Below, piece by piece: positions 1-64,000 of a stretch of 64,000 nt of DNA. Below the pieces are notes generated by a model. The model did no database searches. It was not told the origin of the DNA and saw nothing but the letters and a program-made list of their open reading frames with translations. The first letter of the stretch is position 1, and the number at the start of each line of letters is the position of its first letter. The stretch covers positions 25,120 through 89,119 of the forward strand of contig JBAYJR010000002.1 in assembly GCA_041665005.1 (NCBI GenBank). The letters are read 5' to 3'. A program made the translations under genes and the position numbers. Source of the stretch: Candidatus Buchananbacteria bacterium. Its GTDB lineage: Bacteria > Patescibacteriota > Patescibacteriia > 2-01-FULL-39-33 > JBAYJR01.

Positions 1-2415
1 TTGCCCAGCACCTTTAATCGAGAGTTGTTGTTGGTTACGGTGCCTCAGTATTTAATGGATAAAAACGAAAAAGAACAACCCAAAAATTTTAAAGAATTAA
101 TTGGGGTAGTGGAAAATTTTTATGCCAATTTGGGCGGACTAAAAGCGGCCGGTGGGTCAAAAGCTTTTTGGCACGGTCGGCATGATCATTTTTCTTTAGA
201 AATAGTAGTAGATAAAGAGGGTTTGATTAGTTTTTATATTTCTACTCCGCCAGAATTGCGACAATTTTTAGAACAGCAATTGCAAGCGCAATTTTCTAAT
301 GCCCAAATTGAAGAAGTGGCTGATTATAATATTTTTAATCCGAAGGGGGTAGTAGTGGCCGCGACTTTGGGTTTACAGCGTTCGCATATTTTTCCAATTT
401 TGACTTACGATAAAATTCAAAATGATCCTTTAAACGCTTTAACTAATTCTTTAAGTAAATTAGGCGGAGAAGACACGGCCGCGATTCAGATTATTGCGCG
501 GTCGGCGCATAAAAGCTGGCACAAGTTAAGTTACAAGGTTGCTTCGGAAATGCAACAAGGCAAAAAATTATCGGCGGCGGTCAGTGCGGCTCAAAAAAGT
601 GATTTAGCCAAATCTTTAGGCAAACTTTGGCAAGATTTTTTTCCGGCCAAAAAGGATTCCAGCCCTAAAGATTCTTATCGGCTCTCGCCGTTAGAAGAAG
701 AAATGGTTAAATTGATTGAGGAAAAAACTTCGCGGGCGGGTTTTGATGTTAATATTCGTTTATTGGCTTCGGCCCCGACGGCAGAAAAGGCAGAGATGAT
801 TTTACACAACCTGGCTAATGCTTTTTCGCAATTTGCCGGCTATCAATATGGCAACGGTTTTAAGGTAGTTATTCGGGGCACCAACAAAGGGGTAATTCGC
901 GATTTTATTTATCGTAATTTTGATCAACAAAATCAGTTTATATTAAATGCCGCCGAATTAGCCGGTTTATACCATTTTCCCTTACCTTCCACTACTACGC
1001 CCAACATTCGTTGGCTAAAGGCTAGAACCTTGGCTCCACCGCAAAATTTACCAACTGAAGGGATTATTTTAGGTGATAATTATTATCGGGGAGTTAAAAC
1101 AGAAATTCGGATGAAATTATCTGACCGGCGTCGCCATATGTATGTCATCGGCGGTACGGGTACGGGTAAATCTACTTTAATGGAAGAAATGATTAAACAG
1201 GATATTGCGGCCGGAGAGGGAGTTTGTGTAATTGATCCTCACGGCACTTTGATTGATCATATTTTGCCTTGCGTGCCCAAAGAACGGTTTGAAGATATTA
1301 TTTTATTTGATGCTTCAGATACCGAGTGGCCAATTGGCTTAAATATGCTAGAAGGAGATTCGCCGCAAGAAATGGATTACGTTAGTCAAGAAATGATTGC
1401 GATTTTTTATAAATTAGTCACTGATCCCTCCATGATTGGTCCGATTTTTGAACATAACATGCGTAATGTAATGTTTACTTTAATGTCAGATAAGGAAGAT
1501 CCTGGCACGATTGCCGATATTCCGCGGATGTTTACCGATCCGGTTTTTCAAAAATATAAATTAACCAAAGTGACCGACCCGATGGTACGAGCTTTTTGGG
1601 AAAAAGAAATGGCCAAAACTTCAGATTTTCATAAATCAGAAACTTTGGGTTACTTAATTTCCAAAGTCGGCCGGTTTGTGGAAAACACCATGATGCGTAA
1701 TATTATCGGTCAGCAAAAATCCGGTTTTAATTTTAGAGAAGTAATGGATCAAAAAAAGGTCTTGTTGGTTAACTTAGCTAAGGGGGTGACCGGAGAAATT
1801 AATAGTCAGTTGTTGGGTCTGATTATTATGTCAAAATTACAGATGGCAGCTTTGTCGCGGGCCAATGTACCCGAAGAAGAACGTTATGACTTTTTTTGTT
1901 ATATTGATGAGTTTCAAAATTTTATTACAGATTCCATTTCGGTTATTTTGGCCGAAGCTAGAAAGTATCGCTTAGATATGATTATGGCCCACCAATATAT
2001 TGGTCAATTATTTGGCGGAACTAATGTTGAAGGCAAGGCCGGTTCCAACAAAGTTAAAGACGCAATTTTTGGCAATGTTGGTACTTTGATTGCTTATCGT
2101 ATTGGTGTGGACGATTCGGAAATTATTGCCAAGCAAATGGCGCCGGTGGTTAATGAATATGATTTATTAAATTTACCAATGTACACTTCATATATTCGTT
2201 TATTGATTGATAATGCTGGGGCGCCGCCGTTTAATATGACTCATCGTCCGCCCAGTCCCGGCCGGCCCGAAACGGTTGTCGCTCTTAGAGAATTATCGCG
2301 CTTGAAATATGGTCAGCCTCGTGCTATTATAGAACAAGAAATTTTGCGTCGTTCGCAATTAGGCGAAGTGGCCAAAGAAGCGGCCGATATTGGTCGGGCC
2401 GAACCAACTTTATAA
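1..2415 (+). CDS. Type IV secretion/conjugation coupling-protein-like ATPase (VirD4/TraG/TrwB family, AAA-like domain); 5' end truncated by the window edge
   Basis: Walker A YVIGGTGTGKST followed by VIDPHG and a later acidic IDEFQNF box, the order and spacing typical of TraD/VirD4-type hexameric coupling ATPases. The ORF starts at base 1 with no upstream start, so the N-terminus is missing. Confidence 0.55.
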   Translation: MPSTFNRELLLVTVPQYLMDKNEKEQPKNFKELIGVVENFYANLGGLKAAGGSKAFWHGRHDHFSLEIVVDKEGLISFYISTPPELRQFLEQQLQAQFSNAQIEEVADYNIFNPKGVVVAATLGLQRSHIFPILTYDKIQNDPLNALTNSLSKLGGEDTAAIQIIARSAHKSWHKLSYKVASEMQQGKKLSAAVSAAQKSDLAKSLGKLWQDFFPAKKDSSPKDSYRLSPLEEEMVKLIEEKTSRAGFDVNIRLLASAPTAEKAEMILHNLANAFSQFAGYQYGNGFKVVIRGTNKGVIRDFIYRNFDQQNQFILNAAELAGLYHFPLPSTTTPNIRWLKARTLAPPQNLPTEGIILGDNYYRGVKTEIRMKLSDRRRHMYVIGGTGTGKSTLMEEMIKQDIAAGEGVCVIDPHGTLIDHILPCVPKERFEDIILFDASDTEWPIGLNMLEGDSPQEMDYVSQEMIAIFYKLVTDPSMIGPIFEHNMRNVMFTLMSDKEDPGTIADIPRMFTDPVFQKYKLTKVTDPMVRAFWEKEMAKTSDFHKSETLGYLISKVGRFVENTMMRNIIGQQKSGFNFREVMDQKKVLLVNLAKGVTGEINSQLLGLIIMSKLQMAALSRANVPEEERYDFFCYIDEFQNFITDSISVILAEARKYRLDMIMAHQYIGQLFGGTNVEGKAGSNKVKDAIFGNVGTLIAYRIGVDDSEIIAKQMAPVVNEYDLLNLPMYTSYIRLLIDNAGAPPFNMTHRPPSPGRPETVVALRELSRLKYGQPRAIIEQEILRRSQLGEVAKEAADIGRAEPTL

Positions 2416-2629
2416 TTTTATGATAAATACAAACAAGGAAAGTGAGCCAGTAGTTTTAGAGGAATATCCGGTGGTTTTTGGTTCCGATGGTAAGCCAGGC
2501 TTTCCGGAAGGTATTAAAGTTAATCCTCAAGACTATGTTAGTGAGTTAGGCGCGGATGGCAAATGGCATTGGGTTAAAAAAGATGCTAAAATAGAACAAG
2601 AAATGGAAGTTTGGGATGTGGGTAATTAG
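2390..2629 (+). CDS. hypothetical small protein (true start may be the ATG at 2420)
   Basis: Open frame directly downstream of the ATPase gene. No recognisable motif. Confidence 0.35.
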   Translation: MVGPNQLYNFMINTNKESEPVVLEEYPVVFGSDGKPGFPEGIKVNPQDYVSELGADGKWHWVKKDAKIEQEMEVWDVGN

Positions 2630-2668
2630 CATTTGGTCAAAAAATAAAATAACATAAAACAAAACAAA

Positions 2669-3256
2669 ATGAGTACCGACGATGATCAAAAAATGACCTC
2701 GGCTGATTCGGTTGTGGAACAACAAAAGAATCAGGCTTTAAAAAAGGTTTTATCCGATATTCGTGATAATATTGGTCAAGCTTTGTCGTTGTTGGATTCT
2801 GGTCAAGACGTGCCGGTTGAAAAATTAAAGGAATTATTGGGTAGCGGTAATAAATTGTCAGATAAAACTGAACCAGCCGAAGCGGCTAATGTAGTAGAAG
2901 GGGTTTTTGATGGCCAGCAGATGATTGGTTCTGACGGCAAACAGTATACGGTGCCGGCTAATTATGCTTCCAAATCTAAATTAGTAGAAGGAGATATTTT
3001 AAAATTGACCATTGCCAAAAATGGTTCTTTTATTTACAAACAAATTAGCCCGATCGTTCGGGAACGAGTAATTGGTACTATTGTTAAAGACGAAGATACC
3101 AGCAGTTTTTTTGTAGTTAATGACGAACGTAAATGGCGCGTCTTAACCGCTTCGGTAACTTATTTTAATGGGGACACCGGAGATGAAGCAGTAATTTTGG
3201 TGCCCAAAGAAGGCAAGAGCAAATGGGCGGCCATCGAAAATGTGATTAAGCAATAA
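2669..3256 (+). CDS. hypothetical protein
   Basis: 195-aa ORF with composition consistent with coding. No recognisable domain. Confidence 0.5.
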   Translation: MSTDDDQKMTSADSVVEQQKNQALKKVLSDIRDNIGQALSLLDSGQDVPVEKLKELLGSGNKLSDKTEPAEAANVVEGVFDGQQMIGSDGKQYTVPANYASKSKLVEGDILKLTIAKNGSFIYKQISPIVRERVIGTIVKDEDTSSFFVVNDERKWRVLTASVTYFNGDTGDEAVILVPKEGKSKWAAIENVIKQ

Positions 3257-3325
3257 ATGGGCGGAAAGTAGAAAGTTGTAAAGTTTAAAATCGTTATATC
3301 CCATTTTGGTGGGATTTTTAGTGTC

Positions 3326-3354
3326 TTGACAAATTAGATTATTTTTGTTAAGTT
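3326..3354 (+). promoter_or_regulatory. sigma70-type promoter (TTGACA-N17-TAAGTT) upstream of the 3386 ORF
   Basis: ttgaca at 3326..3331, 17-nt spacer, taagtt, then a GGAGGTG RBS 6 nt before the ATG at 3386. Confidence 0.5.
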
Positions 3355-3385
3355 TAAAACAAATCTTAAAAAATGGAGGTGTAGT

Positions 3386-3712
3386 ATGGGTGATCAAATA
3401 AGCAGCCTTAGTTTGTTGAAAAGAATAAAAGAGAAGGTACTATTGCCAAGAGACTTCTTTAGTCTGTTTGGTCATGAATTCATTAGCAATAAGGCTATCT
3501 ATCAAGACGTAGATAGCTACGAACATAATGGCGTAATTCAGAGTTGTGAGTCCGAAAGCTCTAGTTTTAGTATAGAGTTTTTGGACGAAGCCACGCAGGA
3601 GGTTGTAGTATTCTCAGAATACTACGAGGCTGTGACGATGTGTATTTCTGGAACTGACTGGTTAACCGTTAAGAAGGGTAACGGTGCCAGGATGAAAATT
3701 TTATTAGCTTAA
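3386..3712 (+). CDS. hypothetical small protein (108 aa)
   Basis: Strong RBS ggaggtg, consensus-like promoter upstream, and two rho-independent hairpins downstream. Confidence 0.6.
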   Translation: MGDQISSLSLLKRIKEKVLLPRDFFSLFGHEFISNKAIYQDVDSYEHNGVIQSCESESSSFSIEFLDEATQEVVVFSEYYEAVTMCISGTDWLTVKKGNGARMKILLA

Positions 3713-3721
3713 TAATAATTC

Positions 3722-3795
3722 AAGGTAGACTTTTTATAAGTCTACCTTTTTTATAAAATAAAAAGCCCGCGTTATAAATTATACGCGGGTTTATG
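3722..3795. terminator. two tandem rho-independent hairpins (bidirectional terminator region)
   Basis: ggtagac-tttttataa-gtctacc followed by a T-run at 3724..3752, and gcccgcgt-tataaattat-acgcgggt at 3764..3793. These serve the + ORF ending at 3712 and the - small ORF ending at 3801. Confidence 0.6.
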
Positions 3796-3800
3796 TTCTG

Positions 3801-3950
3801 TTACTGGATTGGGCAACAGTAGCACAAGATTAAAATTAACAATCCTATTAAAATGGTTATTGCGCCAACCACCATTAAAAAGCCTTTGAAGCCGGCGATG
3901 AATTTTTCTTTGGTTGTTTTTTCTCTTTCTGGAATCCACGAACTTGACAT
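3801..3950 (-). CDS. small single-pass membrane protein (~50 aa); replaces the listed 3772..4032 minus ORF
   Basis: Minus-strand ATG preceded by GGAGGAA 6 nt upstream. Translation MGMSSSWIPEREKTTKEKFIAGFKGFLMVVGAITILIGLLILILCYCCPIQ has a clear hydrophobic helix, and a terminator hairpin lies immediately downstream. Confidence 0.4.
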   Translation of the reverse strand: MSSSWIPEREKTTKEKFIAGFKGFLMVVGAITILIGLLILILCYCCPIQ

Positions 3951-4272
3951 GCCCATTTTTGATTCCTCCTAAAATTGTAAAATTTTGGTTATTATCCGTC
4001 CTTAACTTAACAAATCTTTGGTAATTTGTCAATAATAACTTGATCGGGTGGAGTTGATCGACTTTAAATAATAATCATTCTAATCAATTTGTCTGATAAG
4101 CGAGCAAAGGTAAAATCGGTAGTTTTTTAGTAGTCAGTTTGGCTGTGGATAAGGTGGTTTTAGCCTCTAAAATATTGGCCTTTTGTGATTCTTTGCGGGT
4201 CGGAGTTAAAAGTGGTAAAATATAGGTGAAAACAAACCTAAAAATCAATTGACCGGCTAAAGGGCTAATTTC

Positions 4273-5847
4273 ATGTCTAATACCTTATATCGTAAATATC
4301 GTCCGCAAACCTGGTCCGAAATGATCGGGCAAAATCACATTAAAGTGACCTTGCAGCACGAATTAGAAACCGATAAGTTGGCGCACGCTTACTTATTTTG
4401 TGGTCCGCGCGGATTGGGTAAAACCACCGCGGCCCGGTTGTTGGCTAAATCTTTAAATTGTACCAATCGCGGCCAAGGTAAAAGTGAACCTTGCAACGAA
4501 TGCAAGGCATGTCAGGAAATTATGGCCGGCCACGCCATTGATTTGATAGAAATTGATGCCGCTTCACAAACCGGAGTGGATAACGTGCGGGAAAATATTA
4601 TTCAAAATTCTCGCTTTACACCTAACGTTGGAAAATATAAAGTTTTTATCATTGACGAAGTGCATATGTTGTCCACTTCGTCTTTTAATGCCCTGTTAAA
4701 AACTTTAGAAGAACCTCCGGCCCATGCGATTTTTATTCTATGCACCACCGAGGTACATAAAATTCCCGAAACGATTATTTCTCGTTGTCAACGTTTTGAT
4801 TTTAAAAGAGTTAGCCAGGGTGATCTGGTTAAGTTGTTAGAAAAGATTTGTGTTCAGGAAAATCGTGAAGTGCAAACCTCGGTGCTACAAGAAATTGTCC
4901 GGCAGTCCGATGGTTGTGTACGCGACGCCGAAACTTTACTCGGTAAAATTTTATCACTAGAAGGAAAAATTACCAAAGAGGTGGCGGAAATAATTTTACC
5001 GCATTCAGATTTTAATTTAGTCATAGAATTGTTGCAAAATTTAACGGCCAACCAAACCGTGCCCGCTTTATTTTTAGTTAATCGTTTAGTGGAAGAAGGT
5101 TTAGATCTGACTAGTTTTGCTCAAGATGTTATTGAAATTTTACGTAAAATTTTACTAATTAAAAATAGTGGAGAGTTAGGAGATTTGGCTGGTGAGTTTG
5201 ATCCCGAAACCGAAAAAGAATTAGTAAAAATTTCAGATATTTTAACTTTAGGACAAATCGTGGAATGGTTGAATATTTTTATTAATTTAAAACAAGAATT
5301 ACGTTATAGTCAAATTGCGCAATTGCCCTTAGAGTTAGCCGTAGTTAAGCTGACTTCTGGGGTAACCGAACCAAACAAAGCAATTACTCCCGTAGCCAGT
5401 AAGCCGGCTGAGATTAAAAAAAAGACTAATCCGGAACCGGCTAAAGCCACCCCGGAGCCAGTTTTGAGTGAAGAGGTTGAAGTCACTAAAGGCGCGAAAG
5501 CCAAACTTTGTTTAGCGACCATCAAGGAAGAGTGGCTTAATTTGTTAAATAATATTTTAGAGCGCAATTATCCTTTGGCCGCCTTGCTAAAAACTTCTGA
5601 GCCGTTAAAATTTAGTGATAATTGTTTAGAAGTGGGGATAAAGTATCAATTTTACGCTGATCGCTTGCATGATCGCAAGCATCAACAAATTTTAAATGAG
5701 GCCACTAAAGCAGTTTTTGGCTCCGCTATCAACTTTAGAGGGATAATTAAGGCCGAAATTACTCCTTATGGTCAAGAGGAGGTGCGACCAGTTGATAATT
5801 TAGCCAGCCAAGTATTAGAAGTAATGGGCGGGGAAGTAGTAGAATAA
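4273..5847 (+). CDS. dnaX: DNA polymerase III subunit gamma/tau
   Basis: N-terminus YRPQTWSEMIGQNH, Walker A GPRGLGKTT, the Zn-binding CNECKAC box and IIDEVHML are all textbook DnaX motifs. Confidence 0.95.
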   Translation: MSNTLYRKYRPQTWSEMIGQNHIKVTLQHELETDKLAHAYLFCGPRGLGKTTAARLLAKSLNCTNRGQGKSEPCNECKACQEIMAGHAIDLIEIDAASQTGVDNVRENIIQNSRFTPNVGKYKVFIIDEVHMLSTSSFNALLKTLEEPPAHAIFILCTTEVHKIPETIISRCQRFDFKRVSQGDLVKLLEKICVQENREVQTSVLQEIVRQSDGCVRDAETLLGKILSLEGKITKEVAEIILPHSDFNLVIELLQNLTANQTVPALFLVNRLVEEGLDLTSFAQDVIEILRKILLIKNSGELGDLAGEFDPETEKELVKISDILTLGQIVEWLNIFINLKQELRYSQIAQLPLELAVVKLTSGVTEPNKAITPVASKPAEIKKKTNPEPAKATPEPVLSEEVEVTKGAKAKLCLATIKEEWLNLLNNILERNYPLAALLKTSEPLKFSDNCLEVGIKYQFYADRLHDRKHQQILNEATKAVFGSAINFRGIIKAEITPYGQEEVRPVDNLASQVLEVMGGEVVE

Positions 5848-5872
5848 AAAAAGACCCAAAGGGGTCTTTTAT
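5846..5872. terminator. bidirectional rho-independent terminator
   Basis: aaaaaaagacccaaaggggtctttt: a perfect hairpin flanked by an A-run and a T-run, sitting between convergent genes. Confidence 0.7.
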
Positions 5873-6162
5873 GGTTTTGCTTTTTCGGTTACGGTCACTT
5901 CGGAGACCATTTTTATTAGTAGGCCTCGCTTAACCGCACCAGTCATGTCTTTACGAAAAGTAGGCAAGAGTTTCTTTCTAAAACTCTCTATCTCTTCTCG
6001 TGTAAACTTTTTAAAGTAATGAGTTGTTTTTCCGCAACTTATTCTTTCTTCTACAGTTTTTAGACAAGCGGTATTTAAAACGCAGGACCAATAAATCGCT
6101 TGACCATTTTGGTCTTGCCCTAATTCTGGCATTGGGACAAAATATGGACAGTTTTCTGCCAT
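5869..6162 (-). CDS. hypothetical Cys-containing small protein (97 aa)
   Basis: Minus-strand ORF with RBS aaggagg 7 nt upstream and a TTGACA-N17-TAAGCT promoter at about 6195..6225 on the minus strand. Four Cys residues. Confidence 0.5.
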   Translation of the reverse strand: MAENCPYFVPMPELGQDQNGQAIYWSCVLNTACLKTVEERISCGKTTHYFKKFTREEIESFRKKLLPTFRKDMTGAVKRGLLIKMVSEVTVTEKAKP

Positions 6163-6326
6163 AATAGCCTCCTTTTTAGATGATGTGTTTATAGCTTAGT
6201 CCTATTAAAAGCGCTTGTCAAGACCAAAAAAAGGTGATAGAATATAGCATTATTTGATTGATCGTTTAATAATTTATCTTTTGCTTAGCTGGCCAGCTTA
6301 TTTGCTTAAATGCTAATTTGCTTATT

Positions 6327-6349
6327 TTTATTGGGAGATCGTCTAATGG
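6327..6349 (+). repeat. 23-bp direct repeat, copy 1 (tttattgggagatcgtctaatgg), identical to 6657..6679
   Basis: Exact 23/23 match. Copy 2 is the 5' flank plus the first 18 nt of tRNA-Gln. Confidence 0.85.
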
Positions 6350-6400
6350 GAGTCGCCTCATCGGCGACCCGCCGAAAAGGCGGGGACAAATTAAATAATT

Positions 6401-6655
6401 ATGTGGTACGTTTACGTTTTACAAAGTTTAAAAAATAAGCGATTATATACAGGATTAACTGGTGATTTAAAAAGAAGATTTGGTGAACATAACGCAAAGC
6501 AGGGTGGAAAGTATACTAGCAAAGTAGCTCCATTTAAGCTAATATATTATGAGGCTTATTTAAATAAGCCTGATGCCAGTGCCGCGGAGAAGTTTTATAA
6601 AAGCGGATACGGCAGAGAAGTGTTTAAAGAGAAGGTAAAAAGTTATCTAAATTAA
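6401..6655 (+). CDS. GIY-YIG nuclease family protein (UPF0213/YhbQ-like)
   Basis: YVYVLQS...LYTGLTGDLKRRFGEHN is the GIY-YIG catalytic core. Confidence 0.85.
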   Translation: MWYVYVLQSLKNKRLYTGLTGDLKRRFGEHNAKQGGKYTSKVAPFKLIYYEAYLNKPDASAAEKFYKSGYGREVFKEKVKSYLN

Positions 6656-6661
6656 ATTTAT

Positions 6662-6735
6662 TGGGAGATCGTCTAATGGTAGGACGCCGCGCTCTGGACG
6701 CGGTAATTCTGGTTCGACTCCAGGTCTCCCAGCCA
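6662..6735 (+). tRNA. tRNA-Gln (anticodon CUG), CCA encoded
   Basis: Manual fold. Acceptor stem UGGGAGA/UCUCCCA with the U1-A72 pair and G73 discriminator characteristic of bacterial tRNA-Gln. D stem GUCU/GGAC. Anticodon stem CCGCG/CGCGG with loop CUCUGGA, giving anticodon CUG. T stem UCUGG/CCAGG with loop UUCGACU. 3' end CCA. Confidence 0.85.
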
Positions 6736-6745
6736 ATAGTCTAGA

Positions 6746-7231
6746 ATGTTTTTTATTAATATGATTAATCAACAACAACTTTGCGAATTTTTAGTTAAAG
6801 CGAAAAAAGTCACTTACGCGGCTGGGGCCGGAGCGCAAACTATAAACGAAAGTGACAAATCAAAAACTTTAAATTTTACGGAAGGCGATTGGCACTATCA
6901 GGATAATTATTTTGGTGGCGAACCGTTCGGTGGTCGGGAAGTAGTATTTTTTAAAAATCAGCCAGTGTATTTAATGGTTTATTATGGTCGGGTCGAAGAG
7001 GTAGTTACAGATTTTGAACCAGTCTATCAGATTTTACGCCAAGCCTTGTCTTTAATACCAGACGCTCAGCCGTTTCGTGGGCCGGCGCAATATCAAACTG
7101 GCGATTATGTTTATATTAATAATTATCAGGGTGAAGTGGATAATTTTTTTGGTGAGGAAAAAATTAGTTATCAGGGAGCGGTAGTTTATCAAGCCCGCTA
7201 CGCCGGCGGCTTAGTTGACCAGAAAAAATAA
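6746..7231 (+). CDS. hypothetical protein; its last ~45 nt plus the downstream spacer are duplicated at 13235..13286
   Basis: 161-aa ORF with no recognised motif. The 3' end is part of the 52-bp repeat. Confidence 0.5.
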   Translation: MFFINMINQQQLCEFLVKAKKVTYAAGAGAQTINESDKSKTLNFTEGDWHYQDNYFGGEPFGGREVVFFKNQPVYLMVYYGRVEEVVTDFEPVYQILRQALSLIPDAQPFRGPAQYQTGDYVYINNYQGEVDNFFGEEKISYQGAVVYQARYAGGLVDQKK

Positions 7232-7237
7232 TTTTTT

Positions 7238-7741
7238 ATGACGAAAGCAGTATTTCAAAAAATAATTAAAGATTCTAAGCAGGAAGTAAAAAGGCTTGCT
7301 AATGAAAATGGCTGGTCATGGTTTTATAATATGCACCAAAAGGAAGTAATAAAATATGCTGAAAAGCTATTAAATAAATATAAAAAAGCAGATAAAGAAA
7401 TAGTTTTAATTTCCTGTTGGTTGCACGATATTGCACACTATTATGCCAAAGATGGCAAGGGAATTTTAAAAGTTAAAAAGTCGCATCATATTAACGGCGC
7501 TAAAATTGCGGAGCAATTGTTAAAAAAATACAATTTAGACAAGGAGGAAATTAGTAAGGTTAAAAATTGCATTTTAAAACATCGGAACTGTCAGCCGTAT
7601 TTAGCAGAAACGTTGGAAGAAAAAATTGTAGTGGCCGCTGATACTTTGTCTCATTTCGGTAGTATCTTTTACTTTACATATTTTAAATTTCATCCCGGTC
7701 ATTCTCTAGAAAGAATGGTAAAAGATGATTTAAAAAAATAG
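7238..7741 (+). CDS. HD-domain phosphohydrolase (paralogue of 13284..13841); possibly frameshifted at an A7 run
   Basis: WLHDIAHY...KHRN HD motif, and alignable with the 13284 ORF over most of its length. The frame continues in +1 after aaaaaaa at 7732..7738 for a further 44 codons, to about 7860. Confidence 0.7.
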   Translation: MTKAVFQKIIKDSKQEVKRLANENGWSWFYNMHQKEVIKYAEKLLNKYKKADKEIVLISCWLHDIAHYYAKDGKGILKVKKSHHINGAKIAEQLLKKYNLDKEEISKVKNCILKHRNCQPYLAETLEEKIVVAADTLSHFGSIFYFTYFKFHPGHSLERMVKDDLKK

Positions 7742-8022
7742 CGAGAGATTGGCGTGACCTGCAAATTTTACCCGAAGCAAAAAAGATGGTTGAGACAGAA
7801 TATCAGACTATAAAAAGGTTGTTAGAGAATTATAATAAAAATGGGGCTAATTTAAACTAACGTCGTTAAGCGATCTCCATTAAGGTAATAGATTAGCAGT
7901 TGACTATTTATAGTTGTTGTCGCTTCAAGAGAGATCTTTGTTTTTGGACATAAATAAACTACTATGTTAATATTCTATCGTTACCTGAATAGTCGTTAAT
8001 TTGGCAAAATAAATATAATATT

Positions 8023-8970
8023 ATGAATACAAAAAAAATTTATGAGCTTATCGTTTTGGCTGGCATACAAGCAGATTTGCGCGGCAGTAAAAGAGTAAAA
8101 CAACACCTAAACAGGCTTAATGAAAAATATAAAAAGTTGTCTACCAAAGAAAAGATGGAGTTTGACAAGGAGAGTCTTAGTAATCCATACACAGATTCCC
8201 GTATTTTAAACACCAATGGCAGGGAAATAAAAAGAATTATGGCTGGAATCGATATTGATGGCTCCGAACTTCTTTTGGCTAAACACATAGGTGGCGTTGA
8301 TTTGGTTGTGGCACATCATCCTCAGGGCTTAGCCTTGGCGGGACTACATGAAGTCATGTTAATGCAAGCAGAAATATTAGCCGACTACGGCATCCCTATT
8401 AATATAGCGCAGTCACTTATAAAATTACGTATTTCTGAGGTTAGTCGTAGTTTGTCGCCGGCCAATCATAGTCGTAGCGTAGATTTTGCTAAAATTCTTG
8501 GGCTCGATTTTATGTGCGTTCATACTCCGGCGGATAATTTAGCCGCTAGTTTTTTAGTAAAGTTGTATGAAAAGAAAAAAAATAGTCTAGAAACTGTTGA
8601 AGATTTAATTGATCTCTTGAAGACGATACCAGAATATAGTAATGCGGTGAAAATAAAGAACGGCCCCAAAATTTTTGTTGGGTTACCTGAAAATTATTTA
8701 GGCAAGGTGGTTTTTACGGAAATCACTGGTGGCACTTCTGGATCAAAAGATATTTATGAAAAAATGTCTCATTATGGAATAGGCACTATAGTTGGCATGC
8801 ACATGAGTGACGAACATCGTCAGGAGGCAGAAAAATACCATATTAACGTAGTTATTGCGGGCCATATGTCTTCCGATTCTTTGGGTATGAATTTGTTTTT
8901 GGATAAAATAGAAAAAAGAGGAGTAGAAATAATCCCTGTTTCTGGTTTTATAAGAGTTAAAAGATTTTAA
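8023..8970 (+). CDS. NIF3-like (DUF34/YqfO family) dinuclear-metal-centre protein, tentative
   Basis: DLVVAHHPQG and a C-terminal VVIAGHMSSD resemble the NIF3 His-rich metal-binding motifs. Low-GC gene. Confidence 0.4.
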   Translation: MNTKKIYELIVLAGIQADLRGSKRVKQHLNRLNEKYKKLSTKEKMEFDKESLSNPYTDSRILNTNGREIKRIMAGIDIDGSELLLAKHIGGVDLVVAHHPQGLALAGLHEVMLMQAEILADYGIPINIAQSLIKLRISEVSRSLSPANHSRSVDFAKILGLDFMCVHTPADNLAASFLVKLYEKKKNSLETVEDLIDLLKTIPEYSNAVKIKNGPKIFVGLPENYLGKVVFTEITGGTSGSKDIYEKMSHYGIGTIVGMHMSDEHRQEAEKYHINVVIAGHMSSDSLGMNLFLDKIEKRGVEIIPVSGFIRVKRF

Positions 8971-9012
8971 AAATTGTGCCTAAAGATTCATTTTTGTTGT
9001 ATTTTAGTAAAT

Positions 9013-9040
9013 TTGACGTTTTTTGTAAGAAGAGTATACT
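9013..9040 (+). promoter_or_regulatory. sigma70-type promoter TTGACG-N16-TATACT upstream of the small-peptide ORF
   Basis: ttgacg at 9013..9018 and tatact at 9035..9040. Confidence 0.5.
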
Positions 9041-9072
9041 AATAATAGCTAAGTTATATCTAATTTATAACT

Positions 9073-9177
9073 ATGAAAAAAATTAAGAAAAAGAGTTTGA
9101 CTCAGGGGACTGTTGAATTAGTAAAATTGGCATGGATTAAAGGTAAAAAGTTCAAACAGTCAATGGTTTGCAATTAA
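9073..9177 (+). CDS. 34-aa Lys-rich peptide MKKIKKKSLTQGTVELVKLAWIKGKKFKQSMVCN; candidate RiPP precursor
   Basis: Short ORF with its own promoter and a perfect terminator hairpin, directly upstream of the methyltransferase/radical-SAM operon. There is no obvious SD sequence, which lowers confidence. Confidence 0.4.
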   Translation: MKKIKKKSLTQGTVELVKLAWIKGKKFKQSMVCN

Positions 9178-9180
9178 AAT

Positions 9181-9213
9181 AAAAAAAGGCTTATTTAATT
9201 TAAGCCTTTTTTT
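9181..9213 (+). terminator. rho-independent terminator/attenuator after the peptide ORF
   Basis: aggctta-tttaatt-taagcct followed by T7. Confidence 0.7.
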
Positions 9214-9219
9214 GCTCCT

Positions 9220-10131
9220 ATGAAAGAACAAAAAGAGATAAGTTTTTTTGAATATTTTGGTGTAGCCAAAAAATATATTGGTAATATTACCTTGGTTTTT
9301 GAGTTTTTAAAAAATCAGGAGGGGATAGGCTATAATATTTTTAAAAAGGGCAAGCTTATAAGGTATTTATCATCTCATTATTTAGTTAGAGATAGAAAAA
9401 AGTTAAAAAATAACAAAACTTGGCTGTGCTACAAAAAAGATTTTAATAAAAAAATTGTTGTTGGGTATCAAGGCTTATGGTTTTTTTGTCGAGAGACAGT
9501 TTGGAGCCCATCGGTTGACGCTGTTTTTATGATTGATGCAATTAATAAATACAAGAGCCTTAGTATAAATAATTTTTCTTCTATATTGGATTATGGTTGC
9601 GGTTCGGGTGTTGTTGGTATATCGTTGGCTAAAAAAAGTAAAAAGGTAAAAGAATTGAGCTTGGTGGATGTTAACGATTCGGCATTGTTCTGCTCTTTAA
9701 TAAATTGTATCGGTAATAATTTAAAAGTAAATTTTAATATAGCCAACCATTTAAATAAAAAGAGATATGATCTCGGTTTGGTTACGCCTTATTATTTTCC
9801 CATTGAAAAGCGTGACTATTTAGATTCTAGGCAGGCCATGCAGGCCATTGTAAAAGCCGGCAAGGACTCCGCCATAATGATTAATGATTTAAGCAAGATT
9901 TGCAGTGAGGTATTTTTTGTTTATTCGTCTATAACAGAAAAAGTTTTTAGAGAAGAGCTAAGTGTTAAATATAAAGATGTTTGTTATATGGATGTACCTT
10001 TTTCTTTAGGTGATAATGTCAGTAGTAACTCGTTGGTCGGAGCCGCCGCTGAAAATAATTTGTTAATTTTTAAAAAGGATTCTCAATTTAAATTTTGGCA
10101 TAGAATATATATGGCTAAAATTATTAGTTAA
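9220..10131 (+). CDS. class I SAM-dependent methyltransferase (methyltransferase small domain, PrmC/RsmC-like)
   Basis: LDYGCGSGVVG glycine-rich SAM motif I, followed by an acidic LVDVND motif II. Confidence 0.7.
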   Translation: MKEQKEISFFEYFGVAKKYIGNITLVFEFLKNQEGIGYNIFKKGKLIRYLSSHYLVRDRKKLKNNKTWLCYKKDFNKKIVVGYQGLWFFCRETVWSPSVDAVFMIDAINKYKSLSINNFSSILDYGCGSGVVGISLAKKSKKVKELSLVDVNDSALFCSLINCIGNNLKVNFNIANHLNKKRYDLGLVTPYYFPIEKRDYLDSRQAMQAIVKAGKDSAIMINDLSKICSEVFFVYSSITEKVFREELSVKYKDVCYMDVPFSLGDNVSSNSLVGAAAENNLLIFKKDSQFKFWHRIYMAKIIS

Positions 10132-10134
10132 TAT

Positions 10135-11457
10135 ATGAAAGAATCTATTATTTGCAAAGAAATTGTTCCGGGGTATTTAGTTGTTTATAATAAAAAAACT
10201 AACGAAACATTCCTAACTAAGTCGTTAGAAGTTAAAAATTTTTCTCAAAAAGATTGGGATATCTTTTTTAATAAACAACCAAAAAAAACGGCAAAGAAAT
10301 TCGACGCCCGATCTTTTTTTACAACGGTCGTTCTTAATACTACAGAATCATGTAATCTAAGATGTCGTTATTGTTCAAGATATAAAGAACAGTATAAAAA
10401 AGAAAAGACAATGCCCGATGTTATTATGTTTTTGGGTGTTGAAAGGGCTATCGAGCACGCTAAGTTGATCAAGGAAAGGGTTGTTGTGCAATTTCACGGT
10501 GGTGAACCTTTATTGTTTTTTACAAAAATTAAGTCTGTTTTAGAGAGTTTTTCTAAAAAAGATTTAAAAAAGATAGATTTAAGAATACAAACAAACGGAA
10601 CTTTAATTACGGATGATATTTTAAAATTTTGTCTTCTTTATAATATTCATTTAGGTATTTCGGTAGATGGGCCGCCGGAGATAAATGGCATTAATCGTCG
10701 ATTTGCAGACGGAACTCCAATTTCCGAAGTTTTAGATAAAAAATTAAAACAGGTTAGAAAGTATTTACCAAATAATCACATAAGTTGTTTGGCTGTTTTA
10801 ACTCAAGCAAACGTTAATAACGCCAAAAAAGTTTTGGATTATATTTATAAAAATAAAATTAATGATGTCTCTATTTTACCAATTTATCCAGATTTTACCA
10901 ATTGTTTAAATACCTCGGATCACATAATTCCGAGAACAGAAAAAATGGTTGAATTTTCTAAATTGATTTTTGATTTATGGTTAGAAAGATTAAGAAAGGG
11001 GCAGTTTGTTTCTATACCAAATTTTCAAATTTGGTTTTGGAACTTTTTAGGCATTAATGCTAATTATATAACTAACAATACTTCTTGTGGTGTTGGACAA
11101 AGTATGATTTTTATAAATACTGATGGGGAAATTTATCCCTGTGGGCCGTTCTCCTATGAAAACAAAATGTCTTTCGGAAATATAAGAAAAATTAATTTGA
11201 TTGATATAAAGAAAAAAAAGGTATTTAAGATGTTTAATAAAAGGAGTACTAAAAATGTTGATGATTGTCGAGATTGCGCTCTACAGAGTATCTGTATGGG
11301 TGGGTGCCCAGCTAATAGTTACCTCAAAGAGAAGTCAATTTATAAGAAAGATCCATTTTGTGAATATTGGCAGGGGATAATTGAATATATTGTTAAAAAT
11401 ATCATAGACGATCCTGATATTTGTAATTTAATTCCAGATTTTTCAATTCGTTTGTAG
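10135..11457 (+). CDS. radical SAM enzyme with a C-terminal SPASM domain (peptide-modifying/anSME-like maturase)
   Basis: CNLRCRYC (CxxxCxxC) radical-SAM cluster motif, and a C-terminal CRDCALQSICMGGCP (Cx2Cx5Cx3C) SPASM motif. Confidence 0.85.
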   Translation: MKESIICKEIVPGYLVVYNKKTNETFLTKSLEVKNFSQKDWDIFFNKQPKKTAKKFDARSFFTTVVLNTTESCNLRCRYCSRYKEQYKKEKTMPDVIMFLGVERAIEHAKLIKERVVVQFHGGEPLLFFTKIKSVLESFSKKDLKKIDLRIQTNGTLITDDILKFCLLYNIHLGISVDGPPEINGINRRFADGTPISEVLDKKLKQVRKYLPNNHISCLAVLTQANVNNAKKVLDYIYKNKINDVSILPIYPDFTNCLNTSDHIIPRTEKMVEFSKLIFDLWLERLRKGQFVSIPNFQIWFWNFLGINANYITNNTSCGVGQSMIFINTDGEIYPCGPFSYENKMSFGNIRKINLIDIKKKKVFKMFNKRSTKNVDDCRDCALQSICMGGCPANSYLKEKSIYKKDPFCEYWQGIIEYIVKNIIDDPDICNLIPDFSIRL

Positions 11458-11461
11458 TTTT

Positions 11462-12490
11462 ATGAAAAATATAAACTCCACCAATCTTTCTGGTAAAACA
11501 GAAATTGATCTATTATTGACTACTAGGTGTAATTTGGCTTGCAAACACTGTTTGTATGTTGATCATAAAAAGTTTGTTGATTTAGATGATAAAATATTGA
11601 AGATTATTTTAGATAAACTGCCAGTAAACGGCTCAGAAGTTCATTTGTTAGGCGGCGAACCGTTATGTCGCACCGATATTGTTAAAATTGTAGACAAGAT
11701 AAATAAAAAACAATTGAATCCCCAAATATTAACCAATGGCTTTGCTTTGACTGATAGTTTATTAAAAAAATTACACCAAGCTGGTTTGAAAAAAATTGGT
11801 TTTAGTCTTGATGGCACAAAAAGCGTCCATAATTTCATAAGGGGGAAAGGCGATGTTTTTCAACGGGTAATTAGGGCTATAAAAGCTATCAAAAAGTTAG
11901 GTTATATTCCCAAAATCAGTTCAGCGGTTCATCAGCACAATAAAGACAGTATTTTAAAATTAATTCCTTTTCTTGACAAACTGGGCGTGCAAAGAGTATT
12001 AATTGAACATTTTCTTCCGATTAACGGGGGAACACAATTGGCGGGAAAAAATTTAAATAAGAAAGAATGGCAAGCTTTTATTAAAGATATAAAAGTTTTA
12101 AAAAAAATAAATAAATTGTCCATTAGAGTTGCTGTCCAAAAAGTTTTTTATGATAAACAGGAGGCAAGAGATTTTTCTTGTGTTTGTAAAAACTTAAAAT
12201 ATCCAATTGTTGACTCTTCAGGAAATTATTATCCTTGCATAATTTATTACGCCGCCGGTTTTCCAGCTGGTAATTTAAATAAAGATACGTGGGAAAAAAT
12301 TCACTCAGTTAAGTCTATTAGTAGTTACATAAAAAAAGTTAATAAAATAACGGGCCATGTAAAAGTTAACAAAATTAAGGTTTTGTGCCCGGCAATTAAA
12401 TTATTGGTGGTAAGAAAAGAATTGGATTTATCGAGTATATCAAATGTCAAAGGAACTATTGGTTGTTTTCACAAAGTAGAGTTGTTATGA
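11462..12490 (+). CDS. radical SAM enzyme (second, shorter; partial twitch/SPASM-like C-terminus)
   Basis: CNLACKHC CxxxCxxC motif near the N-terminus, LLGGEP glycine motif, and a C-terminal CVC...PC cysteine set. Confidence 0.8.
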   Translation: MKNINSTNLSGKTEIDLLLTTRCNLACKHCLYVDHKKFVDLDDKILKIILDKLPVNGSEVHLLGGEPLCRTDIVKIVDKINKKQLNPQILTNGFALTDSLLKKLHQAGLKKIGFSLDGTKSVHNFIRGKGDVFQRVIRAIKAIKKLGYIPKISSAVHQHNKDSILKLIPFLDKLGVQRVLIEHFLPINGGTQLAGKNLNKKEWQAFIKDIKVLKKINKLSIRVAVQKVFYDKQEARDFSCVCKNLKYPIVDSSGNYYPCIIYYAAGFPAGNLNKDTWEKIHSVKSISSYIKKVNKITGHVKVNKIKVLCPAIKLLVVRKELDLSSISNVKGTIGCFHKVELL

Positions 12491-13206
12491 AAGCCAGTAT
12501 AAAATATTATCAATATTCAAAATCAAGTTGGGGTAAAAGGAGGGGGGCGCTTATTTTTAGGCAGATTAAAAATTTACAATCAGAAAAAATTTTGAAATTA
12601 GATAATTTAAATATTATAGAACTTGGTTGTGGCGTTTGTACTGTCTCAAAAAAGTTTATTACAAAAAATAATAAAATTATCGCCGTTGATAAGAATTTGG
12701 AAATGTTGGTGTTAGTTAAAAATAGCCGGATTAATTTGGTAAACTATGATGTTTTGGATTTTTTAAAGAAAAACAAAAAAAAGTTTGATTTGATTATTTG
12801 TAATAATATTATTGAATATATAACTGATAAAGAAAGGTTTATGGGCTTATTGAATAAGGCAGTTAAAAAGAATTCTATTCTTTCATTGGTAGTTATTAAT
12901 TTAAATTATGAAGTTCTAAAAAGATTTAGGAATAATGAGTGGCGAGCTGGGATTTCATTGTTAAGAACAAGAAAATATTATAGTAATAATTTTAAATGCT
13001 CCTTTAATTTAAAGAGTATAGAAGAGTGGAAGATATTTTTAAATAGATTTGGATGGAAGATCGTTAATTGGCACGGGGTCGGCTTGATTGATAGCGATCT
13101 ATACAAAGATTCACATAAAGGAATGGACTATGAGCTAGAGTTATTAAAAAAATCACCTTATCGTGATCAAGCGGTTTTAACCCATTTTGTGTGTAAGATT
13201 ATGTAA
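12487..13206 (+). CDS. class I SAM-dependent methyltransferase
   Basis: IIELGCGVCTVS motif I and ADKNLEML motif II. The ATGA start overlaps the stop of the upstream radical-SAM gene. The ORF track begins at 12463 but the ATG at 12487 is the likelier start. Confidence 0.75.
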   Translation: MKASIKYYQYSKSSWGKRRGALIFRQIKNLQSEKILKLDNLNIIELGCGVCTVSKKFITKNNKIIAVDKNLEMLVLVKNSRINLVNYDVLDFLKKNKKKFDLIICNNIIEYITDKERFMGLLNKAVKKNSILSLVVINLNYEVLKRFRNNEWRAGISLLRTRKYYSNNFKCSFNLKSIEEWKIFLNRFGWKIVNWHGVGLIDSDLYKDSHKGMDYELELLKKSPYRDQAVLTHFVCKIM

Positions 13207-13234
13207 AATGATAAATTTTATTGGTAAAAGTTTG

Positions 13235-13286
13235 TCAAGCCCGCTACGCCGGGGGCTTAGTTGATCAGAAAAAATAATTTTTTATG
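13235..13286 (+). repeat. 52-bp repeat, copy 2 (copy 1 at 7189..7240), 50/52 identical
   Basis: tcaagcccgctacgccgg(c/g)ggcttagttga(c/t)cagaaaaaataattttttatg. Both copies end in the start codon of an HD-domain gene. Confidence 0.85.
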
Positions 13287-13841
13287 GATTTAATTCAAGA
13301 GGTAAAAAACTTTGTAGAAAGCGAATCTTTAAAAGCCGATAGTAAATATGGGGCGGAGCCTTTTTATTATCATTTTACTTCGGTGGTTGAATATGCCAAG
13401 CGGCTAGCAGTAGAATTAGGAGGCGATGAAGAAGTAGTAACTATTGCCGGTTGGTTGCACGATATTGGTTCAATTATGCATGGTCGGGCTGATCACCATT
13501 TAACCGGCGCTAAAATTGCCGAAGAAAAATTAAAGGCCTGGGGTTATCCGGCCGAAAAAATCGCTTTGGTTAAAAAATGTATCTTAAATCATCGAGGCTC
13601 GCAACAAAATGATCGTCATAGCTTGGAAGAACAAATTGTGGCCGAAGCCGATACGATGAGTAATTTTGATAATCTGGCCGGTCTGTTTAAAGCCGCTTTG
13701 GTTTATGAAAATTTAAATCAAGGCGAAGCCAAAGATTCAGTTAGACAAAAATTGGAACGCAAATATAAAAAACTTCATTTTGCTAAATCTCAAGAATTAA
13801 TTAAGCCAAAATTTGAGGCCGCGATGTTATTGTTAAAGTAG
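13284..13841 (+). CDS. HD-domain phosphohydrolase (paralogue of 7238..7741)
   Basis: WLHDIGS...HH...NHRG HD motifs. Confidence 0.8.
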   Translation: MDLIQEVKNFVESESLKADSKYGAEPFYYHFTSVVEYAKRLAVELGGDEEVVTIAGWLHDIGSIMHGRADHHLTGAKIAEEKLKAWGYPAEKIALVKKCILNHRGSQQNDRHSLEEQIVAEADTMSNFDNLAGLFKAALVYENLNQGEAKDSVRQKLERKYKKLHFAKSQELIKPKFEAAMLLLK

Positions 13842-13854
13842 TAAAATTGTTAGT

Positions 13855-14514
13855 ATGAAATTATTACTTACTTCTAATGGATTAACCAATCAATCAATTG
13901 TTAAGGCCTTGTTTGAGTTAGTTAATAAAAAACCAGAAGACACCTCATTAATTTTTATTCCTACGGCTTCAAATGTGGAAGTAGGGGACAAAAGTTGGGT
14001 GACTGATGATTTAGAAAATTTAAACCAGCAAAACTTTAAGTCAATTGAGTCTGTCGACATTTCGGCGGTTGAAGAAAAGATTTGGCGACCAAAACTGGCA
14101 GCGGCTGATGTATTATTTTTTGAAGGAGGTAACTCTTTTCATTTAATGACTTGGATTAATAAATCTGGCTTAGCTTTGCTTTTACCGGAATTATTAAAAA
14201 ATAAAGTTTATGTTGGCTTGAGCGCCGGTAGTATGGTTGCTTGCAAGGATTTAACTTTGCAGATTAATCAGAATATTTATGAGGAAGATTTGGATAAAAC
14301 CCAGAATCTGCCCGGCCTTAATTTAGTGGATTTTTATTTTTTACCTCATCTAAACTCACCGTATTTTAAAAAAGCGCGAGAAAATTTTATTAAAGAAACT
14401 ATTAAAGAATCTCCCAAAACATTTTATGCGCTAGATGATAACTCAGCCTTAAAAATTGTTGATGGAAAAGTGGAAGTGATTAGCGAAGGGGAATGGTTTG
14501 GAGTGAATAATTAA
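13855..14514 (+). CDS. peptidase S51 family (dipeptidase E-like, type-1 glutamine-amidotransferase fold)
   Basis: MKLLLTSNG...FEGGNSFHLM...YVGLSAGSM matches the PepE catalytic Ser region. Confidence 0.75.
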   Translation: MKLLLTSNGLTNQSIVKALFELVNKKPEDTSLIFIPTASNVEVGDKSWVTDDLENLNQQNFKSIESVDISAVEEKIWRPKLAAADVLFFEGGNSFHLMTWINKSGLALLLPELLKNKVYVGLSAGSMVACKDLTLQINQNIYEEDLDKTQNLPGLNLVDFYFLPHLNSPYFKKARENFIKETIKESPKTFYALDDNSALKIVDGKVEVISEGEWFGVNN

Positions 14515-14562
14515 ACCACTGCCTATAAAAAAATAATTTAGCAGGCGGTTTTAGTAAGTAAT

Positions 14563-15033
14563 ATGCAAAAGATAACTATTTTAGCCATCGGTAAAATTAA
14601 AACTGATTATTTTGCGCAAGCCGCGGCGGAATATCTTAAGCGACTCAAATCTTTTGTGAAGGTTGAAATTAGGGAATTGCCGGCTTTGAGTTTTTCTTCT
14701 GCTAATCAGGTAAAAGTTAAAAAGGAGGAGGGGAGAAAGTTACAAGAGGAATTAGCTAGGCAAAAAGGTTGTCGGATAGTAATTTTAGATGAACATGGTA
14801 AACAATTTACTTCGCCTGATTTTTCGCAATTTATTTTTGCAAATACCCAACCGCTGGTCCTGGTAATTGGCGGTTCATTGGGTTTAACTGAAGAATTATT
14901 TAAGGCCTTCCCACAAGCCATTAAACTATCTTTAGCGGCTATGACTTTACCACACGAGTTAGCGCGCGTGGTTTTATTAGAACAACTCTATCGCGCGGTG
15001 ACGATTGCTAAAAAAATGACTTATCATTATTAA
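14563..15033 (+). CDS. rlmH: 23S rRNA (pseudouridine1915-N3)-methyltransferase
   Basis: About 155 aa, SPOUT fold, with LDEHGKQFTS, VIGGSLGL and LPHELARVVL motifs. Confidence 0.9.
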   Translation: MQKITILAIGKIKTDYFAQAAAEYLKRLKSFVKVEIRELPALSFSSANQVKVKKEEGRKLQEELARQKGCRIVILDEHGKQFTSPDFSQFIFANTQPLVLVIGGSLGLTEELFKAFPQAIKLSLAAMTLPHELARVVLLEQLYRAVTIAKKMTYHY

Positions 15034-15082
15034 TTTTGTTGGTCATAAAAAAGAACGCCAGACTATTTTTATAGTTTGGCGT

Positions 15083-15403
15083 TTAGTTATTGGTTTGGCG
15101 AATAAGGCCAAATTCTTCTTGCAACACTTTTTCGGCGCTGGTTTGTTTGCTGTAAGCGTGTTCATCAACAAACCAGTTTTTTAAATTAGTTTTGGCGGCT
15201 TTGCGGTGGGCTAAAATTTTTAATTCTTGGCCGGTATAAATATCAAAATCAGTTTCGGCTGATTCCGGCAGACCTTTGGCAATAATATAGTATTGTTCTG
15301 GCACCAAAGTATTTTTGACTTGATACCATTTTTCGCCATTAACTCGCCAAGCGCCGATTAAATTAGAAAATTTGTGGTGCTTAAATTCAATATTTATAAT
15401 CAT
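15083..15403 (-). CDS. hypothetical protein (106 aa)
   Basis: Minus-strand ORF with RBS aaggagg 6 nt upstream. Confidence 0.55.
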   Translation of the reverse strand: MIINIEFKHHKFSNLIGAWRVNGEKWYQVKNTLVPEQYYIIAKGLPESAETDFDIYTGQELKILAHRKAAKTNLKNWFVDEHAYSKQTSAEKVLQEEFGLIRQTNN

Positions 15404-15762
15404 TCTTTCCTCCTTTGTTTGAAATAAAAAGAACCATCCTTAAAGATGACTCTTAATAAAACGCAATTAGGGTCGGATTAGCCGACTGTTTTTGGGGTCT
15501 AAATTATATTGCTGCCTGCTACTGGCCATAACCCAATATTTTGGGATTGCTAAATTCATATTATGTAAAATATTATAGCAGGTTTAAAGGGTAAAATACA
15601 GCTTTGATGTCAAGTGAATAGGCTAAAAATGGTTAAATTAACAGTCAATTGGGCCAAAATAAATTAAGGTAGTATTGGCTTAATAGGGGAGTGAGTTGTT
15701 AATTTTATTATATGCCAACTTACTGACCCGCTGACTCGTTTATTTTCTGATTTGTTTGTTTA

Positions 15763-15791
15763 TTGACAAGCTGTTTGTAATTTTGTATAAT
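15763..15791 (+). promoter_or_regulatory. perfect consensus sigma70 promoter TTGACA-N17-TATAAT
   Basis: ttgaca at 15763..15768 and tataat at 15786..15791, 30 nt upstream of the Rrf2 regulator ATG. Confidence 0.7.
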
Positions 15792-15810
15792 TCCTACTAG
15801 ATAAGTAGGA
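15792..15810 (+). promoter_or_regulatory. perfect 7-bp inverted repeat TCCTACT-agata-AGTAGGA; candidate operator (Rrf2/IscR autoregulation)
   Basis: The palindrome lies between the -10 element and the start codon of the Rrf2-family gene that heads the suf operon. Confidence 0.5.
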
Positions 15811-15820
15811 TATTAAATTT

Positions 15821-16234
15821 ATGTTATTTTGGCAAAAAATCCCAGCGCGGGAACATTATTTATTAAGATTATTAACTCACCTGGTAAAAACTTACCAAAC
15901 CCAGGTGCCGGTTTCAATTGCCGATATTAGTGCCCAGGAAAAAATCTCGGTTAAGTATTTAGAAAAATTAGTGGCGCCGTTAAAAAAAGCGGGCTGGGTT
16001 AAATCAGTGCGCGGTCGGGATGGTGGTTATTTGTTAGCGGTTAATCCTAACAAACTATCATTGCAAGATGTGGCGCTAGCAATTAATCGCCGGCCCAAGT
16101 TATTAGTTTGTTTACATAATCAGTCGGGTTGTATTTTGGCTTCCCATTGTCCATCCAAAGGAGCCTGGGAACAGCTCTTAAATTCTTGGAATAAAACTTT
16201 GAGTACTTATAAATTATCAAAATTAATAAAATAA
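15821..16234 (+). CDS. Rrf2 family transcriptional regulator (IscR/SufR-like)
   Basis: N-terminal winged helix-turn-helix LRLLTHL...ISVKYLEKL...GGYLLA. Its position ahead of sufCBDSU fits the regulator role. Confidence 0.8.
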   Translation: MLFWQKIPAREHYLLRLLTHLVKTYQTQVPVSIADISAQEKISVKYLEKLVAPLKKAGWVKSVRGRDGGYLLAVNPNKLSLQDVALAINRRPKLLVCLHNQSGCILASHCPSKGAWEQLLNSWNKTLSTYKLSKLIK

Positions 16235-16235
16235 T

Positions 16236-16979
16236 ATGAGCAATAGCTTGATCGTAAAAAATCTGACGGTTAGCTTGGGTCAGAAAAAAATCTTGTCAGA
16301 AATTAATTTAACGGTAGCGGCCGGTAAAATTGTAGTCTTAATGGGTCTTAATGGTTCAGGCAAGTCTACTTTAGCCAAGGCCATTTCTGGGCATCCGGAT
16401 TATCAAATTAATCGCGGTCAAATAATTTTTAATCAAAAAGATTTTACCAAACAACCCAGTTGGCAACGTAGTCGGGCGGGCTTATTCGGGTCTTGGCAAA
16501 ATCCGCTAGAAATAGCCGGACTTAATTTTTATCAATTTTTGTTAACAATTTTTTCAGCTAGTTGTGGCCATAATCAAGCCACTTTGTTTGAGCAACGATT
16601 GCAACAAGGTCTAAAAAATCTAAAACTAAAAGCTGAATTTTTAGAGCGTGATTTAAATGTGGGTTTTTCTGGCGGGGAAAAAAAGAAAGCGGAAATTTTG
16701 CAATTATACATTTTACAACCGCAAATTGCCGTCTTAGACGAAATTGATTCGGGTTTAGATATTGATGCCTTGCATTTGATTGCTAAAAATATTAAGCAAT
16801 TGGCCAAGCAAGGAGTTGGCTTTTTGTTAATTACTCATTATGCGCGATTGTTAAGCTATCTAAAAGTAAAAGAAGTTAAAGTAATGATTAGTGGTAAAAT
16901 TGTTAAAAGTGGTGGGATGGCCTTGGTGCGACAATTAGAAAAACAGGGTTATCAAAAAATTAGCAGTCAATCAAAATAG
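16236..16979 (+). CDS. sufC: Fe-S cluster assembly ATPase SufC
   Basis: Walker A LNGSGKST, ABC signature FSGGEKK, Walker B ILDEIDSGLD. Confidence 0.95.
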   Translation: MSNSLIVKNLTVSLGQKKILSEINLTVAAGKIVVLMGLNGSGKSTLAKAISGHPDYQINRGQIIFNQKDFTKQPSWQRSRAGLFGSWQNPLEIAGLNFYQFLLTIFSASCGHNQATLFEQRLQQGLKNLKLKAEFLERDLNVGFSGGEKKKAEILQLYILQPQIAVLDEIDSGLDIDALHLIAKNIKQLAKQGVGFLLITHYARLLSYLKVKEVKVMISGKIVKSGGMALVRQLEKQGYQKISSQSK

Positions 16980-16988
16980 TTTTATTTT

Positions 16989-18374
16989 TTGGTTATGGCA
17001 GAGTTCAAAAAATATAATTTTAAGGATATCAATCGGGCGGTGTATAAAACTTTGCCTGGTTTGTCGTCAAAAATTATCAAACAGATTTCTTTGCACAAAC
17101 AAGAGCCAGCTTGGATGCTAGTCAAGCGCCTGGCCGCGTATAAAATTTTTAAAAAACTGCCACTACCTAAGTGGGGTCCAAATTTAGCCTCATTGAATTT
17201 TGATCAGATCACTTATTATTGGGATCCGGCTAACCAACAGTCGTCTACTTGGCAGGAGGTGCCAGAAAACATTAAAAATACTTTTACAAAATTAGGTATT
17301 CCGCAAGCCGAACGGAAATTTTTGGCCGGGGTGGGAGCACAATATGAATCCGAGATGATCTACCATAATTTAAAAGAACAGTGGACAAAATTGGGTGTAG
17401 TATTTTGTGATATGTCGGAAGCGCCTAAACTTTATCCAGAACTAGTTAAGAAATATTTTGGTTCGTTAGTGCCGGCCGCAGACAACAAATTCGCCGCTTT
17501 AAATGCCGCCTGCTGGTCCGGTGGTTCATTTATTTACGTTCCTAAAGGGGTAAAAGTAGAACAGCCCTTACAGGCCTATTTTCGGTTAAATGCCTCGCAA
17601 TTAGGTCAATTTGAGCGTACCTTGATTATCGTAGACGAAGGGGCCTCGTTGCATTATATTGAAGGTTGTACGGCACCAACTTATAGTAAAAACTCTTTAC
17701 ACGCGGCGGTGGTAGAAGTGTTCGCTTTAAAAAATTCTAAGGTGCGTTATACGACGATTCAAAATTGGTCCAATAATGTTTTAAATTTAGTTACTAAACG
17801 AGCGGCGGCGGAAGCTAATGCCGTGGTGGAATGGGTGGATGGCAATTTAGGTTCTAAAATAACTATGAAATATCCGGCGGTAATTTTGCGGGGCGCTGGC
17901 GCTAAGGCAGAAATTTTAACTATTGCTTTAGCCGGCCAGGGTCAACAGCAAGATACTGGTGCCAAGGTGATTCATTTAGCACCTAATACCAAATCTAGTA
18001 TCGTAGCCAAGTCAATTTCTAAAAGTGGCGGGGTGGCCACTTATCGCGGTTTGGTGAAGATTGGCCCACGAGCTTATGGCAGTCAGAGTAAGGTAAAATG
18101 CGATGCTTTAATTCTAGATGAAAAATCCAGCAGTAATACTTTCCCAACGATTAATGATGCCACCAATCAAGCGGTGGTGGAACATGAAGCGACGGTGTCA
18201 AAAATTTCCGCCGAGCAATTAGCTTATTTACAAAGTCGCGGCTTAACTTCGGCCGAAGCGGAAAAATTAATTGTCTCTGGTTTTTTGCAAATTTTCGCCA
18301 AAGAATTACCAATGGAATATGCTTTAGAATTAAATCGGCTAATTGCTTTAGAAATGACCGGAGCGGTTGGTTAG
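16989..18374 (+). CDS. sufB: Fe-S cluster assembly protein SufB
   Basis: SufB/SufD beta-helix core with conserved FIYVPKGV and C-terminal GLTSAEAEKLIVSGF. Confidence 0.93.
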   Translation: MVMAEFKKYNFKDINRAVYKTLPGLSSKIIKQISLHKQEPAWMLVKRLAAYKIFKKLPLPKWGPNLASLNFDQITYYWDPANQQSSTWQEVPENIKNTFTKLGIPQAERKFLAGVGAQYESEMIYHNLKEQWTKLGVVFCDMSEAPKLYPELVKKYFGSLVPAADNKFAALNAACWSGGSFIYVPKGVKVEQPLQAYFRLNASQLGQFERTLIIVDEGASLHYIEGCTAPTYSKNSLHAAVVEVFALKNSKVRYTTIQNWSNNVLNLVTKRAAAEANAVVEWVDGNLGSKITMKYPAVILRGAGAKAEILTIALAGQGQQQDTGAKVIHLAPNTKSSIVAKSISKSGGVATYRGLVKIGPRAYGSQSKVKCDALILDEKSSSNTFPTINDATNQAVVEHEATVSKISAEQLAYLQSRGLTSAEAEKLIVSGFLQIFAKELPMEYALELNRLIALEMTGAVG

Positions 18375-18389
18375 TCAAAGGATTAAAAT

Positions 18390-19136
18390 ATGAAAGACTT
18401 AAAATTAATTAAAAATTTAGAAGTTAAGCTAGAAGCTAAAACTTTAGTTTTAACTGTCAAAAAAAGATGTACGGTAGAAATTATTAGTGCCAAATTTTTG
18501 GCTAAAAAAATTAAAGTAATTGTTCAAGCTGGCGCTAAACTAAATTTATTAATTTCTCGCACGCAACTTAAGCCAGAAAACTGGAAATTTGTTTTACAAG
18601 AGCAAAGCCAGTTGGCCCAGGTAATCTATTTAAAAAATCAATCGGCTTTACAGTTTAGTCAGCAGTTTAGTTTAGTTGGTCGCCAGGCTAGCCAACAAAC
18701 CTTGTTAGCCGGTCAGTTTAAAGCTGGTCAGACCAAGATTGATTTAGCAGTCAAGCAGTTGGCGCGGCAAACCAGTAGTCAAATTATTATTAAGGCTTTA
18801 GCCGAAAGTAACGGACAAACGCAAATTACCGTAGATAATTTAATTACTAAAGTGGCCACGGAATCTTTAGCAAATATTACCCAGCAGTCGTTAATTTTAT
18901 CGCCTCAAGCACAAGTTATTATTAGGCCCAATTTAGTAATTAATAATAATGAGGTTTTAGCCAGTCACGCCGCGACTTTGGGTGATTTAGATAATCAAGC
19001 TTTAATTTATCTGCAGGAACGCGGTTTGACTTATATGCAGGCTAAAGAATTACTGGTGCAATCATTTTTTCGGCCATTGCTTCACCAGCTAAATTCGGCT
19101 ACAATTAAATCAGCTTTTTGCAAACTAATTTCCTAA
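18390..19136 (+). CDS. sufD: Fe-S cluster assembly protein SufD (short form)
   Basis: SufB/D family. Its C-terminal LIYLQERGLTYMQAKELLVQSF parallels the SufB C-terminus. Confidence 0.75.
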   Translation: MKDLKLIKNLEVKLEAKTLVLTVKKRCTVEIISAKFLAKKIKVIVQAGAKLNLLISRTQLKPENWKFVLQEQSQLAQVIYLKNQSALQFSQQFSLVGRQASQQTLLAGQFKAGQTKIDLAVKQLARQTSSQIIIKALAESNGQTQITVDNLITKVATESLANITQQSLILSPQAQVIIRPNLVINNNEVLASHAATLGDLDNQALIYLQERGLTYMQAKELLVQSFFRPLLHQLNSATIKSAFCKLIS

Positions 19137-19137
19137 A

Positions 19138-20358
19138 ATGAGTAAGCAAAATTATAAAAAAGATTTTCCTATTTTTAAAACTTATCCCAAGCTAGTTTAC
19201 TTAGATTCGGCCGCGACCAGTCAAAAGCCGGCGGTGGTGATTCAGGCGGAAATTGATTGGTATCAGAAATATAACGCCAACGTGCATCGTGGAGCCTATG
19301 CTTTAGCCGAAAGTGCTACCAAGCAATATGAACAGTCGCGACAAATAGTGGCAGATTTTTTGCAAGCTAAATCAGCGGAAATTGTGTTTACCAAAGGAGC
19401 CACTGAAGCTATAAATTTGGCAGCCAGTGCCTGGGGCTTAAAAAATTTAAAACGCGGGGACGTAATTTTATTAACCGAGATGGAGCATCATGCCAATTTA
19501 GTGCCTTGGCAGGTAGTAGCTAAAATTACCGGAGCTAAATTGCGATTTTGGCCGATCAATAAACAAGGAGAATTAATTTGGCGAGATTTAAATAAACTAT
19601 TTAAAAATGTTAAATTAGTAGGAGTGTCGCATATTTCTAATGTTTTGGGGACGATCAATCCTATTGCCAAAATTACTAAGTTAGCGCATAAGCATCGGGC
19701 TAAAGTTTTGGTAGACGCCGCGCAAAGCGCCGGTCACTTACCATTGTCAGTAAAAAAATTACAACCCGATTGGTTGGTTTTGGCTGGGCATAAAATGTTG
19801 GGGCCAACCGGAATTGGGGTATTATATACCAAAGCGGAACGCTATCCAGAAATGGCTGTTTATCAAACCGGCGGTAGTATGATTAGCGAAGTAAAATATT
19901 TTCAAACTAAATTTGCAAAACCGCCAACTAAATTTGAAGCGGGGACCCCGCCGTTAGCTCAAGCCTATGGCTTGGCGGTAGCCATTAAATATTTACAAAA
20001 AATTGGTTTAACAAAAATTGAACAACACCATCAAGAATTGACTAAATGTGCCTATAAACAGTTATTAAAAATTCCCGCCATTAAAATTTATGGTCCAAAT
20101 TTTACCAAGCGGGGAGCAGTGATCGCTTTTGGGGTGGCCGGTCTTCATCCTCATGATTTAGCTACTTGGTTAGATGGTTATCAGGTCGCCATTCGGGCGG
20201 GGCATCATTGTGCTCAGCCTTTGCACGATCAGTTGGGCGTTGTTGCCTCGGCTAGAATTAGTTTTCACTTATACAATACCAAAAGTGACGTGGTTAAATT
20301 TATTCAAGCTTTAAAAATAATTATCAAAAAATGGCAGAGCTCTATCAGCAAAAAATAA
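19138..20358 (+). CDS. sufS: cysteine desulfurase SufS (class V aminotransferase)
   Basis: YLDSAATSQKP, the PLP-lysine region VLAGHKMLGPTGIGVLY, and the RAGHHCAQP catalytic Cys loop. Confidence 0.95.
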   Translation: MSKQNYKKDFPIFKTYPKLVYLDSAATSQKPAVVIQAEIDWYQKYNANVHRGAYALAESATKQYEQSRQIVADFLQAKSAEIVFTKGATEAINLAASAWGLKNLKRGDVILLTEMEHHANLVPWQVVAKITGAKLRFWPINKQGELIWRDLNKLFKNVKLVGVSHISNVLGTINPIAKITKLAHKHRAKVLVDAAQSAGHLPLSVKKLQPDWLVLAGHKMLGPTGIGVLYTKAERYPEMAVYQTGGSMISEVKYFQTKFAKPPTKFEAGTPPLAQAYGLAVAIKYLQKIGLTKIEQHHQELTKCAYKQLLKIPAIKIYGPNFTKRGAVIAFGVAGLHPHDLATWLDGYQVAIRAGHHCAQPLHDQLGVVASARISFHLYNTKSDVVKFIQALKIIIKKWQSSISKK

Positions 20359-20693
20359 TGCGCCACTATCAACAGCCGCAAAATCGTGGTAAACTGAAAG
20401 CGGCGGATTTAGTCTTGTTGGGAAACAACCCATTTTGTGGTGATCAGGTAGAAATTTATTTAAAATTAGACTCAGCCAAAAAGATTAAAGAAGTGGGTTG
20501 GCTGGGGGCCGGTTGTGTAATTTCTCAGGCCTCGATGTCATTGTTTTCTCAAGTATTAAAAGGTAAAACTTTAGCGCAGGCCAAAAAGATTAAGTCGGAA
20601 AAGATTATTAAAGAATTGGGCATCAAACTTTCGCCGACACGGTTAAAATGCGCGCTATTGCCACTGTATGCGATTAAAGAGCAGGGGAATTAA
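20331..20693 (+). CDS. sufU: SUF-system NifU-family Fe-S scaffold SufU
   Basis: NPFCGD and GAGCVIS Cys motifs with a C-terminal LKCA, at the SufU position of the operon. Confidence 0.85.
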   Translation: MAELYQQKIMRHYQQPQNRGKLKAADLVLLGNNPFCGDQVEIYLKLDSAKKIKEVGWLGAGCVISQASMSLFSQVLKGKTLAQAKKIKSEKIIKELGIKLSPTRLKCALLPLYAIKEQGN

Positions 20694-20713
20694 AATTAAA
20701 TTTATTAGACCAT

Positions 20714-21061
20714 ATGATTTCTGAAGACACTACTAATCCAGATTTAGGTTCGCCGATTTTAAGTTTTGAGGAGTTTTCTTTGCGCGGTCCGGATAATCGC
20801 CCGCGTTATGAAAATTTCTTTTTGTTTTTTGCCAAGGCTGATCCAGAAGCTTATGATGGCTATCATGACAAGCTTTGCTATAAAAAATTTATCGCAGAGA
20901 ACCCTGAATTAAATCAAATTTTGAATAATAAAGTTCAAGCGGTAATTGATAGCAAGATTTTGTCACGTTCTAAATCTTTTAAGGAATTTGATGACCAGCT
21001 TTATGAGGCTTATAAAATTATGCGTGGTTATGGGGTTAGTGACGAGGAATTATTTGGTTAG
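20714..21061 (+). CDS. hypothetical protein
   Basis: 115-aa ORF with no recognised motif. Confidence 0.45.
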   Translation: MISEDTTNPDLGSPILSFEEFSLRGPDNRPRYENFFLFFAKADPEAYDGYHDKLCYKKFIAENPELNQILNNKVQAVIDSKILSRSKSFKEFDDQLYEAYKIMRGYGVSDEELFG

Positions 21062-21220
21062 TTTGGGATAAAAATTTATAATTCAAACATGGCCGATACT
21101 GTTTATTTTTACGTAGACAGCCATGGGCGGATAAGTTATAATTAGGTTTTAATACTTTGTATATAAACGAGTTAGCTGAAATTAAGAATAGGCAAAAAAA
21201 GATAAAATAAATTCTTACAT

Positions 21221-22024
21221 ATGGGCAACCATAAAATCAGCATAACTGCAGAATTTGCATCTTTGATTAAATCAAGAACGGATGAAAAATATAATTATTT
21301 CGTTTCTAATAAAACGAGGAAATTATACAAGCTAATTTCTAATGTTTTTTCAAAAAATGCGATAGATAAGATTTTTCATGATAGACTGACTCTTTCGAAT
21401 GAATTTGGCACATTCATAGAAAAAAACAATTTTGAGACTATCGTTGAATTTGGTGCCGGTTATTCATTAAGGGGATTTGTATATTCCTTACAAAATAAGG
21501 ATGTAATTTATATTGATACGGATTTTGTTGGGGTGATAGAAAATAAAAAACAAATATTATTTGATATCTGTAAGGATGCTAATATTATTTACCCTGATAA
21601 TTATAGATTATTATCTGTGGATGTTTTAAATGATGATCTGGCTGAAAAATTGAATTCATATCTGAAAAATAGGAATTTATTTTTAGCTGAGGGTTTAACG
21701 TCGTATTTCAATTTTAAGGAATATTCAAAATTCTTGGACCGAATACGTCCATTTTTGAAACAATTTCAAAATGTATTTTTTTCTCAAGAGAATTTTTTAA
21801 AAAAACATTCTCTAGTTTATATGATTTTAAGGAAATTGGTTGTTGTTATGACTAGAAATAAATCATACATTAAATTTAAAACAAAAGACGATTTAACCAA
21901 ATTCCTAACAATAAAGGATTTAGCGATTGTCATGCATATTTCAAAGATGAGCATTTATTTTATAGAATCAATTAAATTATTTTGCCCATTTTTAACATCA
22001 TTTAATAACGTATATTTGTTTTAG
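21221..22024 (+). CDS. putative SAM-dependent methyltransferase (leucine-carboxyl/tetracenomycin O-MT-like), tentative; very AT-rich
   Basis: IVEFGAGYSLRG resembles the LCM-family motif I, followed by an acidic YIDTDF. Weak. Confidence 0.35.
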   Translation: MGNHKISITAEFASLIKSRTDEKYNYFVSNKTRKLYKLISNVFSKNAIDKIFHDRLTLSNEFGTFIEKNNFETIVEFGAGYSLRGFVYSLQNKDVIYIDTDFVGVIENKKQILFDICKDANIIYPDNYRLLSVDVLNDDLAEKLNSYLKNRNLFLAEGLTSYFNFKEYSKFLDRIRPFLKQFQNVFFSQENFLKKHSLVYMILRKLVVVMTRNKSYIKFKTKDDLTKFLTIKDLAIVMHISKMSIYFIESIKLFCPFLTSFNNVYLF

Positions 22025-22054
22025 GCTTTCCACAAAAGCTCCATTTATAATTCT

Positions 22055-22591
22055 ATGAACTACAAACATACTCAAATTGGTTACCTAATGCTGGTTGTTA
22101 CGCTGGCCGTGCTAGCGTTTTTCACTTGGCTGTATATTACGAGCGCGGTCGAGCCTCCCTCGGTTGACTCCGGCAATAATCTTGCTGTTACTACTGTCAT
22201 GGCCTTAATTTTATTTATTCTGGCTTCCTTCTGGTCACTTCAAATAATGATTGATGAAAAGTATTTACGAATTAAATTTGGCTACGGTCTTTATCAAAAA
22301 AAGTTTTTGCTTAATGACGTAATATCCGCTAAAATAGTAAAGAATCACTGGTACTACGGCTGGGGAGTAAAAGTCTGGTTTTGGCCTTATATGTGGATTT
22401 ACAATATTTCCGGTTTTGACGCGGTTGAAATAAAATTGAAGAATGGCCAAACGTACCGGATAGGCACGGATGAACCCAAGAAATTAGAACAAGCGATTCT
22501 GCAGTCAATCCGCAGAACTTCGGATACGGTTATATCCACAGGAGCCAAAGATGCACTAAATAAAATCATGGAGCAAAAAATTAAATACTAA
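22055..22591 (+). CDS. membrane protein (two N-terminal TM helices plus a bacterial PH-like domain), hypothetical
   Basis: Hydrophobic segments at residues about 10..30 and 45..65. Confidence 0.45.
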   Translation: MNYKHTQIGYLMLVVTLAVLAFFTWLYITSAVEPPSVDSGNNLAVTTVMALILFILASFWSLQIMIDEKYLRIKFGYGLYQKKFLLNDVISAKIVKNHWYYGWGVKVWFWPYMWIYNISGFDAVEIKLKNGQTYRIGTDEPKKLEQAILQSIRRTSDTVISTGAKDALNKIMEQKIKY

Positions 22592-22602
22592 TCTCATTTC
22601 TT

Positions 22603-22908
22603 ATGGAGTTTAATAAATTAGTCAGGGATAATATTCCAGAAATTATTGAAGGTAAAGGTGAAAAGGCTTTTACACACATTGCCGAAGAAAAAGAATATGG
22701 GGAAGCTTTAGAGCAGAAGTTATTGGAGGAAGCAAATGAATTTTTACAAAATCCTTCAGTTGAAGAGGCGGCGGATATTTTAGAAGTTTTGCAGGCAATT
22801 TGTGCTCTAAAGGGCATTGATCTAAGTAAGCTTGAAGAAGTCCGTCAGAAAAAAGCCAAGGAGCGGGGAGGTTTTAAGAATAGAATAATTTTAGATAGAA
22901 CAGAGTAA
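22603..22908 (+). CDS. MazG-like nucleoside triphosphate pyrophosphohydrolase (all-alpha NTP-PPase)
   Basis: KLVRDNIPEII...EExxE...AADILEVL matches the MazG nucleotide pyrophosphohydrolase domain. Confidence 0.7.
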   Translation: MEFNKLVRDNIPEIIEGKGEKAFTHIAEEKEYGEALEQKLLEEANEFLQNPSVEEAADILEVLQAICALKGIDLSKLEEVRQKKAKERGGFKNRIILDRTE

Positions 22909-22979
22909 CGTTGGGGCGGTTATCTTATAACATTGCAGAACACCGAGTATGACCACAAGAGTGAAAAAATTATTTTTTT

Positions 22980-23549
22980 ATGTCTAAACAATCAGCGGCC
23001 ATTGAAGCAATCACTAAATTTATTTTTTTAGAATCTTCCAAAATAAAAAAGGTAGATTTAATCTTTGTTTTTGGCAGTAGTTATTTAACAACTATGGATG
23101 AAGTAAAAAAGCTTTATAATAAAAAAGTGGCCAACAAAATACTTATTACCGGTCATAGCAAGGGTAAGTTAAAAGAAATTGAGGCCGACAGATTTTACAA
23201 CAAAGGCTTAGAACTGGGGATTGTCCCGGAAGTTTTTTTGCTGGAAAAAGAAGCCACTAACACCAAAGAAAATATTATTAATTCTCGGCCGTTGATTGAA
23301 CGGTCAATTGGTTTTAAAAATATTAAAAAGATAATGTTTGTTTGTAAGGCCTTTCATACCAGAAGAGTATTAATGACCGCCAAAAAGTTTTTTCCATCAA
23401 ATATCAAATACTATTTTTGCCCGGTTATTGATGAAAGAAACATCAAAAAAGAAAATTGGTGGCAAAACAAAGAGGCCAAAACCAGAGTACTTGAGGAATT
23501 GCGTCGTATTGCGGAATATACCTTAAAAGGTGATTTGTCGCTTGAATAA
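22980..23549 (+). CDS. YdcF/SanA family protein (DUF218)
   Basis: LIFVFGSS...ILITGHSKGK...EATNTKEN pattern typical of DUF218. Confidence 0.6.
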   Translation: MSKQSAAIEAITKFIFLESSKIKKVDLIFVFGSSYLTTMDEVKKLYNKKVANKILITGHSKGKLKEIEADRFYNKGLELGIVPEVFLLEKEATNTKENIINSRPLIERSIGFKNIKKIMFVCKAFHTRRVLMTAKKFFPSNIKYYFCPVIDERNIKKENWWQNKEAKTRVLEELRRIAEYTLKGDLSLE

Positions 23550-23594
23550 AGGATAATTACAAGTACTAGCTTAAAATATTTTATAATTTTTAAA

Positions 23595-24032
23595 ATGTTA
23601 GTTAAAGAAATTAAATATAATTCTCAAGAATATCAAGCAGCTGTTAATTTGAGAAATAAGATATTGCGACTCCCTTTAGGTTTAGTACTTAAGGAAGAAG
23701 ACTTGCAGAGAGAAAAATCTGATTTTCATTTTGCTTTTTTTAAAGGCCAGGAAATAATTGGTACGTTAATACTTACTCCGCTAGATAATACTACTGTAAG
23801 AATGAGACAGGTGGCGGTGGCAAGCGATAATCAAGGTCAGGGGATTGGCTCTAAGTTAGTTGAATTTGCCGAAAAGTTTGCTATTGATCATAAATTTTTA
23901 AAAATTATTTTAAGCGCCAGGAGCACGGCTTTAAATTTTTATAAGAAAAATGGCTATCAAGTTTTAGGCGACGAGTATTTGGGTAAAAGTATAAAAATTC
24001 TACACTTTGAGATGTCAAAAGACATTGCTTAA
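23595..24032 (+). CDS. GNAT family N-acetyltransferase
   Basis: RQVAV...QGQGIGSKLVEFAE is the acetyl-CoA binding motif A (Q/RxxGxG/A). Confidence 0.85.
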   Translation: MLVKEIKYNSQEYQAAVNLRNKILRLPLGLVLKEEDLQREKSDFHFAFFKGQEIIGTLILTPLDNTTVRMRQVAVASDNQGQGIGSKLVEFAEKFAIDHKFLKIILSARSTALNFYKKNGYQVLGDEYLGKSIKILHFEMSKDIA

Positions 24033-24178
24033 TTCAAAGCCCAACTATGAACTTAGCATAATTTAAAAAAATTAATACGCAAATGATTTATAGTCAAAAC
24101 GTCCAAAGCAGGACGGTTTTTGTTTTACCAAAAAAGAGGTATAATAAAAGCAGTTTGATAAATAATTAATCCAACTTT

Positions 24179-25180
24179 ATGGAAAAAAAGGACTATTTTA
24201 AATTGTTTATTGCCTTGCTAATTCCCCAAGTAGCCGGCTGGATTGGTGCAATTTTTACCACGCCGGCAATTACGGGCTGGTATACTGGCTTAAATCGTCC
24301 AGTCTTAGCCCCACCCAATTGGCTCTTTGGTCCCGTTTGGACTATTTTATTTATTTTAATGGGCCTCGCTGTTTACTTAATTTGGCAAAAAGACCATCAA
24401 AGCCAAACAGCTAAAATTGCTTTAAGTGTTTTTGCTTTACAATTAGTTTTGAACACTCTTTGGTCAATTATATTTTTTGGCCTGCATAACCCGGCGGTGG
24501 CGCTAGTAGAAATTGCTTTTTTGTGGTTGGCTATTTTGGTTACGATTATTTATTTTGCCAAAATTTCTAAATCCGCCGCTTGGCTGTTGGTGCCGTATAT
24601 TTTGTGGGTTAGTTTCGCCAGTTATTTAAATTATTCTTTTGTGGTTTTAAATGGCGCAAATTCGGCGGTAGTAATTAATAATAATTCATCAGCCGCTGTT
24701 GAAACCGTCGGTTTAGCTAATCCCGCCAGTGTCAATTGTCAAAAAGTTGGTGGTAATTTAATGATTCAAACTAAGCCCGACGGCGGCCAATATGGGTTAT
24801 GTTATTTTGATGATGCGCGCGCCTGCGAAGAGTGGGCTTTACTGCGCGGTGATTGTACGCCGGGCGGAGCTAAGACTACTGGTTATGATACAGAAGAACA
24901 AAAATATTGTGCTTGGCAGGGCGGACACACTAGCACTAATCCCGGTGCGGTCTGCACCTTTGGGGATGGCTCAACTTGTGTCTTGGCTAAATTATATAAT
25001 GGCGAATGCCGAAAGGGACAAAATGTTAAGGCAAAATATTCTGTAGAAAAAGTTTTGACTGAAACCTGCGATCAAGATTATGAGTGTCAAACTCCAGGAG
25101 AATACTTAGTGCGGTCCAGCTGTCCTTTCACCACTAAATGTCTTGATAAAAAATGCACCGTAATTTGTCCTAAGTTTTAA
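24179..25180 (+). CDS. TspO/MBR (tryptophan-rich sensory protein) fused to C-terminal DUF333-like Cys-rich repeats
   Basis: The N-terminal 160 aa are five Trp-rich TM helices (GWYTGLNRP...PNWLFGPVWTILF). The C-terminus ANPASVNCQKVGGNL...GLCYFDDARACEEWALLRGDC matches the DUF333 (putative hemolysin) consensus, and a second partial copy follows. Confidence 0.7.
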   Translation: MEKKDYFKLFIALLIPQVAGWIGAIFTTPAITGWYTGLNRPVLAPPNWLFGPVWTILFILMGLAVYLIWQKDHQSQTAKIALSVFALQLVLNTLWSIIFFGLHNPAVALVEIAFLWLAILVTIIYFAKISKSAAWLLVPYILWVSFASYLNYSFVVLNGANSAVVINNNSSAAVETVGLANPASVNCQKVGGNLMIQTKPDGGQYGLCYFDDARACEEWALLRGDCTPGGAKTTGYDTEEQKYCAWQGGHTSTNPGAVCTFGDGSTCVLAKLYNGECRKGQNVKAKYSVEKVLTETCDQDYECQTPGEYLVRSSCPFTTKCLDKKCTVICPKF

Positions 25181-25192
25181 GTTGGTTTATTT

Positions 25193-26506
25193 ATGAAAAA
25201 GTTATTACTTGGTTTGCTGAGCTTGATTTTTTTAATCGTGGTGATCGTGGCGGTGATGCTTGTTTTTAAGCTTTGTCCACCGGCCGGTCCTTGGCCAACC
25301 CCGCCGTGGTGTCGTGGCGATTTTGTGGTTGATCAATATCAAGTTAAGGTTTCACCAACCAAATTATCACCAATCAAAGCTGTTAACATGTATGATACTT
25401 GGGGGCGAAATTATAATCAAAGTATGTTTGAAACCACCCAGGCGAATATTGATCGTTCATTTGATCGCGTTAAAGCTTTGGGCGCCCAAGAAGTTTATGT
25501 TCACGATTTTGATCGAGCAATTTATGATGATAAGTATGATCCTTTAAGTATTAATTATAAATTGGTTGATGAAACTTTTTGGAATGATTTTCGAGATCAA
25601 TCGATTAGTCAGGCGGAATTAGTTAAGTTGGTACAAAGTGCACACCAACGTGGTTTAAAATTAGGAATTAAACGAAATTTGGCTTTTGTAAATATTGGTA
25701 AATATCTTTGGTCGGGGCTGTCGGGAAAAATTTCTAGCGAAGTGCAAAAAGATTACGAAGCTTTTAATAGTTCACATAGCGAAGCCTGGATTAAGGATTT
25801 TTTTCAGAAATGGCAGGAGCGTTTAGTGGCTAAGGGTAAAATGTATCAGGCGGCGGGCGTGGATAGTATGACTATTTCGCCAATGTTTCAAGATCCCACT
25901 TTTGCCGGTCAGGAAGATTTGGCTAATGGGTTATGGAAAAATTTGATTACGGAATTACGCAAAAGTTTTACGGGGCAAATTATGGTTGATTTAAATGTTT
26001 ATGGGTTTATTGATGGTAACAATGGCGCCGAAAATTGGCAAAAATATGACTATTACAAACAAGCGGATATTGTGGAAGTAAGAATTTATAAGATTTTAGA
26101 AAAATATCAGACTAAATTTGGTTTTGACCAAAGCAAAATGCAAACTGAGATTTCAGCGATGGTTGCCGAGTTAGATGCTAAAGCTAGGGCGGCAGGGATT
26201 AGGCTTTCGGTATTTTATGCGCCGTCTAGTTATCAAAATTCTATTTTTGCTGGGCCAGTAGAATACTTGGACGTTAAAAACCCGGCCATTAAAAATTTAA
26301 TCAAGGACTATGATGAACAGGCACGAGCCTTTGATTATTTTTTTGTCGCAGTTAATGGTAAGCAAAATATTGTTAGACTTAATGCCGGAAATTTTGCCTG
26401 GGATGACGCTTTGGATCCGGCCGTAATGGCCAGAGTATCAATTTCTGCCAGTTTTCGTAATAAACCGGCGGAGCAGGTAGTAAAAGCCTGGTTTAGTAAA
26501 GAATAG
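25193..26506 (+). CDS. hypothetical membrane-anchored exported protein (possibly a TIM-barrel glycoside-hydrolase-like fold)
   Basis: N-terminal TM anchor LLLGLLSLIFLIVVIVAVMLVF. No confident motif in the remainder. Confidence 0.4.
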   Translation: MKKLLLGLLSLIFLIVVIVAVMLVFKLCPPAGPWPTPPWCRGDFVVDQYQVKVSPTKLSPIKAVNMYDTWGRNYNQSMFETTQANIDRSFDRVKALGAQEVYVHDFDRAIYDDKYDPLSINYKLVDETFWNDFRDQSISQAELVKLVQSAHQRGLKLGIKRNLAFVNIGKYLWSGLSGKISSEVQKDYEAFNSSHSEAWIKDFFQKWQERLVAKGKMYQAAGVDSMTISPMFQDPTFAGQEDLANGLWKNLITELRKSFTGQIMVDLNVYGFIDGNNGAENWQKYDYYKQADIVEVRIYKILEKYQTKFGFDQSKMQTEISAMVAELDAKARAAGIRLSVFYAPSSYQNSIFAGPVEYLDVKNPAIKNLIKDYDEQARAFDYFFVAVNGKQNIVRLNAGNFAWDDALDPAVMARVSISASFRNKPAEQVVKAWFSKE

Positions 26507-26574
26507 TCGGTTTTTGATATTAACGATAATTTTAACTTTATACTTTAAACTTTTAACTTTAAACTCACAATTTT

Positions 26575-27165
26575 ATGCCCCATACCTTAGCTCCCTTGCC
26601 TTACTCCTACGAAGCATTAGAGTCGTTTATTGATCAAGAGACCATGAAAATTCATCACGATAAGCATCACCAGACTTATTGTGATAAATTTAATACGGCT
26701 TTGGCTAAATATCCGCAATATGCAGAAATGGAGCCAGTGGAGTTATTAACCAAATTAGAATCTTTAACTGATATTGAAGCCAAAGATAAAACGGCTATTA
26801 AAAATCATGGCGGGGGATTTGTTAATCATAGTTTGTTTTGGCAGATGATGGATCCGAAAAATACTAAGGATGAGAAATTAATCGCAGAAATTATTACCGC
26901 CTTTGGTTCAGTAGATGAATTTAAAAAGAAATTTAGTGAAATAGCCGTTAATCATTTCGCTTCAGGCTGGGCCTGGTTGGTACGCGATCAAGAAGGGAAA
27001 CTGCAAATTTATTCTTTACCTAATCAAGACACCCCGTACGCCAAAGGCCACACGCCAATTTTGACTTTAGATCTTTGGGAACATGCCTATTATTTAAAAT
27101 ATCAAAATAAGCGCGCGGACTATATTGCTAATTGGTGGCAAGTGATAAAATTAATCCAAGGTTAG
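26575..27165 (+). CDS. sodA: Fe/Mn superoxide dismutase
   Basis: LPYSYEALE..IHHDKHHQTY N-terminus and the C-terminal DLWEHAYY metal-ligand motif. Confidence 0.95.
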   Translation: MPHTLAPLPYSYEALESFIDQETMKIHHDKHHQTYCDKFNTALAKYPQYAEMEPVELLTKLESLTDIEAKDKTAIKNHGGGFVNHSLFWQMMDPKNTKDEKLIAEIITAFGSVDEFKKKFSEIAVNHFASGWAWLVRDQEGKLQIYSLPNQDTPYAKGHTPILTLDLWEHAYYLKYQNKRADYIANWWQVIKLIQG

Positions 27166-27194
27166 TTAATTAAATATTTAACAAAAATAAATTT

Positions 27195-27920
27195 ATGGAA
27201 AAACTTTATTTAAAAAATTTGGTTGCGGCGGGCGTGCTGGGAGTAGCGTTAATTATCTCCACCATTTACGCCTCGCAAACTTTTTATCAGGTTAAGTCAT
27301 TAGATAACGCTTTGTCGGTTACCGGTTCAGCTAAGCAACAAATTACCTCAGACAGCGTTAAATGGATTAGCAGTTTTACCCGCACGGTGGCCATTGATCA
27401 ATTAAAAGGCGGTTATGACCAAATGAGAAGCGATCAGGCTTTAGTAACTAAGTTTTATAAAGACAACGGTTTTGCAGAAAGCGATTTATTAATTTCGCCG
27501 GTAACTTTAGAGCAACCTTTTAAATATGATGCTAATGCACCCAAACAATATCAGCTAACGCAAACCGTGCAATTACAATCTACAGACCTTAAAAAAGTTA
27601 CCGAATTGGCAAAAAATACTAAGAGTTTGATTGATGCCGGAGTAATTTTTGCTAATCAATCCCTAGAATATTATTACAGTAAGTTGCCTGAGTTGCGCAT
27701 TTCTATGTTATCGCAGGCGATTGCGGACGCTAAAACCCGGGCGGAAAAATTAGCCGAAAGTAGCGGTAAAAAAGTTGGCACCTTAAAATCAGCCAGTATG
27801 GGTGTAGTGCAGGTGACGCCGGTCAATTCGGTAGATGTGGCTGATTACGGTTCGTATGATACCTCTACCATTGATAAAGAAGTAATGGTAACAGTTAAAG
27901 CGCTCTTTACTTTAAAGTAA
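27195..27920 (+). CDS. SIMPL domain (DUF541) protein
   Basis: N-terminal TM, then the typical SIMPL pattern ...LQSTDLKKV...SQAIADAKTRAEKLAESSGKKVGTLKS... Confidence 0.7.
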   Translation: MEKLYLKNLVAAGVLGVALIISTIYASQTFYQVKSLDNALSVTGSAKQQITSDSVKWISSFTRTVAIDQLKGGYDQMRSDQALVTKFYKDNGFAESDLLISPVTLEQPFKYDANAPKQYQLTQTVQLQSTDLKKVTELAKNTKSLIDAGVIFANQSLEYYYSKLPELRISMLSQAIADAKTRAEKLAESSGKKVGTLKSASMGVVQVTPVNSVDVADYGSYDTSTIDKEVMVTVKALFTLK

Positions 27921-27940
27921 GAATCAGCTTGATAATTAAG

Positions 27941-27967
27941 AGCCCCGCCAAGCGGGGTTCTTTTTTG
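27941..27967 (+). terminator. rho-independent terminator after the SIMPL gene
   Basis: ccccgc-caa-gcgggg followed by a T-run. Confidence 0.7.
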
Positions 27968-28016
27968 TTAAATAAAAAAGATCGGAATTTAATTATTCCG
28001 ATCTTGGTTTCACTTT

Positions 28017-28439
28017 TCAGATGGTTGGCTCTAAAAAATTTTTTAAGCCAATACAGACAATTAACATAAACATTGATCCGCCGCCAGAAAAAAAACATAG
28101 GCGGGTCAGTGACCAAGTGATATTATTTGGCCACAATAAAAAAAGAATGAATACACAAAAGGTAGCAATGGCGTATAGTATCAAATAAGCTAGGTAATGC
28201 AATATCCACCAGGTTCTAATGGCCCAAGGATCAAAATTGGCTTGATCATTCGAAGGTTGATTGTAAGGACCAATCAGCCAAAGAAATATTAATGGCAGAA
28301 GTAAGCCACTGATACTAAATAAAAATGCCAATTCATTGGTACCAAACAGGACTGAAATCGCGGCACTTAACATCGCTATTAATGATGCAAGGTGTATAAA
28401 TATGTTTAGGTTTGCAAATGACCAGGTATATTCTTTCAT
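28017..28439 (-). CDS. polytopic membrane protein, hypothetical
   Basis: Four predicted TM helices. Minus-strand terminator hairpin at 27971..28006. Confidence 0.5.
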   Translation of the reverse strand: MKEYTWSFANLNIFIHLASLIAMLSAAISVLFGTNELAFLFSISGLLLPLIFLWLIGPYNQPSNDQANFDPWAIRTWWILHYLAYLILYAIATFCVFILFLLWPNNITWSLTRLCFFSGGGSMFMLIVCIGLKNFLEPTI

Positions 28440-28573
28440 AATACCCTCCTTTTTTTGTAATATAATTGAAAAATCTTAAACTGTCAAGGGTAAAAATTTG
28501 TTAAAATTTAAGGTAGTTTATTAGTTAATTAAAATAAAAAAAGATCGGCATTATTCCCGATCTTTTAAAAATT

Positions 28574-28777
28574 TTACTGTGTCCAAATGATATATAACCA
28601 TAGCAAGAAGATCATAAATAGCATAATTTGGAGTATGCTCAAAAGACAGAGCGCAGCCGCTGATATTGCTATATTCTGCCAGGTGGCAAATTTGTAGTAG
28701 ATCAGTGGCAGAAAACAAATTATTGCGCCAATGGCAGTATAAAGAATTTGGTAACCCTGATGCTTTATTTGTGTCAT
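28574..28777 (-). CDS. small two-TM membrane protein, hypothetical
   Basis: RBS aaggagg upstream on the minus strand, and a minus-strand terminator at 28535..28566. Confidence 0.5.
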   Translation of the reverse strand: MTQIKHQGYQILYTAIGAIICFLPLIYYKFATWQNIAISAAALCLLSILQIMLFMIFLLWLYIIWTQ

Positions 28778-28892
28778 GATTGTGCCTCCTTGGTTGATAA
28801 GTTAAGGGTAATTTAGCTTAAATTGATTGATTTGTCAAAAATGTTTAGACCTTTCGGGATTTTAAAAAATGTATTATAATAATAAGGAATTT

Positions 28893-29903
28893 ATGACTAA
28901 GAATATTCAAATAGTTTGCTTGGGTTCTATTTCTCGCGATTTGATGTTTTATACACCCGCGGGCAAGGTTTTTATTGATCAGAATAATCAAGTTGATTCT
29001 CAGTGGTTAGCCTTTGTTTTGGCTACCAAAGTTGATATGCCAGAATTTTATTATACTTGGGGCGGGGGTGCGGCCAATACCGCCGTTGGTTTAGCCAAGC
29101 TGGGTTTAAAAGTAGGAGTGGTTGGTTGTATTGGTGATGATCATGATGGTCGTCGAGCACTGGTTAATTTAAAAAATTTTAAAGTTGATACTACCGGAGT
29201 CACTAAGACCAAAAAAGCCCAAACTGGCTTGTCTATTATTGTTAGCCGACAGTCGGTAGACAAGGAACACGTCGCTTTTGTTCATCGCGGTGCTAATGAT
29301 TATTTTAAATTTGTTTGCCCTACTAAATATTTAGCGGCTAAATATTTTTACCTTAATACTTTAAACGGGGAGGCCTGGCTAAAGATTTTAAAACAAATTT
29401 TTGCAACAGCCCGACAGCAACAAATTAAAATTTATTGGAACCCAGGCGGTAAGCAGTTAGCGGCTGGATTGAAAGCTCTAGAACCATTTTTAGCACAAAC
29501 TGAGATTTTACAGCTTAACCAGGAAGAAGCCAAAAAGTTGCTAGTTTCAGCGTTGTCAGCTGCAGATTTAAGTCAGCCCAAGCGGCTGTTAATTGGTTTG
29601 TCTGCCTTGGGCCCAAAACTGGTTATAGTTACTTTGGGTGAACAAGGGGCAATAGTTTATGATGGTCATAATTTTTATAGCCAGCCAATTTATCCCAGTA
29701 AAAATGTAGATACAATTGGGGTAGGTGATTCCTTTGGTGCTGCCTTTTTAGCCAGTTTGATTTATCAGCCCCAGCAAATTACTACGGCCCTGGCTTGGGG
29801 GTTAATTAATTCCGGTTGTAACGTGGCTAAAATTGGCGCGCAGGAGGGAATTATCACTAAAGCCGAAATTTCTAAAAAATTTAAGCAGTGGTTTAAATCA
29901 TAA
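28893..29903 (+). CDS. PfkB-family carbohydrate/nucleoside kinase
   Basis: N-terminal GxGSxxxD and a C-terminal DTIGVGDSFGAAF anion-hole motif. Start placed at the ATG at 28893 (RBS taagga), not the ORF-track start at 28869. Confidence 0.8.
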   Translation: MTKNIQIVCLGSISRDLMFYTPAGKVFIDQNNQVDSQWLAFVLATKVDMPEFYYTWGGGAANTAVGLAKLGLKVGVVGCIGDDHDGRRALVNLKNFKVDTTGVTKTKKAQTGLSIIVSRQSVDKEHVAFVHRGANDYFKFVCPTKYLAAKYFYLNTLNGEAWLKILKQIFATARQQQIKIYWNPGGKQLAAGLKALEPFLAQTEILQLNQEEAKKLLVSALSAADLSQPKRLLIGLSALGPKLVIVTLGEQGAIVYDGHNFYSQPIYPSKNVDTIGVGDSFGAAFLASLIYQPQQITTALAWGLINSGCNVAKIGAQEGIITKAEISKKFKQWFKS

Positions 29904-30058
29904 GTTATTTTTTTTATGATGTTTAGTAAGCTTTTTTTGCCCATTGTTTTGATTGTAATTTTGGCCATTGTTTTGGTTAAAATTATTCAGCAAAAAATGA
30001 GCTAAGTGGTCAGCAAAAGACAGTTCTTTAATTAGCTGGGTATTTTCAGTAATTTTTT

Positions 30059-31225
30059 ATGGCAAAAATTTTGGTGCTAAATTCAGGCAGCACTTTTTTA
30101 AATTTTAAATTGTATAATTCGGTTGATTTAACCTTGTTGGCGTTTGGGCAAATTACCGGTATTACTACTGCTCCGGCCAGTTATTCTTTGAATGATTTAG
30201 AGCATCAAGCTTTAACGGCTAAAACTTTTCCCGAAGGTTTGGCTGACCACGAAGATGCTTGGTTATTGTTGTCTGGTTTTTTAAAAAATTATCAGGAGCA
30301 AATTGTGGCGATTGGTCATTTGATTTTAAGAGGCAGTAAAGATTTTTGTCAAACCACGATAGTTAATGAAATTAATTTTGAATCTTTGGCTAAAACACTG
30401 GATTACTCCCCGCCGGAGCAAAAGGTTAATTTATATTATTTGCAGGAAAGTTTAACCAAATTTAAAAGTGCTTTACAGTTTGCTATTTTTGATGACACTT
30501 GGTATCAAACTGTTCCTTTGGCCGCTAAAATTTTACCCCTGCCATTGGCTTATTATCGGGAGCATAAAATAAGGCGCTATGGTAGTGATGGAGTTTTGCA
30601 TCGGCAAATACTAAATTTGGCTAGTTCAGAATTAATTATTCCAGTTAGTCGAGCCAAAGTAATTACTGGTTATTTAGATAAAACCTTAAGTTTGGTGGCG
30701 GTTAAGCGCGGTCAAGTATTGGAGTTTAGCGGTGGCTTTGGCAAAGCCGAAGGTTTATTTGGTTTAACGGAAGCGGGAGAAATTGACCCCGAAGTAATTT
30801 GGTATTTGCAAAATAAATTTAATCTTTCGGCTAAGGAAGCAGTGGAAATTTTTAGAGAAAAATCCGGTTTGGTCGGTTTGTGTGGGATTGATAATTGGCC
30901 GGAATTTTTATTTTTGGCTGGAGAAAAAATTGATTATACTCCCAAAGTAAAAAGATTAGCCGAAGAAAAGGAAATGGTTAAGTTAGCCAAGGAAGTAGTG
31001 GTTTATCGGTTAGCTAAGGCTTTGGCCGGCTTGGCAGGCTTGCTCGGTCAAGTGGAAGCGGTGGTTTTAGCTGGGGAGTTAAGCGAGTTAGGTAAAAATT
31101 TAATCAAGCAAGTTTTGCATAAGGCTAATTTAGATCAGGCCCAAAAAATTTTTGTTAAAACTGATTTAGCCTTAGCGTTAGCGCAAGAAGTGTCGGCACA
31201 ACTAAAAACTAATATAAAGAAATAA
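30059..31225 (+). CDS. acetate/propionate kinase family protein with degenerate active site (probable pseudoenzyme)
   Basis: Clear AckA-like blocks: ILVLNSGSTFLNF (AckA VLVLNCGSSSLKF), AIGHLILRGS (AIGHRIVHGG), IRRYGSDGVLHRQ (IRRYGAHGTSHFY), GLTEAGEIDP (GTRSGDIDP) and VYRLAKAL (CHRLAKY). Catalytic His91, His180 and Arg241 are replaced. Confidence 0.7.
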   Translation: MAKILVLNSGSTFLNFKLYNSVDLTLLAFGQITGITTAPASYSLNDLEHQALTAKTFPEGLADHEDAWLLLSGFLKNYQEQIVAIGHLILRGSKDFCQTTIVNEINFESLAKTLDYSPPEQKVNLYYLQESLTKFKSALQFAIFDDTWYQTVPLAAKILPLPLAYYREHKIRRYGSDGVLHRQILNLASSELIIPVSRAKVITGYLDKTLSLVAVKRGQVLEFSGGFGKAEGLFGLTEAGEIDPEVIWYLQNKFNLSAKEAVEIFREKSGLVGLCGIDNWPEFLFLAGEKIDYTPKVKRLAEEKEMVKLAKEVVVYRLAKALAGLAGLLGQVEAVVLAGELSELGKNLIKQVLHKANLDQAQKIFVKTDLALALAQEVSAQLKTNIKK

Positions 31226-32914
31226 ATGGCTTGGCTAAAAATTTTAAACAAACAAAGTAAAAATATCACTTCGGCTGCGATTATTATTGGCGGTACTTCG
31301 TTGGCTTCACGGGTGTTAGGGATGTTTCGTGATCGTATCTTGGCGGGAGAATTTGGTACCAGTAATATTTTGGATGCTTATTATGCCGCTTTTCGCATTC
31401 CCGATTTAGTTTATAATTTATTAGTATTAGGGGCCTTGTCAGCGGGTTTGATTCCGGTTTTTTCGGCCTATTTGGCCATGAATAAAACTGCCGAGGGTTA
31501 TCGGGTGATAAATATTTTGTTAAATTTAATCAGTGTATTTTTAATTATTGTTTGCGCTTTATTGGCAATTTTTGCTGGTCAATTAGTGCCGTTAATTACG
31601 CCGGGCTTTAGTGGCGATAAACTAGCTTTAACCATCCAGTTTAGTCGGATTATGTTTTTGTCGCCGATTTTTTTAGGCTTATCCGGGATTTTCGGTTCAA
31701 TTACTCAGTCACTTAAAAGATTTTTTATTTATTCTTTGGCGCCAATTATGTATAATTTTGGCATTATTATTGGGGCGCTATTTTTTGTAAAATGGTGGGG
31801 GCCGATTGGTTTGGCCTGGGGGGTAGTGGTCGGTGCGGCTTTGCATTTTTTTATTCAGCTAGTTGGTTTACACGGCAGTGGTTATCGTTATCAATGGTTA
31901 TGGCAGTGGCGTCATCCAGGAGTAAAACAAATTAGTTGGTTAATGATCCCGAGAGTTTTAGCTTTATCTATTTCACAAATTAGCTTAACGGTAGAAACAA
32001 TTATTTGTTCAACTTTGGCGGCGGGCAGTTTAGTAGTGTTTTCTTTTGCCAATAATTTGCAAAGTTTTCCGTTAGGGGTGTTTGCCATTTCTTTTGCGGT
32101 GGCTGCGCTACCAACTTTATCAGAATTTGCTGCGCAAGCTAAAATTTCCGATTTTATTAATAGTCTATCCAGTACTTTGCGGCAGATTATTTTTTGGTTA
32201 GCGCCAATTTCAGTTTTACTGTTTGTGTTACGGGCGCAAATCGTTCGGGTGTTATTAGGCACCGGTCAGTTTGACTGGGAGGCTACCCGTTTGACGGCGG
32301 CGTTGTTGGCAGTTTTTGCGGTTAGTTTGCTGGCTCAAGGTTTAGTGCCGTTGCTTACCCGGGCTTTTTACGCTTGGCAGGATACCAAAACGCCATTTTA
32401 TTTAGGCTTGATTCACGCTGCCATTAATGTTTCTTTGGCTTTAGTTTTAGTTAAGGTTCTTTCGCAATTTAATTTATTTACTTTTTTTATCAAGAGCACT
32501 CTCAAATTATCAGATTTGGCGGATATCAGAGTTTTGGCCCTGCCGTTGGCTTATGGCTTGGCTCATCTTTTTTATATTTTAGCTTTACTATATTTTTTAA
32601 GAAAAAAAATTGGTCGGTTGGATGGCCGAAAAATTTTTGATTCCACTTGGCGAATTTTATTTTCTAGTCTTGGTTCGGGTTTGGTCGCTTTTTATACTTT
32701 AAGATTAGTTAATCAGTTCGTCAGTTTAAATTCTTTTAGTGGAGTTTTAACCCAAGGTTTGACGGCCGGTGTTTTGGGTGTTTTAACTTATATTATTTTA
32801 GGCATCTTATTAAATAGTGAAGAAATTAAACTTTTCTTAGCGGCTTGGCAAAAAAAACTGTTTAGGCAAGTGGTGGTTGACAAAACTGGTGTGGGCGAGG
32901 GGACTACGCTATAA
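31226..32914 (+). CDS. murJ: lipid II flippase MurJ
   Basis: About 14 TM helices and the N-terminal MurJ/MviN signature RDRILAGEFGTSNILDAYYAAFRIPDL. Confidence 0.85.
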   Translation: MAWLKILNKQSKNITSAAIIIGGTSLASRVLGMFRDRILAGEFGTSNILDAYYAAFRIPDLVYNLLVLGALSAGLIPVFSAYLAMNKTAEGYRVINILLNLISVFLIIVCALLAIFAGQLVPLITPGFSGDKLALTIQFSRIMFLSPIFLGLSGIFGSITQSLKRFFIYSLAPIMYNFGIIIGALFFVKWWGPIGLAWGVVVGAALHFFIQLVGLHGSGYRYQWLWQWRHPGVKQISWLMIPRVLALSISQISLTVETIICSTLAAGSLVVFSFANNLQSFPLGVFAISFAVAALPTLSEFAAQAKISDFINSLSSTLRQIIFWLAPISVLLFVLRAQIVRVLLGTGQFDWEATRLTAALLAVFAVSLLAQGLVPLLTRAFYAWQDTKTPFYLGLIHAAINVSLALVLVKVLSQFNLFTFFIKSTLKLSDLADIRVLALPLAYGLAHLFYILALLYFLRKKIGRLDGRKIFDSTWRILFSSLGSGLVAFYTLRLVNQFVSLNSFSGVLTQGLTAGVLGVLTYIILGILLNSEEIKLFLAAWQKKLFRQVVVDKTGVGEGTTL

Positions 32915-32929
32915 TAACTAAAAGTTTTT

Positions 32930-34960
32930 ATGAAACTACAAAATTTTTTATTTCCGAAGACAATTGCCGTAATTGGGGCCTCGGCTAATCCGGCCAAGCT
33001 GGGTTATCAAATTTTAAATAATATTTTAGCCGGTGGTTTTACGGGTCAAGTTTATCCTATAAATTTGCAGGCGCAAACAATCTTGGGTTTAGCTACTGTG
33101 GCTAATATTAAACAACTTAAGCCTCCGGTTGATTTAGCTATTATTGCCATTCCAGCCGCTTTGGTTTTAGCGGAAGTAGAAAATTGCGCGATAGCCGGAA
33201 TAAAAAATTTAGTAATTATTACAGCCGGGTTTGGCGAATTAAATTTGGCCGGTAAAAAATTAGAGCAACAACTAGAGGGTTTAGTTAAAAAGTATCAGTT
33301 AAATATTTTGGGCCCTAACTGCTTAGGCTTTGTTAATAGTGGACTTAAATTAAACGCGACCTTTGCCAAAACCGATCTAAAGTCCGGTCGGGTGGCTTTT
33401 CTGTCGCAATCGGGAGCGATTGGTAGTGCGGTTTTGGATTTAGCGGCTAAACAGAACTTTGGCTTTTCTTATTTTTTAAGTTTAGGCAACAAAGCGGATT
33501 TAACCGAAAATGATTGTTTAGAATTTTTGGCTAATGATCCGCAAACAGATTTAATTGTGATTTATTTAGAAAGCATTGCGGCTGGGCAAAGGATGTTAAG
33601 TTTATTAACAAAAATTTCGGCCAAAAAACCAGTAGCTATTCTTAAGGCAGGGATAACCAAGGCGGGAGCGCAAGCCGCCTTGTCTCACACCGGTAGCTTG
33701 GCTTCTTCGGCGGTGGCAGTGCAGGCTGCTTGGGCGCGCGCGGGAGTAATTGAGCTTAAAAATATCGGCGAGATGTTTAATTTGCTAGAGGTGTATCAAA
33801 CTAAGTTGTTAAAGGGTAACGATGAATTATTTATTTTGTCTAATGCCGGCGGGCCTTTGGTGGTTACTGTTGATGCTTTAAGTGAATTGAATTTAAGTTT
33901 GGGGCAATATACTCCGGCTCTAACTAAAAAGCTAAGTCAGGTTTTGCCACCAACAGTGCAAGTTAAAAATCCGCTAGATATTTTAGGTGATGCCGAGCCG
34001 GCTCGTTACCAATTGGCGATTGACGGTTTGTTGGCGGAACCAAAAGTTCATAACTTGTTAATTTTATTAACCCCGCAAACCGCCACCTTGGTTAAAGAAA
34101 CAGCTTTGGTAATTACCCAGGCGGTTAAAAAATATCCACAAAAAAATATTTTTGTCAGTTTTATCGGTGGTCAAGCAATTATGCCGGCTTTAGAAATTTT
34201 GCAAACGGTTGATTTAATTAATTTTATTAACCCCGCCGAATTGGTTGGTTTGTTGGCAAAAATTTTTAATTACAAAAACAGTCGGCAGTTAATTAAACCG
34301 TATTTATTATCAACCAAGCCGGCTTCGGCGGTGATTAAAAACGAGCAATTGGATTTTTTGGCGGCTCAAAAATTATTAACCCAAGCCGGTATTCAGTTTG
34401 TAAATACTAAAGTGATTAAAAGGTTAGCAGATTTAGAAACTTTAAAATACCCGATAGTTTTAAAAGTGGTTGGCCCTAAAATTATTCATAAAACTGAATT
34501 GCAAGCGGTGCTTACTAATTTGACTGGTTTAACAACCGCACAAAAGGCTTATTTAAAATTAAGTAAAATTGCCCAAAAGTTTTCGGCGCAAGTGATTGCT
34601 CAGGCAATGGTTAAGGAGGCTCAAGAAATAATGATTGGGTTTAAACAAGACCCAAATTTTGGTCCGTTGGTAATAGTTGGTCAGGGTGGTATTTATGCCG
34701 AAGTTTTTAAAGATGTTCAAGTTGCAATTGCTGATCTTGATCAGTTTGCGGCTTTAGCGTTGCTAAAGCAATTGAAAATTTATCCAATTTTAGCCGGCAG
34801 TCGTGGCCTTTTGCCAGTCAATCTTAAAGCTTTAGCTCAAGTTATTGTCAAAATAGCCAGGTTGGCACAACAAAATCCCCAGTGGCAAGAGCTAGATTTA
34901 AATCCGGTGTTTGTTGGTAAACAAAAAGTGTTAGCGGTTGATGTAAGAATTATTATTTAG
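32930..34960 (+). CDS. acetate--CoA ligase (ADP-forming), fused alpha/beta (NDP-forming acyl-CoA synthetase)
   Basis: N-terminal CoA-binding KTIAVIGAS, succinyl-CoA-synthetase-like flavodoxin domain containing the phospho-His loop LSHTGSLASS (the residues flanking the phospho-His), and a C-terminal ATP-grasp domain. Confidence 0.85.
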   Translation: MKLQNFLFPKTIAVIGASANPAKLGYQILNNILAGGFTGQVYPINLQAQTILGLATVANIKQLKPPVDLAIIAIPAALVLAEVENCAIAGIKNLVIITAGFGELNLAGKKLEQQLEGLVKKYQLNILGPNCLGFVNSGLKLNATFAKTDLKSGRVAFLSQSGAIGSAVLDLAAKQNFGFSYFLSLGNKADLTENDCLEFLANDPQTDLIVIYLESIAAGQRMLSLLTKISAKKPVAILKAGITKAGAQAALSHTGSLASSAVAVQAAWARAGVIELKNIGEMFNLLEVYQTKLLKGNDELFILSNAGGPLVVTVDALSELNLSLGQYTPALTKKLSQVLPPTVQVKNPLDILGDAEPARYQLAIDGLLAEPKVHNLLILLTPQTATLVKETALVITQAVKKYPQKNIFVSFIGGQAIMPALEILQTVDLINFINPAELVGLLAKIFNYKNSRQLIKPYLLSTKPASAVIKNEQLDFLAAQKLLTQAGIQFVNTKVIKRLADLETLKYPIVLKVVGPKIIHKTELQAVLTNLTGLTTAQKAYLKLSKIAQKFSAQVIAQAMVKEAQEIMIGFKQDPNFGPLVIVGQGGIYAEVFKDVQVAIADLDQFAALALLKQLKIYPILAGSRGLLPVNLKALAQVIVKIARLAQQNPQWQELDLNPVFVGKQKVLAVDVRIII

Positions 34961-35066
34961 TTTTGTTACTTAAAAATACAACCAGGCCTAAAGCCTGGTT
35001 TTTTGACTTGACAGTTATTTTGTTTATTGATAAGGTTTTCTTAATTAAAACAAAGGAGGCTAGTAT

Positions 35067-35609
35067 ATGGCTAGAATTTTGTTAGTAACTACAGCTAACA
35101 ATCAGATCATTACCAATCTAAGTGAGGCGGGTAATGTCATGATAGTAGTAGAAGAGGAAAAAGAAGTAAGGGTATTGTGGAAAGGGTCGGCGGTTAATGA
35201 TAAGGTTTTAAAAAGATACGTTGAAGGTCTTACCGCCTTAAAAAAATTCAATATTTTAGCTAAAAATCCGGAAGCGGAAATTTTAGCTAAAATAAAACCC
35301 GTGAGTTTAAAGGAGAATCCTATGCCCAAAGAAAAGAAAAATAAGAAGTCAGTATTAGTGGAGGTCGGTACCGAAGGAACTAGACCGGGCTATGTGGGAG
35401 TTTTTGAGGGTGGTGAAACCCCAGCGACTAAAGCCCCGTGTGTTGTTTCGGTAGAAATGAGCTCCGAAGGGGCAATTTCTAATAAACCCGCTTATGTGAA
35501 GGTTTATCGAGATGGAAAGTTGATCGTTGATGTGGAGGCAGTAGTGGAACAAAGACCAGGGGGCGACGGGGGAATGTATCCCGTTGTTAAACTTAAATTA
35601 AAACAATAA
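35067..35609 (+). CDS. hypothetical protein
   Basis: RBS aaggagg 7 nt upstream. Terminator hairpin at 35614..35643. Confidence 0.5.
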   Translation: MARILLVTTANNQIITNLSEAGNVMIVVEEEKEVRVLWKGSAVNDKVLKRYVEGLTALKKFNILAKNPEAEILAKIKPVSLKENPMPKEKKNKKSVLVEVGTEGTRPGYVGVFEGGETPATKAPCVVSVEMSSEGAISNKPAYVKVYRDGKLIVDVEAVVEQRPGGDGGMYPVVKLKLKQ

Positions 35610-35700
35610 CTGCCAAGCGTATCCTTTAGGATACGCTTTTTTTATCCTTGACTATTTGCCGTTTTTTTGCTAGGGTATATTTAATTAAGGAGGTGTAATT

Positions 35701-35895
35701 ATGGCTGCTGTAAGGATCGTTGTAAAAGGCCCAACTGGTACAGTAAGTTTATTGCAAGTTTGTAAAGAGAGGGGGGAACTGGAGATTGTTACGGTTCGTC
35801 CCGCCGAAAGTTGTGCTATTTTTCTTGAGAAAGACGAAGGTGGAATGACCTGTATTTTTGGTGACGCTAATCTCGCCAAAGAAATAACAAGTTGA
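35701..35895 (+). CDS. hypothetical small protein (64 aa)
   Basis: RBS aggaggtg, upstream TTGACT promoter element, and a perfect terminator at 35911..35946. Confidence 0.5.
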   Translation: MAAVRIVVKGPTGTVSLLQVCKERGELEIVTVRPAESCAIFLEKDEGGMTCIFGDANLAKEITS

Positions 35896-35985
35896 TTCCG
35901 TTAAAAATTTTTAATCCCGCTAAAGTAATTTAGCGGGATTTTTTCTTGATTAATTAACGGTTTTTTGCTATAATGTTGGAGTTTT

Positions 35986-37788
35986 ATGATTGAAAAAAAT
36001 ATTAGAAATTTTTGCATTATTGCTCACATTGATCACGGTAAATCTACGCTGGCGGATCGTTTTTTGGAATTAACCAAAACCGTGGCCAAGCGCGATATGA
36101 AGGATCAACTGTTAGATCAAATGGATATTGAGCGGGAGCGGGGAATTACTATTAAGTTGCAGCCGGTGCGGATGAATTATCATTTTAATAATCAAGATTA
36201 CGAATTAAATTTAATTGACACTCCCGGGCATGTCGATTTTACTTACGAAGTCTCTCGCAGTTTAGCGGCGGTAGAAGGGGCAATTTTGTTAGTTGATGCG
36301 ACGCAAGGGGTGCAGGCGCAAACTTTGGCTAATTTATATTTGGCCTTAGAGCAAGATTTAACTATTATTCCGGTGATTAATAAAATTGATTTACCGGCCT
36401 CGCAAGTAGAAAAATGTCGTGGGGAATTAAAAAATTTATTGGGTTGTGCGGATGAGGAAATAATTTTAGCTTCGGGCAAAAGCGGTCAGGGCGTGGAAGA
36501 AATTTTACAAGCCGTGGTCCGGTTGGTGCCACCACCAGTACTAAAGCCAGAGGCCCCGTTGCGAGCTTTAATTTTTGATTCGGTATTTGATGAGTATAAA
36601 GGAGTAATTGCTTTTGTTAGAGTAGTTGATGGTCAAATTAAGGCCGGTGATCAAGTGGCGATGTTTTCTAGTCGCAAAGAATCCGAAGTTTTGGAAGTAG
36701 GAATGTTTAAGCCCAAGTTAAGTCCGGTAGCTTCTTTGCAATCCGGAGAAATTGGTTATGTGGTAACTGGTCTTAAAGAAGTTAGGGAATGCAAAGTGGG
36801 CGACACTATTATTGCTGCTTTAGGAGTAGCACAAAATCAAGTAATTCCTTTACCGGGTTATAAAGAAGTTAAACCAATGGTTTTTGCCGGTATTTTTTGT
36901 CGGGATGGTTCGGATTTTCCAAAATTGCGTGATTCCATTGAAAAACTTAAATCCAATGATGCTTCATTAACTTTTGAGCCGGAAAATTCGCAAGCCTTGG
37001 GGTTTGGCTTTCGTTGCGGATTTTTGGGTTTATTGCATTTGGAAATTTTTCAAGAAAGATTGTTGCGCGAATATGGTTTAGATTTAGTAGTGACCACGCC
37101 TAGCGTGGCCTATAAAATTTATTTAAAAAATCGTCCGGAACCAGAAATTATTTATAATCCCTTACATTGGCCGGATCCGGGAGTAATTAATAGTATTGAA
37201 GAGCCGGTGATGAAATTAGATTTAGTTACGCCTAAAGATTATTTAGGTGGCGTCATGCAGTTGGCGCAAGAAAAAAGAGGAGTTTATTTAAATACTGAGT
37301 ATTTGGCTGAAGATTTGGTTTTGGTTCATTATCAAATTCCTTTGACGGCAATTTTAGTTGATTTTTATGATAAGCTAAAAAGTGTTTCTTCGGGCTATGC
37401 CTCATTGAATTATGAATTTTTTGGTTATCAAAAAGCGGAAGTAATTAAATTAGATATTTTGGTGGCGGAAGATAAAGTAGAAGCACTTTCTAGTATTGTT
37501 TATGAAGACGAGGCTTTTCGTGTTGGCCGAAAAATTTGTGAAACTTTGAAAGAAACTTTGCCTAAGCAACAATTTTTGGTAAAAATTCAAGCGGCCATTG
37601 GCGGTAAAATTGTGGCCTCGGAGCATTTGAGTGCTTTACGTAAAGATGTGACGGCTAAATTATATGGCGGTGATTGGACGCGCCGCGCTAAGTTGTTAGA
37701 AAAACAGAAAAAAGGTAAGAAAAAGATGATGCAACAAGGTCGGGTAGAAATTCCACCCGAAAGTTTTTTGGCGGTGTTAAAAAGATAA
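35986..37788 (+). CDS. lepA: elongation factor 4 (LepA)
   Basis: IRNFCIIAHIDHGKST G1 motif, DTPGHVDF, NKIDL, and the LepA-specific C-terminal domain. Confidence 0.97.
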   Translation: MIEKNIRNFCIIAHIDHGKSTLADRFLELTKTVAKRDMKDQLLDQMDIERERGITIKLQPVRMNYHFNNQDYELNLIDTPGHVDFTYEVSRSLAAVEGAILLVDATQGVQAQTLANLYLALEQDLTIIPVINKIDLPASQVEKCRGELKNLLGCADEEIILASGKSGQGVEEILQAVVRLVPPPVLKPEAPLRALIFDSVFDEYKGVIAFVRVVDGQIKAGDQVAMFSSRKESEVLEVGMFKPKLSPVASLQSGEIGYVVTGLKEVRECKVGDTIIAALGVAQNQVIPLPGYKEVKPMVFAGIFCRDGSDFPKLRDSIEKLKSNDASLTFEPENSQALGFGFRCGFLGLLHLEIFQERLLREYGLDLVVTTPSVAYKIYLKNRPEPEIIYNPLHWPDPGVINSIEEPVMKLDLVTPKDYLGGVMQLAQEKRGVYLNTEYLAEDLVLVHYQIPLTAILVDFYDKLKSVSSGYASLNYEFFGYQKAEVIKLDILVAEDKVEALSSIVYEDEAFRVGRKICETLKETLPKQQFLVKIQAAIGGKIVASEHLSALRKDVTAKLYGGDWTRRAKLLEKQKKGKKKMMQQGRVEIPPESFLAVLKR

Positions 37789-37852
37789 CGGCTTGCTAAA
37801 AAATTTAAAATAGCTTAAACTAAGGGCAATAAATTTAAGGAGGGCAGTGATT

Positions 37853-38014
37853 ATGAAGAGGTGCTTAATAAACACTCCAGGCGGAGTGCTAACAATTTGG
37901 GTTTTTGCCAAAGGGACTTTTGGTAGTGTTAAAACCATCGACAGTTGCCCGGTAGCAAGACCAACAACCTTCTGCCAGGATTTATGGCGGTTGATAAAAG
38001 ATTCGTTTAAGTGA
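37853..38014 (+). CDS. small Cys-containing protein (~53 aa), hypothetical
   Basis: AAGGAGG 8 nt upstream of the ATG, and a terminator hairpin cccgtaaaaatagtatttacggg followed by a T-run at 38041..38070. Confidence 0.4.
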   Translation: MKRCLINTPGGVLTIWVFAKGTFGSVKTIDSCPVARPTTFCQDLWRLIKDSFK

Positions 38015-38069
38015 TAGTTAGTTTGCAGTTCGTCAGTTTTCCCGTAAAAATAGTATTTACGGGATTTTT

Positions 38070-38098
38070 TTGACATTTTTTAACCCAGGTTGTAAGAT
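38070..38098 (+). promoter_or_regulatory. promoter TTGACA-N17-TAAGAT, duplicated at 39097..39125
   Basis: ttgacattttttaacccaggttgtaagat compared with ttgacatttttcaacctaggttataagat, 25/29 identical. Each is followed by an aggaggtgtt RBS at the same spacing from the start codon. Confidence 0.6.
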
Positions 38099-38129
38099 AG
38101 GGGAAATTAAAAAAAAGGGAGGTGTTACC

Positions 38130-39053
38130 GTGAGCAAACAAAAAATGAATCCACGTGTATTGCACTTAAGTGTTAATTCCATCATTCAGTTTATTGCAAA
38201 ATCTAAACTGGCCGATCGGGGCTATTCAAAAATCTCATCTCAAAATTTGTTAAAAAGCATTGATTGGGATCTGGACCTTGGGAACGTTAAAAAAATACTT
38301 TCTTTGGGTCAGTGTCAACTCGCTAGAGAAAGCACTTCTGTACTAAACTTTCTGATTTTGAATTTAGACAGAGTTGAATATTTTCGGAAAGAAGAAATTT
38401 TGAAAATATCAAAATGGCTAAAAAATAGCAGAAAGAACAGAGGTATTTTAAAAGAGTTTTTGAAAGATGACCAAGTTAGCAGTAGAGAGGGTTTTAATTT
38501 GTCTATAACTCGTATTGCAGAAATGCTAACCTTGATAAAGGTTCTAGACATCGCTGTTGGTGAGAAGATGATACAAATAGTAGAAGGAACAAAATTAGCA
38601 GCCAAAAAAGTAATCGTCTTCGATCGTCCCCAATGCAGATCACCGTTAACCTGGAATGAAGCCTTTGATGTGTTAGCGAAGGTTAAGTTAATTGATCGGG
38701 TTAGAATGAGCCTTCCCTTAAAACTGGAAAAAAAGATTAATCCGTCTAAGACGAGCACCAAAAAGGTTATCAACATGGTAATCGCTCAAACTTCTCGTAG
38801 CAGATCTTCTGTTGAGAGTGTGGTGATTTTTGCTACACCCAAAGTAAAATATTATGCGAGTGATCGCATTAAAAAGGTAAAGGATTATTTGCAGAAAAAC
38901 AAAACTTTGGAGTTTGAGTTAAAGTGTCTAACGGGAGACAAAAAGATGCCTGAGTCCTTTGAGCAATTAGCCGAGATTTTAGTGGCCATGGCTATGGCGT
39001 ATCTGGCTCATTATCAAGGCCTGATTATTTTAGAGTGGCACGCAGAGAATTAG
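38130..39053 (+). CDS. hypothetical protein, paralogue A (GTG start); no recognisable domain
   Basis: GGAGGTG followed by 5 nt and then GTG, the same geometry as paralogue B. The segment LKEFLKDDQVSSREGFNLSITRIAEMLTLIKVLDIAVGE aligns with paralogue B. The ORF track starts earlier, at 38070. Confidence 0.55.
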   Translation: MSKQKMNPRVLHLSVNSIIQFIAKSKLADRGYSKISSQNLLKSIDWDLDLGNVKKILSLGQCQLARESTSVLNFLILNLDRVEYFRKEEILKISKWLKNSRKNRGILKEFLKDDQVSSREGFNLSITRIAEMLTLIKVLDIAVGEKMIQIVEGTKLAAKKVIVFDRPQCRSPLTWNEAFDVLAKVKLIDRVRMSLPLKLEKKINPSKTSTKKVINMVIAQTSRSRSSVESVVIFATPKVKYYASDRIKKVKDYLQKNKTLEFELKCLTGDKKMPESFEQLAEILVAMAMAYLAHYQGLIILEWHAEN

Positions 39054-39057
39054 CTTA

Positions 39058-39095
39058 GACTACCCCCAAAAGTAATTTAATTTGGGGGTTTTTTA
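39058..39095 (+). terminator. rho-independent terminator
   Basis: cccccaaa-agtaatttaa-tttggggg followed by T6. Confidence 0.7.
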
Positions 39096-39154
39096 TTTGA
39101 CATTTTTCAACCTAGGTTATAAGATGGGTAAAACTACAAAAAGGAGGTGTTGTC

Positions 39155-39667
39155 ATGAAAAAACAGGAAATTAAAAAACCGGCAAAATATCCGCAGTTTA
39201 TCCAATTGTTGCACTTTCAATCGGCGGTTAAATTGTTTATTCAATTTAAGTTAGTTGATAACTTTGATAGTTTAAAAGTTATCTCTCAGGAATTGTTAGA
39301 AATAATTAAACCGAAACCCGAGAGCGTCAGGCTGGTTGTTTCGCTAACCAGGTGCTCAATTAATCGTCCCCAAACATCGTTCTTCGGTTTTGCTATTTTA
39401 GCCGCGGGCAAAATTAATTCGTACGAGAAGGATATGATTAGCGAAGTGGCCAGCTATTTAGCTAAAGACAAAGAGCTGAAAATAACTCTTAAGAAGTTTT
39501 TGAAAGAGGACAGTTCCCAGGAAAGTTTGTCCAGGGCATTTAACCGCATTGCGAGTTTTATGATAACAATTAGAATCATGGAAATGTCGGTTGAGCAAGG
39601 AATTGCCACTTGTTCAATTGATCCAAAAAATGGCAGAATGATTTGCTTTAACCCCCAGGAAGTTTAA
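39155..39667 (+). CDS. hypothetical protein, paralogue B of 38130..39053
   Basis: The segment LKKFLKEDSSQESLSRAFNRIASFMITIRIMEMSVEQG aligns with paralogue A. Terminator hairpin at 39652..39686. Confidence 0.55.
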   Translation: MKKQEIKKPAKYPQFIQLLHFQSAVKLFIQFKLVDNFDSLKVISQELLEIIKPKPESVRLVVSLTRCSINRPQTSFFGFAILAAGKINSYEKDMISEVASYLAKDKELKITLKKFLKEDSSQESLSRAFNRIASFMITIRIMEMSVEQGIATCSIDPKNGRMICFNPQEV

Positions 39668-39792
39668 CTGGGGTTTTTATTTTTGTATTAATTTGATTTG
39701 CTCTTGACATTTATTGTATTTCTGTTATAATGTATTTGCTTAAGAAAGACACAAAAGCGGCCAAAGTGCGCTTTTTTATTTATTTTACTTAA

Positions 39793-41613
39793 ATGAGCTT
39801 AAATAACATTAGAAACATTGCGATCATTGCTCACGTTGACCACGGCAAGACTACGCTGGTGGATGCTTTGTTGCGTCAATCTAAAACCTACTTATCCAAA
39901 GAATTACAAGGCTCTGATTTGATTATGGATAGTAATGATTTGGAGCGCGAGCGCGGTATTACTATTTTTTCTAAAAATGCTTCGGTGGTTTATGATGGCA
40001 TTAAAATTAATATTATTGATACTCCCGGGCACGCCGATTTTGGTGGGGAAGTAGAACGGGTCTTGAATATGGCCGACGGCTGTTTGTTATTAGTGGATGC
40101 CAAAGAAGGGCCCATGCCTCAGACTCGGTTTGTTTTAAAAAAGGCTTTGCAGCAAAAATTAAGAATTATTGTGGTGATTAATAAAATTGATAAACCGGAC
40201 GCTAGATCACACTACGCCTTGGACAAAACTTTTGAATTGTTTATGGAATTAGGGGCGGATGATAAAACTTTAGATTTTCCGGTTTTATATGCGGCCGCCA
40301 AACAAGGTAAGGCGGGTTTGCAAGAAAAATTAGCGGACATGACAGATGTGACGCCAATTTTTGATACGATTATTAAAGAAGTACCGCCACCTAGTGGTGA
40401 TGATGATTTGCCGTTGCAAATAATGATTAATACGGTCGCGGGTGATAATTTTAAGGGTCGGATTGCCATTGGTCGCATTTACAATGGTCAAATTAAAGCC
40501 GGTCAGGAAGTAATGCATATTAATCGTTCGGGTCAGATGAATAAATTTAGAATTATTTCGTTAATGACTTTTACGGGTTTAGCTCGGCAAGAAACTCCTT
40601 TTGCTAAAGCGGGCGACATTGTGGCAATTGCCGGTATTCCGGAAGTAACCGTCGGTGAAACTTTGGCTGATGTGCAAAATCCGATTGCTTTACCATTATT
40701 ACATATTGATGAGCCAACCGTTAAAATGAATTTTTTAGTTAATGATTCGCCGTTTACCGGTCGCGAAGGTCAATATTCTACTTCCCGCCAAATTCGCGAA
40801 CGTTTATTTAAAGAATTAGAAACCGACGTGGCTTTGCAGGTAGTGGATAATCCAGCCGGTGGCTGGGAAGTGGCCGGTCGGGGTGAATTACATTTGGCAA
40901 TTTTGATTGAAAGATTGCGTCGTGAAGGTTTTGAATTTCAAGTTTCGCGGCCACAGGTGATTGAAAAAGAAGTTAATGGTAAGAAGATTGTGCCATTTGA
41001 AAGTGTCTTTATTGAAGTGACCGACGATTTTGCGGGAATTGTTATTCAAAAATTAAGTGGCCGGCGCGGAGAATTAAGAAACATGCACAGCGACGGTAAT
41101 ATTACTCACTTAGAGTTTAACATTCCCACGCGTGGATTGTTTGGTTATCGCTCAGAGTTTTTAACCGACACTCGTGGTTTGGGTATTATGAATTTTATCT
41201 TTTTGGATTATTTGCCCGACCCTGGTAATTGGAAGGATCGTGAACAAGGTTCGTTAGTCGTATTTGAAGACGGCATTTCTAACAACTATGGTTTAGTAAA
41301 TATTCAGGATCGTGGCACTTTATTTATTGGTTCGGCGGTTTCGGTTTATAAGGGCCAAGTGATTGGTCAAAATTCTCGGGCCGAAGATATTTGGGTTAAT
41401 GTTTGTAAGGCCAAACAATTATCCAACATGCGTTCTAAGGGTGATGGTGTTTCCGAAGCCTTAAACACCCCGCACGTTATGGACTTAGAAGATGCTTTAG
41501 AATATATTAATGATGAAGAATTGGTTGAGGTAACTCCACAAAATATTCGGATTCGCAAGAAGGTTTTGGATTTAAACAAAGCTAAACGGGAATCTAAAGG
41601 GATTAAGGAATAA
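39793..41613 (+). CDS. typA: translational GTPase TypA/BipA
   Basis: [31 protein letters not shown] and NKIDKP motifs, and a 606-aa length matching BipA. Confidence 0.95.
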
Positions 41614-41815
41614 ATTTTTAAGCTTAAATAAAAAAACGCCACCAGTTTAGCTGGGGGTGTTTTTTTGGTTTTTTATTGGCCCAGCAAAGGATAAATAGTC
41701 CACAAAACCATCATAATCGCCACGAAGGCTGAAACGATGATCCAAAGAATGCGATTGGTTTTTCTATTCATAGTAATTATATTTTAGCATAACTAGCTTA
41801 TTTTAAAAACCGCCC

Positions 41816-42022
41816 TTAGCTTAAAATAATCTCAGGGCGGTCAGCGATAAAACGGATAATTTTTTTGACAACCACCGGCTGGCCATTGGTTAGTTGGGTT
41901 ATATCAACTCGGTGGCCATAATTTAGTGGTTCCTGACAAGTTTGGCAAATGTCGGCTTCAAAGTCGTTGGCATGCCCATGGTCGCAGTATTTTATGGGTA
42001 TTTGGTGTAGATATTCTTCCAT
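41816..42022 (-). CDS. small putative zinc-ribbon protein (68 aa)
   Basis: RBS aaggagg on the minus strand. CxH...CxxC cysteine/histidine pattern. Confidence 0.45.
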   Translation of the reverse strand: MEEYLHQIPIKYCDHGHANDFEADICQTCQEPLNYGHRVDITQLTNGQPVVVKKIIRFIADRPEIILS

Positions 42023-42105
42023 TAGCTAATTCCTCCTTTGGCCGTATTTTAGGCGTTATTTTAATTTTTGTCAAAAAGCTTTTGATGTGATAAAATTACT
42101 GCCGT

Positions 42106-43833
42106 ATGACCCAAAAAATTTGGCAAATTAAGCCCAAGGTTCCAGCTGACGTGGTTGAGAAATTTCCCGAAATTCAACCTTTGGTTTTACAGTTATTATA
42201 TAATCGTGGCTTAGTCACCACGGAACAAATTGAAGAATTTTTAAATCCCGATTATACGGAGGATTTACATGATCCTTTTTTATTTGCCGACGCCCTAAAA
42301 GCAGTCAAACGTATTTTAGCGGCTAAAACTAAAAAGGAAAAAGTAGTAGTTTATGGTGATTATGACGCGGACGGTGTTTCGGCCAGTGCGGTAATTATTA
42401 GTTTGTTGGATCAATTAGGTATTAGTAATGATGTTTATATTCCTTATCGCGATATTGAAGGCTATGGTTTAAATGAGGAAGCGGTCAGAGGAATTGCCAC
42501 GGCTGGCGCTAAATTGGTTATTACCGTTGATTGTGGTATTACCAATAATAATGAAGTGGATATTTTACAAGCGCAGGGGGTAGATGTAATTATTACAGAT
42601 CATCATCAACCTCCGCCAAATTTGCCGCGGGCTTTGGCCATTTTAAATCCTAATGTTAAAACCGAAAAATATCCTTATCAGGGTTTGTCCGGCGCTGGAG
42701 TGGCTTTTAAATTAGTCCAAGCGGTTTTAAAATATTTAAAAGAACAAAATGATAGTTTACTACCACCCAAAGGTTGGGAAAAATGGTTGTTAGATTTAGT
42801 AGCCATTGCTACGATTAGCGATATGTGTCCTTTGGTTGGAGAAAATCGCACCTTGGTGCGTTGGGGCACAATTGTTCTGCAAAAAAGTAAACGGCTTGGT
42901 TTGCAGGAATTGGTTAAATTAATGGGCAATGATTTAAAAAAATTAGAGGTTTGGTCGGTGGCTTGGCAAATTGGTCCGCGGCTTAACGCGGCTGGACGGT
43001 TAAACCACGCTAGCACGGCTTACCGTTTGTTGATTACTAAAGATTTAGCCGAAGCAAAAAAATTAGCTTTAGAATTAGAAGAAACTAATCGCGAACGGCA
43101 AAAGTTAACTGATAAAATGGCGGAAGAGGCCAAGGCGATGCTTGGCGAGGTGGATGACAGTCGGCGGATTTTGTTGTTGGTTAAAGATGATTGGCCGTTG
43201 GGTTTGGTAGGTTTAATTGCTGGGCGGTTGTCAGATCAATATAATCGGCCCAGTTTAGTGGCCTGTAAAAATCACGAAGGAAATTATGTTGGTTCGGGTC
43301 GCAGTATTACCGGTTTTAATTTAATTCAAGCCATTCAAGAATGCAGTGAATTATTATTGCACGCCGGAGGCCACAGTCAGGCGGCGGGTTTTACGGTAGC
43401 GGATAAATTTAAGTTGGAAGAATTTTTTGCAAAATTGGACAGCTTAACTCAAAAACAAATTAAACCCGAACAGATGCGGGCGGTAATTGAAGTGGAAATG
43501 GAAGTAGGTTTGGATAAAATTGATTGGGCTTTGTGGGAAGAAATTTCTAGTTTTGCGCCGTTTGGTTACGCCAATCCTCAGCCAGTTTTATTAGCTAGAG
43601 GTTTAAAAATAGAAAGTTTTCAGACTATCGGTAAAGATAACAAACATTTACGATTGTTGGTTAGCCACGGTAGTCAAAAAATCCATAAAACCATTGGTTT
43701 TAGTTTAGCCAAGCAAGCGGCAGGTTTTAAAGTCGGGGATAAAGTTGATTTGGTTTTTGAGTTGGGGGTTAATGAATGGAATGGCAATCGGGAGTTGCAA
43801 TTAAAAATTGTAGATTTTTTGGCTAGTAGCTAA
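42106..43833 (+). CDS. recJ: single-stranded-DNA-specific exonuclease RecJ
   Basis: DHH motifs VYGDYDADGVSA and ITDHH, a DHHA1 domain, and a C-terminal OB fold. Confidence 0.9.
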   Translation: MTQKIWQIKPKVPADVVEKFPEIQPLVLQLLYNRGLVTTEQIEEFLNPDYTEDLHDPFLFADALKAVKRILAAKTKKEKVVVYGDYDADGVSASAVIISLLDQLGISNDVYIPYRDIEGYGLNEEAVRGIATAGAKLVITVDCGITNNNEVDILQAQGVDVIITDHHQPPPNLPRALAILNPNVKTEKYPYQGLSGAGVAFKLVQAVLKYLKEQNDSLLPPKGWEKWLLDLVAIATISDMCPLVGENRTLVRWGTIVLQKSKRLGLQELVKLMGNDLKKLEVWSVAWQIGPRLNAAGRLNHASTAYRLLITKDLAEAKKLALELEETNRERQKLTDKMAEEAKAMLGEVDDSRRILLLVKDDWPLGLVGLIAGRLSDQYNRPSLVACKNHEGNYVGSGRSITGFNLIQAIQECSELLLHAGGHSQAAGFTVADKFKLEEFFAKLDSLTQKQIKPEQMRAVIEVEMEVGLDKIDWALWEEISSFAPFGYANPQPVLLARGLKIESFQTIGKDNKHLRLLVSHGSQKIHKTIGFSLAKQAAGFKVGDKVDLVFELGVNEWNGNRELQLKIVDFLASS

Positions 43834-43849
43834 AAAGTAAGTTTAATTT

Positions 43850-44917
43850 ATGCCAAACATAGAAAATGATTGTTTAAAACTTGCTCAAATACTTTTGGAA
43901 CTAAAAAACCTTAAGTCAGAATTTACTGTGGCCTATCAAGAGGCCTTGGTTAGTCATGATTTGACTAGACCTAGAGAGTTAAAAAAACAGCTTAAGATTA
44001 AATTAGTAGAAATTAATAGCGAGGTTGCAAAATTAGAAGAAAAGACGGATCCTTATAATATAGGCTTAAGAAGGCGCTTGGCCAAAGAGAATGGTTTTAC
44101 ATATGTTAGTAATTTTTACAATGGTTCGGCGAGAGTTGCCAAAGGTCACAAGCGGTTTTGTATTGATCGTGCTGGTAAAGAGGTGGACCCGGAGAATACA
44201 AGCGGTAATGCGCATGATTATTTTGAGGATATCGCGGTAGTTAAAAAAGATGAAAAATATTTTTATGTTAATTCTTCTGGTCAGAAAATCAATGCTGAAA
44301 AATATCAGACGGCTTGTAATTTTTCCGAAGGTCTAGCTGCGGTTGTTAAAGACGAAAAACATTTTTTTATTAATCGAGCCGGCCGTAAAATTAGCTCAAA
44401 AATGTATGATTCTGCCCTTAGTTTTTCCGAAGGCTTGGCCGCTGTCGAAGAAGACAAAAAATGGTTTTATATTGATTATACTGGTAAAGATTTATTTTCT
44501 GAAAGATACGATGACGCCGGAATTTTTCATGAAGGCTTGGCCTGTGTTAAAAAAAATAATAAATATTTTTTTATAAATAAAGCTGGTCTATTGGCTATTC
44601 CAGAAAGATACGATAAGGCCTATAGTTTTTCGGCAGGAATCGCCTTAGTTAAAAAAGATGATAAGTGGTTTTATATTGATTGTGCTGGGCAGGAGATTGA
44701 TTCAAGGGGATATAAACCTGTAGAAAATTTTTGTCGGGGTTTTGCTTGGGTTAGCCAAAACGGAAAATATCTTGTTGTTAATACTGCTTTTGAGCAGATT
44801 AGTCCAACTAAATATGATTCTTTTAGAATTATAGAACAGGGGTTAGGCTGGGTTAAAAAAGATGGAAAATCTTTTTATGTTGATTATCGCGGTCAAAAAA
44901 TGTTTGACGCTGAGTAA
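43850..44917 (+). CDS. WG-repeat (KWG-type beta-propeller-like repeat) protein with a shared N-terminal helical module; tandem paralogue 1
   Basis: N-terminal MPNIENDCLKLAQILLELKNLKSEF module, then about 9 repeats of GLAxVKKDxKYFYIxxxGKxIxxEKYDxAxxFSEGLA. Confidence 0.7.
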   Translation: MPNIENDCLKLAQILLELKNLKSEFTVAYQEALVSHDLTRPRELKKQLKIKLVEINSEVAKLEEKTDPYNIGLRRRLAKENGFTYVSNFYNGSARVAKGHKRFCIDRAGKEVDPENTSGNAHDYFEDIAVVKKDEKYFYVNSSGQKINAEKYQTACNFSEGLAAVVKDEKHFFINRAGRKISSKMYDSALSFSEGLAAVEEDKKWFYIDYTGKDLFSERYDDAGIFHEGLACVKKNNKYFFINKAGLLAIPERYDKAYSFSAGIALVKKDDKWFYIDCAGQEIDSRGYKPVENFCRGFAWVSQNGKYLVVNTAFEQISPTKYDSFRIIEQGLGWVKKDGKSFYVDYRGQKMFDAE

Positions 44918-44926
44918 TTTTTATCT

Positions 44927-46000
44927 ATGCCAAATATAAAAACCAACTGCCAAGAACTTACTAACTTACTTTTGGCATTAAAAAACCTTAAGCCTGAGTT
45001 TGATTTGGCCTATCAAGAAGCCCTAGTTAGTCGTGACCTAACTAAGCTTAGAGAGTCCAAGAAGCAAATTGAAGGCAAAATAAAAGAACTAGAGGCCAAA
45101 CTTGACCCTTATAACATTGAACTACGAAAAAAACTAGCTGAAGAAAGCGGGTTTGACTTTGTTAATAATTTTCATGATGGTTGGGCTAAAGTTAGAAAGG
45201 ATGGAGAATATTTTTATGTTAATCAAGTCGGTAAAGCAATTAATTCCGAAAAATATGATGGTGCTGATGATTTTTCGGAAGGCCTAGCCTGGGTACATAT
45301 AAAGCACGAATATTTTTATATAGACCGTACCGGCGAAAGAACTAACTCGGAAACATATAGTAATGCTGGAACTTTTCATGAGGGCCTAGCTTGGATTGGA
45401 AAAAACGGAAAATACTTTTACATCAACCCAAAGGGTAAAATAGCGATTTCAGAAAAATATGACGACGCTGAAGATTTTTCTGAAGGTCTGGCCTCGGTTG
45501 CAAAAAATTTGCCAAAAAAGCTTGCCCATAGGCCTACCTATACCTATGTGTACATTAACCGCACTGGTAAAAGAATTAACTCGGAAACATATGATGCTGC
45601 TGGAATTTTTCATGAAGGCCTAGCCTGGGTTGAAAAAGACAGAGAATTTTTTTGTATCGACCACGCCGGTAAAACAATTATTTCGGAAAAATACGACGAA
45701 GTCGGGGATTTTTTTGACGGTTTGGCTCGAGTTAAAAAAGATGGAGAACACTTTTATATAGACCGTACCGGTAAAATCGTTATCTCAGCAAAATATGATG
45801 AAGCTGGAGATTTTTCGGAAGGCCTGGCTTTAGTTAAAAAAGATGGAGAATACTTTTATATAGACCGTGCCGGTAAAATGGCTATTTCGGAAAAATACGA
45901 CGACGCCGGAGATTTTTTTGAAGGCTTAGCTTTGGTTCAAAAAAACAACGAATACTACTACATTGATCATGCTGGTCGCAAAATATTTGACACGGAATAA
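44927..46000 (+). CDS. WG-repeat protein with shared N-terminal module; tandem paralogue 2
   Basis: Same architecture. Its 5' end is about 90% identical at the nucleotide level to paralogue 3. Confidence 0.7.
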   Translation: MPNIKTNCQELTNLLLALKNLKPEFDLAYQEALVSRDLTKLRESKKQIEGKIKELEAKLDPYNIELRKKLAEESGFDFVNNFHDGWAKVRKDGEYFYVNQVGKAINSEKYDGADDFSEGLAWVHIKHEYFYIDRTGERTNSETYSNAGTFHEGLAWIGKNGKYFYINPKGKIAISEKYDDAEDFSEGLASVAKNLPKKLAHRPTYTYVYINRTGKRINSETYDAAGIFHEGLAWVEKDREFFCIDHAGKTIISEKYDEVGDFFDGLARVKKDGEHFYIDRTGKIVISAKYDEAGDFSEGLALVKKDGEYFYIDRAGKMAISEKYDDAGDFFEGLALVQKNNEYYYIDHAGRKIFDTE

Positions 46001-46009
46001 TTTTTATTT

Positions 46010-47317
46010 ATGCTAAACACTGAACACAATTGCCAAGAACTTACCAATTTACTTCAGGAACTAAAAAACCTTAAGCCTGAGTTTGATTTGGCCTATCAAG
46101 AAGCCTTAATCAGCCGTGACCTGACTAAACTTAGAGAATTAAAGGTGGTGCTTAAAGATAAGGTAGAGAAGTTAGAGATGAAGATCGACCCTCACGATAT
46201 TGAATTGCGGAAAAAAATTGCTGAAAAAAATTTTTTTGATTTTGTTGATATTTTTTCCGAAGGCTTGGCCCTAGCAAGAAAGTCTAGAGTATATTCTGAT
46301 AGAGGATATTCTTATACTAACCGGGCTGGAAAAGTAATTAGTTCAGAGGTTTATAATGACGCTAGACGGTTTTCCGAAGGTTTGGCTGGGGTTACTACTA
46401 GTAATTATAGTAAAGGATGGTTTTTTATTGATCGTGCTGGTCAGGTAATTAATTCTGAAAAATATGATAATGTTCGTGATTTTTCCGAAGGCTTGGCTTG
46501 TGTTTGGAGAGGAAGTAAATGGTTTTATATTGACCAAAATGGCAATGATGTATTTAAAAAAAGATTTGATGCTGCTAATAGTTTTAGTAATGGATTGGCT
46601 TGTGTGGCTATAGATCATGATCATTTTTATATTGATCATACCGGTAAAAATGCTTTTTTAGAAAAGTATGACTTTGTGGATAATTTTCACGAAGATTTAG
46701 CTAGAGTGGGTAATTTTTCTGAGGGTGCTAATAATATGGACTATTTTTTTATTAATCGGGCTGGTCAAGCGATAAATCAAGAAAAGTATATAGAGGCTAA
46801 TAATTTTTTTGAAGGCCTGGCTGCGGTAAAAAAATATTATTCAGGTGGTTATAAGTATTCTTTCATTGATTCTACGGGAGTAGAAGTTATTCCGGCAAAG
46901 TATGACTATGCTACTAGATTTTTTGAAGGTTTGGCCCGAGTCAAAAGAAATGGCAAATTCTATTTTATTGATCACGCTGGCAAAGAGATAAATAGTGAAG
47001 GATATGACGGAGCCAGTGATTTTCATGAAGGCTTAGCTGCGGTTAAAACCAATAAAAAGGAAGAATGGTTCTACATTAACCAGATTGGCCAAAAAATTAG
47101 TCCGACTAGGTATTATTATGCCGGAAATTTTTCTGAAGGCGTAGCTTTGGTCAGAAAGGATAATAAAAACTTTTTGATTAATAAATTTGGTGAAGAAATT
47201 GGTTCGGATAAATATGATGGCGCCGAAAGTTATGGCGAGGGTTTGTATTTGGTAAGAAAAGGCTACGAGAACAAATTTTATATTGATCAGCGCGGTCGTA
47301 AAATATTTGACGCTTAA
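46010..47317 (+). CDS. WG-repeat protein with shared N-terminal module; tandem paralogue 3
   Basis: Same architecture, 435 aa. Confidence 0.7.
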   Translation: MLNTEHNCQELTNLLQELKNLKPEFDLAYQEALISRDLTKLRELKVVLKDKVEKLEMKIDPHDIELRKKIAEKNFFDFVDIFSEGLALARKSRVYSDRGYSYTNRAGKVISSEVYNDARRFSEGLAGVTTSNYSKGWFFIDRAGQVINSEKYDNVRDFSEGLACVWRGSKWFYIDQNGNDVFKKRFDAANSFSNGLACVAIDHDHFYIDHTGKNAFLEKYDFVDNFHEDLARVGNFSEGANNMDYFFINRAGQAINQEKYIEANNFFEGLAAVKKYYSGGYKYSFIDSTGVEVIPAKYDYATRFFEGLARVKRNGKFYFIDHAGKEINSEGYDGASDFHEGLAAVKTNKKEEWFYINQIGQKISPTRYYYAGNFSEGVALVRKDNKNFLINKFGEEIGSDKYDGAESYGEGLYLVRKGYENKFYIDQRGRKIFDA

Positions 47318-47329
47318 TAATTTTTATAT

Positions 47330-48400
47330 ATGCGAAACACTGAGCATAATTGCCAAGAACTTACTAATTTACTTCAGGAACTAAAAAACTTAAAGTCCGA
47401 ATTTGATGTGATTCATCAAGAGGCCTTGGTTAGCCGTGATTTGACTAAAATTAGAGAGCTTAAAAAACAAATTGAAAGTAAGGTGGTAGAATTGGAACCA
47501 AAAATAGATCCATATAATATAGAACTAAGAAAAGAAATAGCCAAGGAAAACGGTTTTGAATTTGTCGGTAATTTTCATGATGGCTGGGCGAGGGTTCAAA
47601 AGGATGGAGAATGGTTTTTTATTAGCCAAACCGGTAAAAAACTTAGCTGGGAAAAATATAAAGCTGTCTCTGATTTTCATGATGGTTTGGCTCGGATTAT
47701 TATAGATAACAAATATTTTTATCTTAATCAAATTGAAGAGGTGATAAATCAAAAAGGATATAGTGAGGCTAGTGATTTTTCGGAAGGTTTGGCTTGTGTT
47801 AAATATGGTTCATCTTATTATTTTATTGATCGTGAGGATAAAAGGGTTTTTGGAGAATATGTAGAGGCTAAGGGTTTTTCCGAAGGCTTGGCTTGGGTAA
47901 AAAATCAGCAGAAAAAATGGTATATTATTGATCGGACTGGTCAGGAAGTCGGCTCAGAAAAATATGATGGTGCTTTAAGTTTTTCTGAAGGAGTGGCCTG
48001 GGCCAATAAAGATGGACTTTGGTTTATTGTTGATCGTGATGGTAAAAAAATCAGTAACAAATGCTATGAGAGGGTTGAGAGTTTTCATGAAGGTTTGGCT
48101 CCAGTTACTTCTAGTTATGGTAAGGGTTGGTTTTTTATTGATCATTCTGAAAAAGAAGTAAGCCTAGCAAGATATGGTATGGCTGGTTATTTTTCGGAAG
48201 GCTTGGCTGCTGTTAAGCATGGTAGTAGTTATTTATATATTGATCATGCCGGCCAAGATGTATTTTTTGAAAGATACGACGTAAAGGCTGATTACTTTTA
48301 TGATGGTTTGGCTGAAGTTATAAAAGGCTCACTGAAATTTTATATTGATCATCGTGGTCAAGAAGTGTTTGGTAGCTGGCGCGTACAAGTTGATTGGTAA
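47330..48400 (+). CDS. WG-repeat protein with shared N-terminal module; tandem paralogue 4
   Basis: Same architecture, 356 aa. Confidence 0.7.
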   Translation: MRNTEHNCQELTNLLQELKNLKSEFDVIHQEALVSRDLTKIRELKKQIESKVVELEPKIDPYNIELRKEIAKENGFEFVGNFHDGWARVQKDGEWFFISQTGKKLSWEKYKAVSDFHDGLARIIIDNKYFYLNQIEEVINQKGYSEASDFSEGLACVKYGSSYYFIDREDKRVFGEYVEAKGFSEGLAWVKNQQKKWYIIDRTGQEVGSEKYDGALSFSEGVAWANKDGLWFIVDRDGKKISNKCYERVESFHEGLAPVTSSYGKGWFFIDHSEKEVSLARYGMAGYFSEGLAAVKHGSSYLYIDHAGQDVFFERYDVKADYFYDGLAEVIKGSLKFYIDHRGQEVFGSWRVQVDW

Positions 48401-48433
48401 TTTAGTTTAAAATAAACTTAATAAAAAATAATT

Positions 48434-48832
48434 ATGTCTAAAGCCAGCATGTATACGGACGGAGGCGCCCGGGGCAACCCTGGACCAGCGGGGATTGGGG
48501 TGGTAATTGAATTAGGGGGAACAATTTTTCGCTATAAAGAATTTATTGGTGTTGGCACCAATAATCAAGCGGAATATCAGGCGGTGCTTTTGGGTTTAAC
48601 TAAGGCGCAAGAATTAGGAGTGAAAGAGCTAGAATGTTTTTTGGACAGCGAATTAGTGGTGGAACAATTAAATTTAAATTATAAAGTTAAAGATAAAAAT
48701 TTAGGAGTATTGTTCGTTAAAGCTTGGAACTTAATTCATGGTTTTAAAAAAGTTACTTTTAAACATATTCCCCGGGAAAAAAATAAAGAAGCAGACCGGT
48801 TGGTTAATGAAGCTTTAGACGAAAGCGCCTAA
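48434..48832 (+). CDS. rnhA: ribonuclease HI
   Basis: YTDGGARGNPGPAGIGVV...AEYQAV..L and a C-terminal DxxxN...D active-site pattern. Confidence 0.9.
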   Translation: MSKASMYTDGGARGNPGPAGIGVVIELGGTIFRYKEFIGVGTNNQAEYQAVLLGLTKAQELGVKELECFLDSELVVEQLNLNYKVKDKNLGVLFVKAWNLIHGFKKVTFKHIPREKNKEADRLVNEALDESA

Positions 48833-48860
48833 ATTTTAAGTTATTAGTATTTTAGCAATT

Positions 48861-48889
48861 AAAAAAATCTACTGAAGTAGATTTTTTTA
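48861..48889. terminator. bidirectional rho-independent terminator between rnhA (+) and rnpB (-)
   Basis: aaaaaaa-atctact-gaa-gtagat-ttttttt. Confidence 0.7.
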
Positions 48890-49351
48890 TTATCCAAGTA
48901 AACCGATAAGCCGAATTCTGTCAGCCTAATTAAAGGCGGGTGATTATCTCTCTAGCCCCAACATTGCTGTTGGAGTCATGCTGCCTACCTTATTTGGCAT
49001 TGCACCGGGTAGGTGTTTTCCACGGCTGTCATCACTGACAGTCCCGCGTGGGCTCTTACTTTGGCCTAGCCGAAGCTTGGCTTATCCCGCGCATAGGCGG
49101 GCCCACGATTTCAACCTTACTTGTCCCACCATCGGTGGGATTTAGTCCACAAGGGACTCAAGCGGTATATTTTCTGTTGCACTTTCCCTGGGCTTGAAAT
49201 TTGCAGAAGTCTGCAGGACTTCTATAAACTTTGCTCCCGGTCGCTGTTAGCGATTACCTCTGAATTCCAATCCTAAGATTGAAAAACGGTGTTCGGACTT
49301 TCCTCAATGCGCTTTAACACGCACCGCAATCACCTGGTTTACTTGGATAAA
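48889..49351 (-). ncRNA. rnpB: RNase P RNA (bacterial type)
   Basis: On the minus strand, GAGGAAAGUCCGAACACC near the 5' end is the universally conserved P4 5' strand, and ACAGAAUUCGGCUUAUCGG near the 3' end is the P4 3' strand. The P1 stem pairs UAUCCAAGUAAACC with GGUUUACUUGGAUA. The region is GC-rich relative to its surroundings and has no ORF. A TTGACT-N17-TATGCT promoter lies at 49355..49383 on the minus strand. Confidence 0.85.
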
Positions 49352-49441
49352 CTTAGCATAGCATAATTTACAAAAAAAGTCAAGATAATGGCTTGTTTTT
49401 TTCTAAAAAAAATGGTAAATTTGTAAGAGAATAAAACAACC

Positions 49442-50845
49442 ATGAAACGTAGTGAAATATTTTTTGGCGCAATTTTGGTACCCGTTGATTTGTTAATGAT
49501 CATGTTGGCCAGTTTAACGGCCTATTGGATTCGCTTTGGCCAATATGCTAGCAGTTTACGGCCGGTTACTTTTAAATTGCCCTGGCAAACTTATTTGTGG
49601 TATAGCCTGTTAGTGGCCGCGGTCTGGTTGATAATTTTTGCTTTAGCTAAACTTTATGTTATCGCCGCCACGCGGTCGTGGCGAGAAGAATTTCGGCGGT
49701 TATTTTTTGCCTGCACCACTGGTTTACTGGTGGTTATTTTAATTGATTTTGCGCGGCATGAACTTTTTTCTTCGCGCTTTATTGTGTTAGCGGTGTGGTT
49801 GTTGTCCATTATTTATATTGGCTTTGGCCGGTGGTTAATTAGGCATTTACAACAACAATTATTGAGGCGGGGGATTGGTGTGCATCGGATTGTAATTATT
49901 GGTCAAGATAAAGCTAGCCAGGTTTTGACCCAGTATTTTAAAAATAATTATAAATTAGGCTATGTAGTGGTTAAGGTTTTTATTGATTTTAGTCCAACCA
50001 TTAAGCAAGAGTTGCAACAATTAATTCAGCAAGATAAGGTTGATGAAATTTTAGCCGGCTCGCCACATTTAGCCAAAACCGAATTGCAGGAATTATATGC
50101 TTTTTCTTACGAACATCATTTACCGTTAAAATATGTGGCTGATTTATTTGCCGCCCAAGCCCCCAAAATTGAGATTTCTTTTTTGGCCGGTATTCCTGTA
50201 GTAGAAGTAAAAAAAACCAAGTTGGATGGTTGGGGCCGAGTCGCTAAAAGATTGTCTGATTTAATTGGTGCAATTATTTTGATTATTATCTTTTCGCCGA
50301 TTATGTTGCTAGAAGCCTTGGCGATTAAATTAGATTCGGCTGGTCCAGTTTTTTTTGCTTATCAGCGGATTGGCCAAAACGGCAAAACTTTTCGTTATTT
50401 TAAATTTCGTTCCATGAAACACAATACTCATCACTTGCGGTATGATGATGAATTTGTGCTGCAACAACAAAATTTGCGTAATGGCACGCCAGTCATTAAA
50501 TTTAAAAATGATCCGCGGATTACCCGAGTGGGGAAAATTATTAGGCGGTTTAGTTTGGACGAATTGGCAGAATTATTTTTGGTGCTGATTGGTCAAATGA
50601 GCTTAGTCGGGCCCCGGCCTCATGAGGTGGAAGAAGTAGCGCGTTATGATCAGTGGCAAAAAAGAGTGTTAAATATTAAGCCGGGGATGACCGGTTTGGC
50701 CCAAGTTTCGGGTCGGTCAGATTTAGCGTTTAATCAGGAAGTAAATTTAGATATTTATTACATGGAACATTGGTCGTGGCTGCAAGATTTAGTTATTTTA
50801 GTAAAAACTCCCTTAGCAGTTTTGCGTAAAAGGCGAGCGGAATAA
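49442..50845 (+). CDS. undecaprenyl-phosphate hexose-1-phosphate transferase (WbaP/exopolysaccharide polyprenyl glycosylphosphotransferase family)
   Basis: Four N-terminal TM helices, then a bacterial sugar-transferase domain RLSDLIGAI...PVFFAYQRIGQNGKTFRYFKFRSM...LVGPRP. Confidence 0.88.
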   Translation: MKRSEIFFGAILVPVDLLMIMLASLTAYWIRFGQYASSLRPVTFKLPWQTYLWYSLLVAAVWLIIFALAKLYVIAATRSWREEFRRLFFACTTGLLVVILIDFARHELFSSRFIVLAVWLLSIIYIGFGRWLIRHLQQQLLRRGIGVHRIVIIGQDKASQVLTQYFKNNYKLGYVVVKVFIDFSPTIKQELQQLIQQDKVDEILAGSPHLAKTELQELYAFSYEHHLPLKYVADLFAAQAPKIEISFLAGIPVVEVKKTKLDGWGRVAKRLSDLIGAIILIIIFSPIMLLEALAIKLDSAGPVFFAYQRIGQNGKTFRYFKFRSMKHNTHHLRYDDEFVLQQQNLRNGTPVIKFKNDPRITRVGKIIRRFSLDELAELFLVLIGQMSLVGPRPHEVEEVARYDQWQKRVLNIKPGMTGLAQVSGRSDLAFNQEVNLDIYYMEHWSWLQDLVILVKTPLAVLRKRRAE

Positions 50846-50858
50846 AAGAACCACCGAA

Positions 50859-51290
50859 TTACTTCGGTGGTTTGGTTTTTGGTTTAACTTTTACGACTAG
50901 CGCCTTAGTGGCACTGCCGCTAAAAATCATTGCGTTTAGCGGGGTAAGAACATCAATGATGTCATAGTCCTGCTTTATCTTTGCTAAGCCTTCCTTTAGG
51001 GCCGGCAGATAAGAAATGCTACTACAATCAAGGCTGGTATACTCCGTTGCTTCTAGTAGCAACAGCTCGTTACTAATCGTAACGATGGAAAAACTTGATT
51101 TTGCATAATGGTTCCGTACGCCGTGGTTGGTATCAGCTGCCCTTGCCTTGGCAAAACTTTTTTCAAATGGTATATATAGAGATTTATATAAATAGTTATA
51201 TACACCGCCGAATACTAGCAGAATTATCACAATTATTACTACTAGTGCAATAGCTGCTAGAGTTTTAGAGTTTTTGGTTGATATTTGCAT
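50859..51290 (-). CDS. hypothetical membrane-anchored protein
   Basis: Minus-strand ORF with an N-terminal TM helix and RBS aaggagg. A terminator hairpin at 50845..50882 overlaps its 3' end. Confidence 0.45.
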   Translation of the reverse strand: MQISTKNSKTLAAIALVVIIVIILLVFGGVYNYLYKSLYIPFEKSFAKARAADTNHGVRNHYAKSSFSIVTISNELLLLEATEYTSLDCSSISYLPALKEGLAKIKQDYDIIDVLTPLNAMIFSGSATKALVVKVKPKTKPPK

Positions 51291-51395
51291 TAGCTAAACA
51301 CCTCCTTTTTGTTATTAAACTAGCAGTTTTTTGATTTGTTGTCAAGTGGGCTAAAAGTTGCTAAAATATAAACACTAATTGACTAGTTATCATTT

Positions 51396-52493
51396 ATGAA
51401 AATTGCTTTGGTTCATGATCATTTAGCCCAAGATGGGGGAGCGGAACGGGTTTTAAAAATTATTCAACAAACCTTTGTTGGCGCGCCTACTTATACTTTA
51501 TTTTATAATCCGCAAAAAGCGGACCCTTTTTTTGCTAAACAAGATATTCGCACTTCTTGGTTGCAACAAATGCCAGGGATTACCAAACATTATCAATGGT
51601 ATTTAACTTTAATGCCCGCCGCGGTGGAAAGTTTAAAATTTGAAGAATATGATGTGGTTTTATCCGACACTTCTTCTTTTGCAAAAGGGATAATTACCGG
51701 ACCACAAACTTTGCATCTTTGTTACTGTCATACCCCCACTAGGTATATTTGGAGTGATCGCCATACTTACGTTAAAGAATTGCATTATAACCGCTTAGTT
51801 AAATTGGCTATTCCGGCCGTGCTTAGTCGTTTGCGTCAATGGGATTTTATGGCCGCGCAACGGCCGGATAAATTTTTGGCCAATTCCGCCTTGGTACAAA
51901 AACGGATTGCTAAATATTATCATCGGCCGTCGCAAATTATTCATCCGCCGGTAGAAACTAATAATTTTAAAATTGCCCCCAAGGTAGGAAATTATTTTTT
52001 AATTGGTGGCCGCTTGGTGGCTTATAAGCGTTATGATTTAGCCGTTAAAGCTTTTTCGCGGATTGGTTTACCTTTAAAAATTTTTGGTGAAGGTCCGGAA
52101 CTAGCTAATCTACAAAAATTGGCCAAAAAGAATATAGAATTTTTAGGCAAGGTTGATTATCAACAGTTGACTAAATTATATAGCGAGTGTTTGGCTTTTT
52201 TGCATCCGCAGGAAGAAGATTTTGGTATTACGGCGGTGGAAGCGATGGCGGCCGGCCGGCCAGTAATTGCTTATGCGGCCGGTGGTGCTTTAGAAACGGT
52301 TATACCAGGTGTCAGCGGACAGTTTATTGATGAACAAAGCTGGGAGGCAATTATTGACGCAGTGATTAGATTTAAACCGGAAAATCTTAATCCGTTGGCC
52401 ATAAAAAATCAGGCGGAAAAATTTTCAGTCGCTAATTTTCAGCAACAACTTTTACAAGTAGTCAACGATGGCTGGCAAGAATTTCGTAATTAA
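51396..52493 (+). CDS. glycosyltransferase family 4
   Basis: EEDFGITAVEAMAAGRPVIAYAAGG is the GT4 EX7E motif. Confidence 0.88.
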   Translation: MKIALVHDHLAQDGGAERVLKIIQQTFVGAPTYTLFYNPQKADPFFAKQDIRTSWLQQMPGITKHYQWYLTLMPAAVESLKFEEYDVVLSDTSSFAKGIITGPQTLHLCYCHTPTRYIWSDRHTYVKELHYNRLVKLAIPAVLSRLRQWDFMAAQRPDKFLANSALVQKRIAKYYHRPSQIIHPPVETNNFKIAPKVGNYFLIGGRLVAYKRYDLAVKAFSRIGLPLKIFGEGPELANLQKLAKKNIEFLGKVDYQQLTKLYSECLAFLHPQEEDFGITAVEAMAAGRPVIAYAAGGALETVIPGVSGQFIDEQSWEAIIDAVIRFKPENLNPLAIKNQAEKFSVANFQQQLLQVVNDGWQEFRN

Positions 52494-52498
52494 TCTTT

Positions 52499-53671
52499 AT
52501 GAACATTGGCGTAGATATTAGATGTTTAATTCGTGGTCGCTACAATGGCGTGGCGGAATACACTTATCAGCTGTTAACGGCCTTGTTTGCGTTAGATCAA
52601 AAAAATCAGTATTGGTTGTTTTATAATTCTTACAGTCAGGTAAGTTTGCCGCCATTTAATCAGGCCAACGTTCATTACGTGGGGTTTCGTTACCCTAATC
52701 GGTTATTAATGTTGGGATTAAAACTTTTTAACTGGCCCAAATTAGATCAATTGATTGCCCAAAGATATTTGTTGTATCCGGAACCGATAAAATTTGATTT
52801 ATTTTTTTTACCTAATTTAGATTTTGTGTGTTTTAGTAAAAAGGTACCAGTAGTTTTAACGGCTCATGACTTATCTTACGAATTATTTCCTTACTTTTTT
52901 TCGCAAAAAATATTATGGTGGCATCGTTTAATTAATCCGCGTCGCTTAGCCCAAACGGCGCAAAAGATTTTAGCGGTTTCGGAAAATACTAAAAATGATT
53001 TGGTTAAAATATATCAAATTCCCGAAACCAAGGTGGTGAAGGTTTATTCCGGCTTGGATCAAGCGTTTAAAAAGATCACGGACCAGGAAGCTTTGGCTTT
53101 GGCACGAACTAATTGGCGATTGCCGGAAAAATTTATTTTAGGCTTGGGTACGATTGAGCCGCGGAAAAATTGGGAGAGTCTAATTTTGGCCTGGCAACGG
53201 GCTAAAATTAAATACAATATTCCGCACCAGCTGGTTTTGGTGGGTAATCAAGGCTGGCTACAAAGTTCGGTTTTTAATCTAATTAAACAATCGCGCTTGC
53301 GCCAAGAAATCAGATATTTAAATTCCGTTCAGCCCGAGGAACGCGTTTGGTTGTATAATTTAGCGGATTTGTTTGTTTATCCTTCCTGGTATGAAGGTTT
53401 TGGTTTTCCGCCGTTGGAAGCCATGGCTTGTGGCTTGCCGACAATTATCGCTAGTAATTCCGCCTTGTCCGAAGTGGCTAGTGCCGGGGCGTTATTGGTT
53501 AATCCCGATAATATTATTGAAATCAGTGAAGCGATGCAACAGGTTTTGAGTGATGAAAATTTAAAAAATGATTTAGCTAAACGGGGCCAGCAAGTTGCCG
53601 GTAATTATCCTTGGTCAAAAACCGCCCAAGAAGTTTTGGCCGTGTTTAATCAGCTAAAAATTCAGTCATAA
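52499..53671 (+). CDS. glycosyltransferase family 4
   Basis: YEGFGFPPLEAMACGLPTIAS. Confidence 0.88.
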   Translation: MNIGVDIRCLIRGRYNGVAEYTYQLLTALFALDQKNQYWLFYNSYSQVSLPPFNQANVHYVGFRYPNRLLMLGLKLFNWPKLDQLIAQRYLLYPEPIKFDLFFLPNLDFVCFSKKVPVVLTAHDLSYELFPYFFSQKILWWHRLINPRRLAQTAQKILAVSENTKNDLVKIYQIPETKVVKVYSGLDQAFKKITDQEALALARTNWRLPEKFILGLGTIEPRKNWESLILAWQRAKIKYNIPHQLVLVGNQGWLQSSVFNLIKQSRLRQEIRYLNSVQPEERVWLYNLADLFVYPSWYEGFGFPPLEAMACGLPTIIASNSALSEVASAGALLVNPDNIIEISEAMQQVLSDENLKNDLAKRGQQVAGNYPWSKTAQEVLAVFNQLKIQS

Positions 53672-53673
53672 TT

Positions 53674-54786
53674 ATGAAAGTCATAATTGATGCTCGTTTT
53701 TGGGGGCCAACACACACTGGCTTGGGAGTTTATACTAAGCAATTTGTTTTAGCCTTGGCCGAAATTGATCAAATTAATCAGTATGTTTTATTATTGCGTC
53801 AAGAAGTGCTGGCCGAAATTAATTTGCCGGCTAATTTTAAAAAAGTAGTTTGTAATTTAAAACCCTATTCTCTTAAAGAGCAATTAATTTTGCCGATTAT
53901 TTTGGGGCGATTAAAACCAGATTTGGTGCATTTTACTTCGATTAATGTGCCAATTTTTTATTTTGGTAAATATTTAGTTACGGTACATGATTTAATTAAA
54001 CATCAATTTACGGGCAAAGAAATGACTACTCGCCAACAGAGTATTTATTGGCTAAAGCAGTTTGGTTATTTAGCAGTTTTTAGAGTAATTTGTAAATTAG
54101 CTAAATTAATTTTAGTGCCATCGCAGTCAGTAAAGTCCGAGTTAGTTAAATTTTATCCGTTTACGGCTAATAAAATCTCGGTTACTTACGAGGCGGCCAC
54201 TTTGACCCAGTTTAAGTCAGTAGTTAGTAATTTAGCCCAATATAATTTACCGCCAAAGTTTTGTGTTTATACGGGGAACCCTTACCCGCATAAAAATTTA
54301 GCCAGATTAATTAAAGCTTGGCCGGCGGTTTATACTGCCACTAGTCAACAGTTAGTTTTGGTCTGCGGTCGTAGTGTTTTTAGTCAAAGGATAAATAAAT
54401 TAGTTAAACAACAAAACGCCGAACAGTTTGTTAAGTTTGTTGGTTATGTTAGGGATCAAGATTTATTAGCGGTTTATCGCCAGGCCTCCGCTTATATTTT
54501 TCCAACTTTGGCTGAGGGGTTTGGTTTGCCGGGATTAGACGCAATGTTGGTTGGTTTGCCAGTGGCTTGTTCGGATATTCCAGTTTTGCGCGAGGTTTAT
54601 GGCCCGGCCGCCGTTTATTTTAATCCGCGGGATACTGTGGATATGGCCGCTAAAATTACTGAATTAATCAGTAACCAAGTACTTAGAACCAAAGTAATTG
54701 ATTTTGGCTTTATACAAGCGGCCAGGTATAGCTGGTTAACTTGCGCTCAAGAGACACTTAGACTGTATCAGTTGCTTGCTAAATAA
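53674..54786 (+). CDS. glycosyltransferase family 4
   Basis: AEGFGLPGLDAMLVGLPVACSD. Confidence 0.88.
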   Translation: MKVIIDARFWGPTHTGLGVYTKQFVLALAEIDQINQYVLLLRQEVLAEINLPANFKKVVCNLKPYSLKEQLILPIILGRLKPDLVHFTSINVPIFYFGKYLVTVHDLIKHQFTGKEMTTRQQSIYWLKQFGYLAVFRVICKLAKLILVPSQSVKSELVKFYPFTANKISVTYEAATLTQFKSVVSNLAQYNLPPKFCVYTGNPYPHKNLARLIKAWPAVYTATSQQLVLVCGRSVFSQRINKLVKQQNAEQFVKFVGYVRDQDLLAVYRQASAYIFPTLAEGFGLPGLDAMLVGLPVACSDIPVLREVYGPAAVYFNPRDTVDMAAKITELISNQVLRTKVIDFGFIQAARYSWLTCAQETLRLYQLLAK

Positions 54787-54831
54787 TGAGTTATAATTTA
54801 AGATTTAGTAGTGCTAGAATAATAAACTTAT

Positions 54832-56016
54832 ATGCCCCAACTTTGCCCCGAACTCACAATTAAGTTAGTCTCCCTCAAACAACTCAAAGCAGAGTTTGAT
54901 TTGGAATTGACTAACTTGTCCCAAACAGGCAAGACAGGGGATTTAGTTTTGGTTAGAGAAGCTAAAGCCAACCTAAATCAAACCCTCCAAGAGTTCCAGA
55001 AACAAATCACTCAAATTGAATGGCAAGAGTTTTATGCTTATTCTTCTCGAGAATTGATTGCGGTAGAAAAGAAAATAAATTATCACGAAATTAAAACTCT
55101 CGAAGGACATACTAATACTGTACAGACCCTCCAAGTCCTCCCTGATAGTCGCATTGTTTCAGGTAGTCATGATAATACTATTAAGATTTGGCAACCAGAT
55201 AGTCAGGGTAATTATCAAAATACGCAAACCCTTAAAGAACATGTTTATCTTGTGGATACTCTCCAAGCCCTCCCTGATGGTCGTATTGTTTCAGGTAGTG
55301 CTGATGGTACTATTAAAATCTGGCAAACAGATAGCCAGGGCAACTATCAAAACACCCAAACACTCGAAGGACACACTAATTGGGTATCCGCCCTGCAAGT
55401 CCTACCTGATGGCCTTATTGTTTCGGGTAGTGGTGATAACACTATCAAAATTTGGAAACCAGACAGCCAAGGCAACTATAAAAACACCCAAACCCTCACC
55501 CAAATCCTCAGAGGAAAGATTGAATCTGTCCTCACCTTGAAGGTTCTACCCGATGGCCGGATTGTTTCGGGTTGTCATGATAGAACTATTAAAATTTGGC
55601 AACCAGACAGTCAAGGTAACTATAAAAATACGCAAACCCTCAAAGGACATGTCGATCAGGTGCGTACCCTCCAAGCCTTCTCTGATGGTCGCATTGTTTC
55701 AGGTAGTGCTGATGGTACTATTAAAATCTGGCAAACAGATAGCCAGGGCAACTATCAAAACACCCAAACACTCGAGGGGCATACTAATGCTGTATACACT
55801 CTGCAAGTCCTCACCGATGGTCGCATTGTTTCAGGTAGTGGTGATAAGACCATTAAAATTTGGGAACTAGACAGTCAAAACGACTATCAAAACACCCAAA
55901 CACTCGAGGGGCATACTAGATGGGTAGACACCCTCCAAGTCCTCCCTGATGGCCGCATTGTTTCGGGTAGTGGTGATCACACTATTAAAATATGGGATGG
56001 TGATAAAGTAGATTAA
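54832..56016 (+). CDS. WD40-repeat (7-bladed) protein with the shared MPQLCPEL N-terminal module (family B, member 1)
   Basis: Seven repeats of LxGHxxxVxxLQVLPDGRIVSGSxDxTIKIW. The repeats are nearly identical at the nucleotide level (55281..55380 compared with 55691..55790). Confidence 0.8.
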   Translation: MPQLCPELTIKLVSLKQLKAEFDLELTNLSQTGKTGDLVLVREAKANLNQTLQEFQKQITQIEWQEFYAYSSRELIAVEKKINYHEIKTLEGHTNTVQTLQVLPDSRIVSGSHDNTIKIWQPDSQGNYQNTQTLKEHVYLVDTLQALPDGRIVSGSADGTIKIWQTDSQGNYQNTQTLEGHTNWVSALQVLPDGLIVSGSGDNTIKIWKPDSQGNYKNTQTLTQILRGKIESVLTLKVLPDGRIVSGCHDRTIKIWQPDSQGNYKNTQTLKGHVDQVRTLQAFSDGRIVSGSADGTIKIWQTDSQGNYQNTQTLEGHTNAVYTLQVLTDGRIVSGSGDKTIKIWELDSQNDYQNTQTLEGHTRWVDTLQVLPDGRIVSGSGDHTIKIWDGDKVD

Positions 56017-56026
56017 ATAAATTTAT

Positions 56027-57085
56027 ATGCCCCAACTTTGCCCCGAACTCACTACCAAACTAGTCTCTCTCAAACAACTCAAACAAGAGTTCGATTTGGA
56101 ATTATCTGGCCTACCTCAAACAGGTAAGACAGGGGATTTAGCCTTGGTTAGAGAAGCTAAGAATAAATTAGTGCAGGGAATTAAAGAACTTCAAAAAAGT
56201 CTTTGGCCGTTAGAATATACGGAATTAACTTTTGAAAATTTTGAAGCCCAATATGAATTCCAGAAAAACCTTCTCCTAAACTCAGGCCTGCTAAAAACCC
56301 TCACCACTGGCGGATTAGGCATTGAAGCAATTGATAACAAAGAATATCCCATACCCACCTTAGAACAGATTGAAGAAATGATGCTAGAGAAACGAGAGTT
56401 TTTAAAAACTAAAATACCACAAGGCTTTGTTAAGTTAGTCCTTGTTCCACTCGGCCTACCTCTAGATTCCTTGATTAAGGCCTATGGTGACACTCTAAAC
56501 GAACACTATCGGCAAGGCAAGCTCTTGGACACCAAAAATAAACCCTTAGAGCTTGGGGAAGAGTCTATTGTTGGTTGCGCTAGGTATACAGAGGCCGAAG
56601 CCACAGGAGACTTAGTATATTTCCCCCAAGAATACTCTAAAACTACTCACCAAGGTAAAACCAAAAAACAACTTCTACTCATCCAAGCCTGGCAAGTCCT
56701 ACTAATTGAAGACTTGCCCGATCTTCCAGCCGAAGGTCGGAGTAAAATCAAGGCTAAACGCCAGCAACAAGAAGCTAACCAATCACCTAATTATTATCTT
56801 AAACAACTCCAAAACGACCCTCAGTATAAAGGTGAACAGGGTCTAACCCCAGAATCATGGTTAATTTATGCCTTAAGCCACTTAACCCAAACCAATCAAG
56901 TAATTGATAATTATGAGGGTTCGAGTAAGGGTTGTTATCTGCTTAGCGTTTGTTTCAAAAAATTTGGCTACGTGTCGTATGTCTATTTCTACCGTAAACT
57001 TGCGCAGGTTATTTTTGATCAACATGATCCGGCCGCCGGTTCTTATTCTAACGTTTCCAGCCGTTCGGCGGTGAGTATTCTTTAA
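56027..57085 (+). CDS. hypothetical protein with the shared MPQLCPEL N-terminal module and an unknown C-terminal domain (family B, member 2)
   Basis: Its first ~150 nt, including 12 nt upstream of the ATG, are about 85-90% identical to the WD40 gene's 5' end. Its C-terminal domain is homologous to the next gene. Confidence 0.7.
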   Translation: MPQLCPELTTKLVSLKQLKQEFDLELSGLPQTGKTGDLALVREAKNKLVQGIKELQKSLWPLEYTELTFENFEAQYEFQKNLLLNSGLLKTLTTGGLGIEAIDNKEYPIPTLEQIEEMMLEKREFLKTKIPQGFVKLVLVPLGLPLDSLIKAYGDTLNEHYRQGKLLDTKNKPLELGEESIVGCARYTEAEATGDLVYFPQEYSKTTHQGKTKKQLLLIQAWQVLLIEDLPDLPAEGRSKIKAKRQQQEANQSPNYYLKQLQNDPQYKGEQGLTPESWLIYALSHLTQTNQVIDNYEGSSKGCYLLSVCFKKFGYVSYVYFYRKLAQVIFDQHDPAAGSYSNVSSRSAVSIL

Positions 57086-57095
57086 ATAAATTTGT

Positions 57096-58157
57096 ATGCC
57101 CCAACTTTGCCCCGAACTTACTTCCAAACTAGCCTCCCTCAAACAGCTCAAACAACAGTTTGATTTGGAATTTACTAAAATTAAAAGTCTAGACTCTAAA
57201 AAATCCGATAATCTTATTTTCATCAGAGAAACTAAAATTAAACTAGAGCAAGGCTTAGCAGAATTTTCAGACCTTTTCTGGCCATTTGAAAATACTGAAT
57301 TAAATTGGGAAAATTTTGAAACCCAATATGAATCCCAGAAAAACCTTCTTATCAAGACCGGCTTATTAAAGAAAATTTCAACTGGCGAACTAGGTATTAA
57401 GGCAATTGATAAGAAGGAATATCCCATACTTACATTAGAACAGATTAAAGAAATGATGTTAGAAAAAAGAGATTTCTTTAAAACCAAAATTAATCAAGGT
57501 TTTGTTAAACTAGCTCTTGTTCCCTTTGGCTTACCAATTAGCTCTCTAATAAAGGCTTATGACAAGGCCCTAACCGAACATCATCAACAAGGCAAACTCT
57601 TGGACACCAAAAATCAACCCTTAATGCTTACGGAAGAGCCTATTAAAGATTGGGCTGGATTTGTAGAGGCCGAAACCACAGGAGATTTAGTATATTTTCC
57701 CCAAGCATACTCTAAAACTACTCACCAAGGTAAAACCAAACAAGAACTTTTGTCCAACCAAGCCTGGCAAGTCCTATTACTTGAAGACCTACCCGACCTT
57801 CCACCCGAAGGCCAAGGTAAAATCATCGATCATCGCCAGCAACCAGAAGCTAACCAATCACCCAATAACTATCTTAAACAGCTCCAAACCAACCCTCAGT
57901 ATAAAGGTGAACAAGGTTTAACCCCAGAATCTTGGATAACCTATGCCTTAGGCCACTTAGAACAAACCAATCAGGTGATTGATAATTATGAGGGTTCGGG
58001 TAAGGCTTGCTACTTGCTTAGTATTTTTTTTAAAGAAACTGGCGGCGTGCCGAACGCCTGTTTCAGCCGTAGCCTTGCAGAGGTCGGTTTGGTTCAGCGC
58101 GCTCCGGGCGATCCCAATCCCGACTTTGCCGGCCGTTTTGGGGTGAGTATTTCTTAA
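57096..58157 (+). CDS. hypothetical protein, family B member 3 (paralogue of 56027..57085)
   Basis: Collinear with member 2 across the domain body (DLVYFPQxYSKTTHQGKTK, NYEGSxKxCYLLS). Confidence 0.7.
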   Translation: MPQLCPELTSKLASLKQLKQQFDLEFTKIKSLDSKKSDNLIFIRETKIKLEQGLAEFSDLFWPFENTELNWENFETQYESQKNLLIKTGLLKKISTGELGIKAIDKKEYPILTLEQIKEMMLEKRDFFKTKINQGFVKLALVPFGLPISSLIKAYDKALTEHHQQGKLLDTKNQPLMLTEEPIKDWAGFVEAETTGDLVYFPQAYSKTTHQGKTKQELLSNQAWQVLLLEDLPDLPPEGQGKIIDHRQQPEANQSPNNYLKQLQTNPQYKGEQGLTPESWITYALGHLEQTNQVIDNYEGSGKACYLLSIFFKETGGVPNACFSRSLAEVGLVQRAPGDPNPDFAGRFGVSIS

Positions 58158-58352
58158 TTTTATTAATTTTTTTATTTGTTTTATCTAAAATAAGACAAAT
58201 TGGCAGTATTATATAAAATAGGCGAGGAGCTTGTTTTTTTGTTTAAATTGATATTTGTTGTTGTCTGGCTAAATATGTTATAATATGTCCAGTTAAAGTT
58301 AATCACAGCCAAGAAAAATGCCTCGGTAAAATTTTTTTATTGAATAAAGTTA

Positions 58353-61100
58353 ATGGCTAGCAAAAAAATCAATCTTTCGGGGACTAAACCTTCTAAAAAA
58401 TTAAAGACAAAGAAGGTTATTTTGGCGACTAAAGGTAAAACAGCCGAAGTTAAACGTTTGGCTGATCCTAGTTTAGATTTATTGCATTTATTGGCAAAAA
58501 ACGGCATTGATTTGGGAATTACCCCGATTATTTCTAATAAAAATTTGGGGGGAACTCAGAAAAAGTTTGCTAAACCGCCTAAAATTAACAAAATTAAAGT
58601 TTTAGCGGCAACTCCTCGTCGGTCAGGTAAGGCGTTGCCTAAGGAAATAAAAATAACGTTTAAAGTTAAGCAAAAAAAGCCAATTCCTTCACCACACTTG
58701 TTAAATTTAAAAAAGTGGTTAGAGTTATCCACCGCTCAAAAAAGATCTTTATTAATTAGTAAAATAATTCCCGAAGTAAAATCGGAATTAAAAACCGGTA
58801 AATGGTTGAATTTTTGGTTTTTGGAAAATAGTCCGTTGTTGAATTGGACCAAGCAGGCTTTAAAAAGTTCTCCGGCCATAGAAGTTAATTCTTACTTAAC
58901 TAGCGCTAAGCCAAATTGGACTGAAAAAAATCTATGGATCGCTGAAAAACCCGCCAAGAATATTAAATCAGTGGCCGAAGAAAAATTAGTTACACCGTTA
59001 ATTATTGAAGATGAGGCTGGTGAAGTCGGTTGGCGACAAAATCAACTTTTAACCTGGCCAAATATTAAACAAAGAATTGCCTTTGGCGAATTGGCGCCAG
59101 TTTTTTATACGTTTAAAAGAGTCACGGTTTTTTTAATGGTAAGCTTTTTAATTTTAACGCCGCTGTTATTTTTTGGTTATTATCAAAACTTGCAAGTTAG
59201 TCGCGGTCAAATTTTAGGAGTTAGCACCAAAGGGGTGGAGCAATTAATGGCGGCCGGTCAAGCGGCCTCGCAGTTTAATTTACCGTTGGCGGATCAAAAA
59301 TTTAATGACGCTAAACAGGCTTTTGGCCAAGCGCAGGAGCAATTAAAGCAAACTTTAGGAATAGTGGGTGCTTTGGCGCAGTGGGCGCCGTTTGCCAATC
59401 AAATCCGTTCGGGGCAGGAAATTTTAGCCGCTGGGCAAAGCATTGCCGAAGCTGGCCGATATTTAAGTCAAGGTTTAAATCCCTTAACTACTACTGCTAG
59501 TAGTACTGCCAAATTGCCATTAACGGCTAAGTTGCGTTATTTGCAAAATAGCGCCCAGTTGGCTTTGGCAAAAATTAGCTTGGCGCAAAAGCAGGTGAAT
59601 GAAGTGTCTGTTAAAGATGTTCCGGCCGATAAACAAGTGGCTTGGCAACAATTGAATAACACTTTGCCAAGTTTGATTACTAATTTAAGAAGTTCCAGTC
59701 AGGCCTTAGAAATAATTTTAAATTTATTGGGCGAAACCGAACCCAGTCGGGTATTGGTGTTGTTACAAAATAATCATGAACTAAGAGCCACCGGAGGCTT
59801 TGTTGGTAGCTATGCTTTGGTAGATGTTAAGCAAGGACAAGTAGTTAAATTAGAAGTACCAGCCGGTGGTAGTTATGACTTAAAAGGTGGGGCGACTAAA
59901 AATATTACGGCGCCACGGGCCTTGCAAATGATCAATCCGGTTTGGAGTTTTTGGGATGCAAATTGGTGGCCGGATTTTCCAGCTTCGGCGCGAAATATTT
60001 TGTGGTTTTACCAAAAAAGTGGCGGACCTTCGGTTGATTATCTTTTGGCCTTTAATGTAGAAATGGTGGCGAAATTGCTAGGAATTATTGGGCCTATTCA
60101 AAGCGGTGACCAAGTAATCAATCAGGCTAATTTAGTGGAAGTTTTGCAAACCGCTTCGGAAGCGCAAAGATTTGTGGTGGGAGGTAAACCCAAACAAATG
60201 ATTTCTGATTTAACGCCTCAGTTGATTCAAAAAATTATTCAAAGTTCGCCCGAACAATTTTTAGAAATTATTGCTTTATTGCAACAGGCGCTCAGCCAAA
60301 AAGATTTAATGTTGTTTGCTAGTGATAATTTAGAGCAAGCCAAGATTATTGAAGCTAATTGGGGAGGAGAACTAAAATCAACGGCGGGAGATTATTTGGC
60401 GGTGATCAATACTAATATTGGTGGCGGTAAAACGGATAACGCTATTAAACAAGAAATTAGATTACAGTCTAAAATTTTGCCGGATAATTCGGTAATTAAT
60501 ACTTTGATTATTAAACGGCAACATCAGGGGTTACTTGGTGATCATTTTACTAAAGATCCTAATAATAGCTACCTTAGAATTTATGTGCCCGCTGGTGCTA
60601 AGTTATTATTAGCTCAGGGCTTTAACCCGCCAGCCGCCAGCGAGTATGAAGTTTCTACGGTTAAAACGCAGGATTCGGAATTTTTACAAGCCGAAAAAAA
60701 TGCCCAAATTGATCCAGCCTCTGGCACGGCGGTTTACCAAGAATTTGGTAAAACAGTTTTTGCTAATTGGCTAAGGTTAAAACCAGGCCAAAGCCAAGAG
60801 ATTATTTTGCAATATTTATTGCCGTTTAAGTTGCAAGCGCAAAAGCAAAGCAGTGGTTGGTTTAGTAGCTTAAAAGAGTTTTTTCAAACAGATTTTTCTT
60901 TAGTTAATTATTCTCTGTTAGTGCAACGTCAAGCGGGCAGTGGCCTAGATCAGTTTTTTTCGCGATTAGTTTTTCCTAGCCAATTAAAACCCTATTGGTA
61001 TTATCCCGACAGCTTAACGGTATTGGGTCAAGAAATTAATGGTCAAACAGTAATTAATCAAGATTTTTATAGCTCAATTAATTTTTTAGCGCCTAATTAA
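58353..61100 (+). CDS. large membrane-anchored protein, probably DUF4012 family (often linked to surface-polysaccharide loci)
   Basis: One TM helix around residue 260. The central segment LLQNNHELRATGGFVGSYALV resembles the conserved core of DUF4012. Adjacent to the glycosyltransferase cluster. Confidence 0.4.
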   Translation: MASKKINLSGTKPSKKLKTKKVILATKGKTAEVKRLADPSLDLLHLLAKNGIDLGITPIISNKNLGGTQKKFAKPPKINKIKVLAATPRRSGKALPKEIKITFKVKQKKPIPSPHLLNLKKWLELSTAQKRSLLISKIIPEVKSELKTGKWLNFWFLENSPLLNWTKQALKSSPAIEVNSYLTSAKPNWTEKNLWIAEKPAKNIKSVAEEKLVTPLIIEDEAGEVGWRQNQLLTWPNIKQRIAFGELAPVFYTFKRVTVFLMVSFLILTPLLFFGYYQNLQVSRGQILGVSTKGVEQLMAAGQAASQFNLPLADQKFNDAKQAFGQAQEQLKQTLGIVGALAQWAPFANQIRSGQEILAAGQSIAEAGRYLSQGLNPLTTTASSTAKLPLTAKLRYLQNSAQLALAKISLAQKQVNEVSVKDVPADKQVAWQQLNNTLPSLITNLRSSSQALEIILNLLGETEPSRVLVLLQNNHELRATGGFVGSYALVDVKQGQVVKLEVPAGGSYDLKGGATKNITAPRALQMINPVWSFWDANWWPDFPASARNILWFYQKSGGPSVDYLLAFNVEMVAKLLGIIGPIQSGDQVINQANLVEVLQTASEAQRFVVGGKPKQMISDLTPQLIQKIIQSSPEQFLEIIALLQQALSQKDLMLFASDNLEQAKIIEANWGGELKSTAGDYLAVINTNIGGGKTDNAIKQEIRLQSKILPDNSVINTLIIKRQHQGLLGDHFTKDPNNSYLRIYVPAGAKLLLAQGFNPPAASEYEVSTVKTQDSEFLQAEKNAQIDPASGTAVYQEFGKTVFANWLRLKPGQSQEIILQYLLPFKLQAQKQSSGWFSSLKEFFQTDFSLVNYSLLVQRQAGSGLDQFFSRLVFPSQLKPYWYYPDSLTVLGQEINGQTVINQDFYSSINFLAPN

Positions 61101-61111
61101 ATAAATTTTGT

Positions 61112-63010
61112 ATGGCTAAAAAAACAAACAATGAATTACCGATTAATAAATTAATTGAAAGTCGTCAGGTGGAAATTTTGGCGGAAGAAGATTTGATAAT
61201 TCACGAAGGACTTAAACAGGTTTATGCTGACGGCAATGGGATATTGCCAGATTTATCTAAGATTGAAAAAAAACAAACCTCTTGGTGGTTTTCTTCTCTA
61301 GTTTGGACGGTTATTATTTTAGCGGTGTTGACGGCGATTTCTTGGTTGATGTTTTTTTGGTGGTCTAACGGCAATGAAAAATTTAGTGGCAAAAATGTTA
61401 GCGTCAAAATCAGCGGTCCGTTAGTAATCAGTCCCGGGCAAGCCACGGACTATAGCTTAATTATTACCAATCAAGAACAAGTAGATATTTATAATCTAAA
61501 CTTAGAATTAAATTATCCGGAAAATTTTGTTTTGGCTTCGTCTACGCCCGAACCTTTTAGTGAATCGCAAACCAATTTTTGGAAGTTTGCCGTTTTAAAA
61601 AGCGGCCAGAGTCAAAAAATAGATTTTAAGGGAATAACTTGGGCCGACAAAAACAGTACTCAGAATCTTTCGGCCAGTTTAAAATTTCGGCCGGCTAATT
61701 TTAATGCCGATTTTAAAGCGGAAAATGTTTTGGAGTTAAATGTGGGTGTCGGTGCGGTCAGTTTGGTTTTGTCTGGCTCGGATAAAATTTTACCGGAACA
61801 ACCCGCCGCTTATAGTTTAAAATTTAAAAATAATTCCTCGGAAACTTTAAAAGATTTACAGCTGGTAGTAATTCCGCCAGCCGCTTATGTGCTTAAACAG
61901 GCTTCAGTTGAAGCAGAAAAAGATCAGACTGGTTTGTGGCTAATTAAACAATTAAAAGCCGGAGAAGAAGGAGAAGTTAAGATCTCAGGAAACTATGAAG
62001 CCAGTAAATTAATTGGACCGCAAGAATTTAAAGCTCAGATAAAACTTAAAGGGCCGGCCGATAATTATTTTGTGTTGGATGAGCAAGTAATTGATTTGAC
62101 TGTTGTTAAAGATCAGGTTTCTTTAGATTTGGTGATAAACAATTCAGCACAGAATCAGGTTATTAATTTTGGTGAGACTTTAAATTACGTTATTAGTTTT
62201 AATAATAATAATCAGACGGCGCTAGATAACTTGGAACTTAGCCTTAAGTTGGATTCGCAAATTTTAGACTGGAGTTCTTTAAAAGATTCTAATCAAGGGA
62301 AAATTACAGACAATGTCATTACTTGGACTTCTAAAGAAATAAAAAATTTAGTCACTTTGGCGGGTGGTCAGGGCAGTAGCCTAAAATTGGTTATTAAAGT
62401 TAAGGATAATTCGGTAATTAATGACCCTAAGGTGACTAATTTTGGAGTTAAGAGCCAGGCGACATTAAGTTTTAAGTCGGCCGACGGTAGTGTTAATTCG
62501 GTGGTTAGTCAAGAATTATCCGAAGAAGTTAATTCTGATGCCAGTATTTCGGCAGTTGGTCGTTATTTTACAGCCGATGGTACGGCTGTGGGCTCGGGGC
62601 CTTTGCCACCCAAAGCGGGCCAGACTACTACTTATCAAATTGGTTGGCAAATTAATAATTCTTTGCATGAATTAGCTGATTTGAAATTTGTAATTACTTT
62701 GCCGGCGGGGATTACTTGGGCTAATCATACTGATTTAGAGGCTGGCAGTTTAGTTTATAATGCCAGCAATCGTTCAGTCACTTGGTCCATTAATCGTTTG
62801 CCAAAAACAGTTAGAAAAATAAGTGCTACTTTTAACGTCAGTGTCACGCCAGTGGCCAGTCAACGAGGTAAATTATTGACTTTAATTCCGGAGTCCAGTT
62901 TAACTACCACTGACAAACAAACCGGCGCTCAGCTTAATTTAACTGCTCCGGCGGTAACAACGGATTTGGTGAATGACGTAAATGCGGCGGGCAAGGGGAT
63001 TGTAGAATAA
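61112..63010 (+). CDS. hypothetical surface protein with N-terminal TM anchor and repeated beta-sandwich (DUF11/CARDB-like) segments
   Basis: TM helix at residues about 60..85. The recurring pattern LxLxYPENFVLASSTPEPF / LxxLxLSLKLDSQ suggests tandem Ig-like domains. Confidence 0.4.
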   Translation: MAKKTNNELPINKLIESRQVEILAEEDLIIHEGLKQVYADGNGILPDLSKIEKKQTSWWFSSLVWTVIILAVLTAISWLMFFWWSNGNEKFSGKNVSVKISGPLVISPGQATDYSLIITNQEQVDIYNLNLELNYPENFVLASSTPEPFSESQTNFWKFAVLKSGQSQKIDFKGITWADKNSTQNLSASLKFRPANFNADFKAENVLELNVGVGAVSLVLSGSDKILPEQPAAYSLKFKNNSSETLKDLQLVVIPPAAYVLKQASVEAEKDQTGLWLIKQLKAGEEGEVKISGNYEASKLIGPQEFKAQIKLKGPADNYFVLDEQVIDLTVVKDQVSLDLVINNSAQNQVINFGETLNYVISFNNNNQTALDNLELSLKLDSQILDWSSLKDSNQGKITDNVITWTSKEIKNLVTLAGGQGSSLKLVIKVKDNSVINDPKVTNFGVKSQATLSFKSADGSVNSVVSQELSEEVNSDASISAVGRYFTADGTAVGSGPLPPKAGQTTTYQIGWQINNSLHELADLKFVITLPAGITWANHTDLEAGSLVYNASNRSVTWSINRLPKTVRKISATFNVSVTPVASQRGKLLTLIPESSLTTTDKQTGAQLNLTAPAVTTDLVNDVNAAGKGIVE

Positions 63011-63020
63011 ATAAAAAATA

Positions 63021-64000
63021 ATGTTTAAATTACTAAAAACCTCAACTAAATCTTTAGCGCGTTTAGGTCGCCTAAAGACCACGCACGGCGAAATTTCTAC
63101 GCCATTTTTTATGCCGATTGCTACCAAGGGAGCGGTTAAGAATTTAATGCCTGTGGAACTTAAAGATTTGGGAGCGGAAATTATTTTGTCCAATACTTAC
63201 CATTTGTGGCTCCGGCCAGGTTTAAAAGTTTTAAATAAGGTCAAAGGGTTGCACAATTTTATGCAATGGCCGGGGCCAATTCTAACTGATTCGGGTGGTT
63301 ATCAGGTTTTTTCTTTAACTAAACTTAGAAAAATTTCTGAGGCGGGGATTAAATTTAAAGACCCAACTACTGGTGAGCAAAAATTTTTAACTCCGGAATT
63401 AGCCATAAAAATTCAACAGGCGATTGGCTCGGATATCATGATGGCTTTAGATGAATGCCCGCCTTATCCGGCAACTAAAGACTATGTTAAAAAGTCGTTA
63501 GCGCTTACGGAACGTTGGGCTTTACGGTGTTTAGCGGCCAATCAAAAAAATTCCCGTCAGCAATTATTTGGGATTGTGCAAGGTGGAATTTATAAAGATT
63601 TACGTCAAGCCGCGGCCCAGTTTTTAGCCGATCAAAAATTTGCCGGCTACGCCTTGGGTGGTCTAGCGGTTGGTGAGCCAATCAAAAAAATGTATCAAGT
63701 CTTAACCTGGACGGTGCCTTTTTTACCAGCCGATAAGCCACGCTATTTAATGGGTTTGGGTTTACCGGAGCAAATAGTTGAAGCCGTCAAGCGGGGAATT
63801 GATATGTTTGATTGTGTTATTCCCACTCGGGAAGCCAGACACGGCCGGCTGTATTTGTGGCGCAAATCAGCATTAGGTAAAGGGTTTTATCAGACCATTA
63901 ATATTACCAATGCTAAGTTTGCTAATAATTTTAAACCGATTAATCAGACTACTTTAAAAAAATATTCACTAGCTTATTTACATCATTTATTTAAAACCAA
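63021..64000 (+). CDS. tgt: queuine tRNA-ribosyltransferase (3' partial)
   Basis: FKLLKTS...ARLGRLKTTHGEISTPFFMPIATKGAVK and the later LGGLAVGE, PRYLMGLG and DMFDCV motifs. The ORF runs off the window end. Confidence 0.9.
   Translation, partial: MFKLLKTSTKSLARLGRLKTTHGEISTPFFMPIATKGAVKNLMPVELKDLGAEIILSNTYHLWLRPGLKVLNKVKGLHNFMQWPGPILTDSGGYQVFSLTKLRKISEAGIKFKDPTTGEQKFLTPELAIKIQQAIGSDIMMALDECPPYPATKDYVKKSLALTERWALRCLAANQKNSRQQLFGIVQGGIYKDLRQAAAQFLADQKFAGYALGGLAVGEPIKKMYQVLTWTVPFLPADKPRYLMGLGLPEQIVEAVKRGIDMFDCVIPTREARHGRLYLWRKSALGKGFYQTINITNAKFANNFKPINQTTLKKYSLAYLHHLFKT

What the first reader, a model, noticed from the sequence alone, without database searches (positions are those of the whole stretch)
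6327..6735. GIY-YIG nuclease gene bracketed by 23-bp direct repeats that duplicate the 5' end of tRNA-Gln: a possible miniature mobile element at a tRNA target
tttattgggagatcgtctaatgg occurs at 6327..6349 and 6657..6679. The second copy is the first 18 nt of tRNA-Gln(CUG) through the D-loop GG, plus 5 nt of upstream flank. Between the copies lie only two short hairpins (gtcgcc..ggcgac and cccgcc..ggcggg) and an 84-aa GIY-YIG nuclease ORF. A 330-bp insertion that recreates the 5' part of a tRNA is what a target-site duplication by a homing-type GIY-YIG element would leave. A + strand promoter TTGTCA-N17-TAGAAT at 6215..6243 would transcribe through both the nuclease and the tRNA.
Basis: seen in the sequence. 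Interest (0 to 1): 0.6.

Follow-up and report, generated by a model that had tools for sequence, protein, structure and literature searches.

The report
Tiny nuclease gene parasitising a tRNA gene
An 84-amino-acid GIY-YIG nuclease gene with a 32-base double hairpin sits just upstream of a glutamine tRNA gene and is flanked by a duplicated tRNA 5' end, and it belongs to a very large, apparently undescribed family of small selfish elements that live next to tRNA genes in ultra-small (CPR) bacteria.

Summary

The "mobile element at a tRNA target" idea is supported by comparative data:
- 63 of 95 non-redundant homologues lie within 250 nt of a tRNA gene, always on the same strand, beside about 30 different tRNA species.
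- 28 of 46 carry an exact copy of at least 12 nt of their own tRNA's 5' end upstream of the ORF.
- The closest relative has an identical tRNA-Gln at the same dnaX-linked locus with no element.
- Tandem arrays, and remnants that have lost the ORF, also exist.

The repeat is not a simple target-site duplication. The upstream copy is a pseudo-tRNA covering nt -10 to about 24. It is split exactly between D-loop nt 21 and 22 by a 32-nt double hairpin. That hairpin is itself a dispersed repeat, also found inside protein-coding genes.

The protein is only a catalytic domain, closest to UPF0213 and Slx1.

Best model: a homing-type cassette analogous to phage SegB. It would use tRNA homology to spread and the tRNA promoter for expression. 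The mechanism is inferred, not shown. I rate it a new variant of a known kind.

The parts
6215..6243 (+). Sigma-70-like promoter match TTGTCA-17-TAGAAT (TG-extended). It is the likely start of a transcript covering the pseudo-tRNA, the hairpins, the ORF and the tRNA.
   Evidence: 10 of 12 consensus positions. No terminator-like site lies between it and the tRNA. This is a consensus match only.
6322..6352 (+). Pseudo-tRNA-Gln 5' copy: about 10 nt of leader plus tRNA nt 1-21. The exact 23-nt core is 6327-6349, and there is one mismatch at nt 19.
   Evidence: The same feature recurs in 28 of 46 related loci.
6353..6384 (+). 32-nt GC-rich double hairpin (DH), TCGCC-TCATC-GGCGA-C-CCGCC-GAAAA-GGCGG-G, inserted between nt 21 and 22 of the pseudo-tRNA D loop.
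   Evidence: Folds. It is unique in the window. The Gln clade shows the same 32-nt insert after nt 21. It is a dispersed repeat in metagenomes.
6385..6387 (+). GAC, where the pseudo-tRNA resumes (nt 22-24) after the double hairpin.
   Evidence: Three nt alone would be weak evidence, but relatives resume for 4-8 tRNA-specific nt at the same place.
6401..6655 (+). 84-aa stand-alone GIY-YIG nuclease gene, consisting of the catalytic domain only.
   Evidence: Pfam PF01541, E=4.7e-18. Profile hit to UPF0213 BH0048 (1zg2), E=3.5e-14. AF2 model pLDDT 88.6, with best folds 1zg2 and Slx1 at TM 0.68-0.71. Y16, G18, H30, E51 and E63 are invariant, and Y5 and R26 are at least 90% conserved.
6652..6682 (+). 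Second copy of the 31-nt repeat. It spans the ORF stop codon, a 6-nt spacer and nt 1-21 of the intact tRNA.
6662..6735 (+). Intact tRNA-Gln(CUG) with an encoded CCA end.
   Evidence: ARAGORN. (Rfam tRNA, 58.4 bits). All 74 nt are identical to the tRNA at the element-free locus L091.
4273..5847 (+). dnaX, the conserved upstream neighbour of this tRNA-Gln locus. It serves as context and as the synteny anchor.

Best explanation
What it is. A compact selfish cassette has colonised the 5' side of the tRNA-Gln(CUG) gene that lies downstream of dnaX. It consists of an 84-aa stand-alone GIY-YIG nuclease gene preceded by a 32-nt double hairpin.

Shown here:
- The first ~24 nt of the tRNA, plus about 10 nt of leader, are present twice. 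One copy is an upstream dead copy split by the hairpin between D-loop nt 21 and 22. The other is part of the intact gene 6 nt after the ORF stop.
- This layout is the stereotyped layout of a clade of homologues at tRNA-Gln genes.
- The wider family (thousands of sequence clusters) abuts tRNA genes on the same strand.
- Close relatives of the host lack the element.
- Tandem copies, and remnants that have lost the ORF, occur in other genomes.

Inferred:
1. The nuclease breaks a tRNA gene, or a DNA structure formed there. The cassette is then copied in by recombinational repair. The pseudo-5' copy would act as the left homology arm and the intact tRNA as the right arm, so each homing event would reproduce the whole structure and always leave a working tRNA.
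2. Rare illegitimate events move the cassette to other tRNA species.
3. The ORF has no promoter of its own. It would be read from the tRNA promoter at 6215-6243, and RNase P cleavage at the tRNA 5' end would release the mRNA.
4. The hairpin gives the mRNA a structured 5' end. In several relatives it also places a G-rich, Shine-Dalgarno-like stretch 6-8 nt before the ATG.
5. The direct repeats allow both tandem amplification and clean loss.
For: - tRNA association: 54 of 104 hits are less than 400 nt upstream of a same-strand tRNA. Among non-redundant genes, 63 of 95 are within 250 nt of a same-strand tRNA and none is near an opposite-strand tRNA.
- Matching repeats: an exact copy of at least 12 nt of the locus's own tRNA 5' end lies upstream of the ORF in 28 of 46 loci. 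The control using the tRNA 3' half gives 1 of 46.
- Stereotyped anatomy in the Gln clade: the repeat runs to nt 21, a 32-nt insert follows, the tRNA resumes to nt 25-27, and the ATG follows 1-40 nt later.
- Element-free orthologous loci: L091 has dnaX, a small ORF and an identical tRNA-Gln(CUG). L093 has dnaX, 12 nt and then the tRNA.
- Patchy distribution: hosts with DnaX 35-46% identical to the window's carry the gene, while hosts at 49-56% do not. The nuclease itself is 73-74% identical between hosts whose DnaX is 43-45% identical.
- Target-linked clades, with switches to Pro, Glu and Gly nested inside the Gln clade.
- Tandem units that are 100% identical in L013 and L149, three diverged family members around one tRNA-Ser in L030, and an ORF-less unit in L143.
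- ORF-less remnants consisting of a pseudo-5' fragment, the double hairpin and a complete tRNA.
- The nuclease motif residues are conserved and the fold model is confident.
- Precedent: phage SegB is a GIY-YIG homing endonuclease that cuts inside tRNA genes, is widely tRNA-associated, and drives tandem amplification of tRNA-plus-segB units through microhomology with the tRNA 5' end (PMC2330249, PMC13096335).
Against: - No cleavage activity or target has been shown.
- The protein has no DNA-binding domain, unlike characterised GIY-YIG homing endonucleases. Its fold is nearer Slx1 and UPF0213, which are structure-specific or of unknown function, than I-TevI.
- The intact tRNA downstream still carries any tRNA-internal target, so it is unclear how the element's own locus escapes cutting.
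- L091 is not an isogenic empty site. Its DnaX is only 56% identical and the intergenic flanks do not align.
- After switches to new tRNA species, the pseudo-copy and the bases beyond the hairpin are those of the new tRNA (L004, L027). That requires a fresh duplication and a fresh hairpin insertion, which simple homing does not explain.
- Thirty-two of 95 family genes have no tRNA within 250 nt.
- Transcription, RNase P processing and the ribosome-binding role of the hairpin are untested. In this window the hairpin ends 16 nt before the ATG, which is too far for that role.
Confidence: 0.6

Rival explanations
1. REPtron-like system. The 32-nt double hairpin would be the primary mobile unit, a hairpin MITE. 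The adjacent 84-aa GIY-YIG protein would be its structure-specific nickase or transposase. The tRNA D loop (GGTAG|G) would simply be a favoured, neutral landing site next to the gene. This partly overlaps with the best explanation.
For: The hairpin is dispersed. At least 119 metagenome stretches match it. Of 85 instances, 58 have neither a GIY-YIG gene nor a tRNA nearby. Of the 43 not at a contig end, 19 lie inside frames that stay open for at least 120 codons. The flank consensus is (T/A)AG|DH|(A/G)A over 106 instances. Hairpin subfamilies track nuclease clades, for example the 30-nt variant in the Ser clade, and keep pairing through compensatory changes. L027 has two separate hairpin-pair insertions in one pseudo-tRNA. 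The fold is closest to Slx1, a nuclease for branched and hairpin DNA.
Against: There is no test linking hairpin copy number to the presence of the gene in a genome. No target duplication or excision footprint was seen. This window has a single hairpin. The model does not by itself explain the tRNA 5' duplication or the strict co-orientation with tRNAs.
Confidence: 0.2
2. A transposon-like insertion would make staggered cuts about 23 bp apart in the tRNA gene. Fill-in repair would then leave the 23-nt repeat as a true target-site duplication.
For: Each repeat matches the local tRNA, even after switches to Pro, Glu and Gly, as a duplication generated at the target would. In the Gln clade the repeat is usually 21-26 nt.
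Against: The repeat ranges from 11 to 34 nt with a variable left edge. The duplicated tRNA sequence continues beyond the hairpin to nt 24-41, so the hairpin lies inside the repeat and not at its edge. The junction with the ORF is not fixed. No transposase class is known to make duplications of this length.
Confidence: 0.1
3. Host gene, not a parasite. A conserved UPF0213/YhbQ-type nuclease would be co-transcribed with tRNAs for a tRNA- or DNA-repair-related function. The repeat would be an old local duplication or a regulatory leader.
For: The nearest solved relatives are UPF0213 proteins of unknown function. The ORF is intact and conserved. dnaX-GIY-tRNA-Gln recurs in at least 7 lineages.
Against: It is absent from the four closest relatives at the same locus. 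It sits beside about 30 different tRNA species on either side. Repeats that are exact or nearly so and specific to each tRNA, identical tandem copies and decayed remnants are hallmarks of selfish elements.
Confidence: 0.05
4. Attachment-site duplication from integrase-type site-specific recombination at a tRNA gene, or a tRNA group I intron carrying a homing endonuclease.
For: tRNA genes are classic integration sites and intron sites. Direct repeats of tRNA sequence flank integrated islands.
Against: There is no integrase in or near the 330 bp. The repeat is the tRNA 5' end, not the 3' end. Rfam finds only the tRNA and no intron. The downstream tRNA is complete rather than a 3' exon.
Confidence: 0.02

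Closest known systems
SegB, the free-standing GIY-YIG homing endonuclease of phages T4/T6 (PMC2330249, PMC13096335)
   Same: It is a GIY-YIG nuclease gene embedded among tRNA genes. SegB cuts inside tRNA genes by recognising a universal tRNA motif. It is statistically associated with tRNAs across phages. It produces tandem repeats of tRNA-plus-nuclease units via microhomology with the tRNA 5' end, which resembles the identical tandem units seen in L013 and L149.
   Different: SegB is longer: the phage study reports a 28-aa C-terminal truncation of it, and by my recollection it has about 220 aa with a DNA-binding part. It lives in phage genomes and uses the T-loop motif. Here the protein is 84 aa with a catalytic domain only. 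It is chromosomal in CPR and other bacteria, and the junctions are in the D loop or anticodon region. There is a stereotyped pseudo-tRNA plus double hairpin. Only weak similarity to phage proteins was found.
UPF0213 / COG2827 small GIY-YIG proteins (BH0048 1zg2, EF2693 1ywl; E. coli YhbQ) and the Slx1 nuclease domain
   Same: These are the best sequence and fold matches: E=3.5e-14 to 1zg2 and TM 0.68-0.71 to Slx1. They have the same size class and are a single domain.
   Different: No NCBIfam model reaches its cut-off. To my knowledge, no tRNA linkage or mobility has been described for YhbQ-type proteins. Slx1 needs Slx4.
REP elements and their RAYT transposases (REPtrons) (PMC3733652)
   Same: Both involve short GC-rich hairpin repeats dispersed in genomes, including inside genes, with a dedicated enzyme gene flanked by the repeat. 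In tRNA contexts the hairpin follows GTAG.
   Different: The enzyme here is GIY-YIG, not an HUH/Y1 transposase. GTAG is not a constant tag: the flanks are TAG in 42 and AAG in 30 of 106 instances. The unit is a double hairpin.
Mitochondrial GC clusters and double-hairpin elements of fungi (PMC4478555 and papers cited there)
   Same: Both are GC-rich hairpin elements in AT-rich genomes that insert after AG. They are tolerated in coding regions, and endonucleases are suspected of mobilising them.
   Different: These are a different lineage with different sequences, and the mechanism is unproven there too. No tRNA 5' duplication is involved.
Insertion sequences in CPR rRNA genes that encode GIY-YIG proteins (PMC11270868)
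   Same: Same host group. These are GIY-YIG ORFs inserted in structured-RNA genes and not inside recognisable introns, often at stem-loop tips.
   Different: That study covers rRNA genes only and does not mention tRNA. I did not test whether its proteins belong to this family.
Free-standing endonuclease ORFs that carry a duplicate of part of the invaded gene (for example Allomyces atp6-ORF360; from my own recollection, not checked here)
   Same: The insertion keeps the host gene working by duplicating the displaced part, leaving a pseudo-fragment next to the ORF.
   Different: In those cases the target is a protein-coding gene and the duplicated part is the 3' end.

Membership tests
GIY-YIG nuclease superfamily | GIY-YIG domain with conserved Tyr...Tyr-x-Gly, Arg, His/Tyr and Glu residues and an alpha/beta fold | tested here: met
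   Pfam PF01541, E=4.7e-18. Y16, G18, H30, E51 and E63 are invariant, and Y5 and R26 are at least 90% conserved, in 26 homologues. The AF2 model (pLDDT 88.6) matches 1zg2, Slx1, I-TevI and UvrC domains.
UPF0213 / COG2827 (YhbQ-like) | Sequence membership in the curated family | tested here: inconclusive
   It is the closest solved relative (1zg2, E=3.5e-14), but no NCBIfam model passes its cut-off. I treat it as a related subfamily.
Homing endonuclease gene (free-standing, SegB/Seg type) | Presence/absence polymorphism at an otherwise conserved target locus | tested here: met
   L091 and L093 have dnaX followed by tRNA-Gln(CUG) without the gene, and the L091 tRNA is identical. The distribution is patchy relative to DnaX identity. 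Caveat: the nearest host is only 56% identical in DnaX.
Homing endonuclease gene (free-standing, SegB/Seg type) | Site-specific cleavage of the allele that lacks the gene | not testable with these tools
   This needs an in vitro cleavage assay.
Homing endonuclease gene (free-standing, SegB/Seg type) | Catalytic domain tethered to a DNA-binding domain that gives specificity | tested here: not met
   The 84 aa are all covered by the GIY-YIG domain (residues 1-72 of the Pfam match plus two short helices).
DNA transposon with target-site duplication | Fixed-length duplication directly abutting the element ends, plus a transposase | tested here: not met
   The repeat ranges from 11 to 34 nt, its left edge from -11 to +22, and the duplicated sequence continues past the hairpin.
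REPtron (REP + RAYT) | HUH/Y1 transposase gene flanked by GTAG-tagged REPs | tested here: not met
   The enzyme is GIY-YIG. The flank is (T/A)AG, and GTAG appears only where the tRNA D loop supplies it.
tRNA-targeted integrative element | Integrase gene, and att repeats made of the tRNA 3' end | tested here: not met
   There is no recombinase among the neighbouring ORFs. The repeat is the tRNA 5' end. No 3' fragment exists elsewhere in the window.
Group I intron in a tRNA gene | Ribozyme core, with the tRNA split into 5' and 3' exons | tested here: not met
   At E<=10, Rfam finds the tRNA and five weak chance-level matches far below threshold, none to an intron family. The downstream tRNA is complete.

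The most novel reading that the evidence does not exclude
The 84-aa GIY-YIG protein would be the mobilising enzyme of a previously unrecognised class of bacterial hairpin transposon. It would be the smallest known transposase-like protein, working as a structure-specific nickase on a 32-nt double hairpin. The element would copy itself into loops of tRNA genes and into protein-coding genes without breaking their reading frames across CPR bacteria. The tRNA-linked gene copies would be the autonomous 'master' elements.
Probability: 0.2. Interest if true: 0.85.

Novelty: new variant of a known kind. Interest (0 to 1): 0.66.

Why it matters
If the model is right, it has four consequences:
- tRNA genes of CPR and other uncultured bacteria host a very large, overlooked population of minimal selfish elements. 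The profile search found 5,476 clusters (50% identity) at E<=1e-10. Each element is little more than a nuclease catalytic domain.
- It would extend the SegB-tRNA relationship from phages to bacterial chromosomes.
- It would explain the pseudo-tRNA fragments and GC-rich hairpins that clutter tRNA loci, and the 11-residue inserts (VASSATRRKGG) seen in CPR proteins.
- It would offer a tractable system for asking how a domain-only GIY-YIG nuclease achieves target choice, which is relevant to nuclease engineering.

On the practical side, annotation pipelines currently label these genes "GIY-YIG nuclease family protein" and sometimes extend the ORF through the hairpin.

Tried and rejected
- An exact 46-nt scan of metagenome contigs with the 3' part of the window's tRNA found nothing. 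Empty sites were instead found through DnaX homologues.
- The first look-up of the ORF, which included its stop codon, found no contig. The look-up with P0001 worked.
- Rfam on 5800-7000 gives only the tRNA above threshold.
- PHROGs gives no match. NCBIfam gives nothing above cut-off. Phage genomes give only hits of 43% identity or less. There is therefore no sign of phage origin.
- The intergenic flanks of the window and L091 do not align, and the small minus-strand ORFs there are not homologous. L091 is an orthologous locus, not an isogenic empty site.
- The 175-nt insert of L092 has no Rfam match and no significant fold.
- The MAFFT alignment of hairpin variants (A2) misaligns the subfamilies with 3-4-nt loops. 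I therefore did not run the pair-count tool and rely on listed compensatory stem variants.
- I considered and rejected a split or permuted tRNA, a tRNA intron, integrase att sites, and an RNA-guide role for the pseudo-tRNA. I found no evidence for a guide role, and the protein seems too small for one.
- The literature searches I ran found no description of this arrangement in the held library. That is not proof that none exists.

Full report
**1. The observation**

The window is a stretch of a 118-kb contig of a Candidatus Buchananbacteria (CPR/Patescibacteria) MAG. The 23-mer TTTATTGGGAGATCGTCTAATGG occurs only at 6327-6349 and 6657-6679, with none expected by chance. The repeat extends to 31 nt at 90% identity.

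- tRNA-Gln(CUG) lies at 6662-6735.
- The ORF at 6401-6655 is an 84-aa GIY-YIG domain protein.
- Two GC-rich hairpins lie at 6352-6384 and fold as described.
- A TG-extended TTGTCA-17-TAGAAT promoter match lies at 6215-6243. No terminator-like site lies between it and the tRNA.

**2. Refined anatomy**

Read against the intact tRNA, the upstream copy is longer than 23 nt. About 10 nt of leader and tRNA nt 1-21 are present, with one mismatch at nt 19. A 32-nt double hairpin (DH, 6353-6384) follows, and then GAC (tRNA nt 22-24). Thirteen nt later comes the ATG.

The locus is therefore: promoter, pseudo-tRNA (nt -10 to 24, with the DH between nt 21 and 22), ORF, a 6-nt spacer, and the intact tRNA.

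**3. Relatives**

Homologues of the protein at 63-76% identity in other CPR lineages all sit directly upstream of a same-strand tRNA: Gln(UUG), Gln(CUG), Pro(GGG) or Glu(UUC). I then scanned one genome per species, which gave 583 confirmed matches, and kept 80 loci.

- 54 of 104 gene copies are less than 400 nt upstream of a same-strand tRNA.
- After removing redundancy, 63 of 95 lie within 250 nt of a same-strand tRNA. Of these, 35 have the ORF 5' of the tRNA, 21 have it 3' of the tRNA, and 7 have a tRNA on both sides. None is near an opposite-strand tRNA.
- In 28 of 46 non-redundant 5'-type loci, an exact copy of at least 12 nt of that locus's own tRNA 5' end lies upstream of the ORF. The control using the tRNA 3' half gives 1 of 46.
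- In the Gln clade the layout is stereotyped. The repeat runs to nt 21, a 32-nt DH follows, the tRNA resumes to nt 25-27, and the ATG follows 1-40 nt later.
- A Ser clade has a 30-nt hairpin variant after nt 12-13.
- In His, Val and Phe loci the pseudo-copy reaches the anticodon arm.
- tRNA-Lys loci show the mirror image: tRNA, then ORF, then a copy of tRNA nt 32-74.
- A profile search finds 5,476 clusters (50% identity) at E<=1e-10, mostly 85-130 aa long.

**4. Evidence for mobility**

- Empty loci. DnaX homologues led to the nearest available relatives. L091 (DnaX 56% identical) has dnaX, a small ORF and a tRNA-Gln(CUG) whose 74 nt are identical to the window's, with no nuclease gene, no hairpin and a single 5' end. 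L093 has dnaX, 12 nt and then the tRNA.
- Patchiness. Lineages with DnaX 35-46% identical to the window's carry the gene between dnaX and tRNA-Gln, while lineages at 49-56% do not. The nuclease is 73-74% identical where DnaX is 43-45% identical.
- Target switching. In a neighbour-joining tree the clades follow the tRNA target, with Pro, Glu and Gly loci nested in the Gln clade. The tree rests on about 85 aligned positions, so its resolution is low.
- Repeated and nested insertions. L030 has three diverged family members around one tRNA-Ser. L013 and L149 have two 100%-identical tandem units of 360 and 338 bp. In L143 the second unit has lost the ORF.
- Decay products. Several loci keep only a pseudo-5' fragment, the DH and a complete tRNA. 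In some, such as L152 and L146, the fragment comes from a different tRNA. L092 has a 29-nt 5' repeat around a 175-nt non-coding insert.

**5. The double hairpin is a repeat in its own right**

A metagenome scan with its consensus returned at least 119 stretches. The 85 instances I read break down as follows:

| Context | Instances |
|---|---|
| Followed within about 10-36 nt by a family ORF | 17 |
| Pseudo-tRNA fragment directly before a complete tRNA, with no ORF | 10 |
| Neither (16 of these are cut short by a contig end) | 58 |

Of the 58 with neither, 43 are not at a contig end. Nineteen of these lie inside frames that stay open for at least 120 codons, most often reading VASSATRRKGG within Lys/Glu-rich stretches.

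- The flank consensus is (T/A)AG|DH|(A/G)A over 106 instances. The tRNA D loop GGTAG|GAC fits it.
- Stems vary between subfamilies while keeping their pairing. Hairpin 1 appears as TCGCC, TCAGCC, TCCGCC or TCGGCC. Hairpin 2 appears as CCGCC, CCTCC, TTGCC, GCGCC, GTGCC or CAGCC.
- In this window the DH is unique.
- After switches to new tRNAs, the bases beyond the DH are those of the new tRNA (L004, L027, L102, L125). The DH is therefore inserted inside the pseudo-copy and is not a fixed end of the cassette.

**6. The protein**

It is a bare catalytic domain. The GIY-YIG motif residues are conserved. The closest solved relatives are the UPF0213 proteins BH0048 and EF2693 and the Slx1 nuclease domain. 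I-TevI and UvrC are more distant. There is no DNA-binding extension.

**7. How it most likely works**

The structure, the family-wide tRNA linkage, the matching repeats, the empty loci, the tandem arrays and the remnants are shown. The mechanism is inferred.

I favour a homing-type cycle. A nuclease-made break in a cognate tRNA gene would be repaired from a filled locus. The pseudo-5' copy would pair with the left end and the intact tRNA with the right end. This would recreate pseudo-copy, hairpin, ORF and intact tRNA in one step and would explain the stereotyped Gln-clade layout. Rare illegitimate events would found new tRNA targets. Recombination between the repeats would give tandem arrays or clean loss, as shown experimentally for SegB (PMC13096335).

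Strict co-orientation with the tRNA, together with the 6-nt gap before it, suggests expression by read-through from the tRNA promoter and release of the mRNA by RNase P. An RNase P RNA gene is present in the window.

The hairpin may stabilise the mRNA 5' end. In several relatives its G-rich 3' arm sits 6-8 nt before the ATG, though not in this window.

Open problems are how an 84-aa domain finds its target, why the intact tRNA is not re-cut, and how a fresh duplication plus hairpin arises at new targets. The Slx1-like fold and the dispersed hairpin keep alive a REPtron-like alternative in which the protein acts on hairpin DNA.

**8. Comparison with known systems and novelty**

- The nearest described system is phage SegB. 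It is a GIY-YIG homing endonuclease that recognises a universal tRNA motif, is tRNA-associated across phages, and amplifies tRNA-plus-nuclease units (PMC2330249, PMC13096335).
- GIY-YIG ORFs have been noted in non-intron insertions of CPR rRNA genes (PMC11270868).
- Hairpin repeats with a dedicated enzyme are known as REP/RAYT (PMC3733652).
- GC clusters inserting at AG are known in yeast mitochondria (PMC4478555).

I found no description of small chromosomal GIY-YIG genes bracketed by partial tRNA duplications, or of this double hairpin, in the searchable library.

I classify the finding as a new variant of a known kind, namely a free-standing, tRNA-targeting GIY-YIG selfish element. It has unusual features: minimal size, a pseudo-tRNA arm and an associated hairpin repeat. 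Interest is 0.66.

Noticed in passing
L112, L113, L118, L129, L166, L171, L172, L174 (positions listed): The 32/33-nt double hairpin lies inside long ORFs without breaking the frame. It usually adds VASSATRRKGG within Lys/Glu-rich stretches, and other frames give SPHRRPAEEAG or RLLGDPPERRE. This resembles the palindromic elements found inside Rickettsia genes.
   Followed up: partly
L092:4750-4960: A 29-nt repeat (leader plus tRNA-Gln nt 1-18) brackets a 175-nt GC-rich non-coding insert at the same D-loop position, with no GIY-YIG ORF. The insert has no Rfam match and its fold is not significant.
   Followed up: partly
L095:4630-4920; also L102 and L125: A complete tRNA is nested inside a degenerate copy of the same tRNA. 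The 5' half, with hairpins, lies upstream and the 3' half about 80 nt downstream. The inserted block is bounded by short inverted repeats (cccgcccgc/gcgggcggg in L095, ccccgcacc/ggtgcgggg in L125).
   Followed up: no
L041, L042, L054, L059, L062, L073, L077, L081: A separate clade of the family sits 75-125 nt downstream of tRNA-Ser or tRNA-Asp. It follows a conserved leader that begins CGTAA right after the CCA end and contains two long AT-rich hairpins. This is a different structured module from the GC-rich double hairpin.
   Followed up: no
L066, L068, L072: At tRNA-Lys genes the ORF starts 0-2 nt after the tRNA, and a 24-43-nt copy of tRNA nt 32-74 follows the ORF. This is the mirror image of the arrangement in the window.
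   Followed up: partly
L013:2405-3146; L149:12126-12829: Two perfectly identical tandem units (360 and 338 bp) of pseudo-tRNA, hairpins and ORF lie before one tRNA. This is reminiscent of SegB-driven segmental amplification.
   Followed up: partly
L026 (2.3-kb contig): Two diverged family members lie on one short contig. One is 5' of tRNA-Asn on one strand and the other is 5' of tRNA-Gln(CUG) on the other strand.
   Followed up: no
window 6662-6735 versus L091 2961-3034: The tRNA-Gln(CUG) genes are 100% identical over 74 nt, although DnaX is only 56% identical and the flanks do not align. This could reflect ordinary tRNA conservation or co-transfer of the tRNA.
   Followed up: no
window 48891-49345 (-): A bacterial class A RNase P RNA spans 455 nt against a 367-position model, which suggests lineage-specific insertions.
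   Followed up: no
P0163 (655 aa), P0164 (214 aa), P0176 (205 aa); P0024: Some database proteins contain two family domains or N-terminal extensions. In P0024 the extension (VVASTATRRRGGDK) is simply the translated double hairpin, so gene callers are reading through the element.
   Followed up: no
window 5849-5870: A bidirectional terminator-like hairpin lies between dnaX and the convergent 97-aa ORF, which has no Pfam match.
   Followed up: no

What the first reader, a model, noticed from the sequence alone, without database searches (positions are those of the whole stretch)
7189..13286. AT-rich island bounded by 52-bp repeats between duplicated HD-hydrolase genes; encodes a peptide + methyltransferase + two radical-SAM + methyltransferase cassette (candidate RiPP cluster)
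Two paralogous HD-domain genes (7238 and 13284) are each preceded by the same 52-bp sequence (7189..7240 and 13235..13286, 50/52 identical). That sequence is the 3' end of ORF 6746..7231 plus the spacer. Everything between the repeats (7742..13234) is markedly more AT-rich than the surrounding suf and dnaX regions. It contains a NIF3-like gene, a 34-aa peptide ORF with its own promoter and terminator, and a tight operon with intergenic gaps of 3, 4 and an ATGA overlap: class I methyltransferase, radical SAM with a canonical SPASM domain (CNLRCRYC plus Cx2Cx5Cx3C), a second radical SAM (CNLACKHC), and another class I methyltransferase. SPASM radical-SAM enzymes are the maturases of sactipeptides, ranthipeptides, PQQ and mycofactocin. 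The gene order and the repeat-bounded, compositionally distinct context suggest a horizontally acquired peptide-modification cluster, which is rarely described in reduced-genome bacteria.
Basis: partly seen in the sequence, partly recalled or inferred. Interest (0 to 1): 0.82.

Follow-up and report, generated by a model that had tools for sequence, protein, structure and literature searches.

The report
Undescribed radical-SAM peptide cluster on island
A 6-kb AT-rich segment in a tiny-genome (Candidatus Buchananbacteria) bacterium carries a real but uncharacterised peptide-modification gene cluster; its 34-residue precursor belongs to a rare peptide family that always ends in Q-x-M-V-C-N and always sits next to the same radical-SAM enzyme in unrelated microbes.

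Summary
A direct repeat (7183-7240 / 13229-13286, 58 nt, 55/58) brackets a segment of 30.7% GC, against 37.8% for the rest of the window. This is the most atypical 6 kb in the window by GC and by tetranucleotides.

The RiPP reading is supported by comparative data. The SPASM radical-SAM enzyme (10135-11457) belongs to a tight family of about 34 clusters (E<=1e-81, next hit 1e-37). No NCBIfam model claims this family. In all 11 distinct related loci recovered, the enzyme lies beside a 33-45 aa ORF. Twenty distinct peptides all end in Q-[PSA]-[MF]-[VL]-C-N-stop, with Q, C and the terminal N invariant.

The first methyltransferase is a rare HemK-like family with [TA]PYY in place of NPPY. It is frequent but not universal. 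The second radical-SAM enzyme, the second methyltransferase, Amidohydro_2, SDR and other genes vary between loci.

The module occurs in genomes of 32-55% GC. One copy lies on a Bacteroidales-type mobilisable element.

The proposed chemistry is inferred, not shown: a Cys thioether made at a three-Cys auxiliary cluster as in CteB/PapB, plus N-methylation.

Insertion is likely, but no empty site was found. No paper or curated model describes the motif. It is a new variant of a known kind.

The parts
6746..7231 (+). DUF5680 gene. Its last 49 nt form the left part of repeat copy 1. This is the host-side flank.
   Evidence: Pfam PF18931, 1.5e-30. The C-terminal peptide is conserved in homologues, but their nucleotide sequences differ.
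7183..7240 (.). Direct repeat, copy 1 (3' end of DUF5680 + spacer + ATG of HD1).
7238..7741 (+). HD1, an AT-rich HD-domain paralogue at the left end of the island. It is apparently frameshifted after an A7 run: the family C-terminus continues in another frame to 7861.
   Evidence: Pfam HD 6.6e-12. 40% identical to HD2. GC 30.6% and frame analysis.
8023..8970 (+). NIF3-like gene. It is directly upstream of the precursor here and in L002 only, so it is probably a passenger or accessory gene.
   Evidence: Pfam DUF34_NIF3 4.3e-5. 55% aa identity to the L002 neighbour. Absent next to the module in most other loci.
9013..9040 (+). Sigma-70-like promoter match 33 nt upstream of the precursor ATG.
   Evidence: TTGACG-16-TATACT, 10/12. 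A consensus match only.
9073..9177 (+). Precursor peptide gene: MKKIKKKSLTQGTVELVKLAWIKGKKFKQSMVCN. It has a Lys-rich variable leader, a hydrophobic stretch, and the invariant C-terminal core Q29-S-M-V-C33-N34.
   Evidence: Homologous ORFs lie upstream of the rSAM1 gene in all related loci. There are 17 called homologues in the protein database. Conservation table. No Pfam or NCBIfam family matches.
9181..9213 (+). Hairpin with flanking A- and T-runs between the precursor and the enzyme genes (terminator/attenuator-like).
   Evidence: -14.8 kcal/mol, z = -4.1. The scan lists it. Comparable hairpins follow the peptide gene in most related loci.
9220..10131 (+). MT1: class I methyltransferase of the HemK/RsmC 'MTS' clade, with a family-specific N-terminal domain of about 100 aa. 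Motif IV is T189-P-Y-Y instead of NPPY.
10135..11457 (+). rSAM1: radical SAM/SPASM peptide maturase and signature enzyme of the family. Radical-SAM cluster ligands are C73, C77 and C80. Seven invariant SPASM Cys are C318, C336, C378, C381, C387, C391 and C409. A small N-terminal beta3-alpha2 domain spans residues 5-46.
   Evidence: Pfam Radical_SAM 5.7e-16 and SPASM 9.8e-12. Family alignment. NCBIfam hits all below cut-off. PDB sequence and fold matches to CteB and anSME. AF2 model pLDDT 88.8.
11462..12490 (+). rSAM2: second radical SAM enzyme (C23, C27, C30) with five further Cys in the C-terminal third (C240, C242, C259, C309, C335). It is an accessory tailoring enzyme.
   Evidence: Pfam Radical_SAM 4.1e-21. 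Best NCBIfam hits are NirJ2, AhbD and MoaA types, far below cut-off. Present in 6 of 11 locus types. Cys positions.
12487..13206 (+). MT2: second class I methyltransferase (ATGA overlap with rSAM2). The right end of the block shared with L002 is at its stop codon.
   Evidence: Pfam Methyltransf_31/23/12/25/11. Orthologues in L002, L088 and L089. Block end at 13207.
13229..13286 (.). Direct repeat, copy 2: a non-coding relic of the DUF5680 3' end + spacer + ATG of HD2.
13284..13841 (+). HD2: HD-domain gene with host-like GC, on the right flank.
   Evidence: Pfam HD 4.4e-14. GC 38%. Member of a 185-aa family about 70% identical across Patescibacteria and DPANN.

Best explanation
The segment 7241-13228 carries a ribosomal peptide modification (RiPP-type) gene cluster of a family that has not been described.

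Core of the system. The core is the 34-aa precursor (9073-9177) and the radical SAM/SPASM enzyme rSAM1 (10135-11457).

Proposed mechanism (inferred, not shown).
- The precursor is transcribed from its own promoter. A hairpin after the gene limits read-through into the enzyme genes.
- rSAM1 binds the variable leader, probably its hydrophobic stretch, through its small N-terminal beta-sheet domain.
- The single invariant cysteine (C33) ligates the open iron of the three-Cys auxiliary cluster.
- rSAM1 cleaves SAM and abstracts a hydrogen atom from a neighbouring core residue. Q29 is most likely, and N34 is possible. This closes a thioether ring within the invariant C-terminal Q-x-M-V-C-N.
- MT1, a HemK/RsmC-like N-methyltransferase fold, then methylates a nitrogen. 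The invariant Gln or Asn carboxamide is the favoured candidate.
- rSAM2 and MT2 add further tailoring.

HD1 and NIF3 are probably passengers.

Origin of the segment. It most likely entered this genome by single-crossover (Campbell-type) recombination of a circular DNA at the DUF5680/HD junction. That event left the 58-nt direct repeat.
For: Shown.
- rSAM1 forms a discrete family: 34 clusters at E<=1e-81, then a gap to 1e-37. The CX3CX2C motif and seven SPASM Cys are invariant.
- In every distinct locus recovered, a 33-45 aa ORF lies just upstream of the module. These are the window, L002/3, L004, L005/6, L007, L088, L089/90, L091/92, L093 and L104/105.
- In 20 distinct peptides, Q(-6), C(-2) and the C-terminal N are invariant. 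M(-4) and V(-3) are 19/20.
- A profile of the peptides retrieves only such peptides from 5.8 billion proteins.
- Hairpins follow the peptide gene in most loci.
- MT1 is a tiny dedicated family. It has conserved SAM motifs and [TA]PYY[FV]P, and an N-methyltransferase-clade fold.
- rSAM1's closest sequences and folds are peptide maturases.
- Its seven Cys map one-to-one onto CteB: AC1 has three Cys and AC2 has four. This is the scheme shared by the thioether formers CteB, PapB and Tte1186, in which the substrate Cys binds AC1 (PMC10177961).
- A radical-SAM beta-thioether onto Asn, with Gln tolerated, is known from NxxcB (PMC9389541).

Evidence for an island.
- GC and tetranucleotide outlier.
- The 58-nt repeat is 95% identical, while the adjoining HD genes are 40% identical in protein.
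- Other DUF5680 genes encode the same C-terminus with quite different nucleotides, so copy 2 derives from this genome's own gene.
- The NIF3 to MT2 block recurs in L002 in unrelated flanks.
- The module lies between integrases beside a Bacteroidales-type relaxase in L004.
- Loci range from 32 to 55% GC.
Against: - No chemistry has been observed. The thioether, its acceptor residue and the methylation site are analogies.
- A 7-Cys SPASM domain is not exclusive to thioether formers.
- Further conserved Cys (C218, C257) could supply a fourth ligand. This could not be checked without model coordinates.
- MT1 lacks the N/D of the NPPY motif. It is also absent from two locus types (L093, L104) that keep the same core motif, so it is not essential to the core reaction.
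- No transporter, leader peptidase or immunity gene lies in the window cluster.
- The N-terminal domain of rSAM1 (about 46 aa) is shorter than a canonical RRE.
- For the island: there is no integrase or other mobility gene inside it. No empty site was found in relatives. NIF3 has host-like GC. L002 has no flanking repeats.
Confidence: 0.7

Rival explanations
1. The peptide is a sacrificial scaffold for a small molecule or cofactor, following the logic of mycofactocin or PQQ. Only the invariant C-terminal residues are modified by rSAM1 (and by MT1, rSAM2 and MT2). They are then cut off by a hydrolase and used inside the cell.
For: The invariant residues are always the very last six, ending at the free carboxylate, while the rest varies even in charge, from net -4 to +12. 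No exporter or immunity gene lies in any locus. Hydrolases and redox or tailoring enzymes recur next to the module: Amidohydro_2 in L091/92, L093 and L104/105; M42 peptidase + SDR in L004; SDR in L005; glycosyltransferases + B12-rSAM in L007; NIF3-like here and in L002.
Against: No accessory hydrolase is universal. No MftB- or PqqD-like chaperone is present, and no mycofactocin or PQQ family model is met. Many true RiPP clusters also lack linked exporters.
Confidence: 0.2
2. The cluster is a long-resident, vertically inherited part of this lineage rather than a recent insertion. Under this view the 58-nt repeat comes from a local duplication or gene conversion, and the low GC reflects the genes' own composition.
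For: There is no integrase in the segment and no empty site was found. NIF3 has host-like GC, and the GC3 differences are modest: 0.24-0.29 against 0.31-0.35. The L002 block is also lower in GC than its own flanks, so low GC travels with the genes. L002 may simply be a relative with rearranged flanks.
Against: The repeat is 95% identical, while the HD genes it precedes are 40% identical and their nucleotides barely align. An old duplication would not leave that pattern. The segment is the strongest compositional outlier in 64 kb. The module is scattered among genomes of 32-55% GC and sits on a mobilisable element in L004.
Confidence: 0.25
3. The radical-SAM enzymes and methyltransferases act on something other than the small ORF, such as RNA, a protein (anSME-like) or a metabolite, and the 34-aa ORF is incidental.
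For: anSME is among the best hits. rSAM2 resembles the NirJ, AhbD and MoaA types. MT1's fold neighbours are rRNA and protein methyltransferases.
Against: All such hits are far below family cut-offs. The ORF co-occurs with rSAM1 in every locus with an invariant motif. No sulfatase is nearby, and the peptide has no C/S-x-P/A-x-R motif.
Confidence: 0.03
4. The cassette is an anti-phage defence island: a viperin-like radical SAM enzyme plus methyltransferases plus an HD nuclease.
For: There are weak PADLOC hits: pVip 74 bits for rSAM2 and 52 bits for rSAM1, mad2 for the methyltransferases, and Cas3-HD for HD1 and HD2. The setting is island-like.
Against: The hits cover only the generic radical-SAM, Rossmann and HD cores. 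No defence model is matched as a system. The conserved precursor peptide is unexplained by this reading.
Confidence: 0.03

Closest known systems
Ranthipeptide / SCIFF thioether maturases (PapB, CteB, Tte1186)
   Same: Radical SAM + SPASM architecture. The best NCBIfam hit is PapB and the best solved fold is CteB. The Cys scheme is identical: three Cys for auxiliary cluster 1 and four for cluster 2. The precursor is short and Cys-containing and is encoded next to the enzyme.
   Different: Scores are less than half of the family cut-offs: 165/340 for PapB and 119/425 for SCIFF. The precursor has one Cys, no CX3D repeats and no six-Cys pattern. The core lies at the extreme C-terminus and ends in Asn. 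A dedicated HemK-like methyltransferase family accompanies it.
NxxC RiPPs (NxxcB beta-thioether, Cys to Asn)
   Same: There is a single radical-SAM-made thioether between one Cys and a carboxamide residue. NxxcB accepts Asn or Gln as acceptor (PMC9389541). Here Gln and Asn are the invariant partners of the one Cys.
   Different: The spacing and order differ: Q-x3-C-N here, N-x2-C there. No sequence comparison with NxxcB was possible with the tools, so this is an analogy of chemistry only.
Mycofactocin (MftA/MftC) and PQQ (PqqA/PqqE)
   Same: A short precursor carries its only conserved residues at or near the C-terminus. It is modified by a SPASM radical-SAM enzyme. Neighbouring SDRs, hydrolases and glycosyltransferases occur in some loci.
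   Different: There is no C-terminal Gly-Val-Tyr or Glu/Tyr pair, no MftB/PqqD chaperone gene, and the MftC and PqqE models are far below cut-off.
HemK/PrmC, N6AMT1, RsmC/RlmG, PrmA; RiPP amide N-methyltransferase AerE
   Different: Motif IV is [TA]PYY[FV]P, not (N/D)PPY. There is an extra N-terminal domain of about 100 aa without a PDB counterpart. NCBIfam PrmC scores 37 bits against a cut-off of 199.
Anaerobic sulfatase-maturating enzyme (anSME)
   Same: One of the two best sequence and fold matches. It acts on a Cys in a peptide.
   Different: The cut-off is not met (156/349). anSME's extra Cys (the 'TCTC' insertion) is absent. There is no sulfatase gene or C/S-x-P/A-x-R motif.

Membership tests
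Radical SAM/SPASM peptide maturases (RiPP-type) | CX3CX2C radical-SAM cluster motif | tested here: met
   C73-x3-C77-x2-C80, invariant in 34 family members. Pfam PF04055, 59.6 bits against a cut-off of 29.5.
Radical SAM/SPASM peptide maturases (RiPP-type) | SPASM domain with the 7-Cys motif (C-x9-17-G-x4-C ... Cx2Cx5Cx3C ... C) | tested here: met
   C318, C336, C378, C381, C387, C391 and C409 are all invariant. Pfam PF13186, 45.4 bits against a cut-off of 21.5.
Radical SAM/SPASM peptide maturases (RiPP-type) | A conserved short precursor peptide gene adjacent to the enzyme | tested here: met
   Present in all 11 distinct loci. 20 distinct peptides share the Q-x-[MF]-[VL]-C-N end.
Radical SAM/SPASM peptide maturases (RiPP-type) | RiPP recognition element (PqqD-like winged helix) in the enzyme or a partner | tested here: inconclusive
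   The AF2 model shows three strands and two short helices in residues 5-46. HMM alignments to CteB, HxsB and CefB extend into this region. The domain is shorter than a canonical RRE, and no RRE model was available to score it.
Radical SAM/SPASM peptide maturases (RiPP-type) | Demonstrated modification of the peptide | not testable with these tools
   Needs expression and mass spectrometry.
PapB-family ranthipeptide maturase (NF047865) | Score at or above the curated cut-off (340 bits) | tested here: not met
   165.4 bits. The best E-value of any of the 34 members is 1.7e-51.
PapB-family ranthipeptide maturase (NF047865) | Precursor with CX3D/E repeats | tested here: not met
   One Cys, and no Asp or Glu after it.
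SCIFF system (TIGR03974 maturase + six-Cys peptide) | Maturase cut-off of 425 bits; peptide with six Cys in about 45 residues | tested here: not met
   119 bits. The peptides have one Cys, and one of the 20 has two.
Anaerobic sulfatase maturase (TIGR03942) | Cut-off of 349 bits; fully Cys-ligated auxiliary cluster 1; sulfatase substrate motif | tested here: not met
   155.7 bits. anSME's additional Cys segment is missing. There is no sulfatase gene or motif in the cluster.
Mycofactocin system | MftC (TIGR03962, cut-off 265), MftA ending in GVY, MftB chaperone | tested here: not met
   rSAM2 scores 62.9 bits and rSAM1 is not among the top hits. The peptide ends in VCN. No MftB/PqqD-like gene is present.
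His-Xaa-Ser system (HxsB/HxsC) | HxsB cut-off of 370 bits; HxS-repeat peptide | tested here: not met
   150 bits. There are no HxS repeats.
HemK/PrmC N5-glutamine methyltransferases (TIGR03534) | Cut-off of 199 bits; NPPY catalytic motif | tested here: not met
   37.4 bits. The motif is T189-P-Y-Y, and [TA]PYY in all orthologues.
Genomic island inserted by recombination | Flanking direct repeats | tested here: met
   58 nt, 55/58, unique in the window.
Genomic island inserted by recombination | Composition different from the host | tested here: met
   Lowest GC and highest tetranucleotide distance of all 6-kb windows.
Genomic island inserted by recombination | Integrase or other mobility gene in the island | tested here: not met
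   None among the ORFs 7241-13228. tRNA-Gln lies 450 nt to the left.
Genomic island inserted by recombination | Empty site in related genomes | tested here: inconclusive
   The closest DUF5680 homologues (<=59%) and HD2 homologues (<=74%) lie in unrelated contexts. No close relative of this genome was available.

The most novel reading that the evidence does not exclude
The Q-x-M-V-C-N peptides are not antibiotics. They are scaffolds from which a small sulfur-containing, methylated molecule (cofactor- or signal-like) is carved out of the last few residues. This would be a new peptide-derived metabolite pathway that is horizontally shared between ultra-small CPR bacteria, Bacteroidales mobile elements and other lineages.
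Probability: 0.2. Interest if true: 0.85.

Novelty: new variant of a known kind. Interest (0 to 1): 0.64.

Why it matters
Radical SAM/SPASM enzymes are a main source of new peptide chemistry. Each new precursor family has so far tended to reveal a new cross-link.

This family comes with a fully defined, minimal test system: a 33-40 aa peptide with a six-residue invariant C-terminal core and a single cysteine, plus one enzyme. It also has an unusual HemK-like methyltransferase whose catalytic motif has changed.

The family is rare: about 34 enzyme clusters and about 20 peptides in billions of proteins. It is unannotated. The peptide of this window was not among the called proteins returned. It is not covered by NCBIfam or Pfam and is absent from the searchable literature.

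Finding it in a Candidatus Buchananbacteria genome is also notable. These reduced genomes are thought to carry very little secondary metabolism. A laterally acquired peptide pathway there points to a role in the interaction with hosts or neighbours.

Tried and rejected
(1) A genome-contig scan with the rSAM1 family alignment, intended to get organism names. The scan was wasted.

(2) A metagenome scan with DUF5680 to find an empty site. It returned only homologues at 47-59% identity, and none had the DUF5680-HD-S51 order.

(3) Contexts of the best HD2 homologues (72-73% identity) are unrelated to this locus. Synteny therefore cannot be used.

(4) Viral contigs. The alignment scan gave only generic radical-SAM hits of 30% or less. 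A back-translated KQxMVCN-stop pattern gave 13 chance matches, none with rSAM1 or MT1 nearby.

(5) Plasmid and phage collections hold no close rSAM1 relative. The best matches were about 27% identical.

(6) Rfam finds only tRNA-Gln in 6000-14000.

(7) PADLOC gives only superfamily-level hits. The defence reading was rejected.

(8) L002 has no repeats flanking its copy of the block.

(9) Literature searches for the motif (QSMVCN, QPMVCN, PMVCN, SMVCN; MVCN + radical SAM) returned nothing relevant. General RiPP and CPR searches found no description of this family.

(10) Organism names for the related loci could not be obtained.

(11) Old tandem duplication of the HD gene was rejected as the origin of the repeat. 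The repeat is 95% identical and the genes are 40% identical.

(12) A plain target-site duplication is less likely than homologous or site-specific single crossover. HD1 is full-length and in frame with the duplicated ATG.

Full report
**1. What is in the sequence**

The window comes from a Candidatus Buchananbacteria (CPR/Patescibacteria) metagenome-assembled genome. The radical-SAM protein is identical to NCBI MFA6428087.1 on a 118-kb contig.

All genes in the region are on the + strand, in this order:
- dnaX, 4273-5847
- a GIY-YIG ORF, 6401-6655
- tRNA-Gln, 6662-6735
- DUF5680, 6746-7231
- HD1, 7238-7741
- NIF3-like, 8023-8970
- a 34-aa ORF, 9073-9177
- methyltransferase MT1, 9220-10131
- radical SAM/SPASM rSAM1, 10135-11457
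- radical SAM rSAM2, 11462-12490
- methyltransferase MT2, 12487-13206
- HD2, 13284-13841
- an S51 peptidase
- an rlmH-type SPOUT methyltransferase
- the suf genes

**2. The repeat and the composition**

The direct repeat is 58 nt (7183-7240 and 13229-13286), with 55/58 identical. It occurs only twice in the window and never in shuffles.

Copy 1 is the last 49 nt of DUF5680, plus the spacer, plus the ATG of HD1. Copy 2 is the same sequence, non-coding, in front of HD2. Similarity ends abruptly on the left. On the right it ends exactly at the ATG. Beyond that point the two HD genes are only 40% identical in protein and barely alignable in DNA.

Other DUF5680 genes encode the same C-terminal peptide with quite different codons. 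Copy 2 is therefore a recent copy of this genome's own sequence, not a conserved element.

The enclosed 7241-13228 has 30.7% GC, against 37.8% for the rest of the window. It is lower than every other 6-kb window (mean 37.0%, sd 2.1). It also has the largest tetranucleotide distance to the window as a whole, 0.25 against about 0.13.

HD1 is AT-rich (30.6%) and belongs to the atypical part. NIF3 (36.8%) does not. HD2 (38%) looks like the host.

**3. The cluster is a real peptide-modification system**

rSAM1 has the CX3CX2C motif and a canonical seven-Cys SPASM domain.

A search of 5.8 billion proteins gave a discrete family: 34 clusters with E<=1e-81 (38-83% identity), then a drop to 1e-37.

I recovered the genomic context of ten further distinct loci. 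In every one, a 33-45 aa ORF lies just upstream of the enzyme genes. All of these ORFs end in Q-[PSA]-[MF]-[VL]-C-N-stop.

A profile of these peptides retrieved 17 called peptides from the protein database, all of the same kind. In the 20 distinct sequences:
- Q(-6), C(-2) and the terminal N are invariant.
- M(-4) and V(-3) are 19/20.
- A hydrophobic stretch lies at -21 to -16, and a basic pair at -10/-9.
- The N-terminal part varies freely in sequence and in charge (net -4 to +12).
- All but one have a single Cys.

This is the leader-plus-core layout of a RiPP precursor, with the core at the extreme C-terminus.

The peptide gene is followed by a hairpin with a T-run here (z = -4.1) and in most other loci. 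Here it is also preceded by a promoter-like match.

The peptide of this window was not among the called proteins returned.

**4. What is core and what is accessory**

The peptide and rSAM1 are present in all loci.

MT1 is present in the window, L002, L004, L005, L007, L088, L089 and L091. It is absent in L093 and L104/105, which have only Amidohydro_2 + peptide + rSAM1.

rSAM2 accompanies MT1 in six locus types. MT2 is in four.

Other neighbours vary:
- an SDR in L004 and L005
- an M42 peptidase in L004
- a B12-radical-SAM enzyme and glycosyltransferases in L007
- Amidohydro_2 in L091, L093 and L104

NIF3 is adjacent only here and in L002. HD1 is adjacent only here.

**5. The enzymes**

*rSAM1.* It matches only peptide-maturase models, all at less than half of their cut-offs: PapB 165/340, anSME 156/349, HxsB 150/370, DynA, CbpB, SCIFF 119/425. 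No member of the family does better; the best E-value is 6e-53.

The closest solved structures by sequence and by fold (AF2 model, pLDDT 88.8) are CteB, anSME, ChlB, TigE and SuiB.

The seven SPASM cysteines align one-to-one with those of CteB. In CteB, auxiliary cluster 1 has three Cys ligands and cluster 2 has four. The thioether formers CteB, PapB and Tte1186 share this scheme, and the substrate cysteine binds cluster 1 (PMC10177961). anSME's additional Cys segment is missing.

The model has a small N-terminal three-strand, two-helix domain (residues 5-46). It could dock the leader but is shorter than a canonical RRE.

*MT1.* It is a class I methyltransferase. Its family is tiny: 11 representatives at E<=1e-30 among 1.84 billion, then a gap to 1e-17.

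The match covers only about 170 of 303 residues. The N-terminal 100 residues are family-specific. Motif IV is [TA]PYY[FV]P rather than (N/D)PPY.

*rSAM2.* It has CX3CX2C and five conserved C-terminal Cys. It resembles the NirJ, AhbD and MoaA types only at superfamily level.

**6. Most likely mechanism (inferred)**

- The leader docks on rSAM1.
- The single Cys (C33) binds the open iron of auxiliary cluster 1.
- The 5'-deoxyadenosyl radical abstracts a hydrogen from a nearby side chain. Q29, four residues upstream, is favoured, and the adjacent N34 is possible.
- A thioether ring forms within the invariant core.

A radical-SAM beta-thioether onto Asn, with Gln accepted, has a precedent in NxxcB (PMC9389541).

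MT1 then probably N-methylates a carboxamide or an amine, and rSAM2 and MT2 tailor further.

I put about 0.4 on the thioether itself and about 0.85 on 'RiPP-type precursor modified by rSAM1'.

An alternative reading is that the C-terminal residues are excised as a small molecule, in the logic of mycofactocin or PQQ. Three things favour it: the strictly C-terminal position of the core, the lack of exporters, and the recurrent hydrolases and redox enzymes. I put this at about 0.2.

**7. How the segment got here**

The pattern is a repeat at 95% identity next to genes at 40% identity, with the right boundary at the ATG and an intact, in-frame HD1. It fits a single crossover between the host's DUF5680/HD2 junction and a homologous stretch on a circular incoming DNA. 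That DNA would have carried HD1 through MT2, with its circle junction at 13228|13229.

It does not fit an old tandem duplication. It fits a simple target-site duplication less well.

Supporting mobility:
- The NIF3 to MT2 block (window 8161-13207) recurs at 73% nt identity in L002 with unrelated flanks.
- In L004 the module lies between integrases. It sits next to a relaxase whose best matches are Bacteroidales plasmids.
- The loci span 32-55% GC.

Against:
- There is no integrase in the island.
- L002 has no flanking repeats.
- No empty site was found, because no close relative of this genome was available.

I rate insertion at about 0.55-0.6.

**8. Known or new**

- No Pfam or NCBIfam (release 20) model matches the peptides or claims rSAM1.
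- No plasmid, phage or viral contig carries the module.
- Full-text searches for the core motif found nothing.

The kind of system, a radical SAM/SPASM-modified ribosomal peptide, is well known. This precursor family, its dedicated methyltransferase family, and its presence in a CPR genome appear to be undescribed. It is therefore a new variant of a known kind.

**9. Verdict**

The finding is a good experimental lead, with a minimal two-gene test system. It is not a categorically new kind of system.

Noticed in passing
window 6322-6735: A GIY-YIG ORF (6401-6655, Pfam 4.7e-18) lies between two copies of a 31-nt direct repeat (6322-6352 / 6652-6682, 28/31). The repeat contains the first 21 nt of tRNA-Gln (6662-6735). 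This looks like a small GIY-YIG gene inserted beside the tRNA, 450 nt left of the island.
   Followed up: partly
window 7732-7861: HD1 stops right after an A7 run (7732-7738). The HD-family C-terminus (ARDWRDLQILPEAKKMVETEYQTIKRLL..., like HD2's C-terminus) continues in another frame to 7861. This is either a frameshifted pseudogene or a homopolymer assembly error. The independent Logan assembly L001 gives the same 167-aa call.
   Followed up: partly
L100 about 510-560: This DUF5680 homologue has an in-frame TGA exactly where all the others have Gly (KYA*GF against KY.GG). That suggests the contig comes from an organism reading UGA as Gly, that is code 25, Gracilibacteria/Absconditabacteria.
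   Followed up: no
window 13284-13841: HD2 belongs to a 185-aa HD family that stays about 70% identical across hundreds of Patescibacteria, DPANN archaea and Omnitrophota records. The family members lie in unrelated gene neighbourhoods. This is unusually high conservation and suggests frequent transfer among ultra-small microbes.
   Followed up: partly
window 21000-22100: A second low-GC patch (24-29% GC) overlaps ORF 21221-22024. That ORF has a borderline leucine carboxyl methyltransferase (LCM) Pfam hit at 22.5 bits.
   Followed up: no
window 29001-35000 and 52001-60000: Two further stretches have a raised tetranucleotide distance (0.20-0.21 against about 0.13) without low GC.
   Followed up: no
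window 16236-18374: The suf Fe-S assembly genes (SufC, SufB) lie 3 kb downstream of the two radical-SAM genes. This is probably coincidence, but convenient for Fe-S enzyme maturation.
   Followed up: no
L004 1-16439: Here the peptide-MT1-rSAM1 module, with an SDR and an M42 peptidase, sits between tyrosine integrases. It lies next to ParA, DUF3408, NikA-like and relaxase genes. The relaxase is about 51% identical to those of Parabacteroides, Phocaeicola and Bacteroides plasmids. This is an integrative mobilisable element carrying the module.
   Followed up: partly
L007 8906-16020: A variant cluster: precursor, MT1 and rSAM1, followed by a 71-aa ORF, a B12-binding radical-SAM enzyme and three glycosyltransferase-type genes. 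An S51 peptidase and a NIF3 gene lie 7 kb downstream.
   Followed up: no
rSAM1 residues 254-261 (window 10894-10917): A nearly invariant Cys (C257, in 'DFTNC') sits in the only internal loop that AlphaFold models with pLDDT below 50. It could be a mobile ligand or a catalytic residue.
   Followed up: no

What the first reader, a model, noticed from the sequence alone, without database searches (positions are those of the whole stretch)
9013..9213. 34-aa Lys-rich, single-Cys peptide gene with its own consensus promoter and perfect terminator upstream of the rSAM operon (candidate precursor peptide)
TTGACG-N16-TATACT at 9013..9040, the ORF MKKIKKKSLTQGTVELVKLAWIKGKKFKQSMVCN at 9073..9177, and the hairpin aggctta/taagcct followed by T7 at 9187..9213. 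A strong terminator or attenuator between a precursor gene and its modification enzymes is a common RiPP cluster layout that keeps precursor transcript levels high. The peptide has a helical leader-like N-terminus and a C-terminal ...SMVCN with a single Cys, which fits thioether (sactionine-type) crosslinking by a SPASM enzyme. The adjacent methyltransferases could modify it further. The caveat is the absence of a recognisable Shine-Dalgarno sequence.
Basis: inference. Interest (0 to 1): 0.65.

Follow-up and report, generated by a model that had tools for sequence, protein, structure and literature searches.

The report
Conserved precursor peptide for radical-SAM enzymes
The 34-codon reading frame is a real, unannotated gene: it is found upstream of the same radical-SAM enzyme in every one of 12 distinct related gene clusters from very different bacteria and almost always ends in ...MVCN, so it is very probably the peptide that those enzymes modify, in a peptide natural-product family with no curated model or paper found here.

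Summary
Taken alone, the ORF (10% of shuffles match it) and the promoter match are not beyond chance. Comparison makes them real.

In all 12 distinct loci that carry an orthologue (38-83% identity) of the rSAM/SPASM gene 10135..11457, a 33-41-codon ORF lies just upstream on the same strand. It ends Q-x-M-V-C-N-stop in 10 loci, FLCN in one and AVCH in one. None of about 160 loci of distant paralogues has such an ORF. The motif codons vary synonymously. pN/pS against the closest relative is 0.28.

The missing Shine-Dalgarno is normal for this Candidatus Buchananbacteria genome, where 46 of 53 genes lack one. The close relative has its own TTGACG-N17-TATAAT and the same hairpin, but the terminator is clear in only 4 of 12 loci.

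A dedicated HemK-like methyltransferase family co-occurs in 10 of 12 loci. No Pfam, NCBIfam or Rfam model fits, and no searched paper holds the motif.

Verdict: a genuine RiPP precursor with a Lys-rich leader and a C-terminal hexapeptide core whose penultimate Cys is invariant. The chemistry is undetermined.

The parts
9013..9040 (+). sigma-70-like promoter TTGACG-N16-TATACT for the peptide gene
   Evidence: 10/12 consensus match. The relative L002 has TTGACG-N17-TATAAT (11/12) at the equivalent place although the surrounding intergenic DNA does not align. Function is inferred, not shown.
9052..9072 (+). 7-bp inverted repeat AGTTATA-N7-TATAACT in the predicted 5' UTR, abutting the ATG
   Evidence: Predicted hairpin in the RNA fold. 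Not conserved in L002. Significance unknown.
9073..9177 (+). precursor peptide gene (34 aa, MKKIKKKSLTQGTVELVKLAWIKGKKFKQSMVCN); residues 1-28 are the Lys-rich leader
   Evidence: Orthologous ORFs sit upstream of every rSAM/SPASM orthologue. pN/pS 0.28 against L002. This exact sequence is absent from a 15-billion-protein collection, so it is unannotated.
9157..9174 (+). core codons Q29-S-M-V-C33-N34; Cys33 is the only invariant residue in the 13-peptide alignment and in all 17 database clusters
   Evidence: alignment A5, synonymous codon variation, profile search returning 17 clusters that all end [MF][VL]C[NHK].
9181..9213 (+). intrinsic-terminator-like hairpin (A7-GGCTTA-loop-TAAGCC-T7), a likely partial terminator between the precursor and enzyme genes
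   Evidence: The stem is invariant in L002 while the loop differs at 2 positions. The methyltransferase ATG is 6 nt after the T-run with no room for another promoter. A clear equivalent exists in only 4 of 12 loci.
9220..10131 (+). dedicated HemK/PrmC-like (MTS) methyltransferase, with TPYYFP in place of NPPY
   Evidence: Pfam MTS. NCBIfam hits to PrmC/HemK are all far below their cut-offs. 14-cluster family. Conserved motifs. Present in 10 of 12 loci. AF2 model pLDDT 92; top PDB match AerE, weak.
10135..11457 (+). rSAM/SPASM peptide maturase, the enzyme that defines the system
   Evidence: Pfam Radical_SAM + SPASM. CX3CX2C and a complete 7-Cys SPASM motif are invariant. 34 orthologue clusters, then a drop to 28% identity. 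Closest structures are anSME, CteB, ChlB, TigE and SuiB. N-terminal beta3-alpha2 domain in the AF2 model.
11462..12490 (+). second radical SAM enzyme (no SPASM hit), accessory
   Evidence: Pfam. Orthologues in L002, L171, L176 and L167. L177 has a Radical_SAM gene at the same position (position only).
12487..13206 (+). second class I SAM methyltransferase, accessory (the ORF could also start at the TTG at 12463)
   Evidence: Pfam. Orthologues in L002, L171 and L176. L177 has a methyltransferase gene at the same position (position only).

Best explanation
The ORF at 9073..9177 is a translated gene encoding the precursor of a ribosomally synthesised, post-translationally modified peptide (RiPP).

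Anatomy. Residues 1-28 form a Lys-rich leader. It contains a hydrophobic, alternating stretch (V/I-x-L/I/V-K/R-L/M) held at a fixed, gap-free distance from the C-terminus. Residues 29-34 (Q-S-M-V-C-N) form the core.

Transcription (inferred). The gene is transcribed from its own near-consensus promoter. Most transcripts stop at the hairpin 4 nt after the stop codon. The fraction that reads through supplies the enzyme genes, because the methyltransferase ATG lies 6 nt after the T-run and no promoter can fit between them.

Modification (inferred). The rSAM/SPASM enzyme (10135..11457) binds the leader, probably through its small N-terminal beta3-alpha2 domain, and performs radical chemistry at or next to the invariant penultimate Cys. 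The most likely reactions are a thioether from Cys-S to a neighbouring carbon, or Cbeta oxidation as in anSME. The dedicated HemK-like methyltransferase, the second rSAM enzyme and the second methyltransferase then tailor the short core. A plausible target for the HemK-like enzyme is a side-chain amide of Asn34 or Gln29.

Shown here: the gene is real, it is under protein-level selection, it is strictly linked to the maturase, and the core is C-terminal.
Not shown: translation in vivo, promoter and terminator activity, leader binding, and every chemical step.
For: Linkage:
- 12 of 12 distinct orthologous loci carry a same-strand ORF of 33-41 codons just upstream of the maturase or methyltransferase. 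The rSAM/SPASM identity in these loci is 38-83% and locus GC is 0.31-0.57.
- The ORF ends QxMVCN in 10 loci, QPFLCN in one and MPAVCH in one.
- No MVCN-stop ORF exists in about 160 loci of distant rSAM/SPASM paralogues.

Coding signal:
- Motif codons vary synonymously: CAG/CAA, TCA/TCT/TCG, CCA/CCC/CCT, GTT/GTC/GTA, TGC/TGT, AAT/AAC, TAA/TGA.
- pN/pS is 0.28 against L002.
- The peptide alignment has no gap in its last 27 columns in any sequence.
- A profile search of 5.8 billion proteins finds 17 clusters, all 33-45 aa apart from one 62-aa entry with an upstream-extended start, and all ending [MF][VL]C[NHK].

Enzymes:
- The rSAM/SPASM has an invariant CX3CX2C and a full SPASM Cys set.
- Its nearest solved structures by sequence and by fold are mostly peptide maturases: anSME, CteB, ChlB, TigE, SuiB.
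- The methyltransferase family has only 14 clusters. The longest-contig sizes listed for several of them match those of rSAM orthologues, and the gene is present in 10 of 12 loci.

Expression signals:
- The promoter and hairpin recur in L002.
- Lack of a Shine-Dalgarno is the genome norm, 46 of 53 genes.
- Partial terminators between precursor and modification genes are established in lantibiotic and subtilosin operons (own knowledge).
Against: - There is no experimental evidence of transcription, translation or modification.
- Taken alone, the ORF is within chance.
- No PqqD/RRE Pfam hit was found in the N-terminal 68 residues of the maturase.
- The maturase scores far below the cut-off of every curated NCBIfam maturase model, so its reaction cannot be transferred from a known family.
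- No conserved leader protease or exporter is present in any locus. That is unusual for a secreted RiPP.
- The terminator is absent from half of the loci.
- Sampling is limited to 12 loci.
Confidence: 0.85

Rival explanations
1. Scaffold for a small molecule. The peptide is a disposable carrier. Its last two to six residues (M-V-C-N) are converted by the four enzymes into a small intracellular metabolite or cofactor and then released, as in mycofactocin, PQQ, pantocin A or 3-thiaglutamate. This is a sub-case of the precursor reading, but with a different end product and biology.
For: - Conservation is confined to the last 4-6 residues, while up to four tailoring enzymes are encoded for them.
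- No conserved exporter, immunity gene or dedicated leader protease is found in any of the 12 loci.
- Variable extra genes fit small-molecule processing: Amidohydro_2 hydrolases in L167, L173 and (weakly) L169; SDR oxidoreductases in L004 and L005; glycosyltransferases and a B12-rSAM in L166; an M42 peptidase in L004.
- The host is a reduced-genome CPR bacterium.
Against: - No accessory hydrolase is universal.
- The window's own cluster has no peptidase inside the repeat-bounded segment. The S51 peptidase lies outside it and is not conserved.
- The mycofactocin and PQQ maturase models do not fit. The SPASM enzyme's best hits are peptide cross-linkers and anSME.
- Many bona fide RiPP clusters also lack a protease or exporter.
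Confidence: 0.25
2. Attenuation leader. The ORF is a regulatory leader peptide. Its translation controls formation of the adjacent terminator and hence expression of the SAM-consuming operon, for example by sensing Met/Cys supply. The peptide itself is not a substrate.
For: - The layout of short ORF, then terminator, then operon is the classical attenuator arrangement.
- The stop codon lies only 3 nt before the base of the hairpin, so a terminating ribosome could interfere with it.
- There is a weak, sub-threshold Rfam resemblance to Thr_leader, driven by the terminator.
- The core contains Met and Cys codons and the operon uses SAM.
Against: - There are no tandem regulatory codons.
- No terminator is present in 6 of 12 loci, and in L169 the peptide gene's stop is 1 nt before the maturase start.
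- The amino-acid sequence of the C-terminus is conserved across GC contents of 0.31-0.57 while the downstream RNA is not.
- The peptide keeps a fixed leader-to-Cys spacing, which a mere sensor would not need.
Confidence: 0.04
3. Chance ORF. The stretch is non-coding and the ORF is accidental: either the 3' UTR and terminator of the NIF3-like gene 8023..8970, or a small RNA.
For: - 10% of shuffles give an ORF this long.
- No Shine-Dalgarno.
- The gene callers used for this MAG and for L001 skipped the ORF.
- The region folds better than shuffles, z = -2.8.
Against: - Conservation is at the protein level, with synonymous substitutions, in 12 loci whose flanking genes (including the NIF3-like gene) are not conserved.
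- No Rfam family reaches its threshold.
- The fold z-score is explained by the terminator.
Confidence: 0.02
4. Non-substrate partner. The peptide is a small basic accessory protein, such as a regulator, chaperone or nucleic-acid-binding partner of the enzymes, rather than their substrate.
For: - It is very Lys-rich, like small ribosomal proteins.
- HemK/PrmA-type methyltransferases normally act on translation factors and ribosomal proteins.
Against: - The basic part is the poorly conserved part. The two most divergent leaders (L173, L169) are acidic, while the ...C[NH] end persists.
- The invariant single Cys at a fixed position next to a SPASM peptide maturase is the signature of a substrate.
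Confidence: 0.04

Closest known systems
Ranthipeptide / sactipeptide systems (CteA-CteB thermocellin, PapA-PapB freyrasin, SCIFF-ScfB)
   Same: - A short precursor gene lies directly upstream of an rSAM/SPASM maturase, and Cys is the key core residue.
- CteB is the top Foldseek match (E 4.6e-23, TMq about 0.7) and the second-best match by sequence profile.
- PapB is the best NCBIfam model.
- An N-terminal strand-rich domain precedes the rSAM core.
   Different: - Scores are far below the family cut-offs: PapB 165 against 340, SCIFF 119 against 425.
- There is only one Cys and it is penultimate, with no Cx3D/E, CxxxT or multi-Cys pattern.
- The core is only about 6 residues.
- A dedicated HemK-like methyltransferase and a second rSAM enzyme accompany it.
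- The N-terminal domain is about half the length of a full RRE, and no PqqD hit was found.
Anaerobic sulfatase-maturating enzyme (anSME)
   Same: - Best hit of the family profile among solved structures (4k36, E 8.5e-48).
- Best TM-score normalised to the target, 0.83.
- It acts on a single Cys by Cbeta-H abstraction.
   Different: - anSME modifies a C/S-x-P/A-x-R motif inside a folded sulfatase. Here the Cys is followed by a single residue and the stop codon.
- TIGR03942 scores 156 against a cut-off of 349.
- anSME lacks the roughly 60-residue N-terminal domain and has no dedicated small precursor gene.
Mycofactocin (MftA/MftB/MftC) and other peptide-derived small molecules (PQQ, pantocin A)
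   Same: - A short precursor in which only the extreme C-terminus is conserved.
- An rSAM/SPASM enzyme acts there.
- No exporter is present, and accessory hydrolase, glycosyltransferase, methyltransferase or SDR genes occur in some loci.
   Different: - The C-terminus is MVCN, not GVY.
- The SPASM enzyme does not hit the MftC model among its 25 best families.
- No separate MftB-like RRE protein and no MftE-type peptidase is present.
Proteusin tailoring (AerD/AerE, PoyD/PoyE): rSAM enzyme plus PrmC-like N-methyltransferase acting on Asn side chains
   Same: - A RiPP cluster that combines radical SAM enzyme(s) with a class I methyltransferase structurally related to PrmC/HemK (PMC9060474).
- AerE is the top PDB match of the methyltransferase model (7rc5, E 6.5e-9).
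- The core here has a near-invariant Asn and Gln. One of the two loci that lack the methyltransferase gene next to the maturase (L169) also lacks both residues.
   Different: - The structural match is weak: TM 0.45, 13% identity.
- The catalytic motif here is TPYYFP, not the N/D-containing motif.
- There is no nitrile-hydratase-like leader and no long repetitive core.
- The second rSAM enzyme does not resemble PoyD-type epimerases among its 25 best NCBIfam hits.

Membership tests
RiPP precursor of an rSAM/SPASM maturase (generic kind) | Small ORF adjacent to, and co-oriented with, the maturase gene | tested here: met
   The window ORF at 9073..9177 lies upstream of 10135..11457. The same arrangement holds in 12 of 12 distinct orthologous loci.
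RiPP precursor of an rSAM/SPASM maturase (generic kind) | Co-conservation with the maturase across divergent genomes, with a variable leader and a conserved core | tested here: met
   In alignment A5 only the last 4-6 residues are conserved and Cys is invariant. The motif is absent from about 160 paralogue loci.
RiPP precursor of an rSAM/SPASM maturase (generic kind) | Evidence that the ORF is selected as protein | tested here: met
   Synonymous variation in all motif codons and pN/pS 0.28. There are no indels in the C-terminal 27 alignment columns.
RiPP precursor of an rSAM/SPASM maturase (generic kind) | Maturase carries (or is paired with) a PqqD-like RiPP recognition element | tested here: inconclusive
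   The AF2 model shows beta-beta-beta-alpha-alpha at residues 5-46, which is the element order of an RRE lacking its third helix. No Pfam hit was found for residues 1-68.
RiPP precursor of an rSAM/SPASM maturase (generic kind) | Modified peptide product detected | not testable with these tools
   Needs co-expression and MS/MS.
Sactipeptide / ranthipeptide | Maturase matches a curated thioether-maturase model above its cut-off | tested here: not met
   PapB 165.4 bits against 340; SCIFF maturase 119 against 425; CcpM 115 against 500.
Sactipeptide / ranthipeptide | Cys-to-acceptor thioether (S-Calpha, S-Cbeta or S-Cgamma) in the product | not testable with these tools
   There is one Cys. Candidate acceptors (Asn34, Val32, Gln29) are only inferred.
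Anaerobic sulfatase maturase substrate | C/S-x-P/A-x-R motif around the target Cys, and the enzyme above the TIGR03942 cut-off | tested here: not met
   The core is M-V-C-N-stop. TIGR03942 scores 155.7 against 349.45.
Mycofactocin system | MftC-type maturase, MftB, and a precursor ending in GVY | tested here: not met
   MftC (TIGR03962) is not among the 25 best families for the SPASM enzyme, and for rSAM2 it scores only 62.9 against 265. The precursor ends in VCN.
PrmC/HemK N5-glutamine methyltransferases (for gene 9220..10131) | NPPY catalytic motif and a score above the TIGR03534/TIGR00536 cut-offs | tested here: not met
   The motif is [TA]P[YF]Y in all 14 family members. Scores are 37.4 against 199 and 35.1 against 115.5. 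Fold-level similarity only.
Transcription-attenuation leader peptide | Terminator directly downstream in all members, and tandem regulatory codons | tested here: not met
   A hairpin plus T-run is clear in 4 of 12 loci, weak in 2 and absent in 6. There are no tandem codons.

The most novel reading that the evidence does not exclude
The peptide is not the final product. It is a ribosomally made scaffold whose C-terminal Val-Cys-Asn (or -His) end is rebuilt by two radical SAM enzymes and two methyltransferases into a small, probably intracellular, sulfur-containing metabolite or cofactor. That would be a new mycofactocin/PQQ-like pathway, mobile between phyla and present even in a reduced-genome CPR bacterium.
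Probability: 0.25. Interest if true: 0.8.

Novelty: new variant of a known kind. Interest (0 to 1): 0.55.

Why it matters
- It adds a missed gene to a Candidatus Buchananbacteria genome. It also defines a compact RiPP system that can be tested directly: a precursor, a SPASM maturase, a dedicated HemK-like methyltransferase, and optionally a second rSAM enzyme and a second methyltransferase.
- The core is only six residues long and contains a single invariant penultimate Cys. That makes a very tractable substrate for discovering what this uncurated branch of the SPASM family does. The branch lies between anSME (Cys oxidation) and CteB/PapB (thioether formation).
- The HemK-like enzyme has a changed catalytic motif (TPYY in place of NPPY) and could reveal a new peptide methylation.
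- The system occurs in genomes of 31-57% GC. One locus (L004) sits among relaxase, ParA-like and integrase genes. In the window it lies inside a low-GC segment bracketed by repeats. All of this points to horizontal spread and some selectable function.
- No exporter is conserved, which leaves open a cofactor-like role.

Tried and rejected
1. Rfam, at gathering threshold over the whole window and at permissive E-value over 8800..9400. Only sub-threshold hits driven by the terminator, so a known sRNA or leader family was rejected.
2. NCBIfam and Pfam on the peptides. No hits.
3. The search for related loci with the rSAM/SPASM alignment in genome contigs and in metagenome contigs. The loci served only as a negative control.
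It was redone with a 40-aa member placed first.
5. phmmer of the 34-aa peptide against 1.8 billion cluster representatives. It found only the L002-type peptide plus two low-complexity Lys-rich hits, so it is too short for remote detection.
6. tblastn of the maturase against plasmids. No orthologue; every hit was below 27% identity.
7. Literature searches for QSMVCN, QPMVCN, SMVCN, PMVCN and MVCN, for CPR together with rSAM RiPP terms, and for penultimate or C-terminal cysteine together with SPASM. Nothing relevant.
8. NIF3-like, HD, S51 peptidase and SPOUT genes as cluster members. Rejected because they are not conserved in the other loci.
9. Taxonomic naming of the other loci through cluster-member names. 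No names are held.

Full report
**1. The observation**

- TTGACG-N16-TATACT lies at 9013..9040 and matches 10 of 12 consensus positions. That ties for the best score among promoter-like sites in 7500..11500.
- The ORF at 9073..9177 translates to MKKIKKKSLTQGTVELVKLAWIKGKKFKQSMVCN.
- The hairpin aGGCTTA-N7-TAAGCCt plus T-run lies at 9187..9213. It extends to a 13-pair A7/T7 stem at 9181..9213.
- There is no Shine-Dalgarno sequence.

None of these is beyond chance when taken alone.
- 10% of dinucleotide shuffles of the 249-nt intergenic stretch contain an ATG ORF of at least 34 aa.
- Promoter-like sites are frequent in this AT-rich DNA: 27 found against 17.6 expected.
- No Rfam family reaches its threshold.

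**2. Context**

The window comes from a Candidatus Buchananbacteria (CPR) genome, according to the name attached to P0001. Downstream of the ORF, all on the + strand, lie:
- an MTS/HemK-like methyltransferase (9220..10131);
- an rSAM/SPASM enzyme (10135..11457);
- a second rSAM enzyme (11462..12490);
- a class I methyltransferase (12487..13206).

Gene callers did not call the small ORF in the identical contig L001. Its exact sequence is absent from a 15-billion-protein collection.

**3. Comparative test: the decisive evidence**

The rSAM/SPASM protein has a compact orthologue group of 34 clusters at 38-100% identity. Below that, identity drops sharply to 28%. That gave 12 distinct loci besides duplicates.

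Each of them has a 33-41-codon ORF on the same strand, just upstream of the methyltransferase or of the maturase itself:
- L002: ...KFKQSMVCN
- L177: ...KFKQPMVCN
- L004: ...KIAQSMVCN
- L171: ...KVPQAMVCN
- L176, L005, L166, L174 and L167: ...QPMVCN
- L173: ...KQPFLCN
- L169: ...EMPAVCH

Several of these ORFs had not been called by the source annotation.

Further support:
- A six-frame scan found no MVCN-stop ORF in about 160 loci of distant rSAM/SPASM paralogues.
- The motif codons differ synonymously among loci whose GC content ranges from 0.31 to 0.57. Between the window and L002, pN/pS is 0.28.
- The peptide alignment has no gap in its last 27 columns. Cys at position -2 is the only invariant residue.
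- A profile search of 5.8 billion proteins recovers 17 clusters. All are 33-45 aa apart from one 62-aa entry with an upstream-extended start, and all end [MF][VL]C[NHK].

The ORF is therefore a real gene under protein-level selection and is tightly linked to this maturase.

**4.

- Shine-Dalgarno: only 7 of 53 long ORFs in the window have an SD-like motif, so its absence is normal here. The orthologous peptides in L005, L166 and L167 do have GGAG-type sites.
- Promoter: L002 has TTGACG-N17-TATAAT (11/12) upstream of its peptide gene, although the intergenic DNA otherwise does not align.
- Hairpin: L002 has the same hairpin, with every stem position identical.
- Read-through: in the window the methyltransferase ATG lies 6 nt after the T-run. 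Alignment with 13 homologues supports that start. The enzymes must therefore be expressed by read-through (inference).
- The terminator is not a family trait. A hairpin plus T-run is clear in 4 of 12 loci, weak in 2 and absent in 6. In L169 the peptide stop is 1 nt before the maturase start.

**5. The enzymes**

rSAM/SPASM maturase:
- The family has an invariant CX3CX2C and a complete 7-Cys SPASM motif.
- The closest solved proteins by profile are anSME (E 8.5e-48), CteB (7e-44), ChlB and TigE.
- A confident AF2 model (pLDDT 88.6) gives the same neighbours by fold, plus SuiB, SkfB and PqqE.
- Its first 46 residues are predicted as three strands and two helices. That is the element order of an RRE lacking the last helix, but no Pfam hit supports the assignment.
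- Every curated NCBIfam maturase model scores far below its cut-off.

First methyltransferase:
- The family is tiny, 14 clusters. The longest-contig sizes listed for several of them match those of rSAM orthologues.
- It keeps HemK-like motifs: VWSPSVDA at the position of the PRPETE motif (my comparison with HemK motifs from memory), and LDxGCGTG.
- It has [TA]P[YF]Y in place of NPPY.
- Its AF2 model (pLDDT 92) matches best, though weakly (TM 0.45), AerE. AerE is the PrmC-like enzyme that N-methylates Asn side chains in proteusin RiPPs (PMC9060474).

Distribution by blastp and gene position:
- peptide + methyltransferase + SPASM maturase in 10 of 12 loci;
- the second rSAM enzyme in 6 of 12;
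- the second methyltransferase in 5 of 12;
- the NIF3-like, HD, S51 and SPOUT genes of the window are not conserved.

**6. Mechanism**

Best-supported reading: this is a RiPP precursor with a Lys-rich leader and a C-terminal hexapeptide core. The SPASM enzyme acts at or beside the penultimate Cys, and the other enzymes tailor the core.

The chemistry cannot be assigned. The enzyme is equidistant from a Cys oxidase (anSME) and from thioether formers (CteB, PapB). I give a thioether about a one-in-three chance.

A hint that the methyltransferase targets an amide side chain: L169, one of the two loci with no methyltransferase gene next to the maturase, is the only one that lacks both Gln at -6 and Asn at -1. 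This rests on a single case.

No exporter, immunity gene or leader protease is conserved. Amidohydrolases, SDRs, glycosyltransferases and a B12-rSAM appear sporadically. This keeps open the reading that the product is a small intracellular metabolite derived from the C-terminus.

**7. Rivals**

- An attenuation leader is disfavoured. There is no terminator in half of the loci, there are no tandem codons, and the amino acids are conserved while the RNA is not.
- A chance ORF or an sRNA is excluded by section 3.
- A non-substrate basic partner is disfavoured. The basic leader is the variable part, and it is acidic in L173 and L169.

**8. Novelty**

No Pfam, NCBIfam or Rfam model covers the peptide, and no searched paper holds the motif. 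The kind of system (an rSAM/SPASM RiPP) is well known. This is a new, rare family within it, with an unusual minimal core and a dedicated HemK-like methyltransferase.

Limits:
- Only 12 loci were examined.
- Supplementary tables of genome-mining papers could not be searched.
- Nothing here is experimental.

Noticed in passing
window 7183-7240 and 13229-13286: A 58-nt direct repeat, 95% identical, with copies 6046 nt apart. Each copy ends at the ATG of an HD-domain gene (7238..7741 and 13284..13841). The two HD proteins are only 40% identical. The repeat brackets the first HD gene, the NIF3-like gene and the whole peptide/enzyme cluster. That segment has lower GC (0.30-0.33) than most of the window (typically 0.35-0.40). 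It could be an island boundary (att-like) or an old segmental duplication. No integrase lies inside.
   Followed up: partly
window, all long ORFs; strong sites upstream of 28439(-), 35067, 39155, 51290(-): Only 7 of 53 long ORFs have an SD-like motif. Four of those have a perfect AAAGGAGG. Many other starts are preceded by A/T motifs such as TAATTTTT. The genome seems to mix SD-independent initiation with a few very strong SD genes.
   Followed up: partly
window 9052-9072: A 7-bp inverted repeat, AGTTATA-N7-TATAACT, lies directly against the ATG of the peptide gene. It could occlude the start codon or serve as an operator. It is not conserved in L002.
   Followed up: no
window 48891-49345 (-) and 6662-6735 (+): A bacterial class A RNase P RNA (168 bits) spans 455 nt against a 367-position model, so it carries insertions. 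A tRNA-Gln(CTG) lies just upstream of the DUF5680 gene.
   Followed up: no
L004 1-4507 and 10297-11388: One orthologous cluster sits between ParA-like (CbiA), DUF3408, NikA-like and relaxase genes on one side and a tyrosine integrase (Arm-DNA-bind_5, Phage_int_SAM_5) on the other. This looks like an integrative conjugative or mobilisable element, so the system is probably mobile.
   Followed up: no
L167 4117-5082; L173 6373-7362 (-); L169 1626-2408: The three most divergent loci each carry an Amidohydro_2 (PF04909) protein next to the maturase. The L169 match is weak. L173 and L169 have no HemK-like methyltransferase gene next to the maturase. The two accessory enzymes may be alternatives.
   Followed up: partly
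L166 7634-12020; L174 467-1784: Some loci add a B12-binding radical SAM enzyme (class B, typically a C-methyltransferase). L166 also adds two glycosyltransferases downstream. This suggests further tailoring variants of the same core.
   Followed up: no
P0160, P0155 (database peptides); L169 220-345: The C-terminal residue is not strictly Asn. Two lineages end in ...VCH and one database entry ends in ...MVCK. The penultimate Cys never varies.
   Followed up: partly
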